The notes under the pieces were generated by a model. It had not been told where the DNA came from, ran no database searches, and saw nothing but the letters and a program-made list of their open reading frames with translations. Position numbers and translations under genes: made by a program. Shown here in pieces: positions 1-64,000 of a DNA stretch of 64,000 nucleotides. Within the stretch, counting starts at the first letter, position 1. Each line of letters begins with the position of its first letter. The DNA is taken from the IMG/VR virus record IMGVR_UViG_2974624538_000001, positions 46,771-110,770 of that record; one strand, written 5' to 3'. Source of the DNA: a virus (Duplodnaviria; Heunggongvirae; Uroviricota; Caudoviricetes).

Positions 1-598
1 TGGCTTTTCCGCAAAGAAGGATATCATCGCGGTCCCAATGCACACCATTAAGGGAAAGCCAGTTGGGGTTATTGGTAGGCCAGCGGACAAGGAGAATAAG
101 TTCTTCAAGAATTCGCAAGGTTTGCCAACGAGCAAGACGCTATGGAATATTCATAGAGCAAAGCGACACGGTGAAGTGGTCATTGTGTGCGAAGCATCAT
201 TTGATGCAATGAGAATTCATCAAGCCGGGTTTCCCAATGTGGTTGCTTGTCTTGGAGGAAACTTCAGTCCGTATCACTTTGAGCAGTTGAATCGGCACTT
301 CAGTCGTGTTATTATTATGACTGACTTTGACAAGAAGGAAAAGCACATCTACAAGAATTGTAGAAAGTGTAAGAGGAAGGGTTACAATCTCTGTGTAGGC
401 CACAATCCTGGAAGAGACTTGGGTGCAACAATTGCGGCGGGCCTTCACAGGAAGGATATCCTATGGGCTTCTTACCAAGAAGGAATGGTATATCCTGGAA
501 TGGCCAAGGATGCTGGAGATATGACTGACGATGAAATTCGTCAGTGCCTCAAGAATGCGGTTCCAAACTTCGTATACGAGGGATGGAATTTGTACTGA
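1..598 (+). CDS. dnaG: DNA primase, C-terminal TOPRIM part (5'-truncated by window edge)
   Basis: TOPRIM motifs VIVCEASFDAMRIHQAGF (E..D) and IIMTDFDKKE (DxD) typical of DnaG-type primases; ORF runs off the 5' edge. Confidence 0.65.
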   Translation, partial: GFSAKKDIIAVPMHTIKGKPVGVIGRPADKENKFFKNSQGLPTSKTLWNIHRAKRHGEVVIVCEASFDAMRIHQAGFPNVVACLGGNFSPYHFEQLNRHFSRVIIMTDFDKKEKHIYKNCRKCKRKGYNLCVGHNPGRDLGATIAAGLHRKDILWASYQEGMVYPGMAKDAGDMTDDEIRQCLKNAVPNFVYEGWNLY

Positions 599-710
599 GG
601 GACGGGAGGAACATTCCTCCCAAGCTTGCCTTTGCGAGAGCGAAGGTGGTACAATAGTAATTAGTAGCCTCGGTAGTAGGCTCGAATATACATAGGAGAT
701 TATAAAACAA

Positions 711-1421
711 ATGGCAAAGGTTATTAAGGGACTCGCGTCCATTCAGGCAAACCAGAAGGCGCAGCAGGAGCGCGCTGAGGCAGGTAATCGCCCCAAGGCG
801 GATTGGTTCAAGTTTCCGAAGGGTCAGTCTAATGTGACTGTTCGTTTCCTTCAGGAGCTGGACCCTGGAATGGAGGGTTATCGTGAGGACCGTGGTATTG
901 GCTTCATTGCAACGGAGCACAATGCCCCTGGCCCGGATGGCTGGAAGCGTCGCGGACTGTGCACGGTTGACGATGGCGCATGTTACGCTTGTGAGCGTCA
1001 CAAGTTGGACTACAAGGCTGGTTGGAGGCAGAAGCAGAACCTTTACATCAATGTTCTCGCTGACCTCGGAGATGGGCCTAAGGTCTACATTCTGACTCGT
1101 AATGGAAACTCTGCCTTTGCTCAGTCTCTCATTGAAGAGGCTGTTCTTGAGGGAAGCATTACGAACGCAAACTTCCGAATCACCAAGACTGGTGAGGGTA
1201 CGTCTACTCAGTGGCTTCTCCGTCGAATGAAGGATGAGCCTTTCGATGACAGCAAGGTTGAGGTCTGGGACCTTGACAAGACTGCTGTTCGTGAGGTAGA
1301 GTACGAGAAGCAGCCGGAATACTACGGTGAGGTCGCCTCTGAGAGCGATGCACCTGCTACTTCCACTTCTAAGGCTTCTTCTTACACCCCGTCTACCAGC
1401 ACTGCTGACGACGAGTGGTGA
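711..1421 (+). CDS. ssDNA-binding protein, gp32-like (putative)
   Basis: His/Cys3 cluster (EHNAP...GLCTVDDGACYAC) with spacing like the T4 gp32 Zn site, acidic C-terminal tail ADDEW, position beside primase/polymerase. Confidence 0.4.
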   Translation: MAKVIKGLASIQANQKAQQERAEAGNRPKADWFKFPKGQSNVTVRFLQELDPGMEGYREDRGIGFIATEHNAPGPDGWKRRGLCTVDDGACYACERHKLDYKAGWRQKQNLYINVLADLGDGPKVYILTRNGNSAFAQSLIEEAVLEGSITNANFRITKTGEGTSTQWLLRRMKDEPFDDSKVEVWDLDKTAVREVEYEKQPEYYGEVASESDAPATSTSKASSYTPSTSTADDEW

Positions 1422-1433
1422 TGTGATTTAGCT

Positions 1434-1468
1434 GGAACCCCCGCTGTTGATTCGGCGGGGGTTCTTTG
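1434..1468 (+). terminator. rho-independent terminator
   Basis: GGAACCCCCGC-loop-GCGGGGGTTC followed by a T-rich tract. Confidence 0.6.
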
Positions 1469-1480
1469 CTATGATAGAGC

Positions 1481-1777
1481 ATGTTTGAATTTAGCGAAGA
1501 GTATAAGAGGTATATCGGTAGTGACCGATGGAAGCTTGTGTGTGCTAGATACTGGACAACGTTCGGCAGGAAGTGCCAGGCGTGTGGGTCCAGAAAAAAT
1601 CTGCACGTACATCATAATACCTATGAAAGGTTCGGCCGGGAGCGTTTGTCAGACCTTACAGGGGTTTGTCAGTCATGCCATAAGGTCATCCACGCGATTC
1701 ATCGGCGGGATAGACGAAAGAGCCTGAGGTCTGTTACACTAAGCTTCGTAAACAAAAAGAGATTGAGTCGTCTGTAG
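1481..1777 (+). CDS. HNH endonuclease
   Basis: HVHHNTYERFG...CQSCHKVIH HNH/zinc motif. Confidence 0.7.
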   Translation: MFEFSEEYKRYIGSDRWKLVCARYWTTFGRKCQACGSRKNLHVHHNTYERFGRERLSDLTGVCQSCHKVIHAIHRRDRRKSLRSVTLSFVNKKRLSRL

Positions 1778-1826
1778 CCCATGAGCCTATAAGCGCTATA
1801 GATTATGAAAATGAAAGGAAAAGGCT

Positions 1827-4800
1827 TTGGCATATACTGAATTGCATTTGCACGATTACTATTCAACTCTGGATGGTCTGAATTCTCCAGAGGAGTACAT
1901 GGTCCGTGCCAAGGAACTGGGAATGACCCACCTTGCACAGACTAATCACGGTACCCTTCTTGGCCACCGTGAATTCCAGAAGGCTGCTAATAGCGCCGGA
2001 ATTGTTCCCATCCTTGGCGTTGAGGCGTACATTTCGCCTACCGACCGGTTTGACCGTCGAGCTAAGGCTAAGCGTACTGACGGAACGAATGTTTACAACC
2101 ACCTTATCATTGTGTCTCAGAATGAGACTGGCCTGAAGACTCTTCAGACTCTCAATGAAAAGGCATGGACGGAGGGCTTTTACAACAAGCCACGTATCGA
2201 CATGGAACTGCTTGAGGAGCACAATGAGGGGCTTATCGTTCTTTCTGGCTGTCTCAACTCCATGCTCTGTAAGGCGATTGAGGCTGGTAATTACGAAGAG
2301 GCTGAAAGGATTGCGCTTGAGTTTAAGCGGATTCTTGGTGACCGATTCTACATTGAGGTCCAGGCTCACAATCCAGTCAAGATGAACGAGGCTCTGTTCA
2401 AGATTGCTGATGACAATGGCATTAAGCCTGTCGTAACTTCTGACTGTCATTATGCCAGGAAGGAAGACCTTTGGATTGAAGAGGCAATGCTAATTCTGTC
2501 TACAAATCCGAAGTTCAGCAAGGAATACGACTTCAGCAAGTCTCAGAAGATGGACATGCTTGAGCGGTTCAACTATCTCTATCCTGACCGCACGATGACA
2601 TTCGAGGAAATTCAGATTTATCTGAAGTCTGCCGAAGAGCAGCTTAATGACTTCAGGAGTCATGGATTCGACCGAGAAGACATTGTAAAGAATACGGAAG
2701 AGATTGCCTCTCGCATTGAGGAGTATCCTTTCCATCAGAATCTTGACCTTCTCCCGAAGCCCAAGAGTGGAAATCCTGATGACCTTCTGGAAAAGAAGGC
2801 GCGGGCGGGCCTGCGTAATCGTGGTCTGGATAAGAACCCTGAGTACGTTGCTCGTCTAGAAGAGGAATTGGAGATTATCAAGTCTAAGGACTTCTCCACC
2901 TACTTCCTTGTTGTTGCCAACATGATTAAGTGGGCAAAGGACCAGGGAATTTTGGTTGGTCCTGGCCGTGGTTCTGGTGCTGGTTCACTCGTGAATTACG
3001 CGCTTGGAATTACTGAGGTTGACCCAATTAAGTGGGGCTTGCTGTTCTTCCGATTCATCAATCCGGAACGAAATGACTTCCCTGACATTGACACCGACTT
3101 TGAGGACCGTAGGCGTAACGAGATTAAGGACTATCTAACCCGAAAGTTCACTCATGTTGCATCTATTGCCACGGTTGGTTATTTCAAGGATAAGGGTGTT
3201 GTTCGTGACGCTGCACGAGTTTTCCGAATTGACCCTAAGGAAACCGACGAGGCCCTTAAGACGATTGCAACCTTTGAAGAGTACCAGACTTCTTCTGCCA
3301 CAGAGGAATATCGAAAGAAGTATCCTGAGGTAGAGAAGTTGGCGAATGAGCTTCGTGGTCGTATTCGTCAGACTGGTATGCACGCGGCCGGTATCGTAAT
3401 CTCTAAGGAACCTATTGCAAAGTACGCTCCGATTGAGACTGCTGCTGACCCGAAGGATAAGACAGCTCCGCGACGTGCTCTTGTGGCTTTGGACATGAAT
3501 GAGGCTGCTGACCTTGGCCTTATTAAGTTGGATGCTCTTGGATTGAAGACGCTTTCTGTTATGGGTGACGCTTTGGCAATGATTGAGAAGCGACACGGCA
3601 GGAAGATTGTCTTGACAGACATCCCTCTTGAAGACCCTAAGGTGTACAGCATGATTTCTGCCGGACATACAAAGGGAATCTTCCAGTGTGAGGCTACGCC
3701 GTATACTGGTCTTATCATGAATATGGGTGGTGTGAATTCATTCGCTGAGCTTGCAGCGTCTAACGCTCTTGTTCGGCCGGGTGCTATGAATACCATTGGT
3801 GCTGAGTACATCGCTCGAAAGAACGGTGAATCTGCTGTCACCTTCCCTCATGAAGACATGCGTTGGTTTACCGAAGAGACGTATGGTGAGATTCTTTATC
3901 AGGAGCAGGTTATGCTTACCATGACCGAGCTTGCTGGAATGTCTATGGCTACTGCTGATAAGGTTAGGAAGATTATCGGTAAGAAGAAGGATGCTCGTGA
4001 ATTCGACGCATATCGTGACGAGTTTATCCAGGGCGCTTCTAAGAAGGTTTCAAAGGCTGTGGCTGAAAAGCTCTGGCATGACTTTGAGGCTCACGCTGGA
4101 TACTCCTTCAACAAGAGCCACGCTGTGGCTTACTCGATGATTTCCTACTGGACTGCATGGCTCAAGACGTACTACCCAGTTGAGTTCATTTATGCTATGA
4201 TGAAGAACGAGAACGACAAGGACGTTCGAACCACGTACCTTATTGAAGCCAAGCGTATTGGTGTGAAGGTGAAGTTGCCTCACGTCAATCATTCCGAGCT
4301 TGACTTTTCCGTTGAGGATGATGGTATTCGATTCGGACTGGCAAACATCAAGTTCATTTCAGATAATCTCGGAAAGAAGTTGATTGATTCACGACCTTAC
4401 GAGAATTACGCTGCCCTAGAGGCAAAGGTGATGGAAAAGGGTAACGGGCTCAATATCAGGGTTCTCAAGTCTCTGAATGCAATTGGAGCGGCCACTTTTG
4501 TGGACAATCCTAAGCGAGGAGATGAGAGGCATTACTTCTACGAGTATCTGAGCATTCCTGCGTTCGAGGTGCCAGATATGCCTCCGGGTGTTCGTGACCA
4601 ATTCACTCCACTGAGTGAGTTCCGTGAAGATGAAACCAGTATTATCATGGGAATGGTTAAGAATGTGAAGCGTGGCAAGGGATGGTCTAGAATTGAAGTG
4701 GTGGACGAAACTGGAGAGGCGTCGTTCTTCCACAAGGAAGATACGCTAATTGCTCCCGGTAACATGTATGCTATGCTGATTGCAAACAAGAGATTGGCTA

Positions 4801-5117
4801 GATATGTGGAAGCGAGTGATTTTGTCCGGGGTTCGCAGAACACCTTTGTGAGATTCGTATACACAAGGTCTTTCAATACGCTAACGGACGGATTCTACTA
4901 TGTTGTTTCCAATCAGACTCGAAAGACAAAGGCTGGAAAGAACATGGCTGACCTAGTTCTGGCGGATGCGGAAAAGAACTTGTACCCGGTGCTAGCATTT
5001 CCACAGATGTTCCATAAGGCTTATGGCTACTGTAAGGAAGGTGCCACGGTCGAAGCAACACTAAAGAAGACTCAGGACGGAGATAGTTACTTCCTTGATG
5101 AAGTGATTCCGCGTTGA
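1827..5117 (+). CDS. dnaE: DNA polymerase III alpha subunit (DnaE-type replicative polymerase)
   Basis: N-terminal PHP domain (LHLHDYYSTLDG), polymerase core motif GPGRGSGAGSLVNYALGITEVDP, 1096 aa. Confidence 0.9.
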   Translation: MAYTELHLHDYYSTLDGLNSPEEYMVRAKELGMTHLAQTNHGTLLGHREFQKAANSAGIVPILGVEAYISPTDRFDRRAKAKRTDGTNVYNHLIIVSQNETGLKTLQTLNEKAWTEGFYNKPRIDMELLEEHNEGLIVLSGCLNSMLCKAIEAGNYEEAERIALEFKRILGDRFYIEVQAHNPVKMNEALFKIADDNGIKPVVTSDCHYARKEDLWIEEAMLILSTNPKFSKEYDFSKSQKMDMLERFNYLYPDRTMTFEEIQIYLKSAEEQLNDFRSHGFDREDIVKNTEEIASRIEEYPFHQNLDLLPKPKSGNPDDLLEKKARAGLRNRGLDKNPEYVARLEEELEIIKSKDFSTYFLVVANMIKWAKDQGILVGPGRGSGAGSLVNYALGITEVDPIKWGLLFFRFINPERNDFPDIDTDFEDRRRNEIKDYLTRKFTHVASIATVGYFKDKGVVRDAARVFRIDPKETDEALKTIATFEEYQTSSATEEYRKKYPEVEKLANELRGRIRQTGMHAAGIVISKEPIAKYAPIETAADPKDKTAPRRALVALDMNEAADLGLIKLDALGLKTLSVMGDALAMIEKRHGRKIVLTDIPLEDPKVYSMISAGHTKGIFQCEATPYTGLIMNMGGVNSFAELAASNALVRPGAMNTIGAEYIARKNGESAVTFPHEDMRWFTEETYGEILYQEQVMLTMTELAGMSMATADKVRKIIGKKKDAREFDAYRDEFIQGASKKVSKAVAEKLWHDFEAHAGYSFNKSHAVAYSMISYWTAWLKTYYPVEFIYAMMKNENDKDVRTTYLIEAKRIGVKVKLPHVNHSELDFSVEDDGIRFGLANIKFISDNLGKKLIDSRPYENYAALEAKVMEKGNGLNIRVLKSLNAIGAATFVDNPKRGDERHYFYEYLSIPAFEVPDMPPGVRDQFTPLSEFREDETSIIMGMVKNVKRGKGWSRIEVVDETGEASFFHKEDTLIAPGNMYAMLIANKRLARYVEASDFVRGSQNTFVRFVYTRSFNTLTDGFYYVVSNQTRKTKAGKNMADLVLADAEKNLYPVLAFPQMFHKAYGYCKEGATVEATLKKTQDGDSYFLDEVIPR

Positions 5118-5161
5118 GTTAGCGGCCCTTCGGGGCCGCAAGCTTTCTTGTAAGGAGGAAT

Positions 5162-5353
5162 ATGGCTGAGGAGCCTACGCAAATTGACCTTGCTCCATTT
5201 CTGGCGGCGGCGGTAGAGGAGGCAGGCGGAGAAATCCGAATTCCCTACGACGTATTTAGAAGTCAGGTTGGAGAGAAGGCTCTTGCAATTGATATTGAAG
5301 ATGACGGAGCAACGCTAGTTCTCCGAGTAGTAGATGGGATTCCAAATGAGTGA
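5162..5353 (+). CDS. hypothetical protein
   Basis: ORF with AAGGAGG RBS directly downstream of a hairpin+AAGCTT element. Confidence 0.4.
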   Translation: MAEEPTQIDLAPFLAAAVEEAGGEIRIPYDVFRSQVGEKALAIDIEDDGATLVLRVVDGIPNE

Positions 5354-5702
5354 TTACAGCATGTCAATGAATCAGTACCAGGACTTTACGCTTGATACAG
5401 CTATGTATCCTGGTGCTGGAGAGGGTGACCTTCAGGCCATCCTTTACACAACCCTTGGTCTCGCTGGAGAGGCTGGAGAAATTCCTAACAAGGTCAAGAA
5501 AATCCTCCGGGATGACAACGGCGTTCTGACTGAGGAGAAGCGTAAGGCAATTCTTGACGAGGTTGGTGACGTGCTTTGGTACGCTGCCCGACTTGCTCAC
5601 GAACTAGGTGCCCGTCTTGGTGACATTGCCGAGGCTAATGTCGATAAGTTGGACGACCGAGCAAATCGTGGAGTTATCCAGGGTAGTGGAGACTACCGCT
5701 AA
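5334..5702 (+). CDS. mazG: MazG-like nucleoside triphosphate pyrophosphohydrolase
   Basis: MazG motifs LGLAGEAGE, EVGDVLWY, LGDIAEANVDKLDDR. Confidence 0.7.
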   Translation: MGFQMSDYSMSMNQYQDFTLDTAMYPGAGEGDLQAILYTTLGLAGEAGEIPNKVKKILRDDNGVLTEEKRKAILDEVGDVLWYAARLAHELGARLGDIAEANVDKLDDRANRGVIQGSGDYR

Positions 5703-5718
5703 CTGGTATAATCATAGT

Positions 5719-5919
5719 ATGATGAACGGCTACTTCCTCAGGGGAATCACAGAAGATAACATTCTGGTTTTCAGAAGTGATGACCCTGAGGAACTTCTGC
5801 GAATTATCAAGCGACTATGCGCCAGCCGCGATAAACAAATTAGAGCGCTTGCCCAGCAACTAGAAATCGACTGGAATAGTCGAGAAAATACAAGAAAAGG
5901 TAATAATCGTAACAGATGA
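5719..5919 (+). CDS. hypothetical small protein
   Basis: in-frame ATG inside the longer 5608 ORF, avoiding overlap with MazG. Confidence 0.3.
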   Translation: MMNGYFLRGITEDNILVFRSDDPEELLRIIKRLCASRDKQIRALAQQLEIDWNSRENTRKGNNRNR

Positions 5920-6938
5920 GTTTTGAAGATTTCATGTCGAGATTGGACCCCAAGACTGCCAAGCGTCTTAAGGTTGCTCAGGAGATTGAGACTGTACAGC
6001 TCCCTCTTGCAAGCATTGGTCTAACGCACGCTTTGAATGGAGGAATCGGAACCGGTAGGGTTTCTACCTTCTACGGTAATCAGAGTAGTGGTAAGTCTCT
6101 CGTTCTCATGCAGACAATTGGTTTGCTTCAGAGGCAGGGATTCGTATGCGCATATGCAGACGCGGAAGGTACCTACACAAAGGAATTCGGTAAGCGTCTT
6201 GGTATCAACAATGATGAGTTGATTTATGTACGAAAGAAGTCAACAGGTGCAATGACTGACAGTATTATCCCGTATATTGAGGCGGGAGTTGATTTCATGG
6301 TGATTGACAGTATTAGTGATTTGCTTCCTGAGGTTTTCGTTGGAACTGATGGAAATGTAAAGGAATTCGCGGATATGAAGCAGATTGGTGCTCACGCAAA
6401 GTCTATTACAGCAATGCTTAATGCAATTCACTATGCTAATGAAAAAACGGCGGTTGCTCTTGTCAGTCAGACAACTACCAAGATTGAGTCAACCTATGTA
6501 CAGCAGGTTCCTCACGGAGGCCAGAAGGTTCTATTTGGTTCTTCTCAGATTGTAAAGTTGACGTCAAGCAATACCGACGCCAAGCAAATTAAGGGCATGG
6601 TTCAGCAAGGAGACCGATTGGTTGAAAAGCCTATCGGTCGTAGAGTTGACCTACTCGTTGAAAAGAACAAGTTGGGACCGCAGCATCGCCGCTGTGCATA
6701 CGATATGTATTACGATGGTCCCCAGGTAGGCGTAGACCTTGCGGGTGAAGTATTCGACCTTGCTGTAGATTTCGGTATTGTAAACAAGTCTGGCGCATGG
6801 TTTAATTACAATGACAAGACTGTTTACACTCAGGGACGACCAGCGTTCCTTGAGGAAATCAAGAAGGACGATGAACTATATTCACAGCTAAAGAAGGAGG
6901 TCAACATCGCTCTAAACGGTGGTGTTATTGACGAGTGA
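5916..6938 (+). CDS. recA: RecA-like recombinase
   Basis: Walker A GNQSSGKS, RecA-like core (CAYADAEGTYTKEFGKRLGIN..., DFMVIDSISDL). Confidence 0.85.
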   Translation: MSFEDFMSRLDPKTAKRLKVAQEIETVQLPLASIGLTHALNGGIGTGRVSTFYGNQSSGKSLVLMQTIGLLQRQGFVCAYADAEGTYTKEFGKRLGINNDELIYVRKKSTGAMTDSIIPYIEAGVDFMVIDSISDLLPEVFVGTDGNVKEFADMKQIGAHAKSITAMLNAIHYANEKTAVALVSQTTTKIESTYVQQVPHGGQKVLFGSSQIVKLTSSNTDAKQIKGMVQQGDRLVEKPIGRRVDLLVEKNKLGPQHRRCAYDMYYDGPQVGVDLAGEVFDLAVDFGIVNKSGAWFNYNDKTVYTQGRPAFLEEIKKDDELYSQLKKEVNIALNGGVIDE

Positions 6939-7126
6939 AGTTTAGTGAATTTGTTGCTCAGGAGCAGGAAGCGGAAGCCCCAAAGGGTATGGCTATTGAT
7001 GGCGGATTTAGTTGTCAGACCTGCTATGAGCAAGTTGATGAGGCGGAATATTTTCGTCTAGAAAAGATTTTGAAGTGGAAGTGTTCGGAGGGACACATTT
7101 CCTATGTTGAGGAATTTGTTCTCTGA
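6935..7126 (+). CDS. hypothetical Cys-containing small protein
   Basis: CxxC...C..H pattern. Confidence 0.3.
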   Translation: MKFSEFVAQEQEAEAPKGMAIDGGFSCQTCYEQVDEAEYFRLEKILKWKCSEGHISYVEEFVL

Positions 7127-7237
7127 GATTACAGAGAACGTAAGTCTATTTCTCGGCGGTATGCTTTTGGGGGTGGCTTTGGGAATCATTGCCACCCTCA
7201 TTGGCGTTACGGCTTATATGAATAAGGATAAAGAATA

Positions 7238-7465
7238 ATGTGGTGGTCATGGATTTTGACCGCTGTCGGAGTGACAGGTCTGTATTTTGCAGGCAAGAAC
7301 AATAAAATTGGTTGGGCCATCGGGATTTTTGCTCAGACCTTGTGGACAGCCTATGCTCTGACGACAGAGCAGTATGGATTCCTGGTCTCAGCTTTTGCCT
7401 ATGGTTGGGTTTATGTAAAGAATTATCTAGCATGGAGGAAAATTGAGCGAAGCGGAAGAGATTAA
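7238..7465 (+). CDS. small membrane protein
   Basis: two hydrophobic helices (WWSWILTAVGVTGLYFA, GFLVSAFAYGWVYV). Confidence 0.4.
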   Translation: MWWSWILTAVGVTGLYFAGKNNKIGWAIGIFAQTLWTAYALTTEQYGFLVSAFAYGWVYVKNYLAWRKIERSGRD

Positions 7466-7751
7466 GCGAGACGGCGCTACGCCTGTGAAAAATTCCGGGC
7501 GGGGTCTGCACAAGGGAGATGCCATTCTTGAACCGTTTCTGGTAGACTATAAGGAATACAGCAAGTCCTTTGGTGTGACTCAGGAGATGTGGGCAAAGGT
7601 TTCTACAGATTCAATCAAGAACGGTCGTAGACAGCCTGCCCTAAAGTTGGTCATTGGTAAGGAAGGTGAGGTTCGTACCCGCCTTTGGGTTATCGGTGAC
7701 AAGATGTTCCATGAGATGCTAGAGGCATGGAAGGAAAAGTATGACGTGTGA
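7443..7751 (+). CDS. hypothetical protein, possible PD-(D/E)XK-type nuclease
   Basis: GDAILEPFLVDYK resembles a D...(D/E)xK motif; weak. Confidence 0.3.
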   Translation: MSEAEEIKRDGATPVKNSGRGLHKGDAILEPFLVDYKEYSKSFGVTQEMWAKVSTDSIKNGRRQPALKLVIGKEGEVRTRLWVIGDKMFHEMLEAWKEKYDV

Positions 7752-7944
7752 ATATGAAGATGGTTGCTGTGACACTTGCGACGGAAAGGGAACATCATAT
7801 GATGAGCAAACGAGTGGCAAGTGTTGGGATTGCAGAGGAACAGGTCACGTTCATGTAATCGTGGAAGTTCGAGGAGTAATTACAGCAGACCAAATCAATC
7901 GTGAGATTGGTAGAATGATTCAGCAGAGTTCGAGGTTTAGGTGA
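7741..7944 (+). CDS. DnaJ-type CxxCxGxG zinc-finger protein
   Basis: CDTCDGKG...CWDCRGTG repeats. Confidence 0.5.
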   Translation: MTCEYEDGCCDTCDGKGTSYDEQTSGKCWDCRGTGHVHVIVEVRGVITADQINREIGRMIQQSSRFR

Positions 7945-8270
7945 CAGACGAGAATCCACTAGAGACTGTCTCTGTTCTAACAGAGTTCAATGATTTGACT
8001 GAGTTCATGCAGGACGACCAGCTTGACCGTGCTCTTGAACTGGCAATCAAATGTATCGCACAGCCGGATATTGCGGCTGTAAAGGCTCCACGACTAATTG
8101 TTGAGCTTCAGGCAATTTCCTTCAAGTTCGCTGTGAAGGCCGTTGAGTACGCAACCATTAAGAAGGACCGGGCGGGTACAGACAACAACCATCGCAAGAA
8201 CGTTTATTACTCAACCAAGGAAGCATTGGACCGATTGGTAGACGCATTGAAGTACGCTGCTAGAGCGTAA
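7941..8270 (+). CDS. hypothetical protein
   Basis: ORF, start overlaps upstream stop (ATGA). Confidence 0.45.
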   Translation: MTDENPLETVSVLTEFNDLTEFMQDDQLDRALELAIKCIAQPDIAAVKAPRLIVELQAISFKFAVKAVEYATIKKDRAGTDNNHRKNVYYSTKEALDRLVDALKYAARA

Positions 8271-8330
8271 ACTAGTCAACCAAGATTTAATGTGTTACAA
8301 TGGTTATACAATAAACAAGATAGGAATTAA

Positions 8331-9113
8331 ATGAAGCGAGAGATTATCCAGGGTCTCAAGTTTCGTAAGCAGCCCGAGGGTTTCGATGCCAATGAGCTTT
8401 CCGAAATCCTTGAGGCTGCCTATATGAAGCAGCGACGCCCTAATAAGCATACACAGAAGAAGACATTTTCACCCAGTACCATTGGTTACGGTCATGGAAC
8501 CTGCCCAAGGTATTGGTTTCTTGCGTTTACTGGCGGGATGTTTGTAGAGACAGTAGATGCATTGGGAATTGCCAATATGTCTAATGGAACACAGGCTCAC
8601 GAACGTATTGAGAAGTTGTTTGATGAGTCCGGAATTCGCCTAGGAAATGAAATTGAGATTACTATGTCGGACCCGCCTGTGCGCGGATTTGCTGACGTAG
8701 AAATCAATTGGAAGGGCGAAGAGGTAATTGGTGAAATCAAGACAACGCGACAAGAGTCTTTCCTTGTCCGACAGGCAACAATGAAGCCAACACCAAATCA
8801 CCTTTTCCAGATTCTCATTTACATGAAGGCAAGAAATCGTAAGATGGGTTTCCTCTTGTATGAAAACAAGAATTCACAGGAATTCCTCATTCTTCCAATT
8901 GAGATGAATGAAACTAATGAGAAGATTGTCGATAATGCGCTTGATTGGATGAGAGAGACCTATAAGGCGTATACTGACGGCAATGTTCCGAACAGACCAT
9001 TGCAGAAGCGCAGCAAGATTTGTAAGGGCTGCCCATTTTACGAATGGTGCTGGAGTGACGATTCTCCTGAGGGAACGATTGATATTCCTGTAATGGAGGT
9101 TCCGAAGATTTGA
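8331..9113 (+). CDS. Cas4/RecB-family PD-(D/E)XK exonuclease with Fe-S cysteine cluster
   Basis: N-terminal CPRYW and C-terminal CKGCPFYEWC cysteines; DVEINWKGEEVIGEIKT (D..E.K) nuclease core. Confidence 0.65.
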   Translation: MKREIIQGLKFRKQPEGFDANELSEILEAAYMKQRRPNKHTQKKTFSPSTIGYGHGTCPRYWFLAFTGGMFVETVDALGIANMSNGTQAHERIEKLFDESGIRLGNEIEITMSDPPVRGFADVEINWKGEEVIGEIKTTRQESFLVRQATMKPTPNHLFQILIYMKARNRKMGFLLYENKNSQEFLILPIEMNETNEKIVDNALDWMRETYKAYTDGNVPNRPLQKRSKICKGCPFYEWCWSDDSPEGTIDIPVMEVPKI

Positions 9114-9391
9114 TTACGTGTGCATACGCTGAGTGTGGTCGTTTGTTTGAGGCAAAGACGCATAATCAGCGTTATTGTTCAGACGAATGTTGCCGGAAGG
9201 CGACCAATGCTCGATTGATGGAGCAATACTACGAAAAGAAGGCTCGTAGACAGGGCCACATTCGTGTATGCAAAAACTCTGACTGTAACACAAGACTGTC
9301 TAGATACAATGACAGCAATGAGTGTCAGAGTTGTGCTGCGGCCAAGGAAACTGAGCGCCGCAAGCAGTTGTTTAATCTTGTAGGAATTTAA
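9110..9391 (+). CDS. Cys-rich zinc-ribbon protein
   Basis: multiple CxxC pairs. Confidence 0.4.
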   Translation: MITCAYAECGRLFEAKTHNQRYCSDECCRKATNARLMEQYYEKKARRQGHIRVCKNSDCNTRLSRYNDSNECQSCAAAKETERRKQLFNLVGI

Positions 9392-9392
9392 T

Positions 9393-9980
9393 ATGTCACT
9401 GCTAGACCTGAAGAAGACCAAGGCGAGTAGGGTGATGGGGATTGACTGTTCCACCCACTCGCTCGCTTTTACCATCTTCTACAATAGAAGGCCCATCAAG
9501 TGGGGCAAGATTATTTTTGAAGGCGCTGACGTTTTTGACAGGCTGGAGGATGCAGCAAATAAGCTCCGGGCCGTCAAGGACGAGTTTGATGTTGACTACA
9601 TCGCCTTTGAGAGCGCCATCCTTGCCCGCACGAAGAATGCCGACGTGACAATCAAGTTGGCGATGGTGTATGGTGCTTGTATCGCAGAGTTGATGCGGAA
9701 GGGTGTTAAGGTAGTTACCGTTAAGCCATTGACGTGGCAGTCGTATATTGGTAATCCAAACTTTAAGCCTGCCGAGAAGGCTGCGTTGAAGGTTCAATTT
9801 CCAGATAAGTCAGCTTCCTGGTATTCAGCAAAAATTAGAGAACTTCGGAAGCAAAGAACTATGGATTACTTCAACAAGAAGTGGCCTCACATGGAGCTAA
9901 CAGATAATGATGTTGGCGACTCTGCGGGAATTGCTTACTATGCCTACTACAGTTTGACAACTCGTGGTAAGGTAGATTGA
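9393..9980 (+). CDS. RuvC-like Holliday junction resolvase
   Basis: RNase H-fold start VMGIDCSTHSLAF, C-terminal DSAGIA catalytic Asp motif. Confidence 0.65.
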   Translation: MSLLDLKKTKASRVMGIDCSTHSLAFTIFYNRRPIKWGKIIFEGADVFDRLEDAANKLRAVKDEFDVDYIAFESAILARTKNADVTIKLAMVYGACIAELMRKGVKVVTVKPLTWQSYIGNPNFKPAEKAALKVQFPDKSASWYSAKIRELRKQRTMDYFNKKWPHMELTDNDVGDSAGIAYYAYYSLTTRGKVD

Positions 9981-10014
9981 GCAATAGGGCTTCGGCCCAA
10001 GCTTAGGAGGGAAC

Positions 10015-10224
10015 ATGTCAGATTATATAGATTGTGATGCGTGTGATTGGGTTGACATCGGAGTAGGAATGCAAATGGTTCGTCCTGACCATTTCTGCCG
10101 GGTTAAGAGTCACCGAATTGATGCGTATGCATATTATGATGAATTGCGTGGTCAAGAGCTTATTGATGCAGTGGAAGAGAATTGGCCACCTTACTGGAAT
10201 ACTTCATTGGAGAGTATTGAATGA
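10015..10224 (+). CDS. hypothetical protein
   Basis: ORF after hairpin+AAGCTT+RBS. Confidence 0.4.
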   Translation: MSDYIDCDACDWVDIGVGMQMVRPDHFCRVKSHRIDAYAYYDELRGQELIDAVEENWPPYWNTSLESIE

Positions 10225-10724
10225 TTGTTGTAGGAACAGGCCATCGGCCCGAGAAGATTACTGACAGAGATTGGCTTTTGGAGCAAATCACATATGTGTA
10301 CATGCTTGCTGGAGCCGAGAAGGTAATTCAAGGCTGCGCGGCCGGTGCGGATTTGCTGTTTGCCTATGCTGCTCATGCGATGAACATTCCGTATGTTGCG
10401 GCCAAGCCTTGGGAGAATCACAAGGCTAGAATGGGTGGCTCTTCTGGATTCAAGAATGAGGATGCTGTCGTTTATGACAAGATGATTAAGTATGCTTCTG
10501 AGGTTGTCAATGTAACTGGAGAGATTGATTATCCAGGACCGTGGGCATACTTTCGTCGTAACGAATGGATGGTTGACCAAATCACCCCGGACACTGGTAT
10601 TGTGCTGGCAGTTTGGAATGGAAAGCCAAGCGGTACCTCTCACTGCCTTGAATACGCTCAGAAGAAGGGTATCAGGGTTTTTCAGATTAATCCAGAAAGT
10701 AATGAGGTGGTTGGATGGCTGTAA
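10221..10724 (+). CDS. SLOG-family (DprA/LOG-like) Rossmann-fold protein
   Basis: VVGTGHRP, GCAAGAD and VWNGKPSGT glycine-rich motifs resemble YpsA/DprA/LOG-type nucleotide-binding folds. Confidence 0.4.
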   Translation: MIVVGTGHRPEKITDRDWLLEQITYVYMLAGAEKVIQGCAAGADLLFAYAAHAMNIPYVAAKPWENHKARMGGSSGFKNEDAVVYDKMIKYASEVVNVTGEIDYPGPWAYFRRNEWMVDQITPDTGIVLAVWNGKPSGTSHCLEYAQKKGIRVFQINPESNEVVGWL

Positions 10725-10867
10725 AAAAGCATCTGTCTAGAGCATGGCTTTATCGTCAATATATTGTTCTTAGGAGAAATGTTGACGATATTGCTGAAGA
10801 ATGCAATGTGGATAGAAGGACTATCTATCGGCAGCTAAACACTTTTCAAATCGTAAAGAAGAGGTAA

Positions 10868-11494
10868 ATGCGATATACAATTTTTAGTGTTGATAATTCA
10901 AGACAGCACTACATTGATGAAATTAAAAATCAACTACGTAATGAAGAATATGTAGAAACAGAAGTAGTTGATGGGCGGGACCCCGAACAACTTCGGGCAG
11001 CTATGAAAAAGTGGCCGTATGAAATTAAGTACGATGCCAAGGTAGGCCATCTGGGTATTTGGTACACAGTTCTTAATTCCTTGGAGTATGCTCCGCTGGT
11101 AACATTTGAGGATGACGCTCTTCTGAATGAGAATTTTATGACTGAATTCGGATGGAGAATTGGTGAGCTTCCCGGAGACACCGACTTCTTTTCTCTATTC
11201 CTTCCTCGTGACAGTGACCACATGTACACAGAAGACCTCTCTGTCGGAACATTCACATGCCGTACCTATCAAAGATACGGCGGGGTTTCCATGTTGTACA
11301 CTCAGCATGGAGCAGATATGATTAAGGAACTTCTTAAGAGGGATGGAATCACTGGACAGTACGATGACACTTTGTACATGTACTCTAAGAGTGGTGAACT
11401 AAAGGGGTATTGCTCAAAGCCGAGATACAATGATTTGGTTTACATCACTGGTACTGAAAAGAGCATTGTTCAGGAGACGGAGGATTATAGATGA
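10868..11494 (+). CDS. putative glycosyltransferase (GT25-like)
   Basis: GHLGIWYTVLNSL...FEDDALL resembles GT25 motifs; weak. Confidence 0.4.
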   Translation: MRYTIFSVDNSRQHYIDEIKNQLRNEEYVETEVVDGRDPEQLRAAMKKWPYEIKYDAKVGHLGIWYTVLNSLEYAPLVTFEDDALLNENFMTEFGWRIGELPGDTDFFSLFLPRDSDHMYTEDLSVGTFTCRTYQRYGGVSMLYTQHGADMIKELLKRDGITGQYDDTLYMYSKSGELKGYCSKPRYNDLVYITGTEKSIVQETEDYR

Positions 11495-12147
11495 GGATTT
11501 TGGTTATTGTTCCTACTCGCGGTAGGCCAGAAAATATCGTCCGGCTGGACCAGGCGATGCTTGACACCAAGGTGGATGTTGAGGTAATGTACTGTGTTGA
11601 TGAGGACGACCCGAGCCTTGCCGATTATGTAAGAACTGGCATTCCTCTGGTTATTGGTCCCCGGAAGCGACTAGTTGGCACATTGAACGATGTTGCCACT
11701 CAGTTTGCTGACGAATATGATATTGTCGGCTTCCTTGGGGATGACGTTCTTCCTAAGACCCCTCGTTGGGATAACGTGCTACGTGACAATTTCAAGTCCA
11801 ACATGGTAGCCTATGGTAATGATGGTCACCAGGGAGAGGGTCTTCCGACTGGTGTATTTTTGGATGCTCGAATCGTAACTGGTTTGGGCTACATGGTTCC
11901 GCCAACATTTATCCACTTGTTTGCGGATAATTTCTGGAAGACTCTCGGTGAGGCTCTAGGAACCCTGACATATTTGCCAGGGGTTGACATGGAGCACCTA
12001 CACCCATATGCTGGTAAGGCAGAGCACGACCAAACCTATGCAGAAGCCAACTCAGGTCCTACATGGGAAAATGATGAGCGTGCCTATAATGAGTACGTCA
12101 GGAATGACCTGGCGTTTGATGTGGAGATTTTGACACTTAATGAGTAA
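11491..12147 (+). CDS. putative glycosyltransferase (GT2-like N-terminus)
   Basis: VIVPTRGRPENI start resembles GT-A fold N-terminus. Confidence 0.35.
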   Translation: MRILVIVPTRGRPENIVRLDQAMLDTKVDVEVMYCVDEDDPSLADYVRTGIPLVIGPRKRLVGTLNDVATQFADEYDIVGFLGDDVLPKTPRWDNVLRDNFKSNMVAYGNDGHQGEGLPTGVFLDARIVTGLGYMVPPTFIHLFADNFWKTLGEALGTLTYLPGVDMEHLHPYAGKAEHDQTYAEANSGPTWENDERAYNEYVRNDLAFDVEILTLNE

Positions 12148-12592
12148 CATCGTGTACACCGGTGGAACATTTGACTTGTTCCACGAGGGTCATGTAGAGT
12201 TGCTTCGTTCGTGCAAAAGAATGGCTGGACCGGATGGAATTGTCGTTGTCTCTCTTAATACAGATGAGTTTATTAAGAGGTTCAAGATTAATCCTCCGGT
12301 CCAGACGTATCGAGAGCGAGAGGTTGTATTGACTTCTTGCCGGTATGTTGATAAGGTCGTTCCGAATGTAGGCGAAGAGAATTCTAAAATCACTATTGAG
12401 AAGTTTATGATGGACGAAAGGAAGTCCATTGATATTGTGGCGATTGGTTCTGATTGGGCTGGTCGTGACTACTATGGACAAATGGGGTTCACTAAGGCTT
12501 GGCTCGATAGTCTAGATATCATGCTTGTCTATGTAGACAGGCGAACAGGAATGTCAACTACTAAGATTAAGGATAAGTTGAGAAATGGCTGA
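12140..12592 (+). CDS. cytidylyltransferase (TagD/ADP-heptose synthase-like nucleotidyltransferase)
   Basis: GGTFDLFHEGHVELL HxGH motif. Confidence 0.7.
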   Translation: MSNIVYTGGTFDLFHEGHVELLRSCKRMAGPDGIVVVSLNTDEFIKRFKINPPVQTYREREVVLTSCRYVDKVVPNVGEENSKITIEKFMMDERKSIDIVAIGSDWAGRDYYGQMGFTKAWLDSLDIMLVYVDRRTGMSTTKIKDKLRNG

Positions 12593-12770
12593 TAAGGGCC
12601 AAGGATACGCTCCCTATCCTGAGGGAGATAATTGGACGTACCGAGGAATTCCTGTTCCTGGTCGTCTAAAGGCGACGTGGAATAATGTTTCCGGCCGGTG
12701 GTGGAGACAGGGTATTGATGACGCTCTGGATTCCATCGATGATTTTGAACAGGAGACTTTTGGACGATGA
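12585..12770 (+). CDS. hypothetical small protein
   Basis: ORF only. Confidence 0.3.
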   Translation: MADKGQGYAPYPEGDNWTYRGIPVPGRLKATWNNVSGRWWRQGIDDALDSIDDFEQETFGR

Positions 12771-13255
12771 AAGAACTTGTATTTGTTGACACTGAGACTA
12801 CGGGCCTTGATGCATCATCTGATTACCTAGTTGAACTTTCATATGCTAGGCTTGAAGGTGACATCAAGACTTTGTACTTTGGCGTTAAGGAAGTACCGGA
12901 CTTTATCGACAACCTCACCAAGTTTTACGAGCGTGGTGTCGATAAGATGCCTGAGGCCACAATGGACGAAATCAGGGAGTTTTTGGATGTAATGGAGGGC
13001 AACACAATGGTTGCCGCTAATCCTGCATTCGATAAGACTTTCCTTGAGTCTGAGGCTCTTTGGAACGCTCACTATCGAATGCTTGACATTGAGTCCTACG
13101 CTATGGCAAGATTGGGTCTAGATGAAGTTCCTTCCATGTTCAAGATTGTTCAGGAACTTGAGAAGCGAGGCTATGTCTTGACACAGCCGGACCATTCGTC
13201 ATACAATGACGTAAAGGCCCTTCGAGAGGCATACAAGATTTTGAGGTATATGTAA
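12767..13255 (+). CDS. DnaQ-like DEDDh 3'-5' exonuclease
   Basis: ExoI VFVDTETTGLD, ExoII ANPAFDKTFL, ExoIII HSSYNDVKALREAY. Confidence 0.75.
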   Translation: MKELVFVDTETTGLDASSDYLVELSYARLEGDIKTLYFGVKEVPDFIDNLTKFYERGVDKMPEATMDEIREFLDVMEGNTMVAANPAFDKTFLESEALWNAHYRMLDIESYAMARLGLDEVPSMFKIVQELEKRGYVLTQPDHSSYNDVKALREAYKILRYM

Positions 13256-13256
13256 A

Positions 13257-13805
13257 ATGATTATCGGCTTGGCTGGATACGCTAGGTCAGGTAAGGATTC
13301 GGCAGCCGATGCTCTGGAGAGCATCGGCTTTCGCCGTATTGCCTTCGCTGACAAATTGAGAGAATTCATGTATGAGATGAATCCCCCACTAAACTGTAAT
13401 GGAATGATTGCAAATTTGCGGGATGTAATCGATAGGTACGGATGGAATGGGTACAAAGATACAATTTGGGCTCAGGATATCAGAAGGTGGATGCAGGTAG
13501 TTGGTACTAACTGTGTTCGCGGTATTCTCGGAAATGAAATTTGGGCGGATGCCACATTCAACTCCATGCATATGAATAGGAATTATGTAGTGACGGATGT
13601 TCGCTTCGTTAACGAGGCTAATGGCATTAGACAGCGTGGCGGAAGAATGTATAGGATTGTTCGAGAGGGTGTTGGTCCTGCGAACAACCATGTTTCTGAA
13701 ACCGCCCTGGATAATTATGATTATGATGGATTCATTCATAATGATGGCTCTCTTGAGGAATTTCATGATAGTGTAAGGAGAAGGATTCTTGAGGGTAGGA
13801 TTTGA
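13257..13805 (+). CDS. deoxynucleoside monophosphate kinase (T4 gp1-like)
   Basis: GLAGYARSGKDSAAD P-loop resembling the T4 dNMP kinase N-terminus. Confidence 0.55.
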   Translation: MIIGLAGYARSGKDSAADALESIGFRRIAFADKLREFMYEMNPPLNCNGMIANLRDVIDRYGWNGYKDTIWAQDIRRWMQVVGTNCVRGILGNEIWADATFNSMHMNRNYVVTDVRFVNEANGIRQRGGRMYRIVREGVGPANNHVSETALDNYDYDGFIHNDGSLEEFHDSVRRRILEGRI

Positions 13806-14358
13806 TATCGATGGCGTAATGTACGATTTCGCTGAATCTCTTCGCCAATACATGAGGTACTTTGGTTATGACAAGAGGTACAAGATGTGTGAGGGTGAAG
13901 TTAGCGAATGGTACTTTTACCGTCATTGGGGCATGACAGACAGTGAGTTCGTAAACCACTGTCACAAGGGTGTGGACGCGGGCTTCGTTTTCGCTCATGG
14001 AGGCACCCGTGACAATTCTTCTGACGCTGTGAGATTTGTGAAGGACCTGGGTCACTCGGTTCATATCATTACGGACAGGAGTTTTGGCAGCACCCCAGAG
14101 CGTTCTCATTTCGCCACGAAGCAGTGGCTCTATCTGAACGATATTCCGTATGATACGATTGACTTCTCTGCTGACAAGACGTGTCGAGAGACTGACATGT
14201 TCATTGAGGACAAGTTGGAGAACTATGATGCCCTTGTTGCGGCGGGTGTTGACTGCTATCTTGTAAATCGACCGTGGAACATGGTTCCTGGAGACAACAG
14301 GAAGCGCATCAAGAGTATTCAGGAGTATGCTACAATTATTGGAAATCTTAGTGTTTGA
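13789..14358 (+). CDS. HAD-family 5'(3')-deoxyribonucleotidase
   Basis: FDIDGVMYDF HAD motif I; NT5C-like layout. Confidence 0.6.
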   Translation: MRVGFDIDGVMYDFAESLRQYMRYFGYDKRYKMCEGEVSEWYFYRHWGMTDSEFVNHCHKGVDAGFVFAHGGTRDNSSDAVRFVKDLGHSVHIITDRSFGSTPERSHFATKQWLYLNDIPYDTIDFSADKTCRETDMFIEDKLENYDALVAAGVDCYLVNRPWNMVPGDNRKRIKSIQEYATIIGNLSV

Positions 14359-14401
14359 CTTTTTGGTTGACTAAGATTACAATTGTTTTAGAAAGGATAA
14401 T

Positions 14402-14578
14402 ATGCCAATTTATACATACTGGTGTCAGTGTTGTGACGATGACCAGGAAAAGATTGTAAGCATCGCAGAGCGTGATAGCCAGAAGTGTGAGTCTTGTGGT
14501 AACAGGCTTATTCGCGCTATTGACCGTCCTGGTGGCGTTTGGGCTCCAACTAGTACAAGTGGGGGTTTGAAGGTATAA
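14402..14578 (+). CDS. FmdB-type zinc-ribbon small protein
   Basis: YWCQCCD...CESCGNRL paired CxxC, 58 aa (below the ORF-track cutoff). Confidence 0.35.
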   Translation: MPIYTYWCQCCDDDQEKIVSIAERDSQKCESCGNRLIRAIDRPGGVWAPTSTSGGLKV

Positions 14579-14883
14579 TGGCACCAAGGACCAAAAATGT
14601 TGCTAACGCAGATGCGTGGTGGCAGCAGGCATATCAGAACCATCCAGACATTGAGGCTTCATTTGAGTATGAACATAATGGAGACACAATGGTTCCTGGA
14701 ACAAAATTCAAGGTAAAGTACCACAGAGGAGAGTTTAAGTTTCGCTGCCTTGCGACTAACACAAAGACCGGAAAGGTCTGGATTGATTGCATGGAAGTAG
14801 GTTCGGCTTTTAGGTCGTTCTATCCAGAAGCAATCAAGGGTGTCGTAAAGCCTAAGCGTAGGCGACGAACAAAGAAGGTATGA
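14578..14883 (+). CDS. hypothetical protein (basic C-terminus)
   Basis: ORF. Confidence 0.45.
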   Translation: MAPRTKNVANADAWWQQAYQNHPDIEASFEYEHNGDTMVPGTKFKVKYHRGEFKFRCLATNTKTGKVWIDCMEVGSAFRSFYPEAIKGVVKPKRRRRTKKV

Positions 14884-15098
14884 GACGGTTTAATCTCGTA
14901 AGAAATGAAGATGAGACCGGTGTTTCTGGCACCGGTACCGTCGCACAGGGAGTCCAGTTTGATGATGGAACTTGTGCGATGCGATGGCTTACCGAATTTT
15001 CAAGTACAGCTCTGTACAATAACATTGTTGAACTTGAGAAGATTCATGGTCATGGCGGTAAGACAGTAATTGAATGGATTGATACGGTAAATGTCTAA
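14880..15098 (+). CDS. hypothetical protein
   Basis: ORF. Confidence 0.4.
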   Translation: MRRFNLVRNEDETGVSGTGTVAQGVQFDDGTCAMRWLTEFSSTALYNNIVELEKIHGHGGKTVIEWIDTVNV

Positions 15099-15633
15099 CG
15101 AAATTGAATTGCTTGATAGATATGAGCAAATCAATAAGGTAGCCCAGCTATATATTAAGGGCACAACCAACCCAACTACTATTGCTAAGGAGTTGGGCAT
15201 TAAGCGTGCTGAAGCACTCGACCTTATTTCCGAATGGCGCGAAATTGCACGGGAAAATGATGACATCAAGGAACAGGCTGCGGAGGCATTGCAGGCTGGT
15301 ATTCAGCACTATTCCATGATTGTTGAGCGTTTCTGGGAAACCGTCGAACAGGCAGATACCAACCAGGATTACAAGACAAAGAATGCTGTTCTGAAGAATA
15401 TTGCTGACGTTGAAGCCAAGAAGATTGATATGCTTCAAAAGGCGGGTCTTTATGATGACGCTGCAATTGGTGACGAGCTTGCTGAGATGGAAGAAAAGCA
15501 GGCTATCCTCATCAATATTCTAAAGGAAGTCACAAGCGATTGTGAGCATTGTAAGTATGAAGTTGCACGACGCTTGTCCAAGGTGACAGGCAAGACTGAA
15601 CCAGTGACACTTGCTGGGGAGGTGGAAAGCTGA
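15091..15633 (+). CDS. putative terminase small subunit
   Basis: HTH-like N-terminus (TIAKELGIKRAEALDLI) and position immediately upstream of the large terminase. Confidence 0.4.
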   Translation: MSNEIELLDRYEQINKVAQLYIKGTTNPTTIAKELGIKRAEALDLISEWREIARENDDIKEQAAEALQAGIQHYSMIVERFWETVEQADTNQDYKTKNAVLKNIADVEAKKIDMLQKAGLYDDAAIGDELAEMEEKQAILINILKEVTSDCEHCKYEVARRLSKVTGKTEPVTLAGEVES

Positions 15634-15676
15634 TACCCTGTCCTCCGTAAGGAGGGCGGGGCTATTGGCGTTTCTC

Positions 15677-17488
15677 ATGTCATTCGATTTTAATGACCTA
15701 CTAAATATTCTGGACGGTGAAGAATTTGAAGAGCGTCCAGTCACCATTGAAGAATTTGTGCAGTCTGAGGATTACCTCGGGCTACCACCACTGTCAAAGT
15801 ATCAGTACACCCTAATCAAAGCTTCTACACAGATTTACAAGCGCGAAACGCTGCACAACCTGTATGGTTTCGAAGAGGGGGAGAAGCGATGGTCTCAGAC
15901 ATGTAACGAGGTTATCTTCCAGCTAGGCAAGGGAAGTGGTAAGGACTATACGTCAACCATCGCCTGTGCCTACATCGTGTATCTGCTGCTGTGTCTAAAG
16001 GACCCGGCCAAGTATTATGGCAAGCCTCCCGGTGACACCATCGATATTTTGAACATCGCTATTAACGCTCAGCAGGCCACGAACGTCTTCTTCAAGGGCT
16101 TTAAGAACCGCATTGAGCGCTCACCTTGGTTCATCGGAAAGTACGACATCAAGAATGGTCAGGTAACCTTTGATAAGAACGTCAACGTTTATTCCGGTCA
16201 CTCTGAGCGCGAGGCTTGGGAAGGATATAACGTAATTTACGTTGTTCTTGACGAGATTTCCGGTTTTGCTCTTGAGTCTACTTCTGGAAATGAACAGGCA
16301 AAGACGGCTGAGGCTGTGTATAAGATGTATAGGGCTTCAGTTTCATCACGATTCCCTGACTTTGGTAAGCTGGTTTTGCTTTCGTTCCCTCGTTTCCGAG
16401 ACGACTTTATTCAGCAGCGTTACAAGGCTGTTATTGCCGAGAAGGAAACAATTATTCGCAAGCACACATTTAAGCTTGACCCCGAGCTTCCTGACGATAC
16501 AGAAGGAAATGAATTCTCTATCGAATGGGAAGAGGACAACATTATCTCATACAAGACGCCTAGGGTTTATGCCCTTAAGCGTCCTACATGGGAAGTTAAT
16601 CCTACAAAGTCAATCGATGACTTTACTCGTGATTTCTTTGATGACCCTATTGATAGTCTATCCAGATTCGCATGTATGCCACCTGATGCTATCGACGCGT
16701 TCTTCAAGGACCGGGCCAAGATTGAGACAGCGTTTAATTCTCAGAGCACGCTAAACGATGACAACACCTTCCGTCCAAACTTTATTCCGGACTCGGAGAA
16801 GCGTTATTACGTCCACGTGGACCTTGCTCGTGTCCACGACCATGCGGCGGTTGCTCTGGCTCACGTAGAAAAGTGGGAGCAGAGAAATATTGGTGGTAAG
16901 ATGACAGAACCAGCACCGGTTGTAGTTGTTGACCAAGTGAGATACTGGACTCCGAGCAAGACGAAGAACGTAGACTTTACTGAGATTCGTGAATATATCC
17001 TGAGTCTCAAGCGTCGTGGGTTCAATATTCGTCTCGTCACATTTGACCGCTGGGAGTCTCACGACACTATGGAGTATTTGAAGGAGCGTGGATTGAATTC
17101 CGAGCGGCTATCTGTAGCAAAGAAGCACTATGAGGACTTTGCTATGGTAGTAGCAGAGGAAAGACTTGTCGGCCCTAAGATTGAATTGCTTATTGAAGAG
17201 CTTCTACAGCTTAGGATTATGAAGAATGACAAGGTTGACCACCCAAGAAAGGGCTCAAAGGACTTGGCGGATGCTGTTTGTGGTGCAATTTACAATGCTA
17301 TCGCACATACGCCACGAAATCTAGATGAGGTTGTTGAGGTTAAGACTCTAGAATCTGTACGGCAAGAGGTCAGGCGGAATAGCATTGAAGACTATGAACA
17401 GATGAAGAAGGATGGCGTGATTCGTGCTCCAAAGAGGCAGATGCCGAAGGAGCTTGAAGAGTACCTTGCCAGAATCTCCACAATCTGA
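15677..17488 (+). CDS. terminase large subunit
   Basis: Walker B VVLDEISGF; C-terminal nuclease motifs VHVDLARVHDHAAV and DLADAVCGAIYNA; ORF track begins at a TTG (15611), so start is uncertain. Confidence 0.75.
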   Translation: MSFDFNDLLNILDGEEFEERPVTIEEFVQSEDYLGLPPLSKYQYTLIKASTQIYKRETLHNLYGFEEGEKRWSQTCNEVIFQLGKGSGKDYTSTIACAYIVYLLLCLKDPAKYYGKPPGDTIDILNIAINAQQATNVFFKGFKNRIERSPWFIGKYDIKNGQVTFDKNVNVYSGHSEREAWEGYNVIYVVLDEISGFALESTSGNEQAKTAEAVYKMYRASVSSRFPDFGKLVLLSFPRFRDDFIQQRYKAVIAEKETIIRKHTFKLDPELPDDTEGNEFSIEWEEDNIISYKTPRVYALKRPTWEVNPTKSIDDFTRDFFDDPIDSLSRFACMPPDAIDAFFKDRAKIETAFNSQSTLNDDNTFRPNFIPDSEKRYYVHVDLARVHDHAAVALAHVEKWEQRNIGGKMTEPAPVVVVDQVRYWTPSKTKNVDFTEIREYILSLKRRGFNIRLVTFDRWESHDTMEYLKERGLNSERLSVAKKHYEDFAMVVAEERLVGPKIELLIEELLQLRIMKNDKVDHPRKGSKDLADAVCGAIYNAIAHTPRNLDEVVEVKTLESVRQEVRRNSIEDYEQMKKDGVIRAPKRQMPKELEEYLARISTI

Positions 17489-17491
17489 CTC

Positions 17492-17521
17492 TTGACAGCA
17501 TCCTAGGAGAGGAGTTAGAAT
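17492..17521 (+). promoter_or_regulatory. sigma70-like promoter TTGACA-N18-TAGAAT
   Basis: seen directly downstream of the terminase stop. Confidence 0.4.
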
Positions 17522-17553
17522 AGAAACTAATTAAAACAATTAGTAGCAAAGAG

Positions 17554-17793
17554 ATGAAGATTACTCTAGTTAATACTAATGAAGTATGTGAATGCGTGGG
17601 CAAGCACATCCCGAAGCCCAACAAGCTCTATCGGGTTGACTATGCTGATGGTCAGGTGTACGTTTGTCCTACTGCCTACGCAAATCTTGTAGCTCTTGAA
17701 GAAGAGTACACAAGATACGGCGGACTTCCGCCCGGCTCTGTTCGTAAGCACTATTCGGAGTTCACGCACAACCTTTACAGGCTCTTGACATGA
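17554..17793 (+). CDS. hypothetical protein
   Basis: ORF, CxC pairs. Confidence 0.4.
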   Translation: MKITLVNTNEVCECVGKHIPKPNKLYRVDYADGQVYVCPTAYANLVALEEEYTRYGGLPPGSVRKHYSEFTHNLYRLLT

Positions 17794-17848
17794 GAGTCAG
17801 TGCTGAGTTAAGCTTCTAAGCATCAGTTAACGAACGAAGGGAAACAAA

Positions 17849-18130
17849 ATGTCCACCGTTGAAGAGCGTTTCGAGCTTGCTAAGGGTGCCGTTGAGGCGG
17901 TTGCCAAGGTTACGAAGGACATGCACGCTATCGGTGTGTATGACGAGCCTGAGTACAAGGCAGCAGCAGTCTTGCTTATCACCCTGACTCGTGCTATGGT
18001 TGTTCTCGACCCTGAGAAGACAAGGGAGTACAGCAAGGAGTCTCTTGAGGCTGCTAAGACTGACATTCTCGCTCAGCGTCCTGAGCTTGCGAGTCTTTTT
18101 GATGGTAAGGGTCTTGGCCAGTACCTCTGA
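17849..18130 (+). CDS. hypothetical protein
   Basis: ORF with GAAGGGAAAC RBS. Confidence 0.5.
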   Translation: MSTVEERFELAKGAVEAVAKVTKDMHAIGVYDEPEYKAAAVLLITLTRAMVVLDPEKTREYSKESLEAAKTDILAQRPELASLFDGKGLGQYL

Positions 18131-18211
18131 TTGCACAAATCGGGGGGTTATGGTAGACTAAAAACATGAGAGGCCAGGTCCGGATAGGGTTCGGTCACCA
18201 GCTTCTCACCT

Positions 18212-18282
18212 GTGGGTATAGTGAAGTGGTATAACGGGTGTTTTGGGAACATCTGACGTCGGTTCGATTCCGGCTACCCGCA
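18212..18282 (+). tRNA. tRNA-Pro(TGG), probable (imperfect D-stem)
   Basis: acceptor GTGGGTA/TACCCGC, anticodon arm GGTGT-TTTGGGA-ACATC, T-arm GTCGG-TTCGATT-CCGGC. Confidence 0.45.
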
Positions 18283-18450
18283 CGATGGGGAATGTAGAAG
18301 CTCTCCAGGAGTATCGAAGGACGTAACCTGAGGATACGAAAACGCTAGACGGCAGACGTGCTACGAACTAGTGTGTCGCTTCTACAAGCTTATTCAATGC
18401 GCATTGAAGAACCTCGGTATAGGCACACCGGGCGAAATAAGTGCCTGCCT

Positions 18451-18525
18451 CGGGATATAGCTCAGCTTGGTCAGAGCGCTGCATTTGGGATGCAGAAGTC
18501 GTCAGTTCGAATCTGACTATCCCGA
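18451..18525 (+). tRNA. tRNA-Pro(TGG)
   Basis: acceptor CGGGATA/TATCCCG, D-arm GCTC-AGCTTGGTCA-GAGC, anticodon arm CTGCA-TTTGGGA-TGCAG, T-arm GTCAG-TTCGAAT-CTGAC. Confidence 0.7.
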
Positions 18526-18557
18526 CTCTCAATAAATTGCCATGCGAGGAAAGAGAT

Positions 18558-19079
18558 ATGAATGACATAATGACGCGCGAGGACCTAATCCTTGCGATTG
18601 AGGCTAGAGACGGTTTAGACTGTTTCTTGTGTAAGAAGCCATTTTCTAAGGATATAAACAGTGAATGGCATGAGGTAACCATTGACCACTGGTACCCACA
18701 GTCTGTAGCATATGCAGAAGGATGGACCTATGAGCAGGTCAATGACCTTTCGAACCTTAGGAAGGCTCACAGACCTTGCAATACTCAAAAGAGTGATATT
18801 GTTCCCAATCCAGATGGAACGCTTCCTGAGCGTCCAAAGAAGGATAGAACAATCAGGGTTCCTCGTCCAGTGTCATGTGATACCTGCATGAATGGCAGAA
18901 TTCTTCTTCTCGGAGAATTCTGCCCGGATTGTAATTCTGGACCACAACCGGCTGCATTCCCTAAGACGCTTCAGAAGCGACCAAAGGAATGTGACCACAG
19001 TAAGTTTCACTGTTGGATGTGTGTTATCGGACACATACCACGTAAAAGTGCTATCCAAGCAATAATAATTGGAGATTAA
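18558..19079 (+). CDS. HNH endonuclease
   Basis: HEVTIDHWYPQS...NLRKAHRPCNTQK HNH motif and C-terminal Cys cluster; the longer 18441 ORF start overlaps a tRNA, so the ATG at 18558 (RBS GAGGAAAGAG) is used. Confidence 0.6.
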   Translation: MNDIMTREDLILAIEARDGLDCFLCKKPFSKDINSEWHEVTIDHWYPQSVAYAEGWTYEQVNDLSNLRKAHRPCNTQKSDIVPNPDGTLPERPKKDRTIRVPRPVSCDTCMNGRILLLGEFCPDCNSGPQPAAFPKTLQKRPKECDHSKFHCWMCVIGHIPRKSAIQAIIIGD

Positions 19080-19438
19080 TGTCTGAGTGGGATTGGCCAC
19101 TTGAGTCATTTAAGGATGAGCCTGACAAGATTGAGAAGCATTATGCTGAACGAGCTAAGTCAGGCTTTTCCACATTTGACTGGTGGAATTTTGATACGTA
19201 CATTGCTGGTGTTATTGGCCGGGCTGTGAGAGAATTCTCAGATGGTCACGGATACCATAGTGACTTCAGCAACATGGAAGATTTTGCGGAGTTCTGCAAG
19301 ACAATCTACGAACCCCTTGAGTTTTACGCTAGCAGGGAATACAGTAGACTTAAGTTTGACGAACAGGCAGTCAAGTATGAAGAGGCTGTCGAAGCAATGA
19401 AGAAGTTTTCCGAGCGTCTAGGCGCTTGGTGGGACTGA
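19079..19438 (+). CDS. hypothetical protein
   Basis: ORF, start overlaps upstream stop. Confidence 0.5.
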   Translation: MSEWDWPLESFKDEPDKIEKHYAERAKSGFSTFDWWNFDTYIAGVIGRAVREFSDGHGYHSDFSNMEDFAEFCKTIYEPLEFYASREYSRLKFDEQAVKYEEAVEAMKKFSERLGAWWD

Positions 19439-19439
19439 C

Positions 19440-19469
19440 TTGACAACCCCAGTCGTCAAGTGGTAAGGT
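19440..19469 (+). promoter_or_regulatory. sigma70-like promoter TTGACA-N18-TAAGGT with -35 inside inverted repeat TTGAC...GTCAA
   Basis: seen immediately upstream of the tRNA-like/Y RNA cluster. Confidence 0.35.
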
Positions 19470-19516
19470 AGTAACACGTCAGAAGCCTTCGGAAGACGTT
19501 AAAACATCCGGGCTCT

Positions 19517-19590
19517 TGCTCGCTAGCACAATTGGCAGTTGCACTCCGCTCTGGACGGAGAGGTTCCAGGTTCGAATCCTGGGCGGGCAG
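19517..19590 (+). tRNA. tRNA-like element, possibly tRNA-Gln(CTG) (non-canonical D-arm)
   Basis: acceptor TGCTCGC/GCGGGCA, anticodon arm CTCCG-CTCTGGA-CGGAG, T-arm CCAGG-TTCGAAT-CCTGG; flanked by an ATATCC motif. Confidence 0.4.
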
Positions 19591-19642
19591 CAATTGGGTT
19601 AAGGACATATCCATCGGTGAGAATCCGTAAAAACTGTCCCAT

Positions 19643-19713
19643 ATCTCAGAGCGTAGGTTGTGTCGGTCGGTCTCCAAAACCGACTCGTGAGAGTTCGAAT
19701 CTCTCCTGGGGTG
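19643..19713 (+). tRNA. tRNA-like element, possibly tRNA-Trp(CCA) (D-arm does not fold canonically)
   Basis: acceptor ATCTCAG/CTGGGGT (wobble-rich), anticodon arm TCGGT-CTCCAAA-ACCGA, T-arm GAGAG-TTCGAAT-CTCTC. Confidence 0.4.
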
Positions 19714-19845
19714 CTTGACTTCCAAGTCTTGGAGGTGCTACGATGGTATACAAGTTGAAGGCATTGTTCTTCAAGTTCCGCCCGGTGGTTGACAAGCTGC
19801 TGAGTAGATGGTACGTTAGAAGAACAAAGTAAGCAGCAAGCTTTC

Positions 19846-19962
19846 GGGTCGGCTGGATGAGGGTTATCTAACCTAAATTATACAACAGTCAATGGTAATT
19901 CCTGGTGGATTCCAGGGAGTGTGGTGACTATAACACTATCTCCCTCGCCTACAACATATCCG
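19846..19962 (+). ncRNA. Y RNA-like element 1
   Basis: 5' GGGTCGGCTGGATG...GGTTATCT...3' ACATATCCG shared framework; AAGCTT ends 2 nt upstream; internal hairpin TTCCTGG/CCAGGGA. Confidence 0.55.
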
Positions 19963-19989
19963 AAATGTTTTACAGCGCTTAGGCGCTAT

Positions 19990-20064
19990 TGGGGTGTAGC
20001 TCGGTCTGGTTAGAGCATTCCGCTGATAACGGAACGGTCGTGGGTTCAAATCCCACCGCCCCAA
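19990..20064 (+). tRNA. tRNA-Ile(GAT)
   Basis: acceptor TGGGGTG/CGCCCCA, D GCTC-GGTCTGGTTA-GAGC, anticodon arm TTCCG-CTGATAA-CGGAA, T GTGGG-TTCAAAT-CCCAC. Confidence 0.75.
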
Positions 20065-20070
20065 CTTTAT

Positions 20071-20202
20071 GGGTCGGATTCAATAGTTTAACTTAAATCC
20101 AAACCGCGTGTCCTAGGTTCGAATCCTAGTCCCGGCTTTCAAGTCGGGGTAGCTCAGTGGCAGAGCAGTGGTCATTAAAAACACTATTGAAACAACATAT
20201 CC
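20071..20202 (+). ncRNA. Y RNA-like element 2 with tRNA-like module (YrlA-like)
   Basis: 5' GGGTCGGAT...3' ACATATCC; internal T-arm CCTAGG-TTCGAAT-CCTAG and an acceptor/D-arm-like GGGGTAGCTCAGTGGCAGAGC segment. Confidence 0.55.
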
Positions 20203-20222
20203 ATGAAAAACTTAAAATTTGC

Positions 20223-20358
20223 GGGTCGGATGAATTCAGTTATCTTCCTACCATAAATCAGAAAGTCAAGGTTCGACTCCTTGAAGGGGTGAATGAGAGA
20301 GGTCTCAGCTAGCCTGAACAGTTAGTGAATCCCACTTCTGAATTCAATATTATATCCG
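20223..20358 (+). ncRNA. Y RNA-like element 3 with tRNA-like T-arm
   Basis: GGGTCGGATGAATTCAGTTATCT...CTGAATTCAATATTATATCCG terminal stem (GAATTCAG/CTGAATTC 8 bp); internal CAAGG-TTCGACT-CCTTG. Confidence 0.6.
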
Positions 20359-20368
20359 CAAAAGCTTT

Positions 20369-20462
20369 GGGTCGGATGGAAATCTTTATCATAAGTTCAA
20401 CTCTTATCATCCCCCCTCATGGGGATGGGGCGTGGTGCCCACTGGTTTACTGCAACATACCC
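20369..20462 (+). ncRNA. Y RNA-like element 4
   Basis: GGGTCGGATGG...TTTATC...ACATACCC; AAGCTT ends 1 nt upstream. Confidence 0.5.
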
Positions 20463-20468
20463 AATTAT

Positions 20469-20552
20469 GGAGGCGCTAACATCGGCGGCGTGGAACGGTC
20501 TTGAAAACCGTACGTTCGAAAGGACGTGTGAGTTCGAATCTCACCGCCTCCG
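20469..20552 (+). tRNA. tRNA-Ser(TGA)
   Basis: acceptor GGAGGCG/CGCCTCC, anticodon arm ACGGT-CTTGAAA-ACCGT, long variable arm, T GTGAG-TTCGAAT-CTCAC. Confidence 0.7.
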
Positions 20553-20573
20553 CTTTACCCTAAGGAGTAAAGT

Positions 20574-20759
20574 ATGACTGAGACAGAGAATGTCGGTCCT
20601 ACTTCGTATCAGCTAGCAATCATCCTTGCACTTCAGAGCAAGCATGTCTATGCTAATACAGTTAGTTACGAAGAGATTGCACGACGACGTAAGGCAAGCA
20701 AGCGAGCGCGGCTTCAGCGCAGAGTAAACAGAAGGCTTGACACGACACGTCGCTCGTGA
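20574..20759 (+). CDS. hypothetical small basic protein
   Basis: ORF with TAAGGAG RBS. Confidence 0.4.
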   Translation: MTETENVGPTSYQLAIILALQSKHVYANTVSYEEIARRRKASKRARLQRRVNRRLDTTRRS

Positions 20760-20851
20760 TAAGGTTTTATTAGTGCAGGGGAATTGATTGACCAATGGTC
20801 AGGCAAGAAGCACGCGGGTTCTTCATCATCCCGTCCCCATAAAATGAATAT

Positions 20852-20928
20852 GCGCCGTGGGGCTGCTAGGTTGTGGCCACTGCCCTGTCAAGGCAGACAT
20901 CAGGCGGGTTCGATTCCCGTACGGCGCG
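20852..20928 (+). tRNA. tRNA-Asp(GTC)
   Basis: acceptor GCGCCGT/ACGGCGC, anticodon arm CTGCC-CTGTCAA-GGCAG, T CGGG-TTCGATT-CCCG. Confidence 0.7.
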
Positions 20929-20956
20929 CTTTCGTAAATGAACAAAAGGAGTTCTG

Positions 20957-21157
20957 ATGGCACGAGTTAAGAAGTTCGACCTTGTTGAGCTTGACAAGGA
21001 CGGGTGGTTCTCTGCTAAGGTTAGTGGAAAGTTCCGGGGTTTGGTCGAGAAGACTGGTCGTAGCAACTACACACTTCACCTTGGCAAGAATGATGTGACA
21101 AACTTCAAGACTAAGAAGGCTCTTGAGACGTGGCTCACCGAGAAGTGGGCATCTTAA
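20957..21157 (+). CDS. hypothetical protein
   Basis: ORF with AAAGGAG RBS. Confidence 0.45.
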   Translation: MARVKKFDLVELDKDGWFSAKVSGKFRGLVEKTGRSNYTLHLGKNDVTNFKTKKALETWLTEKWAS

Positions 21158-21178
21158 ACAATTGAATATTTAGCGTTC

Positions 21179-21239
21179 GGGTCGGATGCAATCGCTTATC
21201 TATTATGGGAATATAAACGCGATTGCTCTAACATATCCG
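21179..21239 (+). ncRNA. Y RNA-like element 5 (minimal form)
   Basis: GGGTCGGATG-CAATCGC-TTATCT...-GCGATTG-CTCTAACATATCCG. Confidence 0.5.
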
Positions 21240-21251
21240 TTCTAAACTTCT

Positions 21252-21408
21252 AGCCCCTAATGATTTCGGGTCGGATGTTTCTTGGTTATCTTACTGTGAA
21301 TGAGGAGTTCTGGGTTCGAATCCCAGCGGGTCCACTCTTGGGCCTGTAGTTTAACTGGCAAAACGTAAACCCGAGGAACGCTTATATATCCGTCATATCA
21401 TTAGGGGC
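21252..21408 (+). ncRNA. Y RNA-like element 6 with tRNA-like T-arm and extended terminal stem
   Basis: core GGGTCGGATG...GGTTATCT...ATATATCCG (21268-21392) enclosed by a perfect 13-bp inverted repeat AGCCCCTAATGAT/ATCATTAGGGGCT; internal CTGGG-TTCGAAT-CCCAG. Confidence 0.6.
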
Positions 21409-21415
21409 TAAGCTT

Positions 21416-21622
21416 TTGTCTAGAAAAGGAGAGACAATGCCTCGCTACGAGAAGAAGCCGAAGATTAACGCAAACCTTGTGAAGAAGTTTGATGAGGAGT
21501 ATTACCGCGTACTTGACGATGTGCAGATGCGTGCGCTAAAGTTCAAGGGCAACGTGCGGCCGGAAGGCAAGGTTGTTGAAACCAAGACGCACATCATCAG
21601 TTATTACATTGAGGTGGATTAA
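21416..21622 (+). CDS. hypothetical protein
   Basis: ORF with AAAAGGAGAG RBS. Confidence 0.45.
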   Translation: MSRKGETMPRYEKKPKINANLVKKFDEEYYRVLDDVQMRALKFKGNVRPEGKVVETKTHIISYYIEVD

Positions 21623-21988
21623 ATGCTGAACTGGCTAGGCCAGGACGTAAAGGTAGGCTCTGTGGTTTTTCGCGGGGCTAGGCAAGGCAACTCTTCCAGT
21701 CACAAGATTGGTGTGGTAGAGTCTATCAATGAGAAGACACGCAAGGCGCGGGTTGCATGGAAGTATGAATGTGGTGTCCAGTGGATTCGTCCAGCACAAG
21801 GACAGTCATACTACCTTGAGTGTCCATACAAGTTGAGTGATAAGTCAAAGGGAAATCCTGACGTCGGTCCTCTTGTGGTTGTTCCTCATGGTCTGCTAAC
21901 ATCAGCAGAGAACATGATTAAGGGTGCGGAGATGGCTAAGGCTCAGAATGTTCCAGCCGATGAAATTGACAATTTCATTCAGGTCTAA
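21623..21988 (+). CDS. hypothetical protein (KOW-like N-terminus)
   Basis: VKVGSVVFRGARQGN...HKIGVVESI resembles the small KOW-like paralogue family. Confidence 0.45.
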   Translation: MLNWLGQDVKVGSVVFRGARQGNSSSHKIGVVESINEKTRKARVAWKYECGVQWIRPAQGQSYYLECPYKLSDKSKGNPDVGPLVVVPHGLLTSAENMIKGAEMAKAQNVPADEIDNFIQV

Positions 21989-22059
21989 AATTTAATAGCC
22001 GGTAATACCGGCAAGCTTCCATAAACAATATGCCCAGAATGGGCCGAAAGGATTAGAAA

Positions 22060-23676
22060 ATGTCTAATGCACTTGGTAAGTTTGCTGCTTCTCAGAAGCA
22101 GGACCGTGTTTCTACTCCTCAGACAAAGCGTACCCCTGGTCGCACGGATGAGGTAAAGAACAACGCGGGCGGGTTTGTGTTCAAGGTAGACGACAAGTCT
22201 CGCCTTGAGCGATTCCTGGTTCTTGGTACTGACAAGGGTACCTACTACGTTGGTGAGCAGAAGTTGACGGCTCAGAACATTTCCTTCCTGAAGGAGATGG
22301 TCCGTAAGGATGAGCGTCTGGTCGTGGACACTGCTGTTGACGTCTCTGTAAATGGTCGTGCGCTTAAGAATTCTCCTGCGCTCTTCGCTATGGCTACGGT
22401 TATGACGGAGGGTCAGGATAAGGCTTACGCTCGTGAGGCCGTTCAGAAGGTTGCTCGTACTTCTACCCACCTGTTCGAGTACGCACAGTACATCGATGAC
22501 CTTGGTGGTTGGGGTCGTGCAAAGCGTCGTTCTGTCGCTGAGTGGTACGAGAACAAGTCTCTGGATATGCTTGCATACCAGGCTGTCAAGTACCGTCAGA
22601 GGAATGGTTGGACGCACCGTGACCTGTTCCGTCTGTCTCATCCTCAGGGTGTGGACCAGGGCGTTGGCAACTTCATCCTTGGCAAGGACGTAGAGTCTGA
22701 GGTGGAAATTCTTAAGGGCTTCGCTGAGATGCAGTCTGCGACTTCGGTCAAGGATGTTATCAGGACGCTGGAGACTTTTAGGAACCTTCCTTGGGAGACC
22801 ATTCCTACTCAGTTCCTCAAGGACGTGAAGGTGTGGAAGACTCTCTTCTACAATGGTCAGCTTCGTGGCCAGGCTCTCATTCGTAACATCACTCGACTCG
22901 CTCGAATTGGTGCGTTTGATGACATGGTTTTCGCAACTGACTACGCGAATGCAATTGCTAACCAGGAAATGATTCAGAAGACTCGTCTTCACCCAATCAA
23001 CTTCCTGAATGCGGTTGTTGTTCACGAGTACGGTCAGATTGACCGTAACGGTTACAGCATGTGGAGTGCCGGACGTAAGAAGGATTGGAAGTCTAATGGA
23101 AAGATTGTGGATGCTCTCAATGAGGGATTCCACATGGCATTCAAGACTGTCGAGCCTTCTGGCAAGAGGACTCTCGTTGCAACTGACGTTTCTGGCTCCA
23201 TGAGTCAGAGCGCCATCGGACTTGACCTTTCTTGCGCTCAGGTTTCTGCGGCTGTTGCCATGACGGTTGCTCGCACTGAGCCTTACAGTGACATTGTTGG
23301 CTTCTCTAGCAGCATTGTTGACTTGGGCATTACCGCTAAGAGTTCTTTTGCCGACGCAATGCGTAAGGTGAGTAACAGGAACTTCGGTGGTACGGATGCG
23401 GCTGCTGCAATTAAGTACGCTGACCAGAAGGGAATTCAGGTTGACACCTTCGTTGTTATCACTGATAACGAGACGTGGGGCGGAAGCCAGAAGCCTTTCC
23501 AGGCACTTAAGCAGTACCGTCAGAAGACCGGAATTGATGCGCGTCTTGCGGTTCTCGGTGTGGCGTCTACGGACTTCACCATCGCTGACCCTACGGACCG
23601 TGGAATGATGGACTTCGTTGGTTTCGATGCAAATGCGCCTAAGGCCCTCGCGGACTTCAGCGCTGGTCGTATCTGA
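22060..23676 (+). CDS. rsr: Ro60-like ribonucleoprotein (TROVE domain plus C-terminal vWA/MIDAS), Rsr orthologue
   Basis: 538 aa; TROVE-like N-terminal region; vWA with MIDAS DVSGSM...TDNETWGG; adjacent to the Y RNA-like array. Confidence 0.8.
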   Translation: MSNALGKFAASQKQDRVSTPQTKRTPGRTDEVKNNAGGFVFKVDDKSRLERFLVLGTDKGTYYVGEQKLTAQNISFLKEMVRKDERLVVDTAVDVSVNGRALKNSPALFAMATVMTEGQDKAYAREAVQKVARTSTHLFEYAQYIDDLGGWGRAKRRSVAEWYENKSLDMLAYQAVKYRQRNGWTHRDLFRLSHPQGVDQGVGNFILGKDVESEVEILKGFAEMQSATSVKDVIRTLETFRNLPWETIPTQFLKDVKVWKTLFYNGQLRGQALIRNITRLARIGAFDDMVFATDYANAIANQEMIQKTRLHPINFLNAVVVHEYGQIDRNGYSMWSAGRKKDWKSNGKIVDALNEGFHMAFKTVEPSGKRTLVATDVSGSMSQSAIGLDLSCAQVSAAVAMTVARTEPYSDIVGFSSSIVDLGITAKSSFADAMRKVSNRNFGGTDAAAAIKYADQKGIQVDTFVVITDNETWGGSQKPFQALKQYRQKTGIDARLAVLGVASTDFTIADPTDRGMMDFVGFDANAPKALADFSAGRI

Positions 23677-23731
23677 AACACTGGGGGGTGAAGAGAAATC
23701 TTCACCCCCCAAGCTTGTTTTAAGGAGACGA

Positions 23732-24676
23732 ATGTTCATGTACAATGATGCCTTCGTCAATTATGAAGTCAGTGCTGACCATGATTATATGGATGTGTAT
23801 GCAGACCAATATTCTGCACCATTCCAATATAAACTAGAAAGTAAGATTGTGCATAAGTTGCACGTAAGGACTCTGGACACAGAAGCAAACGTCCGAATGG
23901 AGACAGGCTACAAATATTCTACAGCCGTTGTAATCTCCTGCCTACTAGCTGCACTGAAGAATATTGATGATGGCTACGTTTTTAGCCTGGCCTGTAAGAG
24001 GATTGAATCTCAGATGGGCTTTGAGGTAGATAGCTGGATTTCCCCCAAGATTATTGGGGGTATGGATATTGAATATCAGTATGTTGATAGCACCATATTC
24101 AATATTGATATTGTGGCAAGCATGTATTCCGGCGGGATTCATGAGCCAACGCTAGAACTAATCAAGACAGATTTGCAGTGGGATGTAACAATGAGACTCA
24201 ATTATTACTCTGGAGTTCATAAGGGTTGTATTGATATCACAATCCCACAAGAATGCATTCATGATTCGACAGCAATGAACCACGCACAAAATGTTCTATG
24301 GTCAAAGGCGTACGAAGTTATGCCAATGATGGGTCCTGACCTCTCATTTATGAGGTATACTCTTGGCATGTTGAATGGAGCAAAGTACCACAGCGGCGGG
24401 TTTGTTCCGCCACCAACTAAGGAAGTAAATTTCTCCGGTCCACTTGCGCACAGCAAGCAGCCGGTATATAGTGGTAAGGATGAGAGAGTGAATTTGCTGC
24501 CGGGTGTTAGAGAAAAGGTAAAGCATCCAGTAACAGGTTCAGAAAATACTCTGGAAAGAGTTATTATTAGTTTGAATGACCAGCATAAATGGACAAGGGA
24601 AGAGATTGCTGATTGGCTAGACACCCTTGACATTGACCTAACTTTTAAGGTAGAGGTAGATAATGAACAAGATTGA
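23732..24676 (+). CDS. hypothetical protein co-oriented immediately downstream of rsr
   Basis: ORF with AAGGAGA RBS after hairpin+AAGCTT; no recognisable motifs. Confidence 0.5.
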   Translation: MFMYNDAFVNYEVSADHDYMDVYADQYSAPFQYKLESKIVHKLHVRTLDTEANVRMETGYKYSTAVVISCLLAALKNIDDGYVFSLACKRIESQMGFEVDSWISPKIIGGMDIEYQYVDSTIFNIDIVASMYSGGIHEPTLELIKTDLQWDVTMRLNYYSGVHKGCIDITIPQECIHDSTAMNHAQNVLWSKAYEVMPMMGPDLSFMRYTLGMLNGAKYHSGGFVPPPTKEVNFSGPLAHSKQPVYSGKDERVNLLPGVREKVKHPVTGSENTLERVIISLNDQHKWTREEIADWLDTLDIDLTFKVEVDNEQD

Positions 24677-24869
24677 TGAGAAGGCCAAGGAACTTCAGGA
24701 GACCATCAATGAAATTGGCATGAGTGTTCTCACGAGTTACACCCTTGCTGATGCTATTCGTGATGGCTCAAAGGTCTCTGAGCAGGAGTATGGTTGGGGA
24801 GATGGCGAGACTGCCTGTGCTCTCACCGCTGCTGTAATCGGTGCCAAGTCTCGTGGATATGTCGATTGA
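24663..24869 (+). CDS. hypothetical protein
   Basis: ORF. Confidence 0.4.
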   Translation: MNKIDEKAKELQETINEIGMSVLTSYTLADAIRDGSKVSEQEYGWGDGETACALTAAVIGAKSRGYVD

Positions 24870-24946
24870 CATTGACTCGTGGTCATGTTAGTATAACTAC
24901 ATGAGGTCTTAAGGAAACCGTTGGGCCGTTGTCAACGGAACCACTT

Positions 24947-25019
24947 AGTCCCGTAGCTCAGGGGATAGAGCGTCACACTGCGGATGTGAAGGTCGGAGGT
25001 TCGAATCCTCTCGGGACTG
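24947..25019 (+). tRNA. tRNA-Arg(GCG)
   Basis: acceptor AGTCCCG/CGGGACT, D GCTC-AGGGGATA-GAGC, anticodon arm TCACA-CTGCGGA-TGTGA, T GGAGG-TTCGAAT-CCTCT. Confidence 0.6.
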
Positions 25020-25161
25020 CGTTAGCGAGTGTTAGCCTAGCTTATTTTTGGCGGGTAGCATAAGCCATTAATAGGCAAGACACAATGTGAAAAGGATAGA
25101 CCATGCTACAGTCTCCTGAGTAACTAGTAGGAAATAGGTCTCCAAGGTGCGCTAACACCAT

Positions 25162-25235
25162 GCCCCAGTAATGGCCCGGTCTTCTAAACCAGAGGTGCAT
25201 AACGGATGATGCTGGTTCGAATCCAGTCTGGGGTG
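25162..25235 (+). tRNA. tRNA-like element, anticodon/D region non-canonical (identity undetermined)
   Basis: acceptor GCCCCAG/CTGGGGT and T-arm GCTGG-TTCGAAT-CCAGT are clear; the middle does not fold as a standard D/anticodon arm. Confidence 0.35.
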
Positions 25236-25381
25236 CGTGGAACGTAAACTAACTATCTATTACGAATCCAATTCACAAATCGATGAAGACGCTCTGTTTG
25301 AGCACATTCATCGATTCTTTTGTGAAAATCCGGAAGACCCGGATGTGGACAACTGTCCTCTGTATGCCATGACAGCTCAGA

Positions 25382-26008
25382 ATGTATTGGACTAAGAATA
25401 ATATGAGTGGTAGGATACTCCTAAGAAGAAAATTTAGGAGGACTGAGTTGCCTAAGAGAAAGTTTTTTTATGATACCGAATTCCATGAGGATGGTAAGAC
25501 GATTGACTTGATTTCAATTGGCATTGTTCGTGGAGACGGTAAGGAATACTATGCGGTATCATCTGATGCAGATTATCGCAGGGTGTTCGAGAATACATGG
25601 CTAATGAACCATGTAATGAATACTATCGACCATGTAGTGGTTGAAGACATTAATCATGGTGGATATACAATCATTCCAACAGGGCCTTTCGTAAAGACAC
25701 GTGAACAAATTCGAGATGAAATTATCGAATTTGTTATGGAAAGTCAGGACGAATTCCATGACCCTCATGGAGAAGCAAAGGCTGAACTGTGGGCCTGGTA
25801 TGCTGATTATGACCATGTAGCGCTCTGTCAGCTCTTTGGTAAAATGATTGATTTGCCTACCGGATTCCCGATGTTTACAAGAGATTTGAGACAGCATTGG
25901 GAATACAAGGGATATCCAGAGCTGCCAAGGCAGTCTGATGGAGAGCACAACGCGCTTGACGATGCACGCCACAATCTGGTAATGTATAAGTACATGGAAG
26001 GTCTGTGA
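25382..26008 (+). CDS. DEDDh 3'-5' exo(ribo)nuclease (RNase T/oligoribonuclease-like)
   Basis: ExoI FYDTEFHEDG, ExoII WAWYADYDHVAL, ExoIII HNALDDARHNLVMY. Confidence 0.65.
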   Translation: MYWTKNNMSGRILLRRKFRRTELPKRKFFYDTEFHEDGKTIDLISIGIVRGDGKEYYAVSSDADYRRVFENTWLMNHVMNTIDHVVVEDINHGGYTIIPTGPFVKTREQIRDEIIEFVMESQDEFHDPHGEAKAELWAWYADYDHVALCQLFGKMIDLPTGFPMFTRDLRQHWEYKGYPELPRQSDGEHNALDDARHNLVMYKYMEGL

Positions 26009-26155
26009 GCGTCATGGAAGAGTATACACTAACTTTGCAGTTGACTGTAAAGATTGAGGCACCTGACGCAGGAGACGCACTAGACGTTGCTCTCGACAAT
26101 TTTGGCAAGGGTTGCGCGGGTGGCGTTGATGTGGTAGAGTATGAGGTGTTGAAGA

Positions 26156-26362
26156 TTGCTGAACCTAAGTGACCTAGAAAACCAAGGGCTGACTGTAAAG
26201 AAGTTCTGTGGGCTAGACATTCAAGAAAATGTGGGTTGCACTGGAGAGGCTGTAGGTGATATTGTTGCAGAGATGGAAGATGGAATGCAAATTCCAATCC
26301 CAGTCTGCCAGCAGCACCTAGATGTAATTCAGTCACATTTTGATGTTGAAAGTCTAGGTTGA
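26156..26362 (+). CDS. hypothetical protein
   Basis: ORF. Confidence 0.3.
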   Translation: MLNLSDLENQGLTVKKFCGLDIQENVGCTGEAVGDIVAEMEDGMQIPIPVCQQHLDVIQSHFDVESLG

Positions 26363-26388
26363 CACACACCAAGACTCTTGCTATGATA
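26359..26388 (+). promoter_or_regulatory. sigma70-like promoter TTGACA-N18-TATGAT
   Basis: about 13 nt upstream of tRNA-Ala. Confidence 0.5.
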
Positions 26389-26400
26389 GAAGAGTCAATG

Positions 26401-26474
26401 GGGGCTTAGCTCATCGTAGGTAGAGCACTTGCCTTGCAAGCAAGAGGTGGCCGGTTCGAGCCCGGCAGTCTCCA
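26401..26474 (+). tRNA. tRNA-Ala(TGC)
   Basis: acceptor GGGGCTT with G3:U70, anticodon arm CTTGC-CTTGCAA-GCAAG, T GCCGG-TTCGAGC-CCGGC. Confidence 0.7.
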
Positions 26475-26509
26475 CTGGTCATATTTGACCTACAAGGAGG
26501 TGGACAGCT

Positions 26510-26569
26510 ATGCTGTACACACTACTAGTAATCTTGGTAATCATCGTTATCTTGATGCTGATTTTCTAA
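26510..26569 (+). CDS. 19-aa hydrophobic micropeptide MLYTLLVILVIIVILMLIF
   Basis: AAGGAGG RBS 7 nt upstream of ATG; wholly hydrophobic. Confidence 0.3.
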   Translation: MLYTLLVILVIIVILMLIF

Positions 26570-26580
26570 GGAGGGTTGGC

Positions 26581-26670
26581 ATGAGAGGTAGCGACGTAGT
26601 ATGGACAATCGCAGGAGTTCTTATCTGTATTGCTCTTGTCGTATGGCTTGCAGATAATGTGAGCTTCTGA
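26581..26670 (+). CDS. 29-aa hydrophobic micropeptide MRGSDVVWTIAGVLICIALVVWLADNVSF
   Basis: TAAGGAGGG RBS; single TM helix. Confidence 0.35.
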   Translation: MRGSDVVWTIAGVLICIALVVWLADNVSF

Positions 26671-26780
26671 TAGAGTAAAGCTAAACGGCCACGATGGAGG
26701 TCAAGGTAATCAGGAAGTTGGCTATGGATTGCCGGAAGTTCGAGACGCGGAGCCAAACCTACGTCGAACAATCCATCAAT

Positions 26781-26853
26781 GCTCCGGTAGCTCAGTTGGC
26801 AGAGCAGGCGGCTCTTAACCGTCGTGTCGGGAGTTCAAGTCTCCCTCGGAGTA
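26781..26853 (+). tRNA. tRNA-Lys(CTT)
   Basis: acceptor GCTCCGG/TCGGAGT, D GCTC-AGTTGGCA-GAGC, anticodon arm GGCGG-CTCTTAA-CCGTC, T GGGAG-TTCAAGT-CTCCC. Confidence 0.65.
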
Positions 26854-26865
26854 CGTAAAATTAAA

Positions 26866-26896
26866 ACACCCCCGTTAGTTTCTGGCGGGGGTTTTC
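26866..26896 (+). terminator. rho-independent terminator
   Basis: ACCCCCGttagtttctgGCGGGGGTTTT. Confidence 0.6.
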
Positions 26897-26921
26897 CATT
26901 TAATAAAACAAAGGAGAAAAA

Positions 26922-27722
26922 ATGTTCGGTCGTCGCAAGGCTTTCGTCGCTGATAACTCTAAGCGTGTCCTCAAGACTGTTAAGGTTGTCAAGCGTGACC
27001 CTTCTGTCGCCGCTGCACCTGTTGACCTTATTAAGAAGGTTGGTGTTTCTTTCGAGAAGAAGGTTGAGTCTGCTGTTAACCTGAACAAGAATGTTAGTGG
27101 TCCTTCTCGCGGTGTTGTGTGGAATGTAATTGGTCTGCTCGATGAGTCTTACTCTATGGACCCGTTCTTCTATGATGGTACTGTTCAGGAGATTGTTGAC
27201 CGTGTGCTTGCGTGGTCTGCCTCGGTTGATGCTGATGGTCTGGTGCCCTTTGGCGGGTTTGCTAACAGTCACGTTTGGCATGGTGACGTTGACCTGACGA
27301 ACGTTAATAACGTCGTTCAGACGAATAACTGGTCCCCGTGGGGCGGTACGAATCTCGCTGACTCTCTCAAGGCTATCCTTGACATGGTTAAGGATATGGG
27401 AGATGCTTGGCAGGAGAACCCCATCCTTCTCTTCATCGTGACGGATGGTATGCCTCAGAATCAGGGTCTTGTGAAGCAGTACATTCAGGAGCTTTCTCAG
27501 TATCCTGTGTTCATCAAGATTCTTCGGGTTGGCAATGACCTCGGTGCCAAGGCTTTCGTTGAGGACCTTGACAACATGACCACCGGTCGTCTTGTGGATA
27601 ATGTTGAGGCTCCGGATGATGGTCTTTACAAGGGTATGCCCGACGATGCGTTTAATGCTGCTATGATTCATGACATGGACAAGTACGTGAATGACGCAAC
27701 TGCGGTGGGTCTTCTCAGTTGA
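26922..27722 (+). CDS. von Willebrand factor A (vWA) domain protein
   Basis: MIDAS DESYSMD...GGTN...TDGMP; TerY-like layout. Confidence 0.6.
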   Translation: MFGRRKAFVADNSKRVLKTVKVVKRDPSVAAAPVDLIKKVGVSFEKKVESAVNLNKNVSGPSRGVVWNVIGLLDESYSMDPFFYDGTVQEIVDRVLAWSASVDADGLVPFGGFANSHVWHGDVDLTNVNNVVQTNNWSPWGGTNLADSLKAILDMVKDMGDAWQENPILLFIVTDGMPQNQGLVKQYIQELSQYPVFIKILRVGNDLGAKAFVEDLDNMTTGRLVDNVEAPDDGLYKGMPDDAFNAAMIHDMDKYVNDATAVGLLS

Positions 27723-27748
27723 CAAGCCTGAGCTTGTCATGTAGTATA
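27720..27748 (+). promoter_or_regulatory. sigma70-like promoter TTGACA-N17-TAGTAT; -35 within palindrome TTGACAAGC..GCTTGTCA
   Basis: about 28 nt upstream of tRNA-Met. Confidence 0.5.
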
Positions 27749-27776
27749 TAAGAACAAGGCGTCGAGAGACGCTGTG

Positions 27777-27850
27777 GCGGTATAGCTCAGTTGGTCAGAG
27801 CGTTCCCCTCATAAGGGAAAGGCCACTGGTTCGAGTCCAGTTGCCGCTAC
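27777..27850 (+). tRNA. tRNA-Met(CAT), elongator type
   Basis: acceptor GGCGGTA/TGCCGCT, anticodon arm TTCCC-CTCATAA-GGGAA, T ACTGG-TTCGAGT-CCAGT. Confidence 0.65.
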
Positions 27851-27851
27851 T

Positions 27852-27925
27852 GCGCGGTAGTGAAGTTCGGTTATCACGCGGGGCTCATAATCCCGTATCG
27901 TGGGTTCAAATCCCACCTGCGCCAC
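27852..27925 (+). tRNA. tRNA-fMet(CAT), initiator type
   Basis: unpaired 1:72 (T1 x C72), three consecutive G:C pairs in anticodon stem (GGGG-CTCATAA-TCCC), D GTGA/TCAC. Confidence 0.6.
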
Positions 27926-27926
27926 G

Positions 27927-27998
27927 GTCCTTTAGCTTAGTTGGTAAAGCGGTCGGTTGAAGCCCGATAGTCTACGGTTCGATTCCGTGAGGGACCAC
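27927..27998 (+). tRNA. tRNA-Phe(GAA)
   Basis: acceptor GGTCCTT/AGGGACC, anticodon arm GTCGG-TTGAAGC-CCGAT, T ACGG-TTCGATT-CCGT. Confidence 0.7.
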
Positions 27999-28284
27999 AT
28001 GGTTAATACAAATAAGAAACCATTGCACAAGGCTCAGTCTAGAATTGAGGCAGATGCATGGATTGCGAGTATTGGAAAGAGTCAGTATCCTGGTGAGAAG
28101 CTAATTGTTCATCGTCAGGGTAACGAGTGGCACGTCTATAAGGGGTAAAAATGGGAATCTTCAGCAAGAGTCCAAAGCCTGTTTCGACGGGTGATGATTC
28201 AACGCCAGAAGAGAAGGCAGACCAGAAGTTGAAGTTTGCTACCGCATCTGCTAGGTTTGGTCCAGTAGGAAGGCGAGACAAGAC

Positions 28285-28479
28285 ATGGCAAGAGCAGAGC
28301 AAGTGACGGTTTATGATGAAGTCATTGAGCGAATGGCAGTCAAGCTAGGCTTGACAGTCCAGGAGGTTGATGCCATCATGGACATGTACACGGAAGAGTC
28401 CAAGCAAGTTCACATTGAACGAGGTCACATTCGGCCGGATTCAAGGCTTGCATCCACACAACGCACTGTGGTAAGGTAA
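28285..28479 (+). CDS. hypothetical protein
   Basis: ORF. Confidence 0.3.
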   Translation: MARAEQVTVYDEVIERMAVKLGLTVQEVDAIMDMYTEESKQVHIERGHIRPDSRLASTQRTVVR

Positions 28480-28649
28480 ATACATGAACAGAGAGCAGTA
28501 CGAAAAGTTCAAGGAACGAGCGAAGAATGCTGGTCTCCACCTAGATAAGGATGGTTTCCAAAAGCACATGGAAGAGATTATGTCGAATCCGTCTGCTAGA
28601 GTGAACTATCTGAATCTAATGAAGTAAGTAAAACGCCCGAAAGGGCAAT

Positions 28650-28735
28650 GGATGGATAACACGTAATTGGTAGCGTCGCGGCCTGTAAAGCCGTTGTCCG
28701 AAAGGGCTCTGGGGGTTCAAGTCCCTCTCCATCCA
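28650..28735 (+). tRNA. tRNA-Tyr(GTA)
   Basis: acceptor GGATGGA/TCCATCC, anticodon arm CGGC-CTGTAAA-GCCG, long variable arm, T GGGGG-TTCAAGT-CCCTC. Confidence 0.65.
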
Positions 28736-28737
28736 CT

Positions 28738-28810
28738 GTGACTGTAGCATAACGGCTAATGCACTGCGTTGTGGTCGCAGCCAATGCGGGTTCGAGTCCC
28801 GTCAGTCACC
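28738..28810 (+). tRNA. tRNA-His(GTG)
   Basis: acceptor GTGACTG/CAGTCAC with C73, anticodon arm CTGCG-TTGTGGT-CGCAG. Confidence 0.7.
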
Positions 28811-28812
28811 CC

Positions 28813-28884
28813 GGTCCTTTGTTGCGAGTGGTTAGCAATCGGTCTGCAAAACCGAATACGTCGGTTCGAATCCGACAAGGGCCT
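28813..28884 (+). tRNA. tRNA-Cys(GCA)
   Basis: acceptor GGTCCTT/AAGGGCC with U73, anticodon arm TCGGT-CTGCAAA-ACCGA, T GTCGG-TTCGAAT-CCGAC. Confidence 0.7.
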
Positions 28885-29250
28885 CTATACATTCCCCACC
28901 TGAATGTAGAAGGTAACCGAAAGTGTAAAAGTCAGCTAACTGACTGCCTGTGTAAGTGGAACGGGACTCCTCTAGCAGGGAGATTGAAACCATAGGGAAT
29001 AGCCCGTATAGACCTATGGCACCACGGACTACGATGTGCTAGCATTGGTGGTGGTTCCGGGGAAGAGTCTAGTCAACTCCAACTGGGTATTATGCAATGA
29101 GGTGTTTCACCAGTCGTCACCTTGTAAATCTAGGCTGGAGCGACTAATTTAAGTTAGGGGCGGTAAGCCCAGACCTTAAAGAATGGCCGGGATAGTGCAT
29201 CCTGTCGCGCAAGCACTCTAGAGCGTAGGCTAGTTAAACCTACGCATCAT

Positions 29251-29325
29251 TCCCTCGTAGCTCAATGGCAGAGCAGAGAGCTGTTAACTCTAAGGTTGTT
29301 GGTTCGAGTCCAGCCGGGGGAGCCA
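29251..29325 (+). tRNA. tRNA-Asn(GTT), CCA encoded
   Basis: acceptor TCCCTCG/CGGGGGA, D GCTC-AATGGCA-GAGC, anticodon arm GAGAG-CTGTTAA-CTCTA, 3' GCCA. Confidence 0.75.
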
Positions 29326-29576
29326 CACGCACAGAATTGGGAAAAGAACGGATTTGGAAGCCATGTAATAACCTAGGTAAAGATGGTGAAAGATGAAGGG
29401 GAGATACTGAAGAGCGGTGCGCCAAGACTATTATCCTGGTTAGGCACCCGCGTGGGACCACTTCAAATTTTACGGCATCGGTTGAATGCCCACAAAGGAT
29501 AACTCGTATATCCTGGTAGACGCGCTTTCGCGGCGGGTTATCTGAATGTAAAGGAGTCACGCCCAATCAACCACTT

Positions 29577-29647
29577 GCCTCTATGGTGTAAGGGATGCAC
29601 AATGGTCTTCGGAACCATTAGTCCGGGTTCGAATCCTGGTGGGGGTA
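29577..29647 (+). tRNA. tRNA-Arg(TCG)
   Basis: acceptor GCCTCTA/TGGGGGT (wobble pairs), anticodon arm ATGGT-CTTCGGA-ACCAT, T CCGGG-TTCGAAT-CCTGG. Confidence 0.6.
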
Positions 29648-29648
29648 C

Positions 29649-29828
29649 ATGGCAAAGGAAGTGTATGTCGGGGCTCAAATCCTTATTCTTTCTGGACCTT
29701 ATGATGGTCAGATGGCTACGGTAGAAAGAATTGACCGTAGAAAGGATGTTTGGGCAAAGATTAATAGAGGAAGTGACGCTGGTGAAAAGACTAGAGTCAC
29801 TAAGGGAAACTATAAGGTGGTAGCATAA
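29649..29828 (+). CDS. small KOW-like protein (59 aa)
   Basis: MAKEVYVGAQILILSGPYDGQMATV... KOW-like GxxV.I..G..xG pattern; below the ORF-track cutoff. Confidence 0.4.
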   Translation: MAKEVYVGAQILILSGPYDGQMATVERIDRRKDVWAKINRGSDAGEKTRVTKGNYKVVA

Positions 29829-30004
29829 TGCCAACTGTAAAGGTAGGCGAGATTGTGAAAATCACCGGTGGACAGCGTTCAGGAAATAAGGCTAAGGTCT
29901 TGGCTAACCTGAACGCTTTTGCTATTAAGGCACAAATTATCGGTGGTAAGTACGATGGATTGATTCTGAACAATGTTAGATTCAATCACTATGAGAAGGC
30001 TTGA
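29828..30004 (+). CDS. small KOW-like protein (58 aa)
   Basis: MPTVKVGEIVKITGGQRSGNKAKV...; paralogous to the preceding ORF. Confidence 0.4.
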   Translation: MPTVKVGEIVKITGGQRSGNKAKVLANLNAFAIKAQIIGGKYDGLILNNVRFNHYEKA

Positions 30005-30055
30005 CACAAGCATCACCATGATGTAAGGTATAAGCACAGACAAACAGTCTGTGTC

Positions 30056-30127
30056 TGTTCCTGAAGTTCAACGGATGAACAACTCCCTCCTAAGGAGTAG
30101 GCTGCTGGTTCGAATCCAGTCAGGAAC
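30056..30127 (+). tRNA. tRNA-Arg(CCT)
   Basis: acceptor GTTCCTG/CAGGAAC, D GTTC-AACGGAT-GAAC, anticodon arm ACTCC-CTCCTAA-GGAGT, T GCTGG-TTCGAAT-CCAGT. Confidence 0.7.
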
Positions 30128-30223
30128 ACTTTACAAGACACGGGGGCTTGGCCCGTCCCCCAATCATGAGTCTTGGGCTCTCGTCCATAGAGAGTTTATA
30201 GTTAACGGGCCTGCCAAGCTATG

Positions 30224-30393
30224 AGAATCAAAAAGGGCCGGGTGTATGAAATTGAGCCTGGTGGAAGAGCATATGAAATTCTGAATGATGATGAAATTAT
30301 CTATCTAAAGGACCTTCAGTCTGGTAAGATTGTTCAGAGATTTAGAGGACAACTAAAAACTGACCACATTCGTGATAAGCGACGTGGCGAATA
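30224..30393 (+). CDS. hypothetical small protein (57 aa)
   Basis: ATG directly after GCCAAGCT; stop codon abuts the tmRNA 5' end. Confidence 0.3.
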
Positions 30394-30661
30394 AGGGCCT
30401 GCTTGGTTTCGACTTTGCTGGACGGGATATAGACGCAACCCTTCTTGGTCAAAGAAGTAAAACGGGCCAAAACAATAGATGCAAATTCTAACTTTGCTCT
30501 CGCTGCGTAAGTAGCCGGATTTGTCGGGAACCTTGGAACAGAATCCCGACTAGACAAAATGTGTAGATAATGTGTAAGACCCTTCAGTGTGATTGACAAT
30601 GGTTGTAGAACGGATATATGCTAGATAGTGAAGGACAGGGGTTCGACTCCCCTCAGGTCCA
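30394..30661 (+). ncRNA. ssrA: tmRNA (SsrA), tag peptide (A)ANSNFALAA
   Basis: 5' GGGCCTGCTTGGTTTCGAC and 3' GGTTCGACTCCCCTCAGGTCCA form a tRNA-Ala-like acceptor with G3:U70; internal frame GCA AAT TCT AAC TTT GCT CTC GCT GCG TAA (30481-30510) encodes ANSNFALAA-stop. Confidence 0.75.
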
Positions 30662-30678
30662 CACAGAAAGATACGGTA

Positions 30679-30852
30679 ATGAAAGTAACTAATCTATATA
30701 TCTACGGTAACAGCGATTACCTACGTAGACTGGAAGAAGATTACGTGTTCATGGGTAGACAGGTGAGGCTAGAAGATGATAGGCTTATCGTATTCGCTCT
30801 CCCAAAGAAGAGGCGGAAGAAGTCTCCCAGCAAGCAGCGTCGTAGGCGTTGA
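30679..30852 (+). CDS. hypothetical small basic protein
   Basis: internal ATG of the 30628 ORF chosen to avoid overlapping the tmRNA 3' end; Lys/Arg-rich tail. Confidence 0.3.
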   Translation: MKVTNLYIYGNSDYLRRLEEDYVFMGRQVRLEDDRLIVFALPKKRRKKSPSKQRRRR

Positions 30853-31576
30853 CAGGCAGGGTTGGAACCTGCTAGAGTATGACTAAGAGGTCAGGCAGTC
30901 GGACAAGGCTTAGGCGGATGAGAGTAGTTCAAGCGGTGGTAACTTAAATGCCCACTTAATGATGCTCAACAAGCCGGTGGGATGCGAGTGGACTAGTCCT
31001 GACCTTTTAAGCTTGCAAGGTTCAGAGCAGATTAATCGCCAACGTAGGATAGCGTAGGTTGCCTTGCAGAGGCCCGAGGAGTAGGATGTGGGTAGGCAGT
31101 CGGAGCCGTTGCGTATGCGGCGGGGTTAGCGACGTGTAGGGTCTCAAGCTTCAATCTGTGGATAACGAAAGGGGTCCGGCGTTCTGTGAACTGGCAGTCG
31201 GGTAGCCTGGCATGATACAATAAGCCTCTAGCGGGGCTAGTCACCCAAGAGTAAAGTTCATTGAGGGTGAGCAGATTGAAAACATGGTTGCGAGAGGGCC
31301 AACGGGTATGCTAAGGTGGTGTACAACACCGAAGCGCAAAGGAGATAGGGGCACCAAGTAAATGGGTGCTGTGTATCGCAACCAAGCTTTGCAGCAAGCA
31401 GGCCAAACGCTATAGACAGGGATACAAGGTTCTGAAAAGGTAACGCCCATTTGGCAGGGTAGGAAGTTACCACCTGATGATATCCATGCTGCAACTATGG
31501 AGATGACCGGAAACTTCTCCATAAGCTTCCTTCGTAAAAGCTGTAATGTAGTAAACAAAACACGAAGGGTATTAAA

Positions 31577-32458
31577 ATGGGTTACATTGTTTTCGCTAGC
31601 ATCTTCGTTCTTATTGGACTGATTGCTCTTGGAGTCGGCTTTGCCGCACGAAATGAGCCGGGAGTCCGAAGGGGAGCGTTTGGTGTAACTGCGGGAATGT
31701 TTGTACTACTTCTTGTCGTCACTGCGTTTAATTCTGTGACTAGTGTTGGCGCTCGTAATGTTGGTATTCAGACTGCTTTCGGTCGATACCAGGGAACGCT
31801 TGACAATGGTCTTCAGATTATCGCTCCGTGGTCTGAGCACGAGGACTTCTCTACTCAGATTCAGTACCTTGACCTTGATGGTGATAAGGATTCGGATGGC
31901 GCTGAAGTGACTTTCGCTGGTGGTGGTCGCGGTGTTGTGATGGCTACTCCGCGTTGGTACATTAACGAGAAGGATGCTGGTCAGCTCTGGAAGAAGTACA
32001 AGAATTTCGACAATGTTCGGGACCAGCTTGTTCAGTCTTCTGCTAAGGCTTCCTTCCGTGATGTTGTAAAGGATTACGCTCCGAATGAGGCTCTTGTTCA
32101 GACTGGCAAGATTGCCAATGAGGTGAAGGCTAACCTTGAGGCTTCTCTTGCCGACGATGGTGTTAAGATTGATTCCATCAGTATCCGAACGATTCGCCTT
32201 GATGGTCGTAGTCAGCAGTCCCTTGACAAGATTGTTCAGGCTAACAACGACATTGAGCGTGCTAAGGCTGAGCAGGAGCGGGCTAAGATTGATGCCGAGA
32301 CTGCCAAGATTCGTGAGAAGACTGGTGCTCTCAAGCCTGAGGCTCTTCAGCGTTACTGCCTTGACGTTGTGAACAACTGGGATGTCAAGAAGAATGGTTC
32401 TCTGCCCGCAGGCTTTAACTGCAACAGCAGCGTTCCTTTCACTGTTACCAACAAGTAA
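31577..32458 (+). CDS. SPFH/band-7 (prohibitin/stomatin-like) membrane protein
   Basis: N-terminal TM segments followed by an SPFH-like core (IAPWSEHEDF...IRTIRLD) and a coiled-coil tail. Confidence 0.65.
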   Translation: MGYIVFASIFVLIGLIALGVGFAARNEPGVRRGAFGVTAGMFVLLLVVTAFNSVTSVGARNVGIQTAFGRYQGTLDNGLQIIAPWSEHEDFSTQIQYLDLDGDKDSDGAEVTFAGGGRGVVMATPRWYINEKDAGQLWKKYKNFDNVRDQLVQSSAKASFRDVVKDYAPNEALVQTGKIANEVKANLEASLADDGVKIDSISIRTIRLDGRSQQSLDKIVQANNDIERAKAEQERAKIDAETAKIREKTGALKPEALQRYCLDVVNNWDVKKNGSLPAGFNCNSSVPFTVTNK

Positions 32459-32515
32459 CAACAGGGTGGCCTTCGGGCCACCAAGCTTACCTGACAAATT
32501 ACCTAAGGAGTTGAA

Positions 32516-32818
32516 ATGGCTACCGGCAAGGAGCGCGGCTACAAGGATTGGAAGCTCTCCAAGGAATTTAAGCGCAGCGCTCGAAACTATACTGAGTCCG
32601 ATGTTATGCCCGCTCGTAAGGTCCGCCCCAAGAACGCTAAGAAGTGGTGTAAGAAGAAGGTCGGTCGTGAGCACAAGTTCGAGAAGACCGGAATGACTTT
32701 CTTTTGGGCGGGTTATTTTCCCTGGCAGACTCGTGACGAATGGCGTACTAGCTATAAGTGCACTGACTGTGGTGCCACTAAGACCGAAAGCATCTTCCGA
32801 AACAATCCGGTTGACTGA
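32516..32818 (+). CDS. hypothetical protein (C-terminal CxxC)
   Basis: ORF after hairpin+AAGCTT. Confidence 0.45.
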   Translation: MATGKERGYKDWKLSKEFKRSARNYTESDVMPARKVRPKNAKKWCKKKVGREHKFEKTGMTFFWAGYFPWQTRDEWRTSYKCTDCGATKTESIFRNNPVD

Positions 32819-32879
32819 TTGGACAGACAACCTCAGACTGGTATAATGGATAATGAATCCATCAAGTTGGGAGGAAATT

Positions 32880-33305
32880 ATGAGCGATACTTTCCTAGAA
32901 CAAATGGGATTTAAGTTCATTGCCGACCTATTGACGGAAATCCGAGAAGGCCAGATGAGATTGGAGGTTACAATGGCAGACCTACAGACAGAAGTTGCAA
33001 ACCTTCGTGACGCGGTAACCGGTGTTTCACAGCGTGTTGACGCTCTCGTTGGTCCTCTTACGGATGCCGTAAGGGAGGCACAGGATGCTCTTGCAGCAGA
33101 GCGTGAAGCAGCCGCAAATCTAGCAGCAGCAGAAGATGCTGAGGACGTTGAGCAGAACCGTCAGCTAGACGAGGCTAAGGCAGCAACAGACGCCGCTCTC
33201 GCAAATGCTCAGGCAGCAGCAGATGAGATTGGAGCTGAGACATCACGTCTTAATTCAATCGCACAGCCTGCAAATCCAGAGCAGCCAGAAGAGCCAACAG
33301 CCTAA
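32880..33305 (+). CDS. coiled-coil protein (Ala/Glu-rich)
   Basis: ATG with GGGAGG RBS inside the 32853 ORF; low-complexity AAEDAEDVEQ repeats. Confidence 0.45.
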   Translation: MSDTFLEQMGFKFIADLLTEIREGQMRLEVTMADLQTEVANLRDAVTGVSQRVDALVGPLTDAVREAQDALAAEREAAANLAAAEDAEDVEQNRQLDEAKAATDAALANAQAAADEIGAETSRLNSIAQPANPEQPEEPTA

Positions 33306-33324
33306 TAACAACTGAATACTTCAG

Positions 33325-33355
33325 AACCCCGCTTCGGCGGGGTTTCTGTTTTTGG
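33325..33355 (+). terminator. rho-independent terminator
   Basis: GAACCCCGCttcgGCGGGGTTTCTGTTTTT. Confidence 0.6.
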
Positions 33356-33362
33356 AGGATGT

Positions 33363-33545
33363 ATGATAAAGTTCTATGCAATTGCATGTGACCAAGCAGA
33401 AGCAATTAAGAATTGTGCTTCAGGCAAGTATACGAATCAGCCATATTGGCCTGAGCATAAAACTTTGGTACCATATCTAAAGAGAGCGCAAGAAGAGAAT
33501 CCAGAACTTCAATTGAGAATCTTCGTAATTAAGGTTGGTGGATGA
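33363..33545 (+). CDS. hypothetical protein
   Basis: ORF. Confidence 0.35.
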   Translation: MIKFYAIACDQAEAIKNCASGKYTNQPYWPEHKTLVPYLKRAQEENPELQLRIFVIKVGG

Positions 33546-33822
33546 CATGTCAAAGAGCCGGAAGAAGTTTCTTTGCCTGGATTGCGGAATTGATACCGGG
33601 CGGATTGGCGAACACTACATGCTCATTGATGAAACATGGCACTTGACAGGGCTTCGTAAGTATGGAATGCTCTGTATTGAGCACGTAGAGAGCCGGATTG
33701 GAAGGAAGCTCGTTCCATCTGATTTTAACAACTCGTATTTGAATCGAGCAAGAACTGGTATTGTAAGCCAGAGACTATCGGATAGGATGATGCTAAATGG
33801 AAACCAACGAGCTGGTGAATGA
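33535..33822 (+). CDS. hypothetical zinc-finger protein
   Basis: CLDCG...C..H pattern. Confidence 0.35.
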   Translation: MVDDMSKSRKKFLCLDCGIDTGRIGEHYMLIDETWHLTGLRKYGMLCIEHVESRIGRKLVPSDFNNSYLNRARTGIVSQRLSDRMMLNGNQRAGE

Positions 33823-34159
33823 GTTCCTTCTTGACAAGTTTAAGAGGGAGGCGAAGCAGAGGTATCGAATTGGATTTGCGAGAGAAGATGAGCTTCCTGG
33901 ATACGATAAGGAAAAGCATCTAGCAAATTGTGAGACAACTTCCATTCGAAGTGCTGAATGTGAATGGTCTTGTGGATGTTATTCATGTTACACTCGTGAT
34001 GACAGTTTTGATATGTCTGCGCATGTAGGTTGTGATTGCGGCGTAGAAATGCGTTGGCGTTACGGTTACATGTACGATTTGCCAAATTTCATCACAGAAC
34101 TTGATGAGTACAAGAACAATGAAGTTTGTAGTCACAGCGATGATTGCGAATACTGCTAG
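33797..34159 (+). CDS. Cys-rich hypothetical protein
   Basis: many Cys pairs (CEWSCGCYSCY, CDCG, CSHSDDCEYC). Confidence 0.4.
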   Translation: METNELVNEFLLDKFKREAKQRYRIGFAREDELPGYDKEKHLANCETTSIRSAECEWSCGCYSCYTRDDSFDMSAHVGCDCGVEMRWRYGYMYDLPNFITELDEYKNNEVCSHSDDCEYC

Positions 34160-34193
34160 AACATGGTAAACTAAAAAGACCCGAAAGGGTCCG

Positions 34194-34268
34194 GCACACG
34201 TAGCCCAATTTGGTAGAGGCGCAGCGTTGAGGTCGCTGTTGTTGGAGGTTCGAGTCCTCTCGTGTGCA
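34194..34268 (+). tRNA. tRNA with anticodon GAG in a class-I (short variable arm) scaffold, nominally Leu(GAG), atypical
   Basis: acceptor GCACACG/CGTGTGC, anticodon arm CAGCG-TTGAGGT-CGCTG, T GGAGG-TTCGAGT-CCTCT; no long variable arm. Confidence 0.45.
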
Positions 34269-34269
34269 C

Positions 34270-34459
34270 GTCCTTGTAGCTTAAAAGGAAGAGCGCCGTA
34301 AAAACGGAGACGGGTCATGGTAGGATGGTTTGCGGATGCACCGGGACCGGGCCGTGGTACTTAAAAGGTACATGGTTGGGGAACCTTAACCCCCGGCAGG
34401 GAAGCGCGTATATTCCACGTCTACCTACATTGGTGTGAGTTCGAATCTCACCGGGGACA
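34270..34459 (+). ncRNA. 190-nt composite tRNA-like element (acceptor, D-arm and T-arm modules around a ~115-nt insertion)
   Basis: 5' GTCCTTG-TA-GCTT-AAAAGGAA-GAGC and 3' GTGAG-TTCGAAT-CTCAC-CGGGGAC pair as an acceptor stem; AGACG/CGTCT stem flanks an insert with hairpins and GGATGG/ATATTCC motifs. Confidence 0.4.
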
Positions 34460-34630
34460 CATGGTATATTTGAGAGTAGGTGGCCGGGCCACAATTTGTG
34501 AAAACCATATCATCAATGGCGTCAATTACAAGAATGTAACCGGTCGCGTACTGATGATTACTCGCAAGCTTGTGACCCTTGAAGTTGGACGAACAACGCT
34601 TTTTATTCCAAAGGATAAGGTGGTTCCAGC

Positions 34631-34906
34631 ATGAGTTATATCGTTTGGCGTGACCTTCTTGATATGGACGAGGATGACCCGATTTTCGAGCGGGTCAATG
34701 GACTGGATGATATTATCGTTCAGAAGTATCAGCAAGGTTGGGTAGAAGATGAATTTGGGCAGGGTTGGACAATTGAACAGGCTGAGGAATACATGAAGGA
34801 AAAGGGCTATCCTGCCTTCTTTCCAGAGCCTAGCAGCTACAATACTTTGCTCATCCTTATTCACATGATTAAGAATGGAGAAATTGACCTCAATGGGAAT
34901 CTTTAA
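34631..34906 (+). CDS. hypothetical protein
   Basis: ORF. Confidence 0.4.
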   Translation: MSYIVWRDLLDMDEDDPIFERVNGLDDIIVQKYQQGWVEDEFGQGWTIEQAEEYMKEKGYPAFFPEPSSYNTLLILIHMIKNGEIDLNGNL

Positions 34907-35060
34907 GCGAAATGGCTTTAGCAAGGGCCAGAAGGTTTATGTGGTTCGTAAGGCCGAGTTTGGTCGCATTGAGCAGTTCAAGGACGGACTGATTAAGGTT
35001 CGTGGCTTTAAGACTGGCGAGATGTGGGTTCGTGCCTCAGACATTGAGGCAGGAGACTAA
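34875..35060 (+). CDS. small KOW-like protein
   Basis: KGQKVYVVRKAEFGRIEQFKDGLIKV pattern. Confidence 0.4.
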   Translation: MEKLTSMGIFKRNGFSKGQKVYVVRKAEFGRIEQFKDGLIKVRGFKTGEMWVRASDIEAGD

Positions 35061-35079
35061 CAAAAGCCCTTCGGGGCAT

Positions 35080-35169
35080 GGAAGTGTGGCTGAGTCCGGT
35101 TTAAGGCGCTTCACTGCTAATGAAGTGGTTTCGTAAAGAGGCCCGCAGGTTCGAATCCTGTCACTTCCG
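35080..35169 (+). tRNA. tRNA-Ser(GCT)
   Basis: acceptor GGAAGTG/CACTTCC, anticodon arm GCTTCA-CTGCTAA-TGAAGT, long variable arm containing GGTTTCGTAAAGAGGCCC, T GCAGG-TTCGAAT-CCTGT. Confidence 0.75.
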
Positions 35170-35205
35170 CTGCTACCCTATGTAGAACCGTGTAGGGGCT
35201 ATGCA

Positions 35206-35559
35206 ATGTACCACGGGGTTGGTATCCCGAACGGTTCAAGCTATAATGGTGTCATGAAGATGAATCGACATCGTTACGAGGGGAGTTTCGTAAGACGTCA
35301 CAGTCTTTCGCTAGCTCTCCTTTTTGTTTTCTTGCTTCAATCAATCATCGTATGGTACAGTGGCTACGCAGATTGGAAGCAGGACCAAATTACACACAAG
35401 CAGGATGTTGCAATCTGGCCGGGGTTCGTGATTTACTATCTCTATCAGATGTCAGTCAGCATCGTAGCTGATACGTATGGGGCTCTCCTTCTGGTACTTT
35501 TTGCTAAATGGTTCTATGAAAAGGGTAGCCCAGAATCGGAAGACAATGGGAATTCTTAG
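35206..35559 (+). CDS. membrane protein
   Basis: three predicted TM helices. Confidence 0.4.
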   Translation: MYHGVGIPNGSSYNGVMKMNRHRYEGSFVRRHSLSLALLFVFLLQSIIVWYSGYADWKQDQITHKQDVAIWPGFVIYYLYQMSVSIVADTYGALLLVLFAKWFYEKGSPESEDNGNS

Positions 35560-35701
35560 AAGGAAATGGAAGTTTAAGAAAAAGGATTGTCCTCACATGC
35601 ACATTCGAAATATCCACGGTGATGAAATTATCGCAGCGGGTTGGAAGAGAAGTCAGTGCATGGATTGTGGTAAGTTCTTCAATAACCTAAACGGAAGGTA
35701 A
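35477..35701 (+). CDS. hypothetical zinc-ribbon protein (start uncertain)
   Basis: CPHMH...CMDCGKFF. Confidence 0.3.
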   Translation: MGLSFWYFLLNGSMKRVAQNRKTMGILRRKWKFKKKDCPHMHIRNIHGDEIIAAGWKRSQCMDCGKFFNNLNGR

Positions 35702-35706
35702 AAGAA

Positions 35707-36774
35707 ATGGTACACGTTTCGTCAATCTTCTCTGTGGATGACCTGGAGAAGGCAATTGCTGATGGTTGGGTGCGAGTTCAGACCAATGAGGACAACACCC
35801 TGTCTATTTACAATTACACTGAGGAGGCTCAGTATAAGCGTTACTGGAATGAGGTAACGCTGAATTGCCGTGGCTTGATTCTCGACAACTACATGCACGT
35901 CGTTGCCCGTCCTTGGAAGAAGTTTTTCAATTTCGGTGAGCGGCCTCTTCTTTTCAGCACTGACACTCCGGTTGAGGTGACGGACAAGAAGGATGGCAGT
36001 CTTGGCATTCTTTATCGACACCCGATGACTGGCGATTATCGAATCGCTACGCGAGGGTCTTTCCTTTCGGAGCAGGCTCTTCACGCAACGGATGTCTGGA
36101 ATGACAAGTATTCCCATATTGCTCAGCCGTGGGATGGAGTGACTTTCTTGTTCGAGATTGTGTATCCCGAGAACCGAATTGTTTTGAACTATGGTGAGAT
36201 GGATGACCTTATCCTTCTCGGTGCGGTTCACAATCAGTACGGTTGGTATTACGGTCCGAACGAGACTGCCGGGATGCTCAACTGGACTGGTCCAGTCACG
36301 GAGGTCTTTGAGTACCGCACCACGAACGACTGCTTCAAGGTGCATCGCTCAAATGCTGAGGGTCTGGTAATTCGGGCGGGCAGCGAGATGGTCAAGATGA
36401 AGCAGGAGGACTACGTAGCTTTGCACAAGCTGGTTACGGGTCTTAATGAGCGAGCAGTCTGGGAGCGCTTGAAGGATGGTGAGAGCCGTGCTAGTATCTG
36501 TTCAGCACTACCGGATGAGTTCCACGACTTTGTTGACAGGGTTGCAGATGACCTAGAGGCTCAGTTCAAGGAGATTTACCACAGTTCACACGTGGACTAT
36601 TGTAAGATTCTGAACAAGATGCCTGGCAAGTCTTCTATGGCTCAGAGTGAATGGCGAAAGCTATTCGCTTCGTATGCGACAAAGATGCCCAACTATGACC
36701 TTATCTTCAACTACTTGGACAACCGACCGGTTGCTGAGTCGATTTGGAAGATGATTCGTCCGAAGGGTGAGTAA
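35707..36774 (+). CDS. ATP-dependent RNA ligase (Rnl family, T4 Rnl-like)
   Basis: nucleotidyltransferase motif I TDKKDGSLG (KxDG), motif FEIVYPENRIV; 355 aa; followed by a polynucleotide kinase. Confidence 0.6.
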   Translation: MVHVSSIFSVDDLEKAIADGWVRVQTNEDNTLSIYNYTEEAQYKRYWNEVTLNCRGLILDNYMHVVARPWKKFFNFGERPLLFSTDTPVEVTDKKDGSLGILYRHPMTGDYRIATRGSFLSEQALHATDVWNDKYSHIAQPWDGVTFLFEIVYPENRIVLNYGEMDDLILLGAVHNQYGWYYGPNETAGMLNWTGPVTEVFEYRTTNDCFKVHRSNAEGLVIRAGSEMVKMKQEDYVALHKLVTGLNERAVWERLKDGESRASICSALPDEFHDFVDRVADDLEAQFKEIYHSSHVDYCKILNKMPGKSSMAQSEWRKLFASYATKMPNYDLIFNYLDNRPVAESIWKMIRPKGE

Positions 36775-36933
36775 TTAAATGTGGTTCCTGATTCCCCCAG
36801 CATATCTGTTACTTGGAATTGCTGGGGGTTCTTGGGTTAACTTGTCATTTTGGTCTGGTCTACTGACACTATGTGTGGTAGGTTGGGTTAAGTCAAGCTA
36901 ACCACTGCGGGCTAGTCCCGCAAGCTTGGAGGT

Positions 36934-37206
36934 ATGATGGATTACGAAAAGATTATTGATGGATATAATGACCTTCGTGAGACATGTCTTGTCATCGCTA
37001 AGCTTAACGATGAGTTGATGGGTCCAGACAGATGGTTGAAGTTTGCCATCCAAGACTCAGACATCACGTTGATGTTTACAGAGCGAGGCGTTGTGTGCTA
37101 TGGTAGTGCTTACACGACACAGACGATGGACAACGAACACTTCAGTTTCATGATTCCGTTCGAGTATCTAGAGGAGTTTGAGGCAAATGCTAGAGATGGT
37201 GATTAA
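36934..37206 (+). CDS. hypothetical protein
   Basis: ORF after hairpin+AAGCTT+GGAGG. Confidence 0.45.
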   Translation: MMDYEKIIDGYNDLRETCLVIAKLNDELMGPDRWLKFAIQDSDITLMFTERGVVCYGSAYTTQTMDNEHFSFMIPFEYLEEFEANARDGD

Positions 37207-37606
37207 TCGGGGGATTCCCGGAAGCGGTAAGTCCACGTATGCTCGAAAGTGGGTCTTGACGCCTGGTACACGACGTGCTAGGGTTAATCGTGATGACATT
37301 CGGAAGCAGCTTTATGGAGTTGATTTCGGGGTTCCGATTGAAGAGACTGTAGTTACGGCAATTGAAGACCAGATGATTCACACTCTCCTTGCAGAGGGAG
37401 TCTCGGTTATCGTTGACGACTGCAATATTTCACAGAAGTACATCAACAGATTCACCAAAATTGCTGAGCAGTATGGTGCAGAGGTGAGTGTAAACCTCAT
37501 CAATGTTGACCTTCAGACAGCAATCAACAGGAATCAGGGCCGTGAGCGTTTTGTTCCTGTCCATGTGATTAAGCGGATGTACAAGCAACTTCAGGAGTCT
37601 CTGTGA
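37178..37606 (+). CDS. polynucleotide 5'-kinase (T4 Pnk kinase-domain-like P-loop kinase)
   Basis: GIPGSGKSTYARKW Walker A similar to the T4 Pnk N-terminus; 142 aa kinase domain only. Confidence 0.6.
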   Translation: MRQMLEMVINRGIPGSGKSTYARKWVLTPGTRRARVNRDDIRKQLYGVDFGVPIEETVVTAIEDQMIHTLLAEGVSVIVDDCNISQKYINRFTKIAEQYGAEVSVNLINVDLQTAINRNQGRERFVPVHVIKRMYKQLQESL

Positions 37607-37800
37607 TGTTTCTGGGCATTCTTGGCGCGCTGCTTGTAACATGGTTCCTTGCCGGGTTCTTCCTTGCAGGTATTTGGGCGGGAATGGCATCATCAATGTG
37701 GTATGATAGACTGACTGGATGGCTGGTTAGCTCTGGTTGCCTCGGTCTTTGGTACTGGATTGTAGGGACCCATATTAACTGGGGAGGTTTGATTAAGTGA
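37603..37800 (+). CDS. small membrane protein
   Basis: two TM helices. Confidence 0.4.
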   Translation: MMFLGILGALLVTWFLAGFFLAGIWAGMASSMWYDRLTGWLVSSGCLGLWYWIVGTHINWGGLIK

Positions 37801-38018
37801 ACATTCCTGAGGCGGATTACTTTGACAACATTGAAGTAATGCCACACGAAGAGGATTTCACAATGTGGAAGGTGGTTGGCGTCAGAGTTGATATTGACCA
37901 TGTTAAGATGACCACACTTAAGGAGTACATTGCCAACAAGCCTCTTGCGGAAGCGTTCGTAAGATGGTACACTGATAAGTATTGGTCGGACATGCTCGAT
38001 GGTGCACAAGATTGTTGA
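37797..38018 (+). CDS. hypothetical protein
   Basis: ORF. Confidence 0.4.
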   Translation: MNIPEADYFDNIEVMPHEEDFTMWKVVGVRVDIDHVKMTTLKEYIANKPLAEAFVRWYTDKYWSDMLDGAQDC

Positions 38019-38041
38019 GCAACTGCGGCTTCGGCCGCAAG

Positions 38042-38071
38042 CTTGACAACCACATTGGTTGTCTGTTAGTA
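38042..38071 (+). promoter_or_regulatory. sigma70-like promoter AAGCTTGACA-N18-TAGTAT with palindrome GACAACCA/TGGTTGTC over the -35
   Basis: about 17 nt upstream of tRNA-Leu(TAG). Confidence 0.5.
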
Positions 38072-38087
38072 TAGAATACATAATGCA

Positions 38088-38168
38088 AGCGCCCGTGGCG
38101 GAATTAGGCAGACGCGCTGGTCTTAGGAACCAGTCTTTCGGGGTGCAGGTTCGAGTCCTGTCGGGCGT
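38088..38168 (+). tRNA. tRNA-Leu(TAG)
   Basis: acceptor GCGCCCG/CGGGCGT, anticodon arm CTGGT-CTTAGGA-ACCAG, long variable arm, T GCAGG-TTCGAGT-CCTGT. Confidence 0.7.
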
Positions 38169-38198
38169 ACTTTATCGTTAATTACAAAGGGGAATGTA

Positions 38199-38369
38199 AT
38201 GGGTTACACGCGAGTCCGCAAGGGTGACAATGTTTTTGTCCAGAAGGGTCCGGACAAGGGCAAGAAGTTGAAGGTCACGGAAGAGGGCAAGGGTATGAAC
38301 CGGGATTACATCAAGTTGTCGAATGGTGAGTGGTATCACCAGGACATGGTTTCCGGCACTGGGATGTAA
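38199..38369 (+). CDS. small KOW-like protein (56 aa)
   Basis: KGDNVFVQKGPDKGKK... strongly KOW/L24-like. Confidence 0.4.
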   Translation: MGYTRVRKGDNVFVQKGPDKGKKLKVTEEGKGMNRDYIKLSNGEWYHQDMVSGTGM

Positions 38370-38409
38370 AAAATGGCGGGGTTCGCCCCGCCAAGCTTAG
38401 GAGGTCATA

Positions 38410-38601
38410 ATGGCTAAGAGACCAAGAATGAATTCTCCTGTTAGAATCACAAAACCAAATAACGCAATCAACAGGAGATACAAGAACGAACTTGGTATCA
38501 TTTTTGATATCAAGACAGAAGGACGAAATACTTATTATATGGTTCGTCTAAATGGAGGTCACGAAATCTCAGTTGATAAGAGCGAGATTACGGTGCTATG
38601 A
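38410..38601 (+). CDS. small KOW-like protein
   Basis: ORF after hairpin+AAGCTT+AGGAGG. Confidence 0.45.
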   Translation: MAKRPRMNSPVRITKPNNAINRRYKNELGIIFDIKTEGRNTYYMVRLNGGHEISVDKSEITVL

Positions 38602-38789
38602 AACTACCACATTATATCAGTAGAAAGTCATGGTCACAGGGTGACCGAGTGGTTGTCGCAGTTGGACAGTACAAGGGCAAACATGGTACGGTGAAGCTAT
38701 TCGCCACGAAGCACAACTACTTGGTGCTTCTTGATGGTGAAGAGAGACCAAGACAGTTTCACAAAGGTGCACTAGACCCAGAGAAGTAG
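38598..38789 (+). CDS. small KOW-like protein
   Basis: GDRVVVAVGQYKGKHGTV. Confidence 0.45.
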   Translation: MKLPHYISRKSWSQGDRVVVAVGQYKGKHGTVKLFATKHNYLVLLDGEERPRQFHKGALDPEK

Positions 38790-38985
38790 GAGATTAAAAT
38801 GGGCAGAGGCGGAATGAGTCCAGTTCCACCATCAGCTAAGTACGCCGTTAAGTGTGATAAGTCAAACACTGGTAAGCATAAGCCACAGACTTACGAAGGT
38901 AAGTTTGATGGAAAGCCTATCAAGTGGAAGGCTTGCACAGAGTGCGGTTTTACGCTAAAGTAATACCAAGGCCCTTCGGGGTCAC

Positions 38986-39057
38986 GCCGGGTTAGCTCAG
39001 TGGGAGAGCGTCTGCCTTACAAGCAGAGGGCCGGGGGTTCGAATCCCTCACCCGGTA
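38986..39057 (+). tRNA. tRNA-Val(TAC)
   Basis: acceptor GCCGGGT/ACCCGGT, D GCTC-AGTGGGA-GAGC, anticodon arm TCTGC-CTTACAA-GCAGA. Confidence 0.7.
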
Positions 39058-39181
39058 CACTATTCTCTTGAAGTGCCAGCATTAGCAGAGAGAAGGCCAT
39101 TGGCGTCTGGCAGCGCTCGAATGGTACCCTGTGGGTAGTAACCACTTGGGAGGGGTTGAGCCTAGGGCTATCTCCCAACAT

Positions 39182-39266
39182 GGCCGCATGGCGGAATTTG
39201 GCATACGCGATAGTCTCAAAAACTATTGTCCGAAAGGAATTGAGGGTTCAAGTCCCTCTGCGGCTA
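39182..39266 (+). tRNA. tRNA-Leu(CAA)
   Basis: acceptor GGCCGCA/TGCGGCT, anticodon arm ATAGT-CTCAAAA-ACTAT, long variable arm, T GAGGG-TTCAAGT-CCCTC. Confidence 0.7.
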
Positions 39267-39290
39267 CTTCCCGAAACAAAAAGGAGAACA

Positions 39291-39506
39291 ATGATGCAGT
39301 TTACTCAGGTTGACGAAGATGCTTTTGATGTTCGTGTGAATCTCAACACGATTTCACGAATTGGTGAGGCTTTTGATGCTCTTGTCGGTTCTGGAAACGC
39401 AGACGAGCGCGATGAAGTTCTTCGTAGGTCTTTCAATGGCGCTTATGCCAAGTTGACTCAGTCTGACGCTGAAGAGGTTGAAGAGGCTGATTCCGGTCTT
39501 GAGTGA
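39291..39506 (+). CDS. hypothetical acidic protein
   Basis: ATG with AAAAGGAGAA RBS downstream of tRNA-Leu; the longer 39156 ORF overlaps the tRNA. Confidence 0.45.
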   Translation: MMQFTQVDEDAFDVRVNLNTISRIGEAFDALVGSGNADERDEVLRRSFNGAYAKLTQSDAEEVEEADSGLE

Positions 39507-39553
39507 CCCTGCGGCCCTTCGGGGCCGCTAGCTTTTTGAGAGAGGGTGGAAAA

Positions 39554-39778
39554 ATGTCCAAGTGGATTCAGCCGGGACACCGGATTATGGACAAGGCGTA
39601 TTTGCGCCACGGCCGAGTGACATACACTGGCGAACAACTTGTGCTAGCATTGCTGCTACACACCAAGGGTCGAACCAAGCGAGGCTCAGGAGAGCTTGAG
39701 CAGGTAGCTAAGATGCTTGATGACCCGAATGTAAATCGAAAGAGGAAGAACCCCCGTAGGAAGCCTAAGGCAGCCTGA
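39554..39778 (+). CDS. hypothetical basic protein
   Basis: RBS GAGAGGGTGG; internal ATG of the 39503 ORF. Confidence 0.4.
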   Translation: MSKWIQPGHRIMDKAYLRHGRVTYTGEQLVLALLLHTKGRTKRGSGELEQVAKMLDDPNVNRKRKNPRRKPKAA

Positions 39779-39806
39779 CGGGGGTTTCCCGTTTAAGGAG
39801 ATAATC

Positions 39807-40160
39807 ATGGCACAAATCATTATCAACCGTTCAGATTCTAGATGTGGTAATTGTGGTAAGCCAGCCTTTATGGAAGAGAATGGGCATTACACAATTGCTG
39901 GTTACAAGGACAACGGAAAGCCGGGTTGCGGAGAGAGCTGGGATAGTGTAGGCTCTGACTATCTCGACATTCCTGAGATGGTTGCTTCCAGTGACCAGGG
40001 TTACTGGTTTGCAGACAATTTGCGGGGGCTTCCCGTTTATGATGCAGCACATACAGAGTCGATTGGAGTTTACGGTGGCCCGTCAAGAAAGAATGCGGAA
40101 GTGTCAGCGCTGCGGCGTCAGGCGGATATCTCCGTTTCTAGAGACGACAATTTGCGGTGA
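39807..40160 (+). CDS. hypothetical protein (CxxC pairs)
   Basis: ORF with AAGGAGA RBS. Confidence 0.45.
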   Translation: MAQIIINRSDSRCGNCGKPAFMEENGHYTIAGYKDNGKPGCGESWDSVGSDYLDIPEMVASSDQGYWFADNLRGLPVYDAAHTESIGVYGGPSRKNAEVSALRRQADISVSRDDNLR

Positions 40161-40337
40161 ATGCAAGGCACTCGATATCATTGGAGAGATAAGAAATGGC
40201 GGATTGGTACAGGGACCACAATGTGAGTCCGGAAGCAGTGAGTGACGAAGAGTATCGTGACTGGCTTGCTGTGAACGTAGGGGTTGAAGAGGCAGAGCGC
40301 TTCTGGTATGGTGTTGAAGACGCAGAGTTTCTAGGGG

Positions 40338-40577
40338 ATGATGATGGCTGGACTTCCTAAGAAGATGTATTACGTGCTTATCAAGCCTGGCGGTAAGCCT
40401 CTCGGGTATGGTAAAAAGGGTGGTGGAACATACACCATCGAGAAGAACGCACGTGGGCAGTATGAGCATCTGAAGTCTCAGGGATGCAAGGTTGAGCTTT
40501 ACACTACTGAAGTTAGCTGGAGCATGCTAGAGTCTAATGTAAACGACCCAATCGAAGGGCAGGAACCACTATGGTAA
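40338..40577 (+). CDS. hypothetical protein
   Basis: ORF. Confidence 0.4.
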   Translation: MMMAGLPKKMYYVLIKPGGKPLGYGKKGGGTYTIEKNARGQYEHLKSQGCKVELYTTEVSWSMLESNVNDPIEGQEPLW

Positions 40578-41059
40578 TGTATGTCAAGGGTGACGCTACT
40601 AAGCCTCAGGGTGATGGTAAGAAGATTATCGCCCATGTTTGTAATGATGAGGGCGGATGGGGAGCAGGATTTGTTCTCGCTCTTGATAGGATGTCACCGT
40701 TGCCGCGCATTTCTTATCTCCAGGAATACAAGTATTGGACCAAGAATGAGGGTCTGACTTTCATCCCTCTTGGCCTGATTCAGGTTGTTAGCGCTGGACA
40801 TGCAAATCCTGATGTTGAGGTTTGCAACATGATTGCTCAGCACCGAACAATTCGAAATGTTCCAAAGCCTATTTGTTACAAGTCTCTTGAGGTTGCTCTC
40901 ACCCGACTTGCTGAGGAGGCTATTGAAAAGAATGCTACGGTTCATATGCCTCGTATCGGTTGCGGACTTGCGGGTGGCGACTGGAACGTGGTAGAGTCAA
41001 TCATCAACCGAACGCTAACGCTGAGGGATGTTGACGTGACTGTGTATGACCTGCCGTAA
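40571..41059 (+). CDS. Macro domain protein (ADP-ribose binding/hydrolase)
   Basis: IAHVCNDEGGWGAGFVLAL and HMPRIGCGLAGGDW macro-domain signatures. Confidence 0.7.
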   Translation: MVMYVKGDATKPQGDGKKIIAHVCNDEGGWGAGFVLALDRMSPLPRISYLQEYKYWTKNEGLTFIPLGLIQVVSAGHANPDVEVCNMIAQHRTIRNVPKPICYKSLEVALTRLAEEAIEKNATVHMPRIGCGLAGGDWNVVESIINRTLTLRDVDVTVYDLP

Positions 41060-41122
41060 TTCGGCCGGGGTTCGTAAAGAACCCCAAGCTTCATTGGTTC
41101 GTAAACAAAGGAGAAATAACCA

Positions 41123-43048
41123 ATGCGACCTAATGCAAATGTGGCTGAGCGCAAGGGTGACCTTGGTGGCCAGAAGATTGCAATGACGTTTGACCAGAAC
41201 AGTCTAGCTCATCTTATGAATGTCATGACCGACCTTTATGCCGATGCCGAGCTTGCGGTAATTCGTGAGTACAGCACTAATGCATGGGATTCGCACAAGG
41301 CGGCGGGCATTAATAAGCCTATTGAGGTTACGCTTCCTAATGGACTTTCACCTTACTTCAAGGTGAAGGATTATGGTCTGGGAATGGATATTGACGATAT
41401 TGAGAACATCTATTCTCAGTATGGTGCTTCTACCAAGCGTGACACTGATGACCAAGTTGGTATGCTTGGTCTGGGATGTAAGTCTGCACTCTCTTATACC
41501 CAGCAATTTAACGTTGTGGCCGTGAAGAATGGTCACAAGTACAATGTTGCTGTGAGTAGGACTGAGAATGGTTCTGGTGTTATGGAGATTGTTCTTGACA
41601 CTGAGACCGATGAGCCTAATGGCGTGGAAATCATTGTCCCTGCTAAGCGTGGAAACATGTTTGAGCAGAAGGCTAAGGAGTTTTACCAGTTCTGGGAGCG
41701 CGGAAGTGTTCTTGTTAATGGTGAAGAGCCTGATTACATTTCCGGCCGGGAGGTGAAGGATGGACTTCTTATGGTTCCCGAGCTGTCCAAGGATTACCTG
41801 ATTATGGGTAACGTTGGATATCCTCTCGATGACCGACACCAGATTGGTAATCGCACCTATTACTCTCGATATGGTGTTGTTGCTCGTGTTGAGATTGGTG
41901 ATGTCAACTTTACGCCTTCTCGTGAGTCTCTGCACTACACGAAGAAGACTGAGGCTACTATCAATCGAATCCGTGAGGAATTCAAGACGGGGCTCGATGG
42001 AATTGTTGAGCGTGATGTTACTGCCTGTGCAACTCAGGAAGAGGCTCTTAACACTTATCTTGAGTGGTACAATCTTCTTGGCGGCGGATACAATCGATAC
42101 CCGTTTGCTGATGTTGAATACCAGGGCAAGAAGGTTCCTCTGCGAATTGAGCACCCCTTCCTTGTGTATAAGGTGAATCACACGCGATATGCAGTTGATT
42201 CTCACAACTTCATTGACATCAAGACTGCGCGCGATACCCCTATCATTTATGGGTTCGCTGGTGAAAAGATTAGCGGCCATCAGCGAGAGAAGATGCGTAC
42301 ATGGCGCACTCTCAATGGATTCACTTCCAACAACATTCTTATCTGTGATGAACTGCCGGATGTTCTTGAAGAGGATTGGATTCCTGAGAGCAAGGTCTAC
42401 TCTTGGGATGACGTAAAGACTGCTAAGGCTCCAGGCCAGAAGTCTGGTCGGCCCGCTGCTCTGTATGACGTTTATCTGCCGGGTGCCACTCGCATCAAGC
42501 AAATCAAGGCTGACGAATTTCCTGAGGATGTGGAAATTGCTCTGGTGGCTCCGAGGGACCTGCCTAACTTCCGTACCGTTAAGGCTTTCCTTGAGGAGAA
42601 GGACAATGTTATGATTGTTCGACTTCAGCAGTACCGTTGGGAAAAGTTCCGCAGGAGTTACCCTGATGCAAAGGACCTTACTTCCTTCTTCAAGGAAATG
42701 TATGAGTCTGCCGTTAATGGTCTGACTGAGGATGACAAGTTCAACCTTGGCCTTGACTACCGGGTGCGAAGTCTGCTACAGTCTCTTAATGAGAAGGAAA
42801 TTGCAGACCCGGAGCTGGTAACGGCAATCATCGCTGCAAAGGAGGTCAAGCCTAGCGATACTCTCAAGCGATATGAGCAAATGAAGGAGCTGTATGGCAA
42901 CTTCCACTTTGCCCGCTATGGCCAGAGGGAAGTCGAGAGGGTCAATCCTCTTGAGAAGTATGTTCTTCTCAAGTATCATTACTACGACATGGACATTGAG
43001 CACGCAACGGTTTACATCAATGCGGCTTACGAGAAGTTCGTAAAGTAA
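41123..43048 (+). CDS. GHKL-family ATPase domain protein (possibly rIIA-like)
   Basis: N-terminal Bergerat-fold motifs (EYSTNAWDS N-box, DYGLGMD G1, GMLGLGCKSAL G2); 641 aa. Confidence 0.45.
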   Translation: MRPNANVAERKGDLGGQKIAMTFDQNSLAHLMNVMTDLYADAELAVIREYSTNAWDSHKAAGINKPIEVTLPNGLSPYFKVKDYGLGMDIDDIENIYSQYGASTKRDTDDQVGMLGLGCKSALSYTQQFNVVAVKNGHKYNVAVSRTENGSGVMEIVLDTETDEPNGVEIIVPAKRGNMFEQKAKEFYQFWERGSVLVNGEEPDYISGREVKDGLLMVPELSKDYLIMGNVGYPLDDRHQIGNRTYYSRYGVVARVEIGDVNFTPSRESLHYTKKTEATINRIREEFKTGLDGIVERDVTACATQEEALNTYLEWYNLLGGGYNRYPFADVEYQGKKVPLRIEHPFLVYKVNHTRYAVDSHNFIDIKTARDTPIIYGFAGEKISGHQREKMRTWRTLNGFTSNNILICDELPDVLEEDWIPESKVYSWDDVKTAKAPGQKSGRPAALYDVYLPGATRIKQIKADEFPEDVEIALVAPRDLPNFRTVKAFLEEKDNVMIVRLQQYRWEKFRRSYPDAKDLTSFFKEMYESAVNGLTEDDKFNLGLDYRVRSLLQSLNEKEIADPELVTAIIAAKEVKPSDTLKRYEQMKELYGNFHFARYGQREVERVNPLEKYVLLKYHYYDMDIEHATVYINAAYEKFVK

Positions 43049-43109
43049 TTGATACGCTCCCGAAAGGGAGCAAGCTCCGGAAAACTAATCTAATATTAGG
43101 AGAAAATAA

Positions 43110-44117
43110 ATGAAGTATAATCTTGTCCAGATGGAAGATGGCGGAGAGGCTAACCTTACCGTCGTTCATGATGGAGAGATGTACGTTGCAACGGATACTC
43201 ACCCGAATTTCGCGCGAATTGTCGCCGGTCTTGCTACGGGTGATGAGAGTGTAGTTGAACTGTTTGATGTTCAGAAGACTGCACAGAAGCGTTTCGAGCG
43301 CCTTTCTGAGCGGGTTACTGTTTCAAACGGCAAGGTCTATCTCGATGGTGAAGAGGTGGATAACGCTCTCACTCAGCAGGTTATCAACTTTATCAATGCT
43401 GGTGTTGAGGACTTCAAGCCCCTCATCAACTTCTTTGAGAAGGTTGAGACTAACCCTAACCCTCACAGTCGAGTTCAGCTCTATTCTTGGCTTCGTGACC
43501 GTAACATCACCCTGACTGAGGATGGCAATTTCATTGCCTACAAGGGTGTTCGTGTTGAGAATGACGAGTATTTCAGCATTTCCACTGGAAAGGCTATTTC
43601 GAATGGCGTCGAGTATGATGGTGCTATTCCTAACCCTCTCGGTGCTGTGGTTGAGATGCCTCGTTCTGAGGTTCAGCATGACCCTAGTGTTGGCTGTCAC
43701 ACTGGTCTGCACGCTGGTACGTGGAATTACGCTCGTGATTTTGCGCGGGGTGCGGTTCTGACTGTTGAGATTAATCCGCGTGACGTGGTTTCCGTTCCTA
43801 CGGACTGTGATGCTCAGAAGTTGCGTGTCTGTCGATACGTGGTTAAGGATGTGACGGAGGTTGAGCTTGACACCCCTGTCTACCCTAAGTACGATGACTA
43901 CAGTGTTGACGAGTACGATGACCTTGGTTATGACGACTACGATGATGATGAGGATGTTGACACCGACACCCCTACTCATGTAGAGTCTGAGGAAGAGAAG
44001 GAGGCCACCGAGTCTACGGGCGTGGTGACTGCTGATGTCTCTAGTGCAATTACTTGGCGTCCTGTAGAGTCCCACTGGGCTCCAGAGGACCCGGATGCAC
44101 CTTGGAACCGAGTCTAA
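43110..44117 (+). CDS. hypothetical protein with acidic C-terminal tail (possible rIIB-like partner)
   Basis: gene order after the GHKL ATPase; DDYDDDEDVD tail; no motifs recognised. Confidence 0.35.
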   Translation: MKYNLVQMEDGGEANLTVVHDGEMYVATDTHPNFARIVAGLATGDESVVELFDVQKTAQKRFERLSERVTVSNGKVYLDGEEVDNALTQQVINFINAGVEDFKPLINFFEKVETNPNPHSRVQLYSWLRDRNITLTEDGNFIAYKGVRVENDEYFSISTGKAISNGVEYDGAIPNPLGAVVEMPRSEVQHDPSVGCHTGLHAGTWNYARDFARGAVLTVEINPRDVVSVPTDCDAQKLRVCRYVVKDVTEVELDTPVYPKYDDYSVDEYDDLGYDDYDDDEDVDTDTPTHVESEEEKEATESTGVVTADVSSAITWRPVESHWAPEDPDAPWNRV

Positions 44118-44159
44118 TCGGTTCGGCCCTTCGGGGCCAAGCTTATTAAGGAGGAACAA

Positions 44160-44316
44160 TGACGGTTGCAGAATTGATTGCGAAGTTGCAGACGTATCAC
44201 AACCAGGATGCTAAGGTTAAGGTTCTTGTTGATGACGGATGTGGTTGTTGTTCAAGTGGGGGAACCTACGAGGACATTGATGTTGATGTAGTTGATGGAG
44301 AAATCCGGATTTCATG
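44160..44316 (+). CDS. hypothetical small protein (51 aa)
   Basis: TAAGGAGG RBS after hairpin+AAGCTT. Confidence 0.35.
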
Positions 44317-44363
44317 ATACACTAGCCTCTACGGAGGCAAGCTTCCTAACGAAAGGAGAAATA

Positions 44364-45143
44364 ATGTCCAAGATTATGGTCCTCGGTGATGTTCATGGAG
44401 AGACAAAGTGGCTGGTCAATATGATTAACAAGGCGAGTCGAATGGGCGTGAAGAAGATTCTCCAGGTTGGAGATTTCGGAATCTGGACCCATGAGGCTGA
44501 GGGTCACCGGTTTCTCGACCGTGCCAATGAGGAGCTTCGTAAGAATGGCATTAAGCTCTATTTCGTTGGCGGTAATCACGAGAACTGGGACCACCTGAAT
44601 TGGCACGAGAAGAATGGTGCCAAGGATTGGAATGGTCACACCTTTATTCGGTCTCACATTCTTTACACGGGCCGGGTGAATCGGTGGACTTGGGGCGAGA
44701 AGGGTTCTGAGAAGGTTTTTCAGGCCGTTGGTGGGGCTTATTCAATTGACCGTCGTCGGCGGGTTGTTGGAAAGACTCTCTGGCTTGATGAGGAGATTCC
44801 GGACCGTGTTGTTTATGGTCTGGAGAAGGCAAACAGGAAGTGTGACTATCTATTCACGCATGATGGCCCTACCTGCCTTCCTTACGCTAATCTGAAGCCT
44901 GATGTTGATTCTCAGATTCATCGTCAGAAGATGGACCGGATTGGCCAGGCTACTCGACCCAATCTGTGGTTCCACGGTCATTACCACAAGTGGATGGAGT
45001 ATACCTTTAACCACACTCAGCACACAGACTACGCCTTTGTGTATGGTCTTGACCGGGATTACCAGTTCTACAGTTACGTCATTCTCGACACTGAGACTGA
45101 CGATATTGAGACTGCTACTGGTAAGATTATCCAGCACGGATGA
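44364..45143 (+). CDS. calcineurin-like metallophosphatase (Ser/Thr phosphatase family)
   Basis: GDVHG, GDFG and GNHE motifs. Confidence 0.7.
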   Translation: MSKIMVLGDVHGETKWLVNMINKASRMGVKKILQVGDFGIWTHEAEGHRFLDRANEELRKNGIKLYFVGGNHENWDHLNWHEKNGAKDWNGHTFIRSHILYTGRVNRWTWGEKGSEKVFQAVGGAYSIDRRRRVVGKTLWLDEEIPDRVVYGLEKANRKCDYLFTHDGPTCLPYANLKPDVDSQIHRQKMDRIGQATRPNLWFHGHYHKWMEYTFNHTQHTDYAFVYGLDRDYQFYSYVILDTETDDIETATGKIIQHG

Positions 45144-45231
45144 GCATTTGCCATTTGAAAACATTTCCAATACAATGAAATGTATGGAGGTTTTATACCT
45201 CCGACAGATTTTGAGGAGGTGTACATACCAA

Positions 45232-45669
45232 ATGGCAAATGAGAATGAGAACGAGTCTCGTATCCTTTCTGACAAGGAGCGTGCGGCTGCCCTAAAGGAA
45301 GCTGATGCTCGTGCTGCAAAGAAGGACTACAATCCTACTACAGCTCAGGATGCTGTAGCCCCACATGGTCCACATGGAGTTGAGGAGGCTGCTGCTAAGC
45401 GCGCTAAGGATGCTGGAGTCACTGACCCTGCGTTCGTTAATTACGCTGAGGCTCTAGAGAATTACCAGGCCCGTCCAGACGTTGAGCCACTTGATGAGCG
45501 TCGCGCTCGTGAGGGTGGGCGTGATTTCCAGGCTGCGTCTTTCCGTCGTGAAATCGGTGGTACTGACAATTCTGGAGTTACCACTTCTGAGGACGTTTCT
45601 ACTGGAGCGGCTGAGGATAACAAGGACAACAACAAGACTGTTGGTGCCCGTAAGCCTTCAGCTAAGTAA
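45232..45669 (+). CDS. hypothetical low-complexity acidic protein
   Basis: in-frame ATG with GAGGAGG RBS inside the 44902 ORF. Confidence 0.4.
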   Translation: MANENENESRILSDKERAAALKEADARAAKKDYNPTTAQDAVAPHGPHGVEEAAAKRAKDAGVTDPAFVNYAEALENYQARPDVEPLDERRAREGGRDFQAASFRREIGGTDNSGVTTSEDVSTGAAEDNKDNNKTVGARKPSAK

Positions 45670-45689
45670 GGTTCATGCTTTTAGTGAAA

Positions 45690-45727
45690 ACCCGGTGTTG
45701 ACAAAGCACCGGGTTTTTGCATATAAT
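45690..45727 (+). promoter_or_regulatory. terminator hairpin with embedded sigma70 promoter (TTGACA in loop - N18 - TATAAT)
   Basis: AAAACCCGGTG-TTGACAAAG-CACCGGGTTTTTGC followed by TATAAT at 45722-45727. Confidence 0.55.
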
Positions 45728-45746
45728 GATAAGCCAAGGAGGGAAC

Positions 45747-46031
45747 ATGCAATTCGAAAAGGCTCTGAAGGTTTGGGGTGCACAGCGACTTTCAAACTCC
45801 CACAGGACTGTCAACCCTGACATCGTTAAGGTTGAGATGGAGTTCAATGAGGGGTATGCTTGTTGTGGTGGCACTGACCCTGACTGTTATTGTTCGTACG
45901 CCGAGTCTCCATCTGCTAAGGTGGTTATTTCGGCGGGTAGGGTAAGGGATACCATTGACGTAGAAGATTTCGATTTTGCTGAGATTCTTGGTGAAATCGT
46001 AAAGGCTGCAAATGGTACTATTACCGAGTAA
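45747..46031 (+). CDS. hypothetical protein
   Basis: AGGAGGGAAC RBS. Confidence 0.45.
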   Translation: MQFEKALKVWGAQRLSNSHRTVNPDIVKVEMEFNEGYACCGGTDPDCYCSYAESPSAKVVISAGRVRDTIDVEDFDFAEILGEIVKAANGTITE

Positions 46032-46045
46032 GGGCTTCGGCCCCT

Positions 46046-46118
46046 GATTCGTTAGCTCAGTTGGTAGAGCGGGGAACTTTTAATTCCACGGTCCTCGGTT
46101 CGAGTCCGAGACGAATCA
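46046..46118 (+). tRNA. tRNA-Lys(TTT)
   Basis: acceptor GATTCGT/ACGAATC, D GCTC-AGTTGGTA-GAGC, anticodon loop CTTTTAA, T CTCGG-TTCGAGT-CCGAG. Confidence 0.75.
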
Positions 46119-46122
46119 CTAT

Positions 46123-46151
46123 TGACACTCAGTTGTCAATCATGTTAAGAT
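46123..46151 (+). promoter_or_regulatory. sigma70-like promoter TTGACA-N17-TAAGAT within inverted repeat TTGACA...TTGTCAA
   Basis: seen directly after tRNA-Lys. Confidence 0.4.
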
Positions 46152-46188
46152 GTTTGTACAATGCAACTTAAGCGAAAGGTAAGGACTA

Positions 46189-46422
46189 ATGCCTAATCTC
46201 GATTACAAGGCGGCACACCGATTTGTTCGTGAGCAGCGTCGCAGTGGAAATGATGTGCGTTGGGAAGGCTGGGATATGGTATTCTGGAAGCCTACTCGAC
46301 ACGGATTCACTAGCGTGAATGGTGCTTTCAAGAATGGACGTTGGGGTGTAGAATCCCGGATTTCCGTTAATGAAGACGGTGTGTGGATGGTCCCTAAGAA
46401 GAATGTCAAGACTACTCGATGA
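46189..46422 (+). CDS. hypothetical protein
   Basis: ORF. Confidence 0.4.
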   Translation: MPNLDYKAAHRFVREQRRSGNDVRWEGWDMVFWKPTRHGFTSVNGAFKNGRWGVESRISVNEDGVWMVPKKNVKTTR

Positions 46423-46711
46423 ACTAGGTCTCGACCCTGAGGATTTCGAATGGCAAGACTTGGCTCTGTGTTCTAATATGCCGACTTCTTTCTTCTATGA
46501 CAATTATGAGTCAGACCAAGAAACGGCAAAGGCCACAGACCAAGTTTGCCTTCGTTGTCCAGTACAAAAGCAGTGCTTTTTTGCCGGTGCGGGTGGAGAG
46601 CATGGAGTATGGGGCGGGGTCTATTGGAACGGTGCTGGAAAGCCCGACAAGAATAGAAACGCACACAAAACCGAAGAGGTTTGGAACGAAATACAGAGGA
46701 AGGTAACATGA
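46370..46711 (+). CDS. WhiB-like (Wbl) Fe-S transcription factor (start uncertain, 46370 or 46403)
   Basis: Cys pattern C...C..C.....C (ALCSN...VCLRCPVQKQC) and GVWGG turn motif. Confidence 0.6.
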   Translation: MKTVCGWSLRRMSRLLDELGLDPEDFEWQDLALCSNMPTSFFYDNYESDQETAKATDQVCLRCPVQKQCFFAGAGGEHGVWGGVYWNGAGKPDKNRNAHKTEEVWNEIQRKVT

Positions 46712-46968
46712 GTCTTTATACTCAAGAAGTACAAAAAGTATTTAAGACCATTAAGCCTCCGTATCCAAACTTTATCGTAGACATGGTAGAGTACCAAGAC
46801 TACCTTGCTTTGAGAGTTTACAAGGATAATATCGAATCGTTCAGCGACAATCAGAAGGTTGCGCTCGCTGAATATCTCTATCAACTAAGAGATGCAATTA
46901 GGTCCGAATGTAAATGCCACATTGAAGGAGTCGAAAATGCACCACCGTCTAGAGGAAGTACGAAATAA
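46708..46968 (+). CDS. hypothetical protein
   Basis: ATG with GAGGAAGG RBS inside the 46681 ORF. Confidence 0.4.
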   Translation: MSLYTQEVQKVFKTIKPPYPNFIVDMVEYQDYLALRVYKDNIESFSDNQKVALAEYLYQLRDAIRSECKCHIEGVENAPPSRGSTK

Positions 46969-47134
46969 CTATCCTCTGATTTACATTATCGAAGAAAGGG
47001 TGTGGGGTTTTCTGATTCAAGAGAACGCTTTCTTTTCTGAGGTGAGGTACAGCGTAGGTGGAATTGAATACAACACTTGTCTGGAAAATGATGAAATCTT
47101 TGTTCCAGACCAGATTGGATATGAGAAGGGTTAA
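46937..47134 (+). CDS. hypothetical protein
   Basis: ATG with GAAGGAG RBS inside the 46892 ORF. Confidence 0.35.
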   Translation: MHHRLEEVRNNYPLIYIIEERVWGFLIQENAFFSEVRYSVGGIEYNTCLENDEIFVPDQIGYEKG

Positions 47135-47373
47135 TGAGCCAGGCAGAATGCAGTTCATGCGGAAGACAGCATAATGACCTGAGAGCACATAGGTCAAAGT
47201 TGCTCATCGGAACAACGTTTCTTATGTGCCCAACCTGCCGGGCAGGAAAGATGGAGCCGAGATTTGCCATCATTCTTGCTGGCAGGTCACAGGGTGTAGA
47301 TGTCGTTTCCGAGTATGTAAAGAATAGGCGATATTGTGGGGCAGATATCCTCGCAAAGGAACTTATGGTCTAA
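47134..47373 (+). CDS. zinc-ribbon protein
   Basis: CSSCG...CPTC. Confidence 0.4.
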   Translation: MSQAECSSCGRQHNDLRAHRSKLLIGTTFLMCPTCRAGKMEPRFAIILAGRSQGVDVVSEYVKNRRYCGADILAKELMV

Positions 47374-47404
47374 CAACTAAAAATCGGCGGGTTTATCCCG
47401 CTAC

Positions 47405-47476
47405 CCCTGGTTAGCTAATTGGTAAAGCAAGCGGTTTATAGCCGAACGAATGTGGGTTCGAATCCCACACCAGGGA
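47405..47476 (+). tRNA. tRNA with anticodon loop TTTATAG, nominally Ile(TAT); weak anticodon stem
   Basis: acceptor CCCTGGT/ACCAGGG, D GCTA-ATTGGTAA-AGC, T GTGGG-TTCGAAT-CCCAC; only a 3-bp anticodon stem. Confidence 0.45.
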
Positions 47477-47518
47477 CAATGATTGGACATTTAAGCATGT
47501 CACAGTTATACTTTAATC

Positions 47519-47950
47519 ATGTCCAGACTAGTAAATCTAGCGAGGGCTGCTGCCGAAAAGCCTACTGAAGCTGTCGAATACATCATTGGTGTAGCCGTTC
47601 TTTTTGTGGGACTTTGGTTTGTTAGCCCTTTTTATGAGCCATCTACGTCTATTCAGTCTCAGATTTGGGAGAATGCACATATCCCCCGCTACACTGGTGC
47701 TGTTCAGGCTTTGGTGGCAGCAACATTGTTGTTTGCTCTGGTCAGGAAAAAGTGGACAAGGAGGCAAACGGTTCGTCGTCAGGCAACGTTTGCCATTTTT
47801 GTTCTTTACCTATTTTACGGCTTCTCTTCCACAATCATTCTAGGAATGGGGAGGGTGTCATGGATTGCCACATTTGCACTTGCACTAATTTCGGGTGTGG
47901 CACATCTGAGGTTGAAGTGGGAGGAGGGTGAAGCTAATGCCAGAAATTAA
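47519..47950 (+). CDS. membrane protein (4 predicted TM helices)
   Basis: hydrophobic segments. Confidence 0.45.
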   Translation: MSRLVNLARAAAEKPTEAVEYIIGVAVLFVGLWFVSPFYEPSTSIQSQIWENAHIPRYTGAVQALVAATLLFALVRKKWTRRQTVRRQATFAIFVLYLFYGFSSTIILGMGRVSWIATFALALISGVAHLRLKWEEGEANARN

Positions 47951-48236
47951 TCAGGCTTGGCTAGCCCTACTGGGAGCTTTGCTGGGTGGTTCGGGACTTA
48001 AATTCATTGAACATTGGCTAAATCGCTCGAAGGTTAAGGAAGATGCTGCTGCGCAAATGAGAACAGAGCTTCGTGATGAAATTAAGATTCTTCGTGAAGA
48101 ATTGCGTACGGTAGAAGACGAACTAGACAAGTGGCGTGGCAAGTATTACGAACTAATGGATGAGTTCATGAAGGCCAAGGGTGACCTTGCTGAAGCTCTG
48201 CGCAAAGCTCAAGAAAAGTCTAATGGTGATTCCTGA
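47928..48236 (+). CDS. membrane-anchored coiled-coil protein (holin/spanin-like topology)
   Basis: N-terminal TM (WLALLGALLGGSGL) followed by a charged coiled coil. Confidence 0.35.
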   Translation: MKLMPEINQAWLALLGALLGGSGLKFIEHWLNRSKVKEDAAAQMRTELRDEIKILREELRTVEDELDKWRGKYYELMDEFMKAKGDLAEALRKAQEKSNGDS

Positions 48237-48323
48237 CCTTAAAAGCGAGCGGAGCGCTATATCTCCGCATTTTATTTCTAAACGATTATATAGTAGAATA
48301 GTTACGAAAGGAGGTGCACAATT

Positions 48324-48599
48324 TTGGCCTTTTACGTCGTAAACTCATTCTATTACAATGAGGAAACTGGCAACATGTTCCTTTATCTGACAAAGCCTGC
48401 GGACGTTTCTTACGAACACTCACCTGAGTACGCAGCCGAGGATATTTTTGAAGCTCAGATTTTCCTTGATGGCGGTATTCAGCTCATTGGAAAGAACCGT
48501 CCACCATCTGAGGATGGTACAATTCCAGGAGGTATGTACGGTCGTACAGCTAGCCCTAGCGACGACACGGTTAACCCACTGGAAGATGCTCCAGAGTGA
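48324..48599 (+). CDS. hypothetical protein
   Basis: ORF. Confidence 0.4.
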   Translation: MAFYVVNSFYYNEETGNMFLYLTKPADVSYEHSPEYAAEDIFEAQIFLDGGIQLIGKNRPPSEDGTIPGGMYGRTASPSDDTVNPLEDAPE

Positions 48600-48602
48600 C
48601 GC

Positions 48603-48632
48603 TTGACAGACCCGTTGAGGTTCTGGTAAGGT
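48603..48632 (+). promoter_or_regulatory. sigma70-like promoter TTGACA-N18-TAAGGT
   Basis: upstream of tRNA-Glu. Confidence 0.4.
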
Positions 48633-48674
48633 ATTAAGTACAAGGTAAGGCAACCGCCCAAGAGTTGCCAACAT

Positions 48675-48750
48675 GCTCCGGTGGTCTAGTCTGGTCTAGG
48701 ATACTTGACTCTCAATCAAGAGGACACGGGTTCGAATCCCGTTCGGAGTA
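48675..48750 (+). tRNA. tRNA-Glu(CTC)
   Basis: acceptor GCTCCGG/TCGGAGT, anticodon arm CTTGA-CTCTCAA-TCAAG, T ACGGG-TTCGAAT-CCCGT. Confidence 0.6.
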
Positions 48751-48898
48751 CAAATCGGTTCTGGTTGTATAGGGTAAAACGGTTGCAACCAATCCAGAAC
48801 TGGTCTAGGCTCAGTAGGTAACATTACGAACCCTCAATAGCCGACTCTAGACTTACAGCATGAGGGTGAATATCCAAAATGCTGTAAGATAGAGACAC

Positions 48899-48973
48899 GC
48901 CCCATTAGTCTAGCGGCCTAGGATTCCGGATTTTCACTCCGCGAGAACGTCGGTTCGAATCCGACATGGGGTA
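48899..48973 (+). tRNA. tRNA-Glu(TTC)
   Basis: acceptor GCCCCAT/ATGGGGT, anticodon arm CCGGA-TTTTCAC-TCCGC, T GTCGG-TTCGAAT-CCGAC. Confidence 0.65.
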
Positions 48974-48974
48974 C

Positions 48975-49160
48975 ATGAATTTAACTCCAAGAGCAAAATG
49001 GAACAGAGGAAGTAGAGTTTACTCTCAGATTCATGGAGCAAACGCTACTGTTGTTGCTGTTGACACTGACAATGCAGTTCCTATTTATATCATCAGGGTT
49101 GATGGTGCCACGAAGGATAGCTATAACGTTTACGAACGTCAGCTAAGAAATCCAAAGTAA
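48975..49160 (+). CDS. small KOW-like protein
   Basis: RGSRVYSQIHGANATVVAV pattern; ATG placed after the tRNA. Confidence 0.4.
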   Translation: MNLTPRAKWNRGSRVYSQIHGANATVVAVDTDNAVPIYIIRVDGATKDSYNVYERQLRNPK

Positions 49161-49180
49161 AATCTGGGCTTCGGCCCTAT

Positions 49181-49254
49181 TCCGGCGTAGTGAAATGGTA
49201 TCACGCAACTTTGCCAAAGTTGTAGCGCGAGTTCGATTCTCGTCGCCGGGACCA
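49181..49254 (+). tRNA. tRNA-Gly(GCC), CCA encoded
   Basis: acceptor TCCGGCG/CGCCGGG, D GTGA-AATGGTA-TCAC, anticodon arm CAACT-TTGCCAA-AGTTG, 3' ACCA. Confidence 0.75.
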
Positions 49255-49255
49255 C

Positions 49256-49300
49256 AAGCAGTCACACCGGGTAAAGCCGCACTGACTGCTTCTTTTTTAT
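49256..49300 (+). terminator. rho-independent terminator
   Basis: AAGCAGTCA...TGACTGCTT followed by TCTTTTTTAT. Confidence 0.6.
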
Positions 49301-49325
49301 CCATTTAACATAGTTAGGATTAAGA

Positions 49326-49847
49326 ATGATTCAGATGGGTGTTCGAGTTCGCGTCAAGGACAATTACGCTGGTGGACTTGACAACGTGGTGGGTCGCACT
49401 GGTAAGGTTCTTCGTGGAACTGCTGATGGTCTCTACCTTCTTGACATCAAGGGGAAGCGTAAGGCTTCTTGGGGTGACTACACGTATGAGCGTGAGGTTA
49501 TCGTTGAAGAGCACGAGGTTGAGGCTGTTGATTTTGAAATCAAGGATTCTCAGGGGCGCAAGATTGAGCTTGGTGATAAGATTGCTTACGGTCCTCTTGG
49601 TGGTGGTGTGACGATTGGTACGGTCGTAGATATTGACGAGCGTGGAGACGGCTGGAATCGTGCGGTGAAGTTCCGTCTTGAAACCAAGAGTCGTGAGTTT
49701 TTCTCTGATGGCGGAGACAGGACCATCGATGGGGCCAACGTGACCACTTATCGATGGTATGCACATCCCGGTCGGTGTGTTATTCTTGAGAAGAATCCCA
49801 TTAACCGGGACGTTTTTGAACTTCGCTCTGTTCCTGTCGCCTTCTGA
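49326..49847 (+). CDS. hypothetical protein with KOW-like N-terminus
   Basis: VRVRVKDNYAGGLDNVVGRTGKV. Confidence 0.45.
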   Translation: MIQMGVRVRVKDNYAGGLDNVVGRTGKVLRGTADGLYLLDIKGKRKASWGDYTYEREVIVEEHEVEAVDFEIKDSQGRKIELGDKIAYGPLGGGVTIGTVVDIDERGDGWNRAVKFRLETKSREFFSDGGDRTIDGANVTTYRWYAHPGRCVILEKNPINRDVFELRSVPVAF

Positions 49848-49848
49848 G

Positions 49849-49879
49849 GTTGACGAGACAGCGCAACATGTGTTAGTAT
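49849..49879 (+). promoter_or_regulatory. sigma70-like promoter TTGACG-N19-TAGTAT driving Y RNA-like element 7
   Basis: -10 hexamer ends about 6 nt before the Y RNA 5' end. Confidence 0.5.
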
Positions 49880-49884
49880 AGATA

Positions 49885-49970
49885 CATCGGGTCGGAGGAA
49901 AGACGGTTATCTTTCATTTGGCGAAAATCGCGGGAATGCCCGCTTTCCGTCTTCCACACCATATCCGATG
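49885..49970 (+). ncRNA. Y RNA-like element 7
   Basis: CATCGGGTCGGAGG...GGTTATCT...CCATATCCGATG terminal stem, inner stem GGAAAGACGG/CCGTCTTCC, hairpin GCGGGaatgCCCGC. Confidence 0.6.
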
Positions 49971-49974
49971 TAAT

Positions 49975-50047
49975 GCGGGTGTAACTCAATTGGCAGAGTG
50001 CTAGCCTTCCAAGCTAGATGTTGCCGGTTCGACCCCGGTCACCCGCT
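49975..50047 (+). tRNA. tRNA-Gly(TCC)
   Basis: acceptor GCGGGTG/CACCCGC with U73, D ACTC-AATTGGCA-GAGT, anticodon arm CTAGC-CTTCCAA-GCTAG. Confidence 0.75.
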
Positions 50048-50059
50048 CGGAACGAATAC

Positions 50060-50090
50060 CCCGCTAGTAAAAACTGGCGGGGTTTCGTTA
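50060..50090 (+). terminator. rho-independent terminator
   Basis: CCCCGCtagtaaaaactgGCGGGGTTTCGTTATTT. Confidence 0.55.
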
Positions 50091-50111
50091 TTTCTATGGT
50101 AAGATGGAGTC

Positions 50112-50309
50112 ATGGAAGAAATCGTATCCTACAGCTTTGCTGTAGACATTTACAAGAACGACTCTGGAACATTCACTTATGGTGTTTTCCAAGAGTTGGA
50201 GTCAGACGAAGAGGATGAGCTACAGTTGCTTGAGACTGGCGAGGCTGATACACTAGCCGAAGCAGCAGAGATTGCAGGACGTAGTATCAAGACTCTTTTC
50301 GCAGTCTGA
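50112..50309 (+). CDS. hypothetical acidic protein
   Basis: ORF. Confidence 0.4.
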   Translation: MEEIVSYSFAVDIYKNDSGTFTYGVFQELESDEEDELQLLETGEADTLAEAAEIAGRSIKTLFAV

Positions 50310-50351
50310 AATTTTCCGGCAAATTTTGTCGGGGGTTCGTAAAGGACCCAA

Positions 50352-50423
50352 TCCCCCTTAGTGTAATTGGCAGCACAACGGATTTTGGTTCCGTTAGTTC
50401 GAGTTCGAGTCTCGCCGGGGGAG
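50352..50423 (+). tRNA. tRNA-Gln(TTG)
   Basis: acceptor TCCCCCT/CGGGGGA (one mismatch), D GTGT-AATTGGCA-GCAC, anticodon arm ACGGA-TTTTGGT-TCCGT. Confidence 0.6.
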
Positions 50424-50447
50424 CAACCATAACAAAAGGAGAATGTA

Positions 50448-50684
50448 ATGGTTATCGCAGCAATTGTTATTTGGGTTATTGGGCTGCTCATGGCCCTTGT
50501 TGCTGGCTTCGGCTTTACGCTTGAAACGGAGCCTCACGACACGGAAGAGTTTGAGAAGTATTACAAGTCATGGGGCGGAACGCGATTCTACACCCTGTGG
50601 TTTATTGCCCTTCTCATTCTGGCCGTCATTTGGCCTATCGCCCTGGTCTCTCTTTGGATTGTCGCTCTTATCAAGGGATGGTAG
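50448..50684 (+). CDS. membrane protein
   Basis: TM helices. Confidence 0.45.
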   Translation: MVIAAIVIWVIGLLMALVAGFGFTLETEPHDTEEFEKYYKSWGGTRFYTLWFIALLILAVIWPIALVSLWIVALIKGW

Positions 50685-50685
50685 A

Positions 50686-50901
50686 ATGATTTTCCTGTGG
50701 ATTTATCTCATTGGGTTGATTGTCTGTCTCTTGGGTGGTACGGTTACAGCACTGTACGAGAAGCGCAAGTTTGATGAGAACAATGTTTCCAAGAGTGCAT
50801 GGGGTTCTATCATCCTGTATGCTGTTTGGTGGCCGCTTCTAGTGTTTCTCTATATTATTTGCCTTCCTTTCGAGATTATAGATAAGCGGAAGGGACGCTA
50901 A
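50686..50901 (+). CDS. membrane protein
   Basis: TM helices; ATG at 50686. Confidence 0.4.
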   Translation: MIFLWIYLIGLIVCLLGGTVTALYEKRKFDENNVSKSAWGSIILYAVWWPLLVFLYIICLPFEIIDKRKGR

Positions 50902-50949
50902 TGAAATGGGGGGTTCGCCCCCAAGCTTCCATTACAAAAGGAGAAGATA

Positions 50950-51405
50950 ATGGATATTCTGTTCTGGATTTGGGTAGTACCGGCCGGATTCTTCACTACA
51001 CTTTTCCTGCTGATTGTACTATTCGCATCACTGATTAACATTCAGACAGGTGCTGTTTTCGGCGGGCTTGCTATTGGAATTTTTGGTCCGCCTGTTGCTG
51101 TTGCTCTAGGTGTTCTTTGGCCGGTTACTTGGCCTCTCTTTTCCCTTCTTGGCAAGTTGGATGAAAAGCGAACCGAAAAGCGCAATCAGGAGTATGAGAA
51201 GAGACTTGCCAAGGGAAAGAATTACGGTAAGTTGATGAGGATTACCGAGAGCCATCCTCATCTTCCCGATGAGTACCTTGGCGCTATCGTAAAGATTGTT
51301 CAATGGCATGAGCCTGGAAGGCACAATGCTTATGTTGAGTTTGTTGACCAGAGCATTCGTCCTGGTCGATTCTATTGGCGACACTCCATGATGGAGGAAG
51401 TCTGA
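50950..51405 (+). CDS. membrane protein
   Basis: TM helices; hairpin+AAGCTT+AAGGAGAAG upstream. Confidence 0.45.
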   Translation: MDILFWIWVVPAGFFTTLFLLIVLFASLINIQTGAVFGGLAIGIFGPPVAVALGVLWPVTWPLFSLLGKLDEKRTEKRNQEYEKRLAKGKNYGKLMRITESHPHLPDEYLGAIVKIVQWHEPGRHNAYVEFVDQSIRPGRFYWRHSMMEEV

Positions 51406-51447
51406 TAGAATGGGACTTCGGTCCCAAGCTTCCTGAAAGGAGATGTT

Positions 51448-51747
51448 ATGGGATGGGTGTTGGCCGTTGCTATCGTTGCTGCACTATGGTACCGTAGCAA
51501 CTACAAGGGCGCGATGAAAATGTATGAGCATGAAAAGATGCTCAACCGGCTCGCTCAGGGAGAGAATTACCGCAGGCTTGTGGGATTTACTCACAATGGT
51601 AGGAAGTATGAGGCAAGGATTCGGCGCTGGAATGTTGACGAAGCCGGGCCGGATATGGCAGAGTTGTGGTGTGTCGAAGGGTCCAATCCTGACGGATGGA
51701 CTCAATTCTTTCTATGGAACAAGAGTGACCTCAAGTTTCTTGACTAA
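51448..51747 (+). CDS. hypothetical protein (N-terminal TM)
   Basis: ORF. Confidence 0.45.
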   Translation: MGWVLAVAIVAALWYRSNYKGAMKMYEHEKMLNRLAQGENYRRLVGFTHNGRKYEARIRRWNVDEAGPDMAELWCVEGSNPDGWTQFFLWNKSDLKFLD

Positions 51748-51789
51748 GAATTCTGCCCGAAAGGGCAAGCTTTATCGTAAGGAGGAAGT

Positions 51790-52038
51790 ATGACCGCTTG
51801 GATTATGGGAATCTATTTCGTTGGTTTCGGTCTCTGTTTCCTGTTTCTGCTGATGATGGCGGGGATTGGTAATAGCCCTGGCCTTGGCAGCGGACTTGGT
51901 TCTGAGGCAGTAACATTCGTAATGCTCGGTTCCTTTCTGTGGCCTGTGCTTCTTGTAATTTCAATTATGGCTGGTGGCTGGATGGCCATTAAGCGAATGC
52001 TTGGAAAGGAAAAGAATGGACTTCGTAACACTGCATGA
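51790..52038 (+). CDS. membrane protein
   Basis: TM helices. Confidence 0.45.
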   Translation: MTAWIMGIYFVGFGLCFLFLLMMAGIGNSPGLGSGLGSEAVTFVMLGSFLWPVLLVISIMAGGWMAIKRMLGKEKNGLRNTA

Positions 52039-52630
52039 AATGATTCCTCGGGCTACCGGAGATAAACTTCATGTGATGGAAATGAAGCCATATCCTAACA
52101 TTACCCTCGCCATGCCGGGAAGACATCAGAATGATACTGACCCGGTTGGCGGGGATTTTGTTGTTATGGTAGACAGTAAGTCAAAGGGGTGGGTAAAGCA
52201 TCAATTTACTCATGGTGACCTATGGCACGACCTTGAATACAAGTTTGAAACAGACCCTACCGGAGCTAAGTTTCTCATGGTAGACTATGCCAAGGTTGTT
52301 AGAGGAGAAGACCCTAATGCACGTGGATGGGATTTTCAGCGCGGCGGATTTGATGGCGAAGTTGAAGACCCGTGGGCAAAAAGCCTACATCCTCAAACAT
52401 TTTTGTACGCCGTTCAGTGCCTCGCTGTGGCTGAGCACAGACGCTACTGGAAGCATGAACGAGACGGGGGCGGAAGGTACTTGCCAGCACGCTTCTCGGT
52501 TGGTATTGTAGAAGGCAAATGGACAGCCAAGGATGCTGAAGCCTTTCAGTACCGTGGTAGACAGGGACTCGAAAATCTGATTAAGGAAAAGGGTCGTCCA
52601 ACTTCTCTAAAGAAGTTTGCTGAAGGATAA
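52016..52630 (+). CDS. hypothetical protein
   Basis: internal ATG of the 51974 ORF. Confidence 0.4.
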   Translation: MDFVTLHEMIPRATGDKLHVMEMKPYPNITLAMPGRHQNDTDPVGGDFVVMVDSKSKGWVKHQFTHGDLWHDLEYKFETDPTGAKFLMVDYAKVVRGEDPNARGWDFQRGGFDGEVEDPWAKSLHPQTFLYAVQCLAVAEHRRYWKHERDGGGRYLPARFSVGIVEGKWTAKDAEAFQYRGRQGLENLIKEKGRPTSLKKFAEG

Positions 52631-52690
52631 TTTTCTGGCAAATTTCTGAAAGGGTTCGTAAAGAGCCCTTTCAAGCTGTATACTAGACCT

Positions 52691-52960
52691 ATGAGAGATA
52701 TTTGCGAAGAACTAGCGCACTGGTTTTTGGTGCATGATTACAAATGGAAGTTTGATTATGGCCACGGAAATCCAGATGCGGATGACATTGAGGCAGTAAT
52801 CAATAGGGCAATGCAATTGCTCAGTGTTGAAGAAACAGACACCAGACTTGAAGTTGGTAGGCTAATCTTCATGAAGAATGCTGAGCTTGGTCTGGTAGAC
52901 ATTTATGTTCATGCTGGTACTATTGAGGAGAATTCACTAAATGAGGACAGCGACGTTTGA
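52691..52960 (+). CDS. hypothetical protein
   Basis: ORF. Confidence 0.4.
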   Translation: MRDICEELAHWFLVHDYKWKFDYGHGNPDADDIEAVINRAMQLLSVEETDTRLEVGRLIFMKNAELGLVDIYVHAGTIEENSLNEDSDV

Positions 52961-53363
52961 CTACACTGAGATGGCCGTAGTTGACAGCAGCTTTATTGAT
53001 GCTGTTTACTACAACACCGGGACCAGTGAACTGGCGGTTTCAATGCTTAATGGCGACACTCACTTTTACGCTGATGTCCCCGCTCGCGTTTTTTACGACA
53101 TGGTTGACGGCCCTTCCGCTGGTGCTGCCTATAACCGAGAGGTTAAGGACCAGTACACAAACATTGCGGGTGGCCCGGTCCATGAGGTACAGTTTGTTGA
53201 GCACGAGGTTGGTGTAACCAAGAGGTTCAACGTAAAGGCTGTGGTAGAATTTCAGCAGTGGTTCGATGCTGAATCTGCTGCGGACGCTGCCAGGCAAATG
53301 GAGAAGTACATGGCTCCAAACTATGGTAGTGTATCAATTACGGAGGTTAAGGAAGTTGGGTGA
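52941..53363 (+). CDS. hypothetical protein
   Basis: ORF. Confidence 0.45.
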   Translation: MRTATFDYTEMAVVDSSFIDAVYYNTGTSELAVSMLNGDTHFYADVPARVFYDMVDGPSAGAAYNREVKDQYTNIAGGPVHEVQFVEHEVGVTKRFNVKAVVEFQQWFDAESAADAARQMEKYMAPNYGSVSITEVKEVG

Positions 53364-53667
53364 GGTTCGTAAGGTCCGTACACTAACGGAACTTCACGAA
53401 ATCATGAACGACAATGATAAGGTCGTTCTCGACTTGGCCGCACCATCTTGGTGTGTTCCATGTCAGCGACTTGCACCGCATTTCGCTAAGGCTGCTGAAA
53501 AGTCAGATGCAGCATTCGTTGAGGTAGATATTGAGGATGCCGAACAGGCAATTCTTGACACCTACCCAACACAGTCAGTTCCTACTGTTTTGCTCTTGCA
53601 GAGTGGTGAACCAACTGTTACGCTTAAGGGACGCACTTCAGTGGCGCTTCTTAAGGAGATTGCATAA
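53359..53667 (+). CDS. thioredoxin
   Basis: WCVPCQ active site; proposed TTG start at 53359 after GGAGG; the longer ORF-track start at 53266 would overlap the upstream gene. Confidence 0.65.
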   Translation, partial: GEVRKVRTLTELHEIMNDNDKVVLDLAAPSWCVPCQRLAPHFAKAAEKSDAAFVEVDIEDAEQAILDTYPTQSVPTVLLLQSGEPTVTLKGRTSVALLKEIA

Positions 53668-53730
53668 TCTCAGCGGGTGTCGTAAGACGCCCGCAAGCTT
53701 CCTATAAACATACAGAAAAGGATTAGGAAA

Positions 53731-53967
53731 ATGACTGAGTTCACCGCTGAGCAGGAAGCCCAGAGCCGCGAGTTTGTTAAGACTGCTGCGCTTGCCGCTG
53801 TTCACATCAACGCCGTCAACGAGGCTGTTAAGCTCGGTGACATGGACCTTCTTCAGGGAAGTCTTGAGTTTGGTGAGAAGATTTCCGAGACGATTCTTTC
53901 TCAGATTCCTGAGGATGTTCGCATGGAGGTTCTTCTTGAACTGCTTGGTTCCGCACTGAATCTCTGA
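53731..53967 (+). CDS. hypothetical protein
   Basis: ORF after hairpin+AAGCTT. Confidence 0.45.
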   Translation: MTEFTAEQEAQSREFVKTAALAAVHINAVNEAVKLGDMDLLQGSLEFGEKISETILSQIPEDVRMEVLLELLGSALNL

Positions 53968-54015
53968 TGTTGCAGTACAATTGGGCTAGGGGAGAAATCC
54001 CCTAGCCTTTTTGTA

Positions 54016-54255
54016 TTGGAGGAAGCTTACATGTCCATTGAATCATGGGAGAATGAAGGAGGATATGTTCAAATGACTCATTCCTATTATGACCGAATGG
54101 GTTTTGAAGAGACGCATGAAGGTAGTCAGACAGACTGTCCAACCAAGCAATGTCGTAAGGAACGTGCGTATTTTCGCCGGATTCCCAGCATTGACCCTTG
54201 GCCAGATGGCTCTGGACCGTACGGCACTGACCCGTGGATGCAGGAGGGTATCTAG
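54016..54255 (+). CDS. hypothetical protein
   Basis: ORF. Confidence 0.4.
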   Translation: MEEAYMSIESWENEGGYVQMTHSYYDRMGFEETHEGSQTDCPTKQCRKERAYFRRIPSIDPWPDGSGPYGTDPWMQEGI

Positions 54256-54258
54256 AAA

Positions 54259-54753
54259 ATGCATGTGATTCCAAAATTTGAGGGAGACCACTTCTTCCTC
54301 AGCAACTTTTACCAGGCTCCCATACGTTTTGTGATGGGTGACGAGATGGTTGTCATGGAGACAGGCGAACATGCCTTCCAGGCAGCCAAGGGGAACGCCA
54401 TCCTTGACAGGCAGAAGAAAATGCGATACGTTCTTTCTGTTGCTGACGCTCCGACGCCTGCCAAGGCTAAGCATCTTGGTCGTTCAGTCAAGATAGACCT
54501 TGACTGGTGGGAGCGCATCAAGGTAGATTGTATGCGCGAGATTGTCTTTCAGAAGTTCTTGCAGAACCCTGAGCTAAGAGTGCAGCTCTTGAAGACGGGT
54601 GATGCTATGCTTGTGGAAGGAAATACCTGGGGTGATAAATTCTGGGGACGCGTAGATGGCAAGGGCTATAATAAGCTCGGTGTCATTTTGATGGAAGTGC
54701 GTGGCTACTGGTATTGGCAGTCACGTCGTAATAGCCCGGAGATGGGGTCATGA
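54259..54753 (+). CDS. NADAR (DUF1768/YbiA-like) domain protein
   Basis: FLSNFY...GEHAFQAAK...LLKTGDAMLVEGN...DKFWG matches NADAR family signatures. Confidence 0.65.
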   Translation: MHVIPKFEGDHFFLSNFYQAPIRFVMGDEMVVMETGEHAFQAAKGNAILDRQKKMRYVLSVADAPTPAKAKHLGRSVKIDLDWWERIKVDCMREIVFQKFLQNPELRVQLLKTGDAMLVEGNTWGDKFWGRVDGKGYNKLGVILMEVRGYWYWQSRRNSPEMGS

Positions 54754-54888
54754 GTCAAAGATATCGTAAGGCTCAGCGCCTTATTGCGGCCCGTCGATAT
54801 TCTCGGCGGGTTCGTAATCGGTGGCGCAAATATGGATGTTCGTGCGGAGAGCACAACATGAGAGGAAACAAATAAATAATGGGCGAAA

Positions 54889-55047
54889 AAGAGCCTAAGT
54901 TCAAGGTGGGGCAAAGAGTAAGATTCAATGGAGACACTGGTACCATTAAGAAGGTCTGGACTACAGACCCAAATATGCCAAAGTACACTGTTGATTTCAT
55001 CTTTCACACCCATGTACTGAGGGAAAATCAAATCCGAAAGGCTTGAT
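54889..55047 (+). CDS. small KOW-like protein (52 aa)
   Basis: KFKVGQRVRFNGDTGTIKKV. Confidence 0.35.
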
Positions 55048-55320
55048 ATGTGTTGTTGTGAATGCTGCAAGCGGAATAAAAATACCTTTTCTGTCGGAGA
55101 TGTCATTCACGGATTCTGTGGTGGTCATTTCGGTCGGGATTCCTATTCTTGCAAAAAGGTAGAATATATTGGTCCCGACTATATTGTATTTCGAATCCTG
55201 AACGATTGGGGTGCGGGTGGGGTAACAATCTATTCAGGCACTCAAGAGGAAATCTACAACGACCTGTCAGAATACATGGAGAAGCAAGACTCTGAGTATT
55301 ATGAGACTTGCGATTGCTAA
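55048..55320 (+). CDS. Cys-rich hypothetical protein
   Basis: MCCCECCK start. Confidence 0.35.
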   Translation: MCCCECCKRNKNTFSVGDVIHGFCGGHFGRDSYSCKKVEYIGPDYIVFRILNDWGAGGVTIYSGTQEEIYNDLSEYMEKQDSEYYETCDC

Positions 55321-55427
55321 AAACTTTGAGGGTAGCTCTTGACAAGCTACCCTCAAGCTCGTTAGACTAGAAAAAGAATAAAACAAGTTATAGCAAAGAG
55401 AAGAATATATAGAATAGGTAATATATT

Positions 55428-55616
55428 ATGACTATCTCAATGGTGGTTCTCTTCGGTATTGCTTTGGTTGTCTGTCTTGCAAAGGATGGTTTGGGCAAGT
55501 TCCATGCATTCATTGCGGTTATGTTTGGACTATACCTTGGTTCTACTGGTGTCGGTCCTTCCCTGAAGGAAGGCACGGAGAACTTTTTGGGCTGGATTAG
55601 TCAGATTCAGTTCTGA
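55428..55616 (+). CDS. small membrane protein
   Basis: two TM helices. Confidence 0.4.
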   Translation: MTISMVVLFGIALVVCLAKDGLGKFHAFIAVMFGLYLGSTGVGPSLKEGTENFLGWISQIQF

Positions 55617-55684
55617 TTTTCTGGCAAATTTTCGAAGGGGTTCGTAAAGGACCCTTTCAAGCTTCCACGATAAAGGAGAGGAAA

Positions 55685-56332
55685 ATGCGAGAGTATTCGA
55701 AGACCGAGAACCTTTACAAGCGTAATCCTAAGAACAAGTCTCAGCTTCTTGTCGGAGAATACACCCGGCCGGAATTCAATCACATTGTTTCTTGGTGGGT
55801 TACCGAGAAGGTTGATGGCACTAACGTCCGTCTTTGGTTTGATAAGGACGAGAACAGTAATTACGGTGGGCGCACTGACAATGCACACTTCAGCCCTGTT
55901 CAGCAGGAATTCATGGAGAATCTGCGGGATTCCCTGAAGGACAAGGCTGTCGCTCTCATTCATGAGTTTGGAATTGATGAGCTGCTTATCTTTGGTGAGC
56001 TTTACGGCCCGAAGATTCTTTCTGGTGGTAACTATTCTGAGCGTCTGGAATTCCGGGCGTTTGACATGATGGTCAACGACAAGGTATGGTTGGCACCTGA
56101 TGCAGTGAACAAGAACGCTGAGCGTCTTGGTGTCGAGATGGTTCCTTATCTTGGCATGATGACCACTGCACAGATTTTCTTTATGGTTGCTGGTGGGTTT
56201 AAGTCCACCTTTGCTCGTAACAGGGATTTCGATGCTGAGGGTGTTATTGCTCAGCCTGCGGTAAATCTGTATGACCAGCGCGGAGAGCGTGTTAAGTTCA
56301 AGTTGAAGACAAAGGACCTGAAGCATGTGTAA
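55685..56332 (+). CDS. ATP-dependent nucleic-acid ligase-family nucleotidyltransferase (second RNA/DNA ligase-like enzyme)
   Basis: motif I WWVTEKVDGTNVRLWF (KxDGxN); 215 aa minimal nucleotidyltransferase. Confidence 0.5.
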   Translation: MREYSKTENLYKRNPKNKSQLLVGEYTRPEFNHIVSWWVTEKVDGTNVRLWFDKDENSNYGGRTDNAHFSPVQQEFMENLRDSLKDKAVALIHEFGIDELLIFGELYGPKILSGGNYSERLEFRAFDMMVNDKVWLAPDAVNKNAERLGVEMVPYLGMMTTAQIFFMVAGGFKSTFARNRDFDAEGVIAQPAVNLYDQRGERVKFKLKTKDLKHV

Positions 56333-56403
56333 TCATTGTAGGCAAACAACTGCTTACGTCAAAATTCTTGACCGTAAGTATGCCAATGGAATCGCAAAGG
56401 TGA

Positions 56404-56622
56404 GTGAAAATTACAATGGCTGAGATGCCCGAAGAGATGAAGAACCTTGGTGCCCTTATCGCAGTTTCCAAGATTATTGAGGTTTTCGGTAACCTCTGTG
56501 ATGCTGCGGAAAAGGCCACTCCTGAGGTTAAGGCTTTCGTAAAGCCTTTCCAGGATGAGGTTGAGAAGTCAGCAGAGGCCCTTGAGGCTCTGTTTGGCAA
56601 GGGTTTTATGGACCCTAAGTGA
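56404..56622 (+). CDS. hypothetical protein
   Basis: ORF. Confidence 0.4.
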   Translation: MKITMAEMPEEMKNLGALIAVSKIIEVFGNLCDAAEKATPEVKAFVKPFQDEVEKSAEALEALFGKGFMDPK

Positions 56623-56666
56623 AATTGGGCGGGTTGTTCGTTGACCCGCCAAGCTTTGGAGGAAAC

Positions 56667-56867
56667 ATGGCTATTTACAAGTATGAGATTACTGTGGTAG
56701 AGTCAGAGCGTGGTTGGGGCAGAGACTCTTGGACTGAAGAGTTTGACACTCCAGAGAAGGCTCAGGAACGCATTGATGAAATCAATGGAAGGAATAAGCC
56801 TGGTCCTGCTCCCGATTATTACATGCAAGCATATGCAGAAATCCGGGCGGTTCGTAAGGAGGCGTAA
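56667..56867 (+). CDS. hypothetical protein
   Basis: ATG after hairpin+AAGCTT+GGAGG. Confidence 0.45.
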   Translation: MAIYKYEITVVESERGWGRDSWTEEFDTPEKAQERIDEINGRNKPGPAPDYYMQAYAEIRAVRKEA

Positions 56868-57011
56868 TGGCTGGAAAACTACCAGGACATAAGTGGAAGG
56901 TAGAAGGCTCAGACAAAAACAAGTCGGCATTTATCTATAAGTGTAATAGGTGCGGATGTGTTACACTCAGTGGCGAACCGCTGCCAGCACCGTATGACAA
57001 GACATGCTAAC

Positions 57012-57041
57012 TTGACAACCAACGAGAAAGGTTGGTAGTAT
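57012..57041 (+). promoter_or_regulatory. sigma70-like promoter TTGACA-N18-TAGTAT with palindrome CAACCAAC/GTTGGTAG
   Basis: seen in the intergenic region. Confidence 0.45.
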
Positions 57042-57215
57042 CTGACCATGAGATACGACGTTAGGAAAGACCCAAATGACGACACACAGTGGGTTATCTG
57101 GGATACTGTAGAAGAGCGCGTTTTTGCCCGGTATAGTAATCCAGATGAACCTCAGGCTATCGTTGACAAGTATCATGCTGCACAACTAGCAGCAGAAGCA
57201 AAGGGAGAGTAATAC

Positions 57216-57593
57216 ATGGTTGAGTACAATACTACATGTATTGTTGGTGGTACCAATATTCTTTGTGACCTTAAGTTTGATAAGAAGGTTCCAGCAGAAG
57301 TGAGCTTTACATTCCATGTGGAAGAGGATAAGTCCCCTGAATGGATTTTTTCTCGTGAACTTCTCAAGGATGCCATGAATGCTGATGGCGTTTCTGGTCA
57401 TGGAGATGTTGCATTTTATGACCACGGAGATGCAATCAGTATGCTCTTGCGCTCTCCTGAAGGAACTGGCCTTGCGATTTTTCAGCGGGGTGTTATTAAG
57501 GAATTCGTAAACGATATCTACAGTGAAGTTCCTGATGACTCGCTAAACCTCAGTGATGATGAGCTGAGCGAATGGCTTGACGGTTTGGTTTAA
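57216..57593 (+). CDS. hypothetical acidic protein
   Basis: ORF. Confidence 0.45.
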   Translation: MVEYNTTCIVGGTNILCDLKFDKKVPAEVSFTFHVEEDKSPEWIFSRELLKDAMNADGVSGHGDVAFYDHGDAISMLLRSPEGTGLAIFQRGVIKEFVNDIYSEVPDDSLNLSDDELSEWLDGLV

Positions 57594-57798
57594 TAAGCTC
57601 TTGGGGGTACAATGGACTCAGGAGGCAAGAATGGATTTGAATTTCAGCATGAACCCAGGTCTAGAAGTTTGGCTAGGCATTCTCCCACCACAGTGGGATG
57701 AAGATGATTTCGATGATTGGGAGGAAGAGGAATTCAAGGTAACCCAGAAGCGCCGAATCATTAATATTCGTAAGTCAGATTTCCGGCGAAATTTCTGA
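57577..57798 (+). CDS. hypothetical protein
   Basis: ORF; 3' end overlaps the 50-bp repeat. Confidence 0.4.
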   Translation: MTVWFNKLLGVQWTQEARMDLNFSMNPGLEVWLGILPPQWDEDDFDDWEEEEFKVTQKRRIINIRKSDFRRNF

Positions 57799-57883
57799 GG
57801 GGTTCGTAAAGAGCCCTTGCCCCTTCGGGGGCAAGCTTCCAGAGGGTTGACACAAGGTCCCCTCTCGTCTAAGGTGGTTGATA

Positions 57884-58086
57884 TGCAGGTCGGAGGAATT
57901 TATCGTTTCCAGGGTTCTACCACCACTGTTCGTGTGGTAGGCTTTGAGCGTGCAGGGTTGTTCCGCAAGTACGTGAAGTTTGAGACTCTGCACAATGGTC
58001 AGGTTTGTGGTCCCGTTCGTGAGGTTCTGAAGAGCTACGCAATGAGCAACTGGGAACCTGTTGACGTAGACCACTCGGTAGTGTAA
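57884..58086 (+). CDS. hypothetical protein
   Basis: ATG with TAAGGTGG RBS. Confidence 0.4.
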
Positions 58087-58122
58087 GGTAGTAACCACAA
58101 CGACAAGCCAGGGAGGCTAACA

Positions 58123-58473
58123 ATGAAGGTTTCGGCTCGTGTTTCTCGCAACGGCGGTATCTCCATCAAGAAGCTGGGGCGTCAGTCCCAGAGCCACAAG
58201 GCTGGCACGGTGGTTATGCGCAAGGTTCGTTTCAACGGTTCCGTTCTCGGTGACCTCGTTGAGGAGTCCAAGAACCGTTACGTGCCGCGTGTCAAGTCCT
58301 CCGTGGCCTTCTCGTCCGATGGTGACCTGATTGTCACTCGTGGAATTCAGGACTGGGGTCAGGCTCGCTACATCAAGTCTCTCGGCGGTTACTACAACAT
58401 CAAGAACGGTGAGCGCGTTGAGTCCGCTGAGTACGTGTACATCGTCGGTTCCACGATTTACTACACCGACTGA
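58123..58473 (+). CDS. hypothetical protein (GC3-rich codon usage)
   Basis: ORF; marked shift to G/C-ending codons. Confidence 0.45.
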   Translation: MKVSARVSRNGGISIKKLGRQSQSHKAGTVVMRKVRFNGSVLGDLVEESKNRYVPRVKSSVAFSSDGDLIVTRGIQDWGQARYIKSLGGYYNIKNGERVESAEYVYIVGSTIYYTD

Positions 58474-58531
58474 TTGACAACTCGCCCGAAGGTCCTGTAA
58501 GGTATAACTACCAACAACGAAGGAGAAGAAA

Positions 58532-59110
58532 ATGACCGAGCGTGAGTACCTGATTTCCCTTAAGCTTGCCAAGCCCGGCCGTGGACGCTACTCTCGTGAG
58601 GCCCGTGCTGCTCTTGACAAGGCAAAGGCGGATGGTATGGTGTTCGACAAGACTGCCGCTGAGATTGCCAAGGAAGAGCGTCAGAACAAGCCCAAGAGGG
58701 TTCGTTCTACAGCTCCCAAGGCTGTGAAGGAGGCTCGTCCCTCCCAGGATGCATACGACGCAAAGGCTGTTCGTTCCTGGGGTGAGCAGACTGGTGCTAT
58801 TGAGAAGGGGAAGCGTGGTAAGCTCCCTACGGCTCTCATCAACGCGTACCTTGCGGCCAATAAGACTGCAAAGAAGGTGACCGTTCGTAGGTCCGTGGGC
58901 AAGGCCGAGAAGGTCCGTGACGTGGCCGTAGGCTTCACCTACGCTCGTCGTGGCCCGAAGGACCCTTCCTTTATCTCTGAGCCTCTGGTGGCTGTTCAGA
59001 GCTGCGGAAGCTGCTCCAAGGGAGTGTCTTACTGCAAGTGCTCTTCCGGTCCGGTTGCTCCGAAGTACCTTGGTGGTGAAGTTCTGCTCTTGACTCGTCC
59101 CCAGGACTGA
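58532..59110 (+). CDS. Lsr2-like nucleoid-associated DNA-binding protein
   Basis: C-terminal VRSWGEQTGAIEKGKRGKLPTALINAYLAA resembles the Lsr2 DNA-binding domain (RGR motif); basic linker. Confidence 0.55.
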   Translation: MTEREYLISLKLAKPGRGRYSREARAALDKAKADGMVFDKTAAEIAKEERQNKPKRVRSTAPKAVKEARPSQDAYDAKAVRSWGEQTGAIEKGKRGKLPTALINAYLAANKTAKKVTVRRSVGKAEKVRDVAVGFTYARRGPKDPSFISEPLVAVQSCGSCSKGVSYCKCSSGPVAPKYLGGEVLLLTRPQD

Positions 59111-59168
59111 GGTAGAGTAGTCATCAGTGGGGGAGAGAAAGGCTCTCCCCCCTAACCAAGGAGTGTAT

Positions 59169-59489
59169 ATGTTTGATGGCCCCCGACGTGCCGTTGACCC
59201 TACTGGAGTGCGTCTGAGTGACGCCAATCATCGAGAGGACCGGCTTTATCGACTCGTTTCCAAGCACCTTCTGAATGGTCTGGAAAACTACACATTCAAT
59301 GTTCAGACCTTTGCGAATTTCATCGTGAAGACTTCTCCCGATGTTATCAAGTCCCGACTCATGCAGCTTGCACTTGCCATTGCAGACGCTTGCGCCGATG
59401 AGTACAAGGGTGGTAACATGACTGACGGACCTATCAACGGGATGCGGGTCCAGGAAGCAGTTCAGGTCTACAACATCCCGAGGGGTTGA
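59169..59489 (+). CDS. hypothetical protein
   Basis: ATG with CAAGGAG RBS. Confidence 0.4.
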   Translation: MFDGPRRAVDPTGVRLSDANHREDRLYRLVSKHLLNGLENYTFNVQTFANFIVKTSPDVIKSRLMQLALAIADACADEYKGGNMTDGPINGMRVQEAVQVYNIPRG

Positions 59490-59555
59490 CAGAAGCTTCC
59501 CCATCCTGCTAGTCTTTATACATCAAGCCAAACGAACTAAGGAGACTTAGAAAAT

Positions 59556-60578
59556 ATGCCTGCTGGTATTGAGGTTTACAAGGACATGGCCGCTTTCGCC
59601 TCGCTTCGTCAGCCTGCCTGGCATGACCTGGGGACGGTTTTCGACAAGCCGGTTTCCACGGCTGAGATGCTGGAGCTTGCGCACATGGCTGGTTGGAACC
59701 TGCGATTTGAGGATGCGTCCGACTGGATGCCCGGATTCAACTTCGTGGATGAGACTTTCCACGTGGTCCGTGACAACCCCTTCATTCCCGGTCAGAAGGA
59801 TGTTCTGGGAACTGTTGGCGGTCGGTATAACATCTTCTCGAATGAGCAGATTTTCGACTTTGCTGACACCCTTACGGATGGCCGTAGGCGTTGGGAAACG
59901 GCTGGTAGCATTAAGAACGGTCAGAAGGTTTTTGCTACTCTCGTGGCAACGGATGACCTTGTTCTTGACCCGAATGGTTCTGCCGACACTATCCGTCGAT
60001 ACATCATGCTGGTTTCCTCTCACGACGGTTCCACCACCATGATTGTCAAGATGGTGAATACGCGAGTGGTTTGCCAGAACACCCTTAACATTGCTCTTGG
60101 TGAAAAGGGTGCTGAGTTCAAGATTCGACACACTCAGGGAATGGAAACCAAGATTCAGGATGCTAAGAAGGCTCTTGGTCTGGCTACCATTTACGATGAG
60201 GTTTTCGAGAATGAAATGCAGGCTCTCTTTGAGAAGGAGATGACCTTGACCGAATTCGAGAAGATTGTCATGGACGTTTTCCCTGAGCCGGAAGAGGACG
60301 TTCGTGGAAGTCAGAAGAAGTGGGATGACAAGATGGATACCATTCTGAATATCTGGCAGAATTCCACTGGCTCTGTTGAGAATCTTCCGAACAACGCTTA
60401 CAAGGGTCTTCAGGTTCTCACTGAGCACAATCAGTGGTTCCGTGGAATTCGTAAGAGTTCCAAGACTGGTGAGCCGAACACCGAAAACTTCCTTGCGGCT
60501 GGTGCAGGTTTCGACCTGAAGACCACCGAGTTCCGTACCGAGGTTTTTGAGCGAATGAAGGAATTCGCAATGGCGTAA
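59556..60578 (+). CDS. hypothetical 340-aa protein, possibly structural (GC3-rich)
   Basis: strong RBS AAGGAGA; terminator-like hairpin downstream; no motifs recognised. Confidence 0.45.
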   Translation: MPAGIEVYKDMAAFASLRQPAWHDLGTVFDKPVSTAEMLELAHMAGWNLRFEDASDWMPGFNFVDETFHVVRDNPFIPGQKDVLGTVGGRYNIFSNEQIFDFADTLTDGRRRWETAGSIKNGQKVFATLVATDDLVLDPNGSADTIRRYIMLVSSHDGSTTMIVKMVNTRVVCQNTLNIALGEKGAEFKIRHTQGMETKIQDAKKALGLATIYDEVFENEMQALFEKEMTLTEFEKIVMDVFPEPEEDVRGSQKKWDDKMDTILNIWQNSTGSVENLPNNAYKGLQVLTEHNQWFRGIRKSSKTGEPNTENFLAAGAGFDLKTTEFRTEVFERMKEFAMA

Positions 60579-60630
60579 CGCTTGGCGGCCCCTTCGGGGG
60601 CCGCAAGCTTTTTCCTAGAAAGGGAATATA

Positions 60631-60786
60631 ATGGAAGAGTTCATTGGTTGTGTGATTCTGTCGCTGGTGGCTGCTGCACTGATAACTCCAATTGCCAATT
60701 ATGGATTTGACCAGCACCTGAACTTCTTTGTTGTTTGGATTGTTGCGTTCTGTCTGTGCTTTCTTGGTCTTTGGATTGCTGATTAA
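60631..60786 (+). CDS. small membrane protein (51 aa)
   Basis: after hairpin+AAGCTT; TATAATG start context. Confidence 0.35.
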   Translation: MEEFIGCVILSLVAAALITPIANYGFDQHLNFFVVWIVAFCLCFLGLWIAD

Positions 60787-60825
60787 AATATGGGGCGCAA
60801 TGCCCCAAGCTTGCAAGGAGGTAAA

Positions 60826-61113
60826 ATGGAAAACATGGCTTTGCCTAAAGCCCTGAGAACAAAGGTTGTTGATGGTCGAGTGTATTTCGACCTTGAGCAA
60901 CTGCTAGAAATTATGTATGATGTATGCAATAAGACATCAGTTCTGGCTACTGAGCTGAGAGACCCGGCTCTAGCCACCATGACGCTAGGCGTAGCGAACA
61001 TGTGCAAGGCTCTGGATGACGTTCTAACGGTCCAGAAGGCTGCTCATGGTCTGACTGGTCGCAGAGCTACTGACAGCGGCTCACAGAGCGATTCTGGCGG
61101 GGTTGCCGAGTAG
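60826..61113 (+). CDS. hypothetical protein
   Basis: CAAGGAGG RBS after hairpin+AAGCTT. Confidence 0.45.
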   Translation: MENMALPKALRTKVVDGRVYFDLEQLLEIMYDVCNKTSVLATELRDPALATMTLGVANMCKALDDVLTVQKAAHGLTGRRATDSGSQSDSGGVAE

Positions 61114-61411
61114 GACCGAATCTGATACACTAATTACATGTTCGTTAGGTGATAGGACACCTTTTCTCTTAGGATTCCGGTACCTCTATCAGTCAGGTCA
61201 GGCGAGAGGCTAAGTAACTAGTCGGCAGTTATGCCGGAATCCCTTCACAATTAGATAGTTGTTTACAAATGTCCAATTAACAGAAGGAGAATTAAGATGC
61301 CCGAAGTTTACGATTACGATGACGAGTCGCAGGATGTTTTCGTTGAGTCGGATTCTCCTGTTGACAGCATTTATATTCCGGATGGACTGACCGATTTTTA
61401 GGAGTTGACTT

Positions 61412-61681
61412 ATGCACACTGGACTTGAGAACACTAAGCAAGAGACACTTGAAATCTTGATTACTAACCTTAAGTCCGGTGTGCTTAAGGTTATTGATAT
61501 GGGTCCGGCTGCTTTGGTTTCCGACAATCCAAAGGAGTGCCCGCCCGCAGCAGCATTTGAAACTAATATGATGATTCTTCAAGCCTTTGAGGCCGAATGT
61601 CTCAGGCGTGGAATCGACTTTGATTCCATTGGTCCAAACATTCGAGAGATTGAGGACCGCTGGCTTGAAGCCCGACAATAA
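61412..61681 (+). CDS. hypothetical protein
   Basis: ORF. Confidence 0.4.
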   Translation: MHTGLENTKQETLEILITNLKSGVLKVIDMGPAALVSDNPKECPPAAAFETNMMILQAFEAECLRRGIDFDSIGPNIREIEDRWLEARQ

Positions 61682-61697
61682 GGAATAGGTAAAGACA

Positions 61698-61907
61698 TTG
61701 GCAATTGTTCGTATCAGCACTGTACTTAAGAATGCTCCATCCGTTGGCATTCAGGCTTGCGTCTATGGCGTTGAGTGTGAAACCATTGAGTCTAAGGACC
61801 CGGCTGGAATTGTTTTTGAACTAATGGGAAGCCGTGAGAAGATTGCCAACGTTGTTGGTCGCACTGGCTCTCGCATTCTAAGTATTGCTGAGCCTGTAGG
61901 TAAGTGA
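61698..61907 (+). CDS. hypothetical protein (possible KH-like GxxG, non-ATG start)
   Basis: ORF. Confidence 0.3.
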   Translation: MAIVRISTVLKNAPSVGIQACVYGVECETIESKDPAGIVFELMGSREKIANVVGRTGSRILSIAEPVGK

Positions 61908-61940
61908 GTCTGCCCCGCCATTTTGGCGGGGCTTTCTCGT
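61908..61940 (+). terminator. rho-independent terminator
   Basis: CTGCCCCGCCattttGGCGGGGCTTTCTCGTCT. Confidence 0.55.
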
Positions 61941-62006
61941 CTCATTGGTAGGTTGACAGACCTACCAAGCTTGATGTACAGTCTTACCAGAACGAAGGGA
62001 GACAGG

Positions 62007-62681
62007 GTGTCCAAGGCAACGTATCCGATTAAGCGTCTGATGACCCGAGACAGGGGTGTTTGCTGGCTGTGCCGTAAGCTTGTTTCAAGGGAACACGCAA
62101 CGCGTGACCACGTTATCCCTTACTCTCATGGTGGACCAAACCATGAGGCGAACCTTAAGCTTGCTCATCGTGCGTGCAACGAAAAGCGAGAAAACAAGAA
62201 TTTGATTTCTAAGGCAGAAAGTCTTAAGATTCTCCTGAAGTGCCAGAGCCATCTGTGCTTTAGGTGTGTCTCTCCGTTGCACAGTGATGACGCAATGATT
62301 TCTATGGATTGCCCGCGCGGGTCTCTTCGTGAAATCAGGGTGGCTATCTGTAAGTCAGGATGCGAAAAGAAGCTGCTCATTCCTTTCCAAAAGAGGAAGA
62401 GCGAGAAGCGCATCAATAAGAGGATTGAATCTAGGAAGAATAGGATTCCAATGGAAATGATTGTTGCTGATTCCCTTTACGCTGACCAGCTTCAGGATGG
62501 GGATTATGTAAGGTTCTACGCTGAAGGCGCTCTCCGATTCGGAATTGTCCGGGATGTTACGGACAACGACGAATTCTTCACCATCACCCTTGAGGATGAT
62601 GTTGAGGGGGATATTCAGGAATACAGTGCTGGTCCTGAAACGGTATATTCCCTTCTTGTTCATGAGGCTGTTTCGGTCTAA
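62007..62681 (+). CDS. HNH endonuclease
   Basis: CWLC...HATRDHVIPYSHGGPNHEANLKLAHRACN HNH motif; probable GTG start after GAAGGGAGA. Confidence 0.6.
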   Translation: MSKATYPIKRLMTRDRGVCWLCRKLVSREHATRDHVIPYSHGGPNHEANLKLAHRACNEKRENKNLISKAESLKILLKCQSHLCFRCVSPLHSDDAMISMDCPRGSLREIRVAICKSGCEKKLLIPFQKRKSEKRINKRIESRKNRIPMEMIVADSLYADQLQDGDYVRFYAEGALRFGIVRDVTDNDEFFTITLEDDVEGDIQEYSAGPETVYSLLVHEAVSV

Positions 62682-62768
62682 TGAAATGGGTGGGTTGACA
62701 AAACCCACCCAAGCTTGTTAGTCTTCTTTTAGGTAACCCGATTGAAGGGAGAAAACTAGGAGAAGACT

Positions 62769-63155
62769 ATGGAAAAGAAGTGGTATATTGGCATCATCGC
62801 GTTTGCGATTGCCATTGCAACTCTGGTTATTGTGGTGGTTTCCAACATGGACACTACACAGAGTAAGTTCGAGAAGTATGAAAGTTACGCTAAGCAAGTA
62901 AACATCGTTGATTGGTCAATTAGCGAGGATACTGCTAAGAGTTTTGCTGAGGCCAATTGTGACAAGCTCGCAACAGGAGAAATGCCAGCAATCAAGTTTC
63001 AAAGCACTGACCACGTAAAGTCAAGTGCCGCTGTATTGGCAGCATATTGTCCCGCCTCATTTGATAATTTTTTGGCGGGTATTATCATGAAGTACCCAGA
63101 ATACAAGAGTACAGCAATGTACCTAAATGAAAGGCTCAAGGTTGGTTCTGATTGA
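62769..63155 (+). CDS. membrane-anchored protein
   Basis: N-terminal TM helix. Confidence 0.45.
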   Translation: MEKKWYIGIIAFAIAIATLVIVVVSNMDTTQSKFEKYESYAKQVNIVDWSISEDTAKSFAEANCDKLATGEMPAIKFQSTDHVKSSAAVLAAYCPASFDNFLAGIIMKYPEYKSTAMYLNERLKVGSD

Positions 63156-63392
63156 GTGGCTGGTAAAGTGCCTGGTCATGGCCGTTGCGTGTTGTACTGG
63201 TGCCATGCTAGGGTTGTATCTAGGTTTCCAAATGGCAGTCAATGGATGGTTTGGGTAATGGCTAAGAAGCAACATCAGGATTCGTTAGAGGAATTTGTTT
63301 ATGGCTGCGTCGGGTTCATCATGATTGTTGGGATGGTCTGTGGCGCTGTGATTGTAGGTCTGACGTGGCTAGCCTTTGAGTTGTTCGGCTAG
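63156..63392 (+). CDS. small membrane protein
   Basis: TM helices. Confidence 0.4.
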   Translation: MAGKVPGHGRCVLYWCHARVVSRFPNGSQWMVWVMAKKQHQDSLEEFVYGCVGFIMIVGMVCGAVIVGLTWLAFELFG

Positions 63393-63458
63393 CCAGAGGG
63401 GGGTTGACACCAACCCCCCAAGCTTGGTAAGGTTTTCCTACAACGAAGGGAGACGGAC

Positions 63459-63860
63459 ATGGAGTCCACGGAAGGTTACAAGCTCGCTTTCACGAAGCAC
63501 GCTGAGGACCAGCTTGAAAAGAAGAGGGTTGGTTTTCTGCGAGCCCGTGAGGCTTTCGAGAATCCGGACAAGGTTTACCCCAATAAGAAGTATGCGGGTC
63601 AGTTCCGGGTTGTCGGAAACGGTATTTGCCTCATCGGTCGTCCGATGGGAAATACCTTCAAGGTTTTCACTGTGTATGAGGATGGCGTTATGACTCCGCC
63701 CCGTCCGGACCAGCTTGAGACGGAAGAGGGTAGGGCTTACGCTGAGCTTTACGAAAAGGCTCAGCGGAATAAGGGTCGGGTTGCTCGGAACAACGAGTAT
63801 TACCCTCGCGCTAAGAAGCGTGCTCAGGCACGTGACGTTCCTCACACTTACGTTCGATAA
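63459..63860 (+). CDS. hypothetical protein
   Basis: GAAGGGAGA RBS after TTGACA-loop hairpin+AAGCTT. Confidence 0.45.
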   Translation: MESTEGYKLAFTKHAEDQLEKKRVGFLRAREAFENPDKVYPNKKYAGQFRVVGNGICLIGRPMGNTFKVFTVYEDGVMTPPRPDQLETEEGRAYAELYEKAQRNKGRVARNNEYYPRAKKRAQARDVPHTYVR

Positions 63861-63879
63861 ATAAATATGTGATAACCTA

Positions 63880-63915
63880 GTGAAATCCGCCGCCCTCAAT
63901 TCCGGGGGCGGCGCG
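63880..63915 (+). terminator. rho-independent terminator
   Basis: CCGCCGCCCtcaattccGGGGGCGGCG. Confidence 0.55.
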
Positions 63916-63940
63916 TACTAAACTTAGGAGATTTGATTTT

Positions 63941-64000
63941 ATGCATAAGAAGACTGCGGCTATCGGAACGCTTCTTGCTTCGATGACTATGGTAGTAGGC
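63941..64000 (+). CDS. secreted/lipoprotein-like protein, 5' fragment (runs off the window)
   Basis: MHKKTAAIGTLLASMTMVVG signal-peptide-like start with TAGGAG RBS. Confidence 0.35.
   Translation, partial: MHKKTAAIGTLLASMTMVVG

What the first reader, a model, noticed from the sequence alone, without database searches (positions are those of the whole stretch)
19440..23676. Phage Ro60 (Rsr) gene beside a multi-copy Y RNA-like array interleaved with tRNAs
A 538-aa ORF (22060-23676) has the Ro60 architecture: a TROVE-like N-terminus plus a C-terminal vWA domain with a DVSGSM MIDAS motif. Immediately upstream are at least six non-coding elements (19846, 20071, 20223, 20369, 21179, 21252), with a seventh at 49885. 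They share a 5' GGGTCGGATG(N4-8)TTATCT and a 3' (A)CATATCC(G) that can pair into a bulged terminal stem. As far as I recall, this resembles the Ro-binding stem of Y RNAs (human hY1 begins GGCUGGUCCGAAGG...GUUAUCUC). Three copies carry an internal T-arm (GGTTCGAATCC) and acceptor/D-arm-like segments, i.e. the tRNA-mimic module described for bacterial YrlA. One is a minimal 61-nt stem-hairpin. One has its own TTGACG/TAGTAT promoter. This many distinct Y RNA paralogues beside rsr inside a phage tRNA island looks unusual.
Basis: partly seen in the sequence, partly recalled or inferred. Interest (0 to 1): 0.9.

Follow-up and report, generated by a model that had tools for sequence, protein, structure and literature searches.

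The report
Phage Ro60 with seven Y RNAs
Streptomyces phage Gilson carries a Ro60 RNA-binding protein gene and seven unannotated small Y RNA genes threaded among its tRNA genes, a larger version of a known RNA quality-control system rather than a new kind of system.

Summary
The window is Streptomyces phage Gilson. ORF 22060-23676 is a clear Ro60/Rsr protein: Pfam TROVE 1.5e-36, Ro60-type vWA 3.4e-56, and D. radiodurans Rsr in the PDB at 1e-99. The repeats are real. A covariance model built only from elements of other phage genera finds exactly seven full-length matches in the window (27.5-55.4 bits, E 2e-5 to 3e-13). The next hit scores 12 bits, and the rest of the genome has none. All seven share a 5-bp closing stem whose first pair covaries, an invariant C/U plus G/A mismatch module, a covarying upper stem, and UUAUC. 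This matches the GNCGAA and YUAY signature of bacterial YrlA/YrlB Y RNAs. E2 and E6 carry a complete circularly permuted tRNA mimic (T arm, acceptor-like hairpin, D arm). E4 has a degenerate one, E3 a T arm only, and E1, E5 and E7 none. In related loci 77 of 78 matches lie upstream of Ro60 on its strand, in arrays of two to seven. Phage Ro60 with Y RNAs is already described (mycobacteriophages, Thermus phage phiLo). This is therefore a new, unusually expanded member of a known kind. Expression and Ro60 binding are untested.

The parts
22060..23676 (+). Ro60/Rsr orthologue (Gilson gp106), 538 aa. It has a TROVE ring domain plus a Ro60-type vWA domain with MIDAS motif DVSGS.
   Evidence: Pfam TROVE 1.5e-36 and vWA_Ro60 3.4e-56. 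PDB 2nvo Rsr 1.1e-99, 9nen Ro60 3.4e-88 and 1yvp Ro60 1.4e-86. PHROG 850 'RNA-binding protein' 1.4e-98. Translation. GenBank product 'Ro-like RNA binding protein'.
19845..19962 (+). Y RNA E1, 118 nt. It has the Ro-binding module with an apical region of two hairpins that is not tRNA-like.
   Evidence: Model R2 37.5 bits, E 3e-8. Alifold of orthologues. The 5' strand is CGGGUCGGCUGGAUGAGGGUUAUCU and the 3' end is ACAUAUCCG.
20070..20203 (+). Y RNA E2, 134 nt, YrlA type. It is a full circularly permuted tRNA mimic: T arm, 7-bp acceptor-like hairpin, D arm and a 5-bp anticodon-stem equivalent. It starts 5 nt after tRNA-Ile.
   Evidence: R2 33.5 bits, E 4e-7. Rfam YrlA 30.8 bits, below the gathering score. 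In alifold, 14 of 21 pairs show compensatory changes. ARAGORN calls a tRNA after permutation and 0 of 300 shuffles.
20222..20358 (+). Y RNA E3, 137 nt. It has an invariant T arm (AGGUUCGACUCCU) plus a branched stem and no D arm.
   Evidence: R2 55.4 bits, E 3e-13. Alifold. The upper stem GAAUUCAG/CUGAAUUC covaries with Patelgo and Sham.
20368..20463 (+). Y RNA E4, 96 nt. It is a degenerate mini tRNA mimic: a T-like hairpin (loop UUCAACU), an 8-bp hairpin and a GGGC-GUGGU-GCCC hairpin. It ends 5 nt before tRNA-Ser.
   Evidence: R2 27.5 bits, E 2e-5. Alifold. The permuted construct is called a tRNA by ARAGORN. A compensatory change C-G to G-C occurs at the top of the upper stem.
21178..21239 (+). 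Y RNA E5, 62 nt. This is the minimal form: closing stem, conserved module, an 8-bp upper stem and an A/U-rich loop.
   Evidence: R1 66 bits. R2 51.3 bits, E 4e-12. Fold z-score -2.35.
21267..21392 (+). Y RNA E6, 126 nt, YrlA type. It has a T arm, an 8-bp acceptor-like hairpin, a D arm and a long variable-arm-like hairpin, resembling a class II tRNA.
   Evidence: R2 46.1 bits, E 1e-10. Rfam YrlA 27.4 bits, partial. Alifold. ARAGORN calls the permuted construct a tRNA.
21251..21410 (+). Outer helix that encloses E6. The arms are 21251-21264 and 21397-21410 (14 bp). It is either a candidate processing stem or an extension of the terminal stem.
   Evidence: Perfect inverted repeat. Four positions show compensatory changes across Patelgo, L005, Sham and L007.
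49888..49967 (+). Y RNA E7, 80 nt, short type with one GC hairpin. It lies 27.8 kb downstream of the Ro60 start.
   Evidence: R1 34.1 bits. R2 48.2 bits, E 3e-11. Syntenic orthologues occur in Phredrick, Patelgo and Sham, each before tRNA-Gly(tcc), with different but complementary upper stems.
49850..50083 (+). Apparent E7 transcription unit: promoter-like TTGACG-18-TAGTAT (49850-49879), E7, tRNA-Gly(tcc) 49975-50048, and a terminator-like hairpin with T run at 50058-50083.
   Evidence: pattern scans only; tRNA.
19517..20929 (+). tRNA genes interleaved with the array: Gln 19517-19591, Trp 19643-19714, Ile 19990-20065, Ser 20469-20553, Asp 20852-20929. Spacers to the neighbouring Y RNAs are 4-8 nt.
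   Evidence: ARAGORN, Rfam and junction sequences.
23682..23711 (+). Terminator-like hairpin (13 bp) with a T run, directly after the Ro60 stop codon.

Best explanation
The locus encodes a phage Ro60 ribonucleoprotein system: one Ro60 ring protein and seven paralogous Y RNAs.

Shown by computation:
- Each RNA closes on itself through a 5-bp stem (N-GGGU with AYCC-N').
- Above that stem sits an invariant asymmetric module, with C-G-R on the 5' strand facing Y-A-U on the 3' strand.
- Next comes a 7-10 bp upper stem of free sequence, and then UUAUC.

Inferred from the family:
- This module is the Ro60 docking site. It matches the GNCGAA(N)G plus YUAY signature of YrlA/YrlB and the GGUCCGA strand that Ro60 contacts in vertebrate Y RNA.
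- The variable apical parts are the effector ends. E2 and E6 are complete tRNA mimics, E4 and E3 are partial ones, and E1, E5 and E7 are short hairpins or loops.
- These ends would tether Ro60 to different partners. In Deinococcus and Thermus phage phiLo the partner is the exonuclease PNPase. Alternatively they could occupy tRNA-recognising enzymes.
- The RNAs are probably made as parts of tRNA-containing transcripts and freed by the tRNA-processing nucleases, because they sit 4-8 nt from tRNA ends. E7 appears to have its own promoter and shares a terminator with tRNA-Gly.
- The island also holds 31 tRNAs, a tmRNA, two RNA ligases, a kinase and a phosphoesterase. The system therefore most likely serves RNA quality control or repair, and protection of translation, during infection. 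This could include defence against host nucleases that cut tRNAs.
For: - Ro60 identity.
- Seven and only seven elements: model R2, built without Gilson-like sequences, scores 27.5-55.4 bits on them, with the next hit at 12.1 bits. There are no hits in the other 64 kb of the genome.
- Structure: 83% of cells are paired against 66% in shuffles, and 135 double-change cells against 54, with 0 of 500 shuffles reaching the observed value. The closing pair is C-G 31 / U-A 22 / A-U 1 / U-G 1 and is never unpaired. The rival register shows no signal.
- Orthologue covariation.
- tRNA mimicry.
- Link to Ro60: all 98 matches in 816 kb are on the Ro60 strand. In loci centred on Ro60, 77 of 78 are upstream of it.
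- Shared motif: YCGRA(N)G..UUAUC occurs 66 times on the sense strand, 7 on the antisense strand and about 7 in shuffles. It also occurs upstream of Ro60 genes only 36-42% identical, including bacterial ones.
- The same module is present in the three Y-like RNAs upstream of Ro60 in a Bxz1-type mycobacteriophage.
- Published signature, and Ro60 contacting mainly the 5' strand: PMC4201824.
- Phage Ro60 binding two upstream Y RNAs and host PNPase: PMC12135203.
- RNA repair genes in the window.
- Ro60 as an RNA repair platform in phages: PMC7824862.
- YrlA proposed as an inhibitor of an anticodon nuclease: PMC7790460.
Against: - There are no expression, end-mapping or binding data for any Streptomyces phage Y RNA.
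- The Rfam YrlA model stays far below its gathering score (30.8 and 27.4 against 69), and the vertebrate Y_RNA model finds nothing.
- The window copies carry GUCGGAUG, one base away from GNCGAA.
- In the Rfam YrlA consensus the C and G of the motif are drawn as Watson-Crick paired. Here they face U and A.
- E7 lies 27.8 kb from Ro60, outside the usual 4-kb neighbourhood.
- Invariance of the core columns in alignment A2 is partly imposed by the descriptor used to collect the sequences.
- The effector partners and the biological role are inference only.
Confidence: 0.8

Rival explanations
1. The repeats are processing or punctuation signals for the polycistronic tRNA/mRNA transcripts. They would be structured nuclease entry sites or transcript stabilisers with no dedicated binding to Ro60.
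For: Elements abut tRNAs with 4-8 nt spacers. The junctions CUUUR and AAGCUUU are conserved. E6 is enclosed by a covarying outer helix that looks like a processing stem.
Against: Many tRNAs in the same island (for example those at 24947-30129) have no such element. The conserved module is the one shared by Ro60-linked RNAs in unrelated phages and bacteria, where no tRNA cluster is needed. Elements cluster upstream of Ro60, not evenly through tRNA islands.
Confidence: 0.07
2. The elements are decaying or permuted tRNA gene remnants, or a tRNA-derived repeat family, spread through the tRNA island with no function of their own.
For: T arms occur in four of the seven copies and D arms in two. Permuted constructs are called tRNAs by ARAGORN. 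One orthologue is annotated as a 62-nt tRNA in phage Sham.
Against: Three copies have no tRNA-like part yet keep the terminal module. Stems keep pairing through many compensatory changes across genera. Copies are syntenic rather than scattered. Native elements are not called tRNAs.
Confidence: 0.03
3. The elements act in cis as leader or attenuator structures that control expression of the downstream genes, including Ro60. One version would be Ro60 binding its own transcript.
For: E5 and E6 lie in the untranslated stretch before gp104-gp105-Ro60. The E6 outer helix is followed by a short U run.
Against: E7 is a separate unit followed by a tRNA and a terminator, far from Ro60. E1-E4 are flanked by tRNAs, not by coding genes. 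In L022 five copies stand in uninterrupted tandem, which is not typical for a leader.
Confidence: 0.05

Closest known systems
YrlA and YrlB Y RNAs of Salmonella Typhimurium, Mycobacterium smegmatis and mycobacteriophages (Chen et al. 2014, PMC4201824; Rfam RF02553)
   Same: They are encoded on the same strand just upstream of the Ro60 gene, and the terminal stem is formed by the two ends. They share the GNCGAA(N)G-like motif near the 5' end and a conserved YUAY after the upper stem. E2 and E6 have the T arm / acceptor-like hairpin / D arm order of YrlA. Short copies without a tRNA mimic parallel YrlB. A Bxz1-type mycobacteriophage shows the same G.U, N-N', C/U, G/A module.
   Different: There are seven paralogues per genome instead of one to three, and they are interleaved with real tRNA genes. 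The window copies have G instead of A at motif position 5. Rfam scores are 27-31 bits against a gathering score of 69, although the mycobacteriophage YrlA itself reaches only 36 bits. E6 has a long variable-arm-like hairpin and an outer covarying helix. One copy lies 28 kb away with its own promoter.
Thermus phage phiLo Ro60 with Yrl1 and Yrl2 (PMC12135203)
   Same: This is a phage-encoded Ro60 with Y RNA-like genes directly upstream. The RNAs were identified by a stem-bulge-stem shape and the CGAA motif. Binding to the phage Ro60 and to host PNPase was shown experimentally there.
   Different: phiLo has two RNAs rather than seven, and no tRNA island is reported. The host and phage lineage are unrelated. 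Nothing has been tested for the Streptomyces phage.
Deinococcus radiodurans Rsr - Yrn1 - PNPase complex (RYPER)
   Same: The Ro60 orthologue is closely similar in sequence (PDB 2nvo, 1e-99). The working model is that a Y RNA docks on Ro60 and uses its other end to tether an exonuclease.
   Different: Yrn1 has the opposite order of T- and D-like arms, as stated in PMC4201824. Any PNPase link for the phage is inference.
Vertebrate Y RNAs (human Y1, Y3, Y4, Y5; Rfam RF00019)
   Same: The 5' strand is collinear. Human Y1 reads GGCUGGUCCGAAGGUAGUGAGUUAUCUCA (PMC6052916) and E3 reads CGGGUCGGAUGAAUUCAGUUAUCUUC. Both have a lower stem, a conserved non-Watson-Crick module, an upper stem and then a loop.
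   Different: The Rfam model gives no hit at E<=10. Vertebrates have a bulged C, whereas the phage has tandem C/U and G/A oppositions. Vertebrate Y RNAs have no tRNA mimic. Their transcription (polymerase III) and 3' end biology also differ.
Salmonella rsr-yrlBA-rtcBA RNA repair operon, and T4-type tRNA healing and sealing (polynucleotide kinase plus RNA ligase)
   Same: Ro60 and Y RNAs are encoded together with RNA ligase, kinase and phosphoesterase functions (PMC7790460, PMC7824862).
   Different: The phage ligases are of the Rnl1 and Rnl2 type, not RtcB. The genes are 12-32 kb from Ro60 rather than in one operon. No RtcR-type regulator was seen.

Membership tests
Ro60 / Rsr protein | N-terminal TROVE (HEAT-repeat ring) domain | tested here: met
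   Pfam PF05731, E 1.5e-36, 127 bits against a cut-off of 23.
Ro60 / Rsr protein | C-terminal Ro60-type von Willebrand A domain with a MIDAS motif | tested here: met
   Pfam PF25045, E 3.4e-56, residues 370-533. DVSGS is at residues 376-380.
Ro60 / Rsr protein | Full-length similarity to structurally solved Ro60 proteins | tested here: met
   2nvo Rsr 1.1e-99 over residues 17-537. Vertebrate Ro60: 9nen 3.4e-88 and 1yvp 1.4e-86.
Ro60 / Rsr protein | Binds Y RNA and misfolded RNA | not testable with these tools
   This needs pull-down or gel-shift experiments.
Bacterial Y RNA (YrlA/YrlB class) | Encoded within about 4 kb of the Ro60 gene on the same strand | tested here: met
   E1-E6 lie 0.7-2.2 kb upstream on the + strand. 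In related loci 77 of 78 matches are upstream and all are on the same strand. E7 is the exception, 27.8 kb downstream.
Bacterial Y RNA (YrlA/YrlB class) | The 5' and 3' ends pair into a terminal stem | tested here: met
   The closing helix is 99.6% paired with 23 double changes at the first pair. The upper helix has all 8 pairs covarying. The rival register gives no signal.
Bacterial Y RNA (YrlA/YrlB class) | GNCGAAN0-1G motif near the 5' end | tested here: inconclusive
   Window copies read GUCGGAUG, GUCGGCUG, GUCGGAUU or GUCGGAGG, so G replaces A at position 5. Orthologues and paralogues in Sham, BE1-type phages and L038 read GUCGAAAG or GUCGAAUG, an exact match.
Bacterial Y RNA (YrlA/YrlB class) | Conserved YUAY after the upper stem | tested here: met
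   UUAU in six copies and UUAA in E2. The pattern is invariant TTA-(T/A/C)-C in 55 distinct elements, though this was partly imposed by the search descriptor.
Bacterial Y RNA (YrlA/YrlB class) | tRNA-like domain in the order T arm, acceptor-like hairpin, D arm (defines YrlA, not YrlB) | tested here: met
   Met for E2 and E6. Weakly met for E4. Not met for E3, which has a T arm only. Not met for E1, E5 or E7.
Bacterial Y RNA (YrlA/YrlB class) | Reaches the Rfam RF02553 gathering score | tested here: not met
   E2 scores 30.8 bits and E6 27.4 bits against 69. The published-type mycobacteriophage YrlA also fails at 36.1 bits, so this test does not discriminate for phage members.
Bacterial Y RNA (YrlA/YrlB class) | Bound by Ro60 in vivo, with tRNA-type base modifications | not testable with these tools
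   Experimental only.
Vertebrate Y RNA (Rfam RF00019) | Match to the family covariance model | tested here: not met
   No RF00019 hit at E<=10 in 19400-22100.
Vertebrate Y RNA (Rfam RF00019) | Conserved GGUCCGA 5' strand followed by an upper stem and UUAUC | tested here: inconclusive
   The motif YCGRA(N)G-N5-11-UUAUC is shared with human Y1. The bulged-C geometry is replaced by C/U and G/A oppositions.
tRNA | Cloverleaf in the normal order, detectable by tRNA finders | tested here: not met
   ARAGORN finds nothing in the native elements. It calls a tRNA only after circular permutation with an added anticodon loop.

The most novel reading that the evidence does not exclude
The seven Y RNAs may form an adaptor set that lets one phage Ro60 ring engage several different host or phage RNA enzymes. 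Under this reading the tRNA-shaped members would act as decoys or inhibitors for host nucleases that cut tRNAs. The array would then be a counter-defence module, matured together with the phage's own tRNAs by the tRNA-processing machinery.
Probability: 0.2. Interest if true: 0.8.

Novelty: new member of a known kind. Interest (0 to 1): 0.5.

Why it matters
What bacterial Ro60 and its Y RNAs do, and why Y RNAs mimic tRNA, is still largely open. This phage group offers one Ro60 gene with up to seven structurally distinct partner RNAs, ranging from a full tRNA mimic to a bare 62-nt stem-loop. They sit beside tRNA, tmRNA and RNA repair genes, and many sequenced relatives are available for comparison. 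That makes it practical to ask, by deletion and pull-down, what each type of Y RNA end contributes. The result also has a practical use. About 115 deposited Streptomyces phage genomes carry the Ro60 gene. None of the six annotated records inspected here lists these RNA genes, and one (Sham) mislabels a copy as a tRNA.

Tried and rejected
- Model R1 was built from 62-nt 'mini' constructs, each made of the 5' 32 nt plus the 3' 30 nt. It found only the short copies E5 and E7, because long apical inserts exceed the model's window. It was replaced by R2, which mixes mini and full-length sequences.
- The eighth pattern match at 57888 has no 3' partner and no R2 hit, so it is chance.
- A GGGTCGG upstream of tRNA-Lys in Patelgo and L005 looked like a Y stem enclosing a real tRNA. 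It is the spacer of a TTGACA-17-TAATAT promoter and is absent from the window.
- The alternative closing register CGGAU/AUCCG, which RNAalifold chose once flanks were added, shows no covariation and is no better than shuffles.
- A search for a shared promoter class (TTGACANCCCAGTC) was uninformative.
- AAGCTTT is not enriched window-wide.
- Pfam and PHROGs on the small neighbouring ORFs gp101, gp103, gp104, gp105, gp107 and gp108 gave nothing informative.
- At gathering thresholds, Rfam found no YrlA in the window or in ten distant Ro60 loci.
- The genome collection scan returned only one close relative, a contig binned as a cyanobacterial MAG that is probably phage. It therefore gave no view of host Streptomyces Ro60 loci.
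- The supplementary tables of Chen et al. 2014, which list copy numbers per phage, are not held.

Full report
**Identity of the window.** The region 19400-23700 is 100% identical to Streptomyces phage Gilson (MK061412, family Stanwilliamsviridae, genus Gilsonvirus; window position = record position minus 46770). The record annotates the 22060-23676 ORF as 'Ro-like RNA binding protein', plus five tRNAs and several small ORFs in this stretch. It annotates nothing at the positions of the repeats.

**The protein.** The 538-aa product matches Pfam TROVE (1.5e-36) and the Ro60-specific vWA domain (3.4e-56). It matches D. radiodurans Rsr (PDB 2nvo) at 1.1e-99 over almost its whole length, and vertebrate Ro60 at 1.4e-86 to 3.4e-88. 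The MIDAS motif DVSGS is present. A terminator-like hairpin follows the stop codon. The Ro60 assignment is secure.

**The repeats are real and number exactly seven.**
- I collected related elements from other Ro60-encoding phage loci using a descriptor. It gave 75 hits on the Ro60 strand and 1 on the other strand in about 0.75 Mb.
- From these I built covariance model R2 using only elements from phages outside the genus Gilsonvirus (alignment A9).
- With filters off, R2 finds seven full-length matches in the 64-kb window: 19845-19962, 20070-20203, 20222-20358, 20368-20463, 21178-21239, 21267-21392 and 49888-49967. They score 27.5-55.4 bits (E 2e-5 to 3e-13). The next hit scores 12.1 bits, E 0.44.
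- The rest of the Gilson genome has no match.

**Architecture.**
- On 55 distinct elements, the two-helix model is paired in 83% of cells against 66% in column shuffles. It has 135 cells with changes on both sides against 54, and 0 of 500 shuffles reach this. All slid controls are far lower.
- The two helices are columns 1-5 with 62-66 and columns 14-21 with 46-53.
- The closing pair is C-G in 31, U-A in 22, A-U in 1 and U-G in 1, and is never unpaired.
- The alternative register CGGAU/AUCCG is no better than chance.
- Between the helices, C6 always faces U61 and G7 always faces A60. Position 8 is mostly a purine facing a pyrimidine. This invariance is partly imposed by my descriptor.
- The same arrangement (G.U, a covarying N-N', then C/U and G/A) appears in the three Y-like RNAs upstream of Ro60 in mycobacteriophage ScottMcG. 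These were not collected with the descriptor.
- Orthologues show compensatory changes in the upper stems:
  - E3: GAAUUCAG/CUGAAUUC in Gilson, GAAUUCGG/CCGAGUUC in Patelgo, GUAUUCAG/CUGAAUGC in Sham.
  - E4: GGAAAUC/GGUUUAC in Gilson, GAAGACG/CGUUUUC in Phredrick.
  - E7: three different complementary stems.

**Relation to known Y RNAs.**
- Chen et al. 2014 define YrlA/YrlB by a 5' GNCGAAN0-1G motif and a conserved YUAY. They relate the motif to the vertebrate GGUCCGA strand that Ro60 contacts, mainly on the 5' strand.
- The window copies read GUCGGAUG...UUAU, one base off the motif. Relatives read GUCGAAAG or GUCGAAUG, an exact match.
- The combined motif YCGRA(N)G-N5-11-UUAUC occurs 66 times on the Ro60 strand of the loci, 7 times on the antisense strand and about 7 times in shuffles. 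It lies just upstream of Ro60 genes only 36-42% identical to this one, including bacterial ones.
- Human Y1 (GGCTGGTCCGAAGGTAGTGAGTTATCTCA; PMC6052916) fits the same motif. The Rfam Y_RNA model, however, finds nothing.
- The Rfam YrlA model gives 30.8 bits for E2 and 27.4 bits for E6 against a gathering score of 69. The YrlA of a Bxz1-type mycobacteriophage, the group in which phage YrlA was first reported, reaches only 36.1 bits. Failing that threshold therefore says little.

**Apical modules.**
- E2 orthologues keep an invariant T arm (GGUUCGAAUCC), a 7-bp hairpin with many compensatory changes, a D arm (GUAGCUCAGUGGCAGAGC) and an enclosing 5-bp stem.
- E6 is similar, with an 8-bp hairpin and an extra hairpin in the variable-arm position.
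- I opened the sequence at the acceptor-like loop and replaced the Y stem with a 7-nt loop. ARAGORN then calls tRNAs for E2, E6 and E4 and for the two relatives tested (the Sham E2 orthologue and BE1-type element L018:441-581). It calls none in 300 segment-wise shuffles of each window construct, and none in the native elements. The anticodon loop and CCA tail in these constructs are mine.
- E3 keeps a T arm and a branched stem but has no D arm.
- E1 has two hairpins. E5 is a bare 62-nt stem-loop. E7 has one GC hairpin.

**Genomic setting and likely maturation (inference).**
- All elements and all tRNAs are on one strand.
- tRNA-Ile ends 5 nt before E2. E4 ends 5 nt before tRNA-Ser. E7 ends 7 nt before tRNA-Gly.
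- The junction 'tRNA 3' end - CUUUR - Y RNA' recurs in BE1-type phages. AAGCUUU precedes several copies.
- E7 has a promoter-like site ending 8 nt before its first base. With tRNA-Gly it shares a terminator-like hairpin.
- E6 is enclosed by a 14-bp outer helix with four covarying positions.
- The RNAs are therefore probably released by the tRNA-processing nucleases and trimmed back to the terminal stem.

**Distribution.**
- R2 finds 98 matches (E<=0.01) in 816 kb of related loci, all on the Ro60 strand. In loci centred on Ro60, 77 of 78 are upstream.
- Copy numbers are 7 in Gilsonvirus phages, 6 in Sham, and 5 in L007/L024, L010, L022 (uninterrupted tandem) and L023. L038 has 3, and BE1-type phages have 1-2 within 6 kb.
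- tblastn finds the Ro60 gene in 115 Streptomyces phage records.

**Function (inference).**
- The window also encodes an Rnl1-type RNA ligase, a P-loop kinase, a second RNA ligase and a metallophosphoesterase. It further encodes a tmRNA and 31 tRNAs.
- The literature links Ro60 and Y RNAs to PNPase-dependent decay of structured RNA, to RNA repair operons, and possibly to inhibition of anticodon nucleases.
- A Listeria phage study reports three very abundant RNAs upstream of an Rsr-like gene.
- The most likely role is therefore RNA quality control or repair that protects translation during infection, with different Y RNAs giving Ro60 different partners.

**Novelty.**
- Literature searches found no description of Y RNAs in Streptomyces phages.
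- Phage Ro60 with Y RNAs is established for mycobacteriophages, CcrColossus, Bacillus phage G and Thermus phage phiLo.
- This is a new, expanded member of a known kind. It is of moderate interest as an experimental system and as an annotation gap.

Noticed in passing
L042:3318-3733 and L035:5624-5877: In two unrelated viral contigs (Ro60 36-39% identical), the RNAs just upstream of Ro60 are tRNA-shaped, with a normal 7-bp acceptor stem, D arm and T arm. Their anticodon arm is replaced by a long bulged hairpin carrying CCGAAUG...UUAUC, the Y RNA module. This is the same layout as YrlA, E2 and E6 but circularly permuted, with the ends at the acceptor stem.
   Followed up: partly
window 19838-19844, 20362-20368, 21410-21416: AAGCTTT sits directly 5' of E1 and E4 and directly 3' of the E6 outer helix. 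It is conserved in orthologues, and copies that follow a tRNA have CTTTR instead. It may be a processing site. The word is not enriched window-wide (10 found, 11.6 expected).
   Followed up: partly
L004:7290-7351 (phage Sham, ON645339): The deposited record annotates a 62-nt 'tRNA-Ser(cga)' that lies inside the E6 orthologue (L004:7284-7410). This is a mis-call of the tRNA-like module.
   Followed up: partly
L022:5364-5939: Five Y RNA elements stand in uninterrupted tandem directly before a Ro60 gene (62% identical) in a 76-kb viral contig.
   Followed up: partly
L053:3500-4000 (mycobacteriophage ScottMcG): Three Y-like RNAs lie in the 500 nt upstream of Ro60: two short ones and one YrlA type. 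All three end in CAUGUCU... pairing with their 5' ends. Rfam detects only the tRNA-like core of one of them, at 36 bits.
   Followed up: partly
window 35707-36774, 37178-37606, 44292-45143, 55685-56332: These ORFs form an RNA healing and sealing gene set on the same strand as the tRNA island: a T4 Rnl1-type RNA ligase, an AAA_33 kinase, a metallophosphoesterase and a second RNA ligase.
   Followed up: partly
window 30395-30664: The phage encodes a tmRNA (Rfam 82.5 bits; tag ANSNFALAA) within the tRNA island of 31 tRNA genes.
   Followed up: no
window 19715-19832: A promoter-like site, TTGACT-18-TACGAT with a TG extension (19715-19744), overlaps the start codon of the annotated 29-aa ORF gp98 (19743-19832). 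That ORF is not annotated in Patelgo and may be spurious. The site could drive the E1-tRNA-Ile-E2-E3-E4-tRNA-Ser stretch.
   Followed up: no
window 19643-19714: tRNA-Trp(cca) scores only 29.1 bits, right at the Rfam tRNA gathering score, and has a poorly matching D region.
   Followed up: no
window 19969-19988: A small GC hairpin (AGCGC-UUAG-GCGCU) lies between E1 and tRNA-Ile. It is present in Gilson, Phredrick and L007 but absent in Patelgo, Sham and L005, where E1 is followed by the tRNA after 6-8 nt.
   Followed up: no

Follow-up and report, generated by a model that had tools for sequence, protein, structure and literature searches.

A minimised, probably functional one-piece tmRNA encoded by Streptomyces phage Gilson

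Identification of the tmRNA gene

Positions 30395 to 30661 (+ strand) of the 64,000-nucleotide stretch of DNA analysed here, referred to as the window, are the tmRNA gene (ssrA) of Streptomyces phage Gilson. It encodes a minimised one-piece tmRNA of 267 nt with the tag peptide ANSNFALAA which, judged from its sequence, is probably functional. The region is 100% identical to the genome of Gilson (NC_048742.1), a 128-kb siphovirus of the genus Gilsonvirus (Stanwilliamsviridae, Loccivirinae); window positions are obtained by subtracting 46770 from the positions of this record. ARAGORN places a tmRNA at 30395-30662, and its tag, ANSNFALAA, is identical to the one that had been read from the sequence. 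A match spanning the entire Rfam covariance model RF00023 (model positions 1-374) is obtained with 82.5 bits, far above the gathering score of 47 (E=1.8e-30), and NC_048742.1 itself carries a tmRNA feature, gene 136, at 77165-77432, corresponding to window positions 30395-30662. The original prediction of a phage-encoded tmRNA with this tag is thus in agreement with ARAGORN, the covariance model and the GenBank annotation. The product field of Gilson gene 136 reads 'Hypothetical Protein', which is wrong for a tmRNA feature. In the sister phages Emma1919, Forrest, Jada, Kenrey, Phredrick, Patelgo and MeganTheeKilla the annotation gives 'Tag peptide: ANSNFALAA*'.

The finding as such is already known, since the GenBank annotation is present and tmRNAs of actinobacteriophages have been well described. 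In a survey of 18,146 phage genomes, 402 (about 2%) were found to contain tmRNA genes (PMC9004378), and for phages of clusters BE1 and BE2, which are related to Gilson, one tmRNA per genome has been published (PMC5764925, PMC13191466).

The gene had been predicted to begin at 30394, but this base is the last A of the upstream TAA stop codon and the true start is 30395. The predicted contact of the 5′ end with the stop codon of a small ORF is correct, with TAA at 30392-30394 touching the first base of the RNA. The region had further been described as free of long ORFs. This requires a qualification, as a purely mechanical ORF of 85 amino acids is present on the opposite strand (30342-30599, TTG start). 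This ORF lacks an annotation, is oriented opposite to all annotated genes of the window and overlaps covarying RNA.

The tRNA-like domain

The two ends of the RNA form a tRNA-like domain composed of the following elements, with RNA positions in brackets:

30395-30401, + strand: 5′ strand of the acceptor stem P1, GGGCCUG (RNA 1-7), pairing with 30654-30660
30402-30412, + strand: D-loop analogue, CUUGGUUUCGA (RNA 8-18)
30637-30653, + strand: T-arm AGGGG/CCCCU (RNA 243-259) with the loop UUCGACU at 30642-30648
30654-30660, + strand: 3′ strand of the acceptor stem, CAGGUCC (RNA 260-266)
30661, + strand: discriminator A (RNA 267)
30662, + strand: C74 (RNA 268)

The acceptor stem of 7 bp with its G3:U70 wobble pair and the T-loop UUCGACU are both found as predicted. 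Together with the discriminator A, a T-loop of the GGUUCGAnUCC type and a D-loop analogue lacking a D stem, they constitute the tRNA-Ala-like domain of the RF00023 class.

Homologous tmRNA genes were taken from eleven phages of five genera. These genes are 70-99% identical (70-100% over the twelve phages compared) and score between 76.8 and 93.1 bits with RF00023, the lowest score among eleven relatives tested with the model being 50.5 bits; the MAFFT alignment is denoted A1. The acceptor stem is paired in 12 of 12 phages with compensatory changes in three of its seven pairs, while the T-arm is 100% paired across the 12 phages, two of its five pairs being compensatory. Position 3:70 is GU in all 12 phages, and the adjacent acceptor pairs swap (GC/CG/AU, CG/UA, AU/UA/CG). 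The D-loop analogue harbors an invariant GG.UUCGAC in A1, and its motif GGUUUCGAC is identical in the Streptomyces host tmRNA. A73-C74 are invariant in 12/12 phages and C never occupies position 75. In Gilson the bases 3′ of C74 are ACA, so that CCA is not encoded. Among the phage tRNAs, C74 is universal.

Helix P2 and pseudoknot PK1

The tRNA-like domain is connected to the remainder of the molecule by the long helix P2, which leads into a pseudoknot:

30413-30420 (5′ strand), + strand: P2a (RNA 19-26 / 232-239), from the Rfam alignment
30424-30435 (5′ strand), + strand: P2b (RNA 30-41 / 217-228), containing a tandem G-A mismatch
30436-30440 (5′ strand), + strand: P2c (RNA 42-46 / 207-211)
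30601-30633, + strand: 3′ strand of P2, from the Rfam alignment and covariation
30441-30469, + strand: PK1 with stem 1 CUUCU/AGAAG (RNA 47-51 / 59-63) and stem 2 UGGUC/GGCCA (RNA 52-56 / 71-75), both of which covary

P2 comprises 22 pairs in three segments that are 94-100% paired across the 12 phages, and seven of these pairs are compensated. When P1, P2a-c, PK1 stem 1 and the T-arm are evaluated jointly on A1, the resulting 39 pairs are 98.5% paired in the 12 phages, and 14 of them show compensatory double changes. None of 500 column shuffles matches the observed values, and a shift of the 3′ partners by 1-3 columns reduces pairing to 41-50%. PK1 and the hairpin H6 described below were aligned separately, as they lie in indel-rich stretches. 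For PK1, 98.6% of the cells are paired and 6 of 11 pairs are compensatory, as compared to 28-55% pairing in slid controls, in an alignment which, like that of H6, is N-padded in the loops and fitted to the structure and therefore leans towards it. The pattern as a whole suggests that the tmRNA structure is under selection. The minimum free energy (MFE) of the whole RNA is no better than that of shuffled sequences (z=-0.69), a value that is to be expected and uninformative for a pseudoknotted RNA and gives no thermodynamic support.

Tag reading frame and helix H5

Downstream of PK1 the message part of the molecule contains the single strand preceding the resume codon, the tag frame and the helix that presents its stop codon:

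30470-30480, + strand: A-rich single strand before the resume codon, AAACAAUAGAU (RNA 76-86), host-like
30481-30510, + strand: tag frame with resume codon GCA, peptide ANSNFALAA and stop codon UAA (RNA 87-116), as called by ARAGORN
30498-30519, + strand: helix H5, whose GUAA loop holds the stop codon (RNA 104-125), from the MFE fold

The frame GCA AAU UCU AAC UUU GCU CUC GCU GCG UAA reads ANSNFALAA-stop, as had been proposed. In accordance with the RF00023 class, it is entered at an alanine resume codon in the absence of a start codon and closes with the hydrophobic degron ALAA, the stop codon being located in the H5 loop. Equivalent H5 hairpins with the stop codon in the loop are present in all relatives, in a part of the molecule that aligns poorly.

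The tags of the lineage are ANSNFALAA, ANSRNAFALAA, ANSMNASAFALAA, ANSKNASAYALAA and ANYKNASAYALAA, with the acidic, non-ALAA tag of BillNye, ADNIDAEYEALCAEYALVTV, as an outlier. Degradation tagging is therefore not universal in the lineage. The codons of the ALAA end vary among the relatives synonymously only (Ala GCU/GCC, Leu CUC/CUU/CUA, Ala GCU/GCA/GCG, Ala GCG), and the stop codon is either UAA or UGA. The restriction to synonymous changes in the last four codons indicates that the peptide itself, and not the RNA alone, is selected. Across five genera of related phages, acceptor stem, T-arm and tag frame have been maintained through compensatory and synonymous substitutions. The two observations that were to refute the original prediction, a missing covariance-model hit and a lack of such conservation, were looked for, and the prediction withstood both.

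Hairpin H6 and the region of the missing pseudoknots

Between H5 and the 3′ strand of P2 two further segments are found:

30523-30550, + strand: hairpin H6, GUCGGGA/UCCCGAC (RNA 129-156), with the loop CCUNGGAACAGAA at about 30531-30543 (RNA about 136-149)
30551-30600, + strand: linker in place of PK3/PK4 (RNA 157-206), with the conserved segments UGUGNAGAUAAUGUG..AAGACC..AGUGUGAUUGAC

Of the four pseudoknots PK1-PK4 that the original prediction proposed to inspect, PK1 is present, but PK2, PK3 and PK4 are absent. In the alignment to RF00023 the PK2-PK4 part is represented by 8+8 nt as compared to 32+55 consensus positions, with low posterior probabilities. H6 occupies the place where PK2 would be and is the sole element of this part supported by covariation: pairing in its stem amounts to 92.9%, five of the seven pairs being compensatory, in the structure-fitted alignment mentioned above, and its loop CCUNGGAACAGAA is invariant in 12/12 phages. 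A further compensated H6 stem occurs in phage TunaTartare, where the loop is GCAUAGGAACAGAA. A search for structure in the linker yielded only 3-bp mini-hairpins of inconsistent support, and none is claimed here. Inspection of the sequences of all relatives by hand gave no conserved pairing partner for the H6 loop. A pseudoknot of this loop with the linker was considered and rejected, as the short matches concerned (such as CUAGG/CUUAG in Sham) are absent in Gilson, Francob and Faust.

According to the sequence comparison, PK1 is the only one of the four canonical pseudoknots that is left, PK2-PK4 having been replaced by H6 and a linker of ~50 nt. PK2-PK4 are typical of one-piece tmRNAs, yet they are variable and not essential. 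Since they are a typical and not a defining feature, the assignment of the Gilson RNA to the tmRNAs stands despite their absence. In E. coli tmRNA, PK2-PK4 can be replaced by unstructured RNA with tagging being kept in vitro.

In TunaTartare an endonuclease gene is inserted within the tmRNA gene, which thereby measures 779 nt. No match to a group I or group II intron was obtained with Rfam at E<0.01 for this interrupted tmRNA.

Comparison with the host tmRNA

For comparison with the host, many Streptomyces ssrA loci were collected by a pattern scan of bacterial genomes. The Gilson tmRNA is considerably shorter (267 nt versus 367-388 nt) and has a lower GC content (46% versus about 59%). Phage and host RNAs have in common the D-loop analogue motif, the GGUUCGAnUCC T-loop, G3:U70, the discriminator A, P2, PK1 and the context AAACAAUA preceding the resume codon. 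Beyond this the host tmRNA contains PK2-PK4, whereas Gilson has H6 and the linker instead. The sequences can be aligned in three places only, namely in the tRNA-like domain, in the stretch before the resume codon (AAACAAUAGAU-GCA in the phage, AAACAAUAAUC-GCC in the host) and at the tag end together with H5 (UUUGCUCUCGCUGCGUAAGUAGC in the phage, UUCGCCCUCGCUGCCUAAUUAGC in the host). The host tags ANSKRDSSAFALAA, ANTKRDSFALAA and ANSKSDSRVFALAA comprise 12-14 residues as compared to 9 in Gilson. Both start with ANS or ANT, end in FALAA and have their stop codon in the H5 loop, and the phage tag appears to read as a host tag minus its middle. The Gilson tag is a host-type degron in shortened form on which purifying selection acts, and this argues that tagging does occur.

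The loss of about 110 nt relative to the host tmRNA might be taken as a sign of decay, the gene being a non-functional host tmRNA fragment that remained after imprecise excision from an integration site. Integration of prophages into ssrA is common, such prophages carrying the 3′ end of the gene, and records of Mycobacterium abscessus prophages match just the 3′ 60 nt. The Gilson gene, however, extends over its full length, base 1 and discriminator included, and covaries across five genera, it contains no long stretch identical to host ssrA that might serve as an attachment core, and no integrase is annotated in the Gilson genome. An origin as a decaying relic is thereby largely refuted and must be regarded as most improbable.

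Host ssrA loci have smpB beside ssrA, whereas no smpB is adjacent to the Gilson gene. Moreover, tblastn with the SmpB proteins of E. coli and of six Streptomyces/Kitasatospora species against the complete 128-kb Gilson genome gave a best E value of 0.39, an SmpB profile run against all 1,523 Gilson ORF segments gave a best E value of 1.7, and the genome annotation contains neither an SmpB nor a CCA-adding enzyme. In a tblastn search of phage records with E. coli SmpB, no Streptomyces or Mycobacterium phage is among the organism groups listed for the 68 SmpB-containing records. The SmpB-contacting motifs of the tRNA-like domain of the Gilson tmRNA match those of the host tmRNA. From the absence of a phage SmpB and of an encoded CCA, in conjunction with established tmRNA biology, we infer that the phage tmRNA would require the AlaRS, SmpB, EF-Tu, RNase P and CCA-adding enzyme of the host.

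The absence of an SmpB gene from the phage would also be compatible with an RNA that acts as a competitor, titrating host SmpB or outcompeting the host tmRNA and in this way blocking or redirecting trans-translation. Mycobacteriophage DS6A has a tmRNA that is reduced nearly to the tRNA-like domain alone, and molecules of this kind act as inhibitors of tmRNA, for which titration of SmpB may be the reason (PMC4131195). Contrary to this, the message domain of the Gilson tmRNA is complete, and a pure decoy would need neither the conserved resume context nor tag codons in which ALAA varies synonymously only, nor a helix holding the stop codon in its loop. We therefore consider such an inhibitory role improbable and retain the reading of the RNA as a functional tmRNA.

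Genomic context and RNA processing

The tmRNA gene lies in a long rightward gene array within a 32-kb island that contains 31 tRNA genes; genes for a T4 Rnl1-type RNA ligase, for a kinase and for Ro60 (gp106) are found in the surroundings. In contrast to host ssrA, it forms part of a tRNA island of the phage and is bordered by an ORF on either side:

30221-30394, + strand: upstream small ORF of 57 amino acids (50 amino acids from the GTG at 30242 as annotated in Gilson), whose stop codon touches the tmRNA 5′ end
30679-30852, + strand: downstream ORF of 57 amino acids, starting 16 nt past the tmRNA; a linked neighbour, not a proven part of the system

In Muntaha the tmRNA 5′ end touches a tRNA-Arg with zero spacing. 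A scan for promoters and terminators near the tmRNA gene gave counts equal to chance. Since the gene abuts the upstream stop codon (tRNA-Arg in Muntaha) and the next ORF follows after 16 nt, the tmRNA is probably excised from a polycistronic transcript by the tRNA-processing machinery.

The upstream ORF is found only in the closest relatives and has no match in Pfam or PHROG. The downstream ORF follows 13-17 nt past the tmRNA in every relative and is present in 38 Streptomyces phage records, which equals the number of records with a tmRNA match. The AF2 model of its product depicts a beta-alpha-beta-beta core (pLDDT about 95) with a basic disordered C-terminal tail. The protein belongs to no Pfam or PHROG family, searches of 5.8 billion proteins returned only close homologues, and the best Foldseek match in the PDB has an E value of 0.4. 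One may speculate that the minimised tmRNA and this protein form a phage-specific ribosome-rescue module in which the protein binds the RNA, perhaps at the H6 loop CCUNGGAACAGAA; it could then take over from the lost pseudoknots in stabilising the RNA, or alter the engagement with host SmpB and ribosomes. Strict adjacency and co-occurrence speak for such a companion, but they are observed within one syntenic lineage, where shared ancestry alone can explain them, and we regard the proposal as a long shot.

Further downstream of the tmRNA, at 30889-31004, an unannotated structured RNA is located.

Proposed function

In summary of the elements described above, the Gilson tmRNA keeps the parts needed for trans-translation, namely an alanine-accepting tRNA-like domain, P2, PK1, a stretch ahead of the resume codon that resembles the one of the host, and a short tag frame ending in the degradation signal ALAA. 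On this basis the following course of events is probable. The tmRNA would be cut from the long rightward transcript, with RNase P generating the 5′ end just past the upstream stop codon and the 3′ end being trimmed to A73-C74, as for the phage tRNAs. The CCA-adding enzyme of the host would complete the 3′ end and host AlaRS would charge it with alanine. Host SmpB and EF-Tu would then bring the phage tmRNA to ribosomes stalled on broken or stop-less mRNAs, where the ribosome would shift to the tag frame, add ANSNFALAA, terminate and be recycled, and the tagged fragment would be passed on to the Clp proteases of the host.

The benefit to the phage is likely to be additional ribosome-rescue capacity during infection, while host mRNA is destroyed or host toxins and nucleases cut RNAs. 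Such extra capacity fits the 31 tRNA genes of the window and the nearby RNA ligase, kinase and Ro60. A search of the literature returned no experiment on any phage tmRNA, but hypotheses only (PMC9004378, PMC7162821).

The selective reason might also lie in the defence systems of the host. The phage RNA would then serve mainly as a spare part replacing host tmRNA that has been cleaved or inactivated by host toxins or by nucleases of abortive infection. The mechanism is that of the main explanation, of which this is a special case with another selective reason, and we consider it possible though rather less than probable. Such a role would parallel the one proposed for the phage tRNA set along with RNA ligase and kinase. 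The gene lies inside the tRNA island, where a kinase and an RNA ligase of the T4 Rnl1 type are encoded as well, and the large tRNA set of cluster BE1 has been suggested to act against tRNA-degrading defences (PMC5764925). Furthermore, cleavage of tmRNA has been reported for a mycobacterial HigB toxin (PMC3912914). Beyond the functional core the phage RNA is unlike that of the host nearly everywhere, as is also reflected in its GC content, and could in this way have dropped nuclease sites. On the other hand, the tag region, in which ribosome-dependent cleavage by toxins of the HigB type would take place, is precisely the part that is most host-like. To our knowledge, no Streptomyces nuclease targeting tmRNA has been described. 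A general contribution to ribosome rescue, as outlined above, thus remains the preferred explanation.

Comparison with other phage tmRNAs

Besides the tmRNA of the Streptomyces host, the closest known systems are those of other phages. Sister Streptomyces phages of the genera Gilsonvirus, Wakandavirus, Annadreamyvirus, Faustvirus and Wilnyevirus have the locus, the architecture and the invariant H6 loop in common with Gilson, and tmRNA and tag are annotated in GenBank for all of these Loccivirinae. Within this lineage the tmRNAs of the Gilson group are the shortest (268 nt by ARAGORN), as are their tags, whereas relatives with tmRNAs of 295-298 nt contain an additional covarying hairpin, H7, after H6, which is absent in the Gilson group.

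Cluster C mycobacteriophages (Bxz1, ET08, Rizal and others) and the BE1/BE2 Streptomyces phages are likewise large and tRNA-rich and encode both a tmRNA and Ro60 (PMC4131195, PMC5764925, PMC13191466). A BLAST comparison of the Gilson gene with mycobacteriophage tmRNA genes gives a match confined to a 31-nt region of the T-arm, and the tags of the cluster C phages are long, acidic and end in ALV (e.g. ATDTDATVTDAEIEAFFAEEAAALV), in contrast to the ALAA end in Gilson. The BE1/BE2 tmRNAs are not among the matches listed in a distant blastn search with the Gilson tmRNA.

The single-pseudoknot architecture and the full dependence on the host are descriptive additions to this picture and do not define a new kind of system. 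A naturally minimised tmRNA with PK1 as its only pseudoknot nevertheless represents a natural experiment on the dispensable parts of tmRNA, and with SEA-PHAGES isolates and Streptomyces hosts a small, genetically tractable system is at hand, which makes it a reasonable place to study the action of a phage tmRNA. In being phage-borne and reduced, the Gilson gene resembles the tmRNA-like gene of DS6A (PMC4131195). The latter contains little beyond the tRNA-like domain and is presumed to act as an inhibitor, whereas the Gilson tmRNA retains PK1, the tag frame and H5.

An interrupted tmRNA gene in a relative of Gilson

Among the RF00023 matches in other Streptomyces phages, one gene is interrupted by a protein-coding insertion.

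L012 591-1369 (TunaTartare, NC_070784.1, about 80158-80936): interrupted tmRNA gene, RF00023 match

This gene carries an HNH/endonuclease VII ORF of 498 nt (L012 773-1270), inserted at the exact place of the optional hairpin H7, which follows H6 in longer relatives, and the stop codon of the ORF overlaps the conserved tmRNA linker. Despite the insertion the locus scores 50.5 bits across 779 nt and still has the whole tRNA-like domain, the long helix P2, the pseudoknot PK1, the stop-codon helix H5, the H6 hairpin and the tag ANYKNASAYALAA. The gene is not called by ARAGORN, no tmRNA feature is annotated in NC_070784.1, and a comparison of the interrupted gene with intron families gave no match.

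Annotation slips are found in several public records. Gene 136 of NC_048742.1 (window 30395-30662) has the feature type tmRNA and the product field 'Hypothetical Protein', a combination that recurs in Moab, Muntaha, Wakanda and Limpid. In Sham, the tRNA beside the tmRNA is labelled tRNA-Pro(cct) and is called tRNA-Arg(cct) by ARAGORN.

3′ ends and gene junctions in the tRNA island

In all 31 tRNA genes (window 18212-50424) as well as in the tmRNA gene (30662) the discriminator is directly followed by a C at position 74, while a full CCA is encoded by just two of the 31, tRNA-Asn (29251-29325) and tRNA-Gly(gcc) (49181-49254). The aligned tmRNAs agree, with C74 in 12/12 and a C at position 75 in 0/12. 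C74 in all tRNA genes is far from its chance expectation of 0.25^31, and the pattern suggests that the phage tRNAs and the tmRNA follow a common 3′-end processing rule, C75-A76 presumably being supplied by the host enzyme.

Several genes of the region abut without a single intervening nucleotide.

27850/27851, 27925/27926, 27998/27999, 28812/28813, 29648/29649, 48974/48975 and 30394/30395: zero-spacing junctions

tRNA follows tRNA in this manner in the series Met-Met-Phe and His-Cys, and after tRNA-Phe, tRNA-Arg(tcg) and tRNA-Glu(ttc) the next annotated ORF begins at once with its ATG. At 30394/30395 a stop codon abuts the 5′ end of the tmRNA. Judged from the gene arrangement, these junctions look like tRNA punctuation of polycistronic transcripts, which would release leaderless mRNAs and one mRNA with its 3′ end exactly at the stop codon.

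The tRNA island also harbors an RNA ligase gene and a kinase gene.

35707-36774 (+): RNA ligase, T4 Rnl1-type (RNA_lig_T4_1, E=3.5e-14)
37187-37606 (+): kinase, annotated as polynucleotide kinase (AAA_33, E=8e-20)

Another annotated RNA ligase is located at record position 102455-103102 of Gilson, and together both ligases and the kinase look like a tRNA-repair set.

Conserved elements downstream of the tmRNA gene

30679-30852 (+): conserved 57-aa ORF, always 13-17 nt 3′ of the tmRNA
30889-31008 (+): unannotated structured RNA of ~116 nt, 240 nt 3′ of the tmRNA

The 57-aa ORF is lineage-restricted: it occurs in 38 phage records, and its proteins form 36 clusters that are all at least 68% identical; in Blueeyedbeauty it is present in the sequence and missing from the annotation. 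A beta-alpha-beta-beta core is predicted with a pLDDT of about 95, followed by a basic tail of variable sequence; the protein has no match among Pfam or PHROG families or PDB folds.

The structured RNA is preceded by a promoter-like TTGACA-18-TAGAGT (30849-30878) and possesses a long terminal stem, GGUCAGGCAGUC / GACUAGUCCUGACC, with UUUU after it. Among phages the sequence of this stem is wholly different and its pairing is kept; the core (30900-30991) shows 77-99% identity across two phage subfamilies. Pairing amounts to 93.3% over 35 predicted pairs, 13 of them compensated, as compared to 34-55% in slid controls, and none of 500 shuffles equalled the observed values. An Rfam search gave no match at E<5, and none of the phage records examined has an annotation at this position. 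In Wofford and Tomas the structured RNA comes after tRNA-Arg(tcg), within the tRNA island.

Further parts of the surrounding 724-bp ORF-free gap (30853-31576) are similar to non-coding sequence in other Streptomyces phages, namely 31067-31142 (+) with ~80% identity to Navo, Anedea and Riptide, and 31157-31273 (+) with 84.6% identity to LuckySocke.

A Ro60 orthologue in the same phage

22060-23676 (+): gp106, Ro60 orthologue (Pfam vWA_Ro60, E=3.4e-56; TROVE, E=1.5e-36)

The public annotation names gp106 only an 'RNA-binding protein'. Ro60 homologues are found in 357 phage records, including 212 Mycobacterium and 115 Streptomyces phages; the tmRNA matches come from these two host groups as well. 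The structured RNA at 30889-31008 is Y RNA-like in shape and Ro60 is encoded by the same phage; as the loci lie 7 kb apart, a link between both is only a guess. Phage Y RNAs are known from mycobacteriophage ET08 (PMC4201824).
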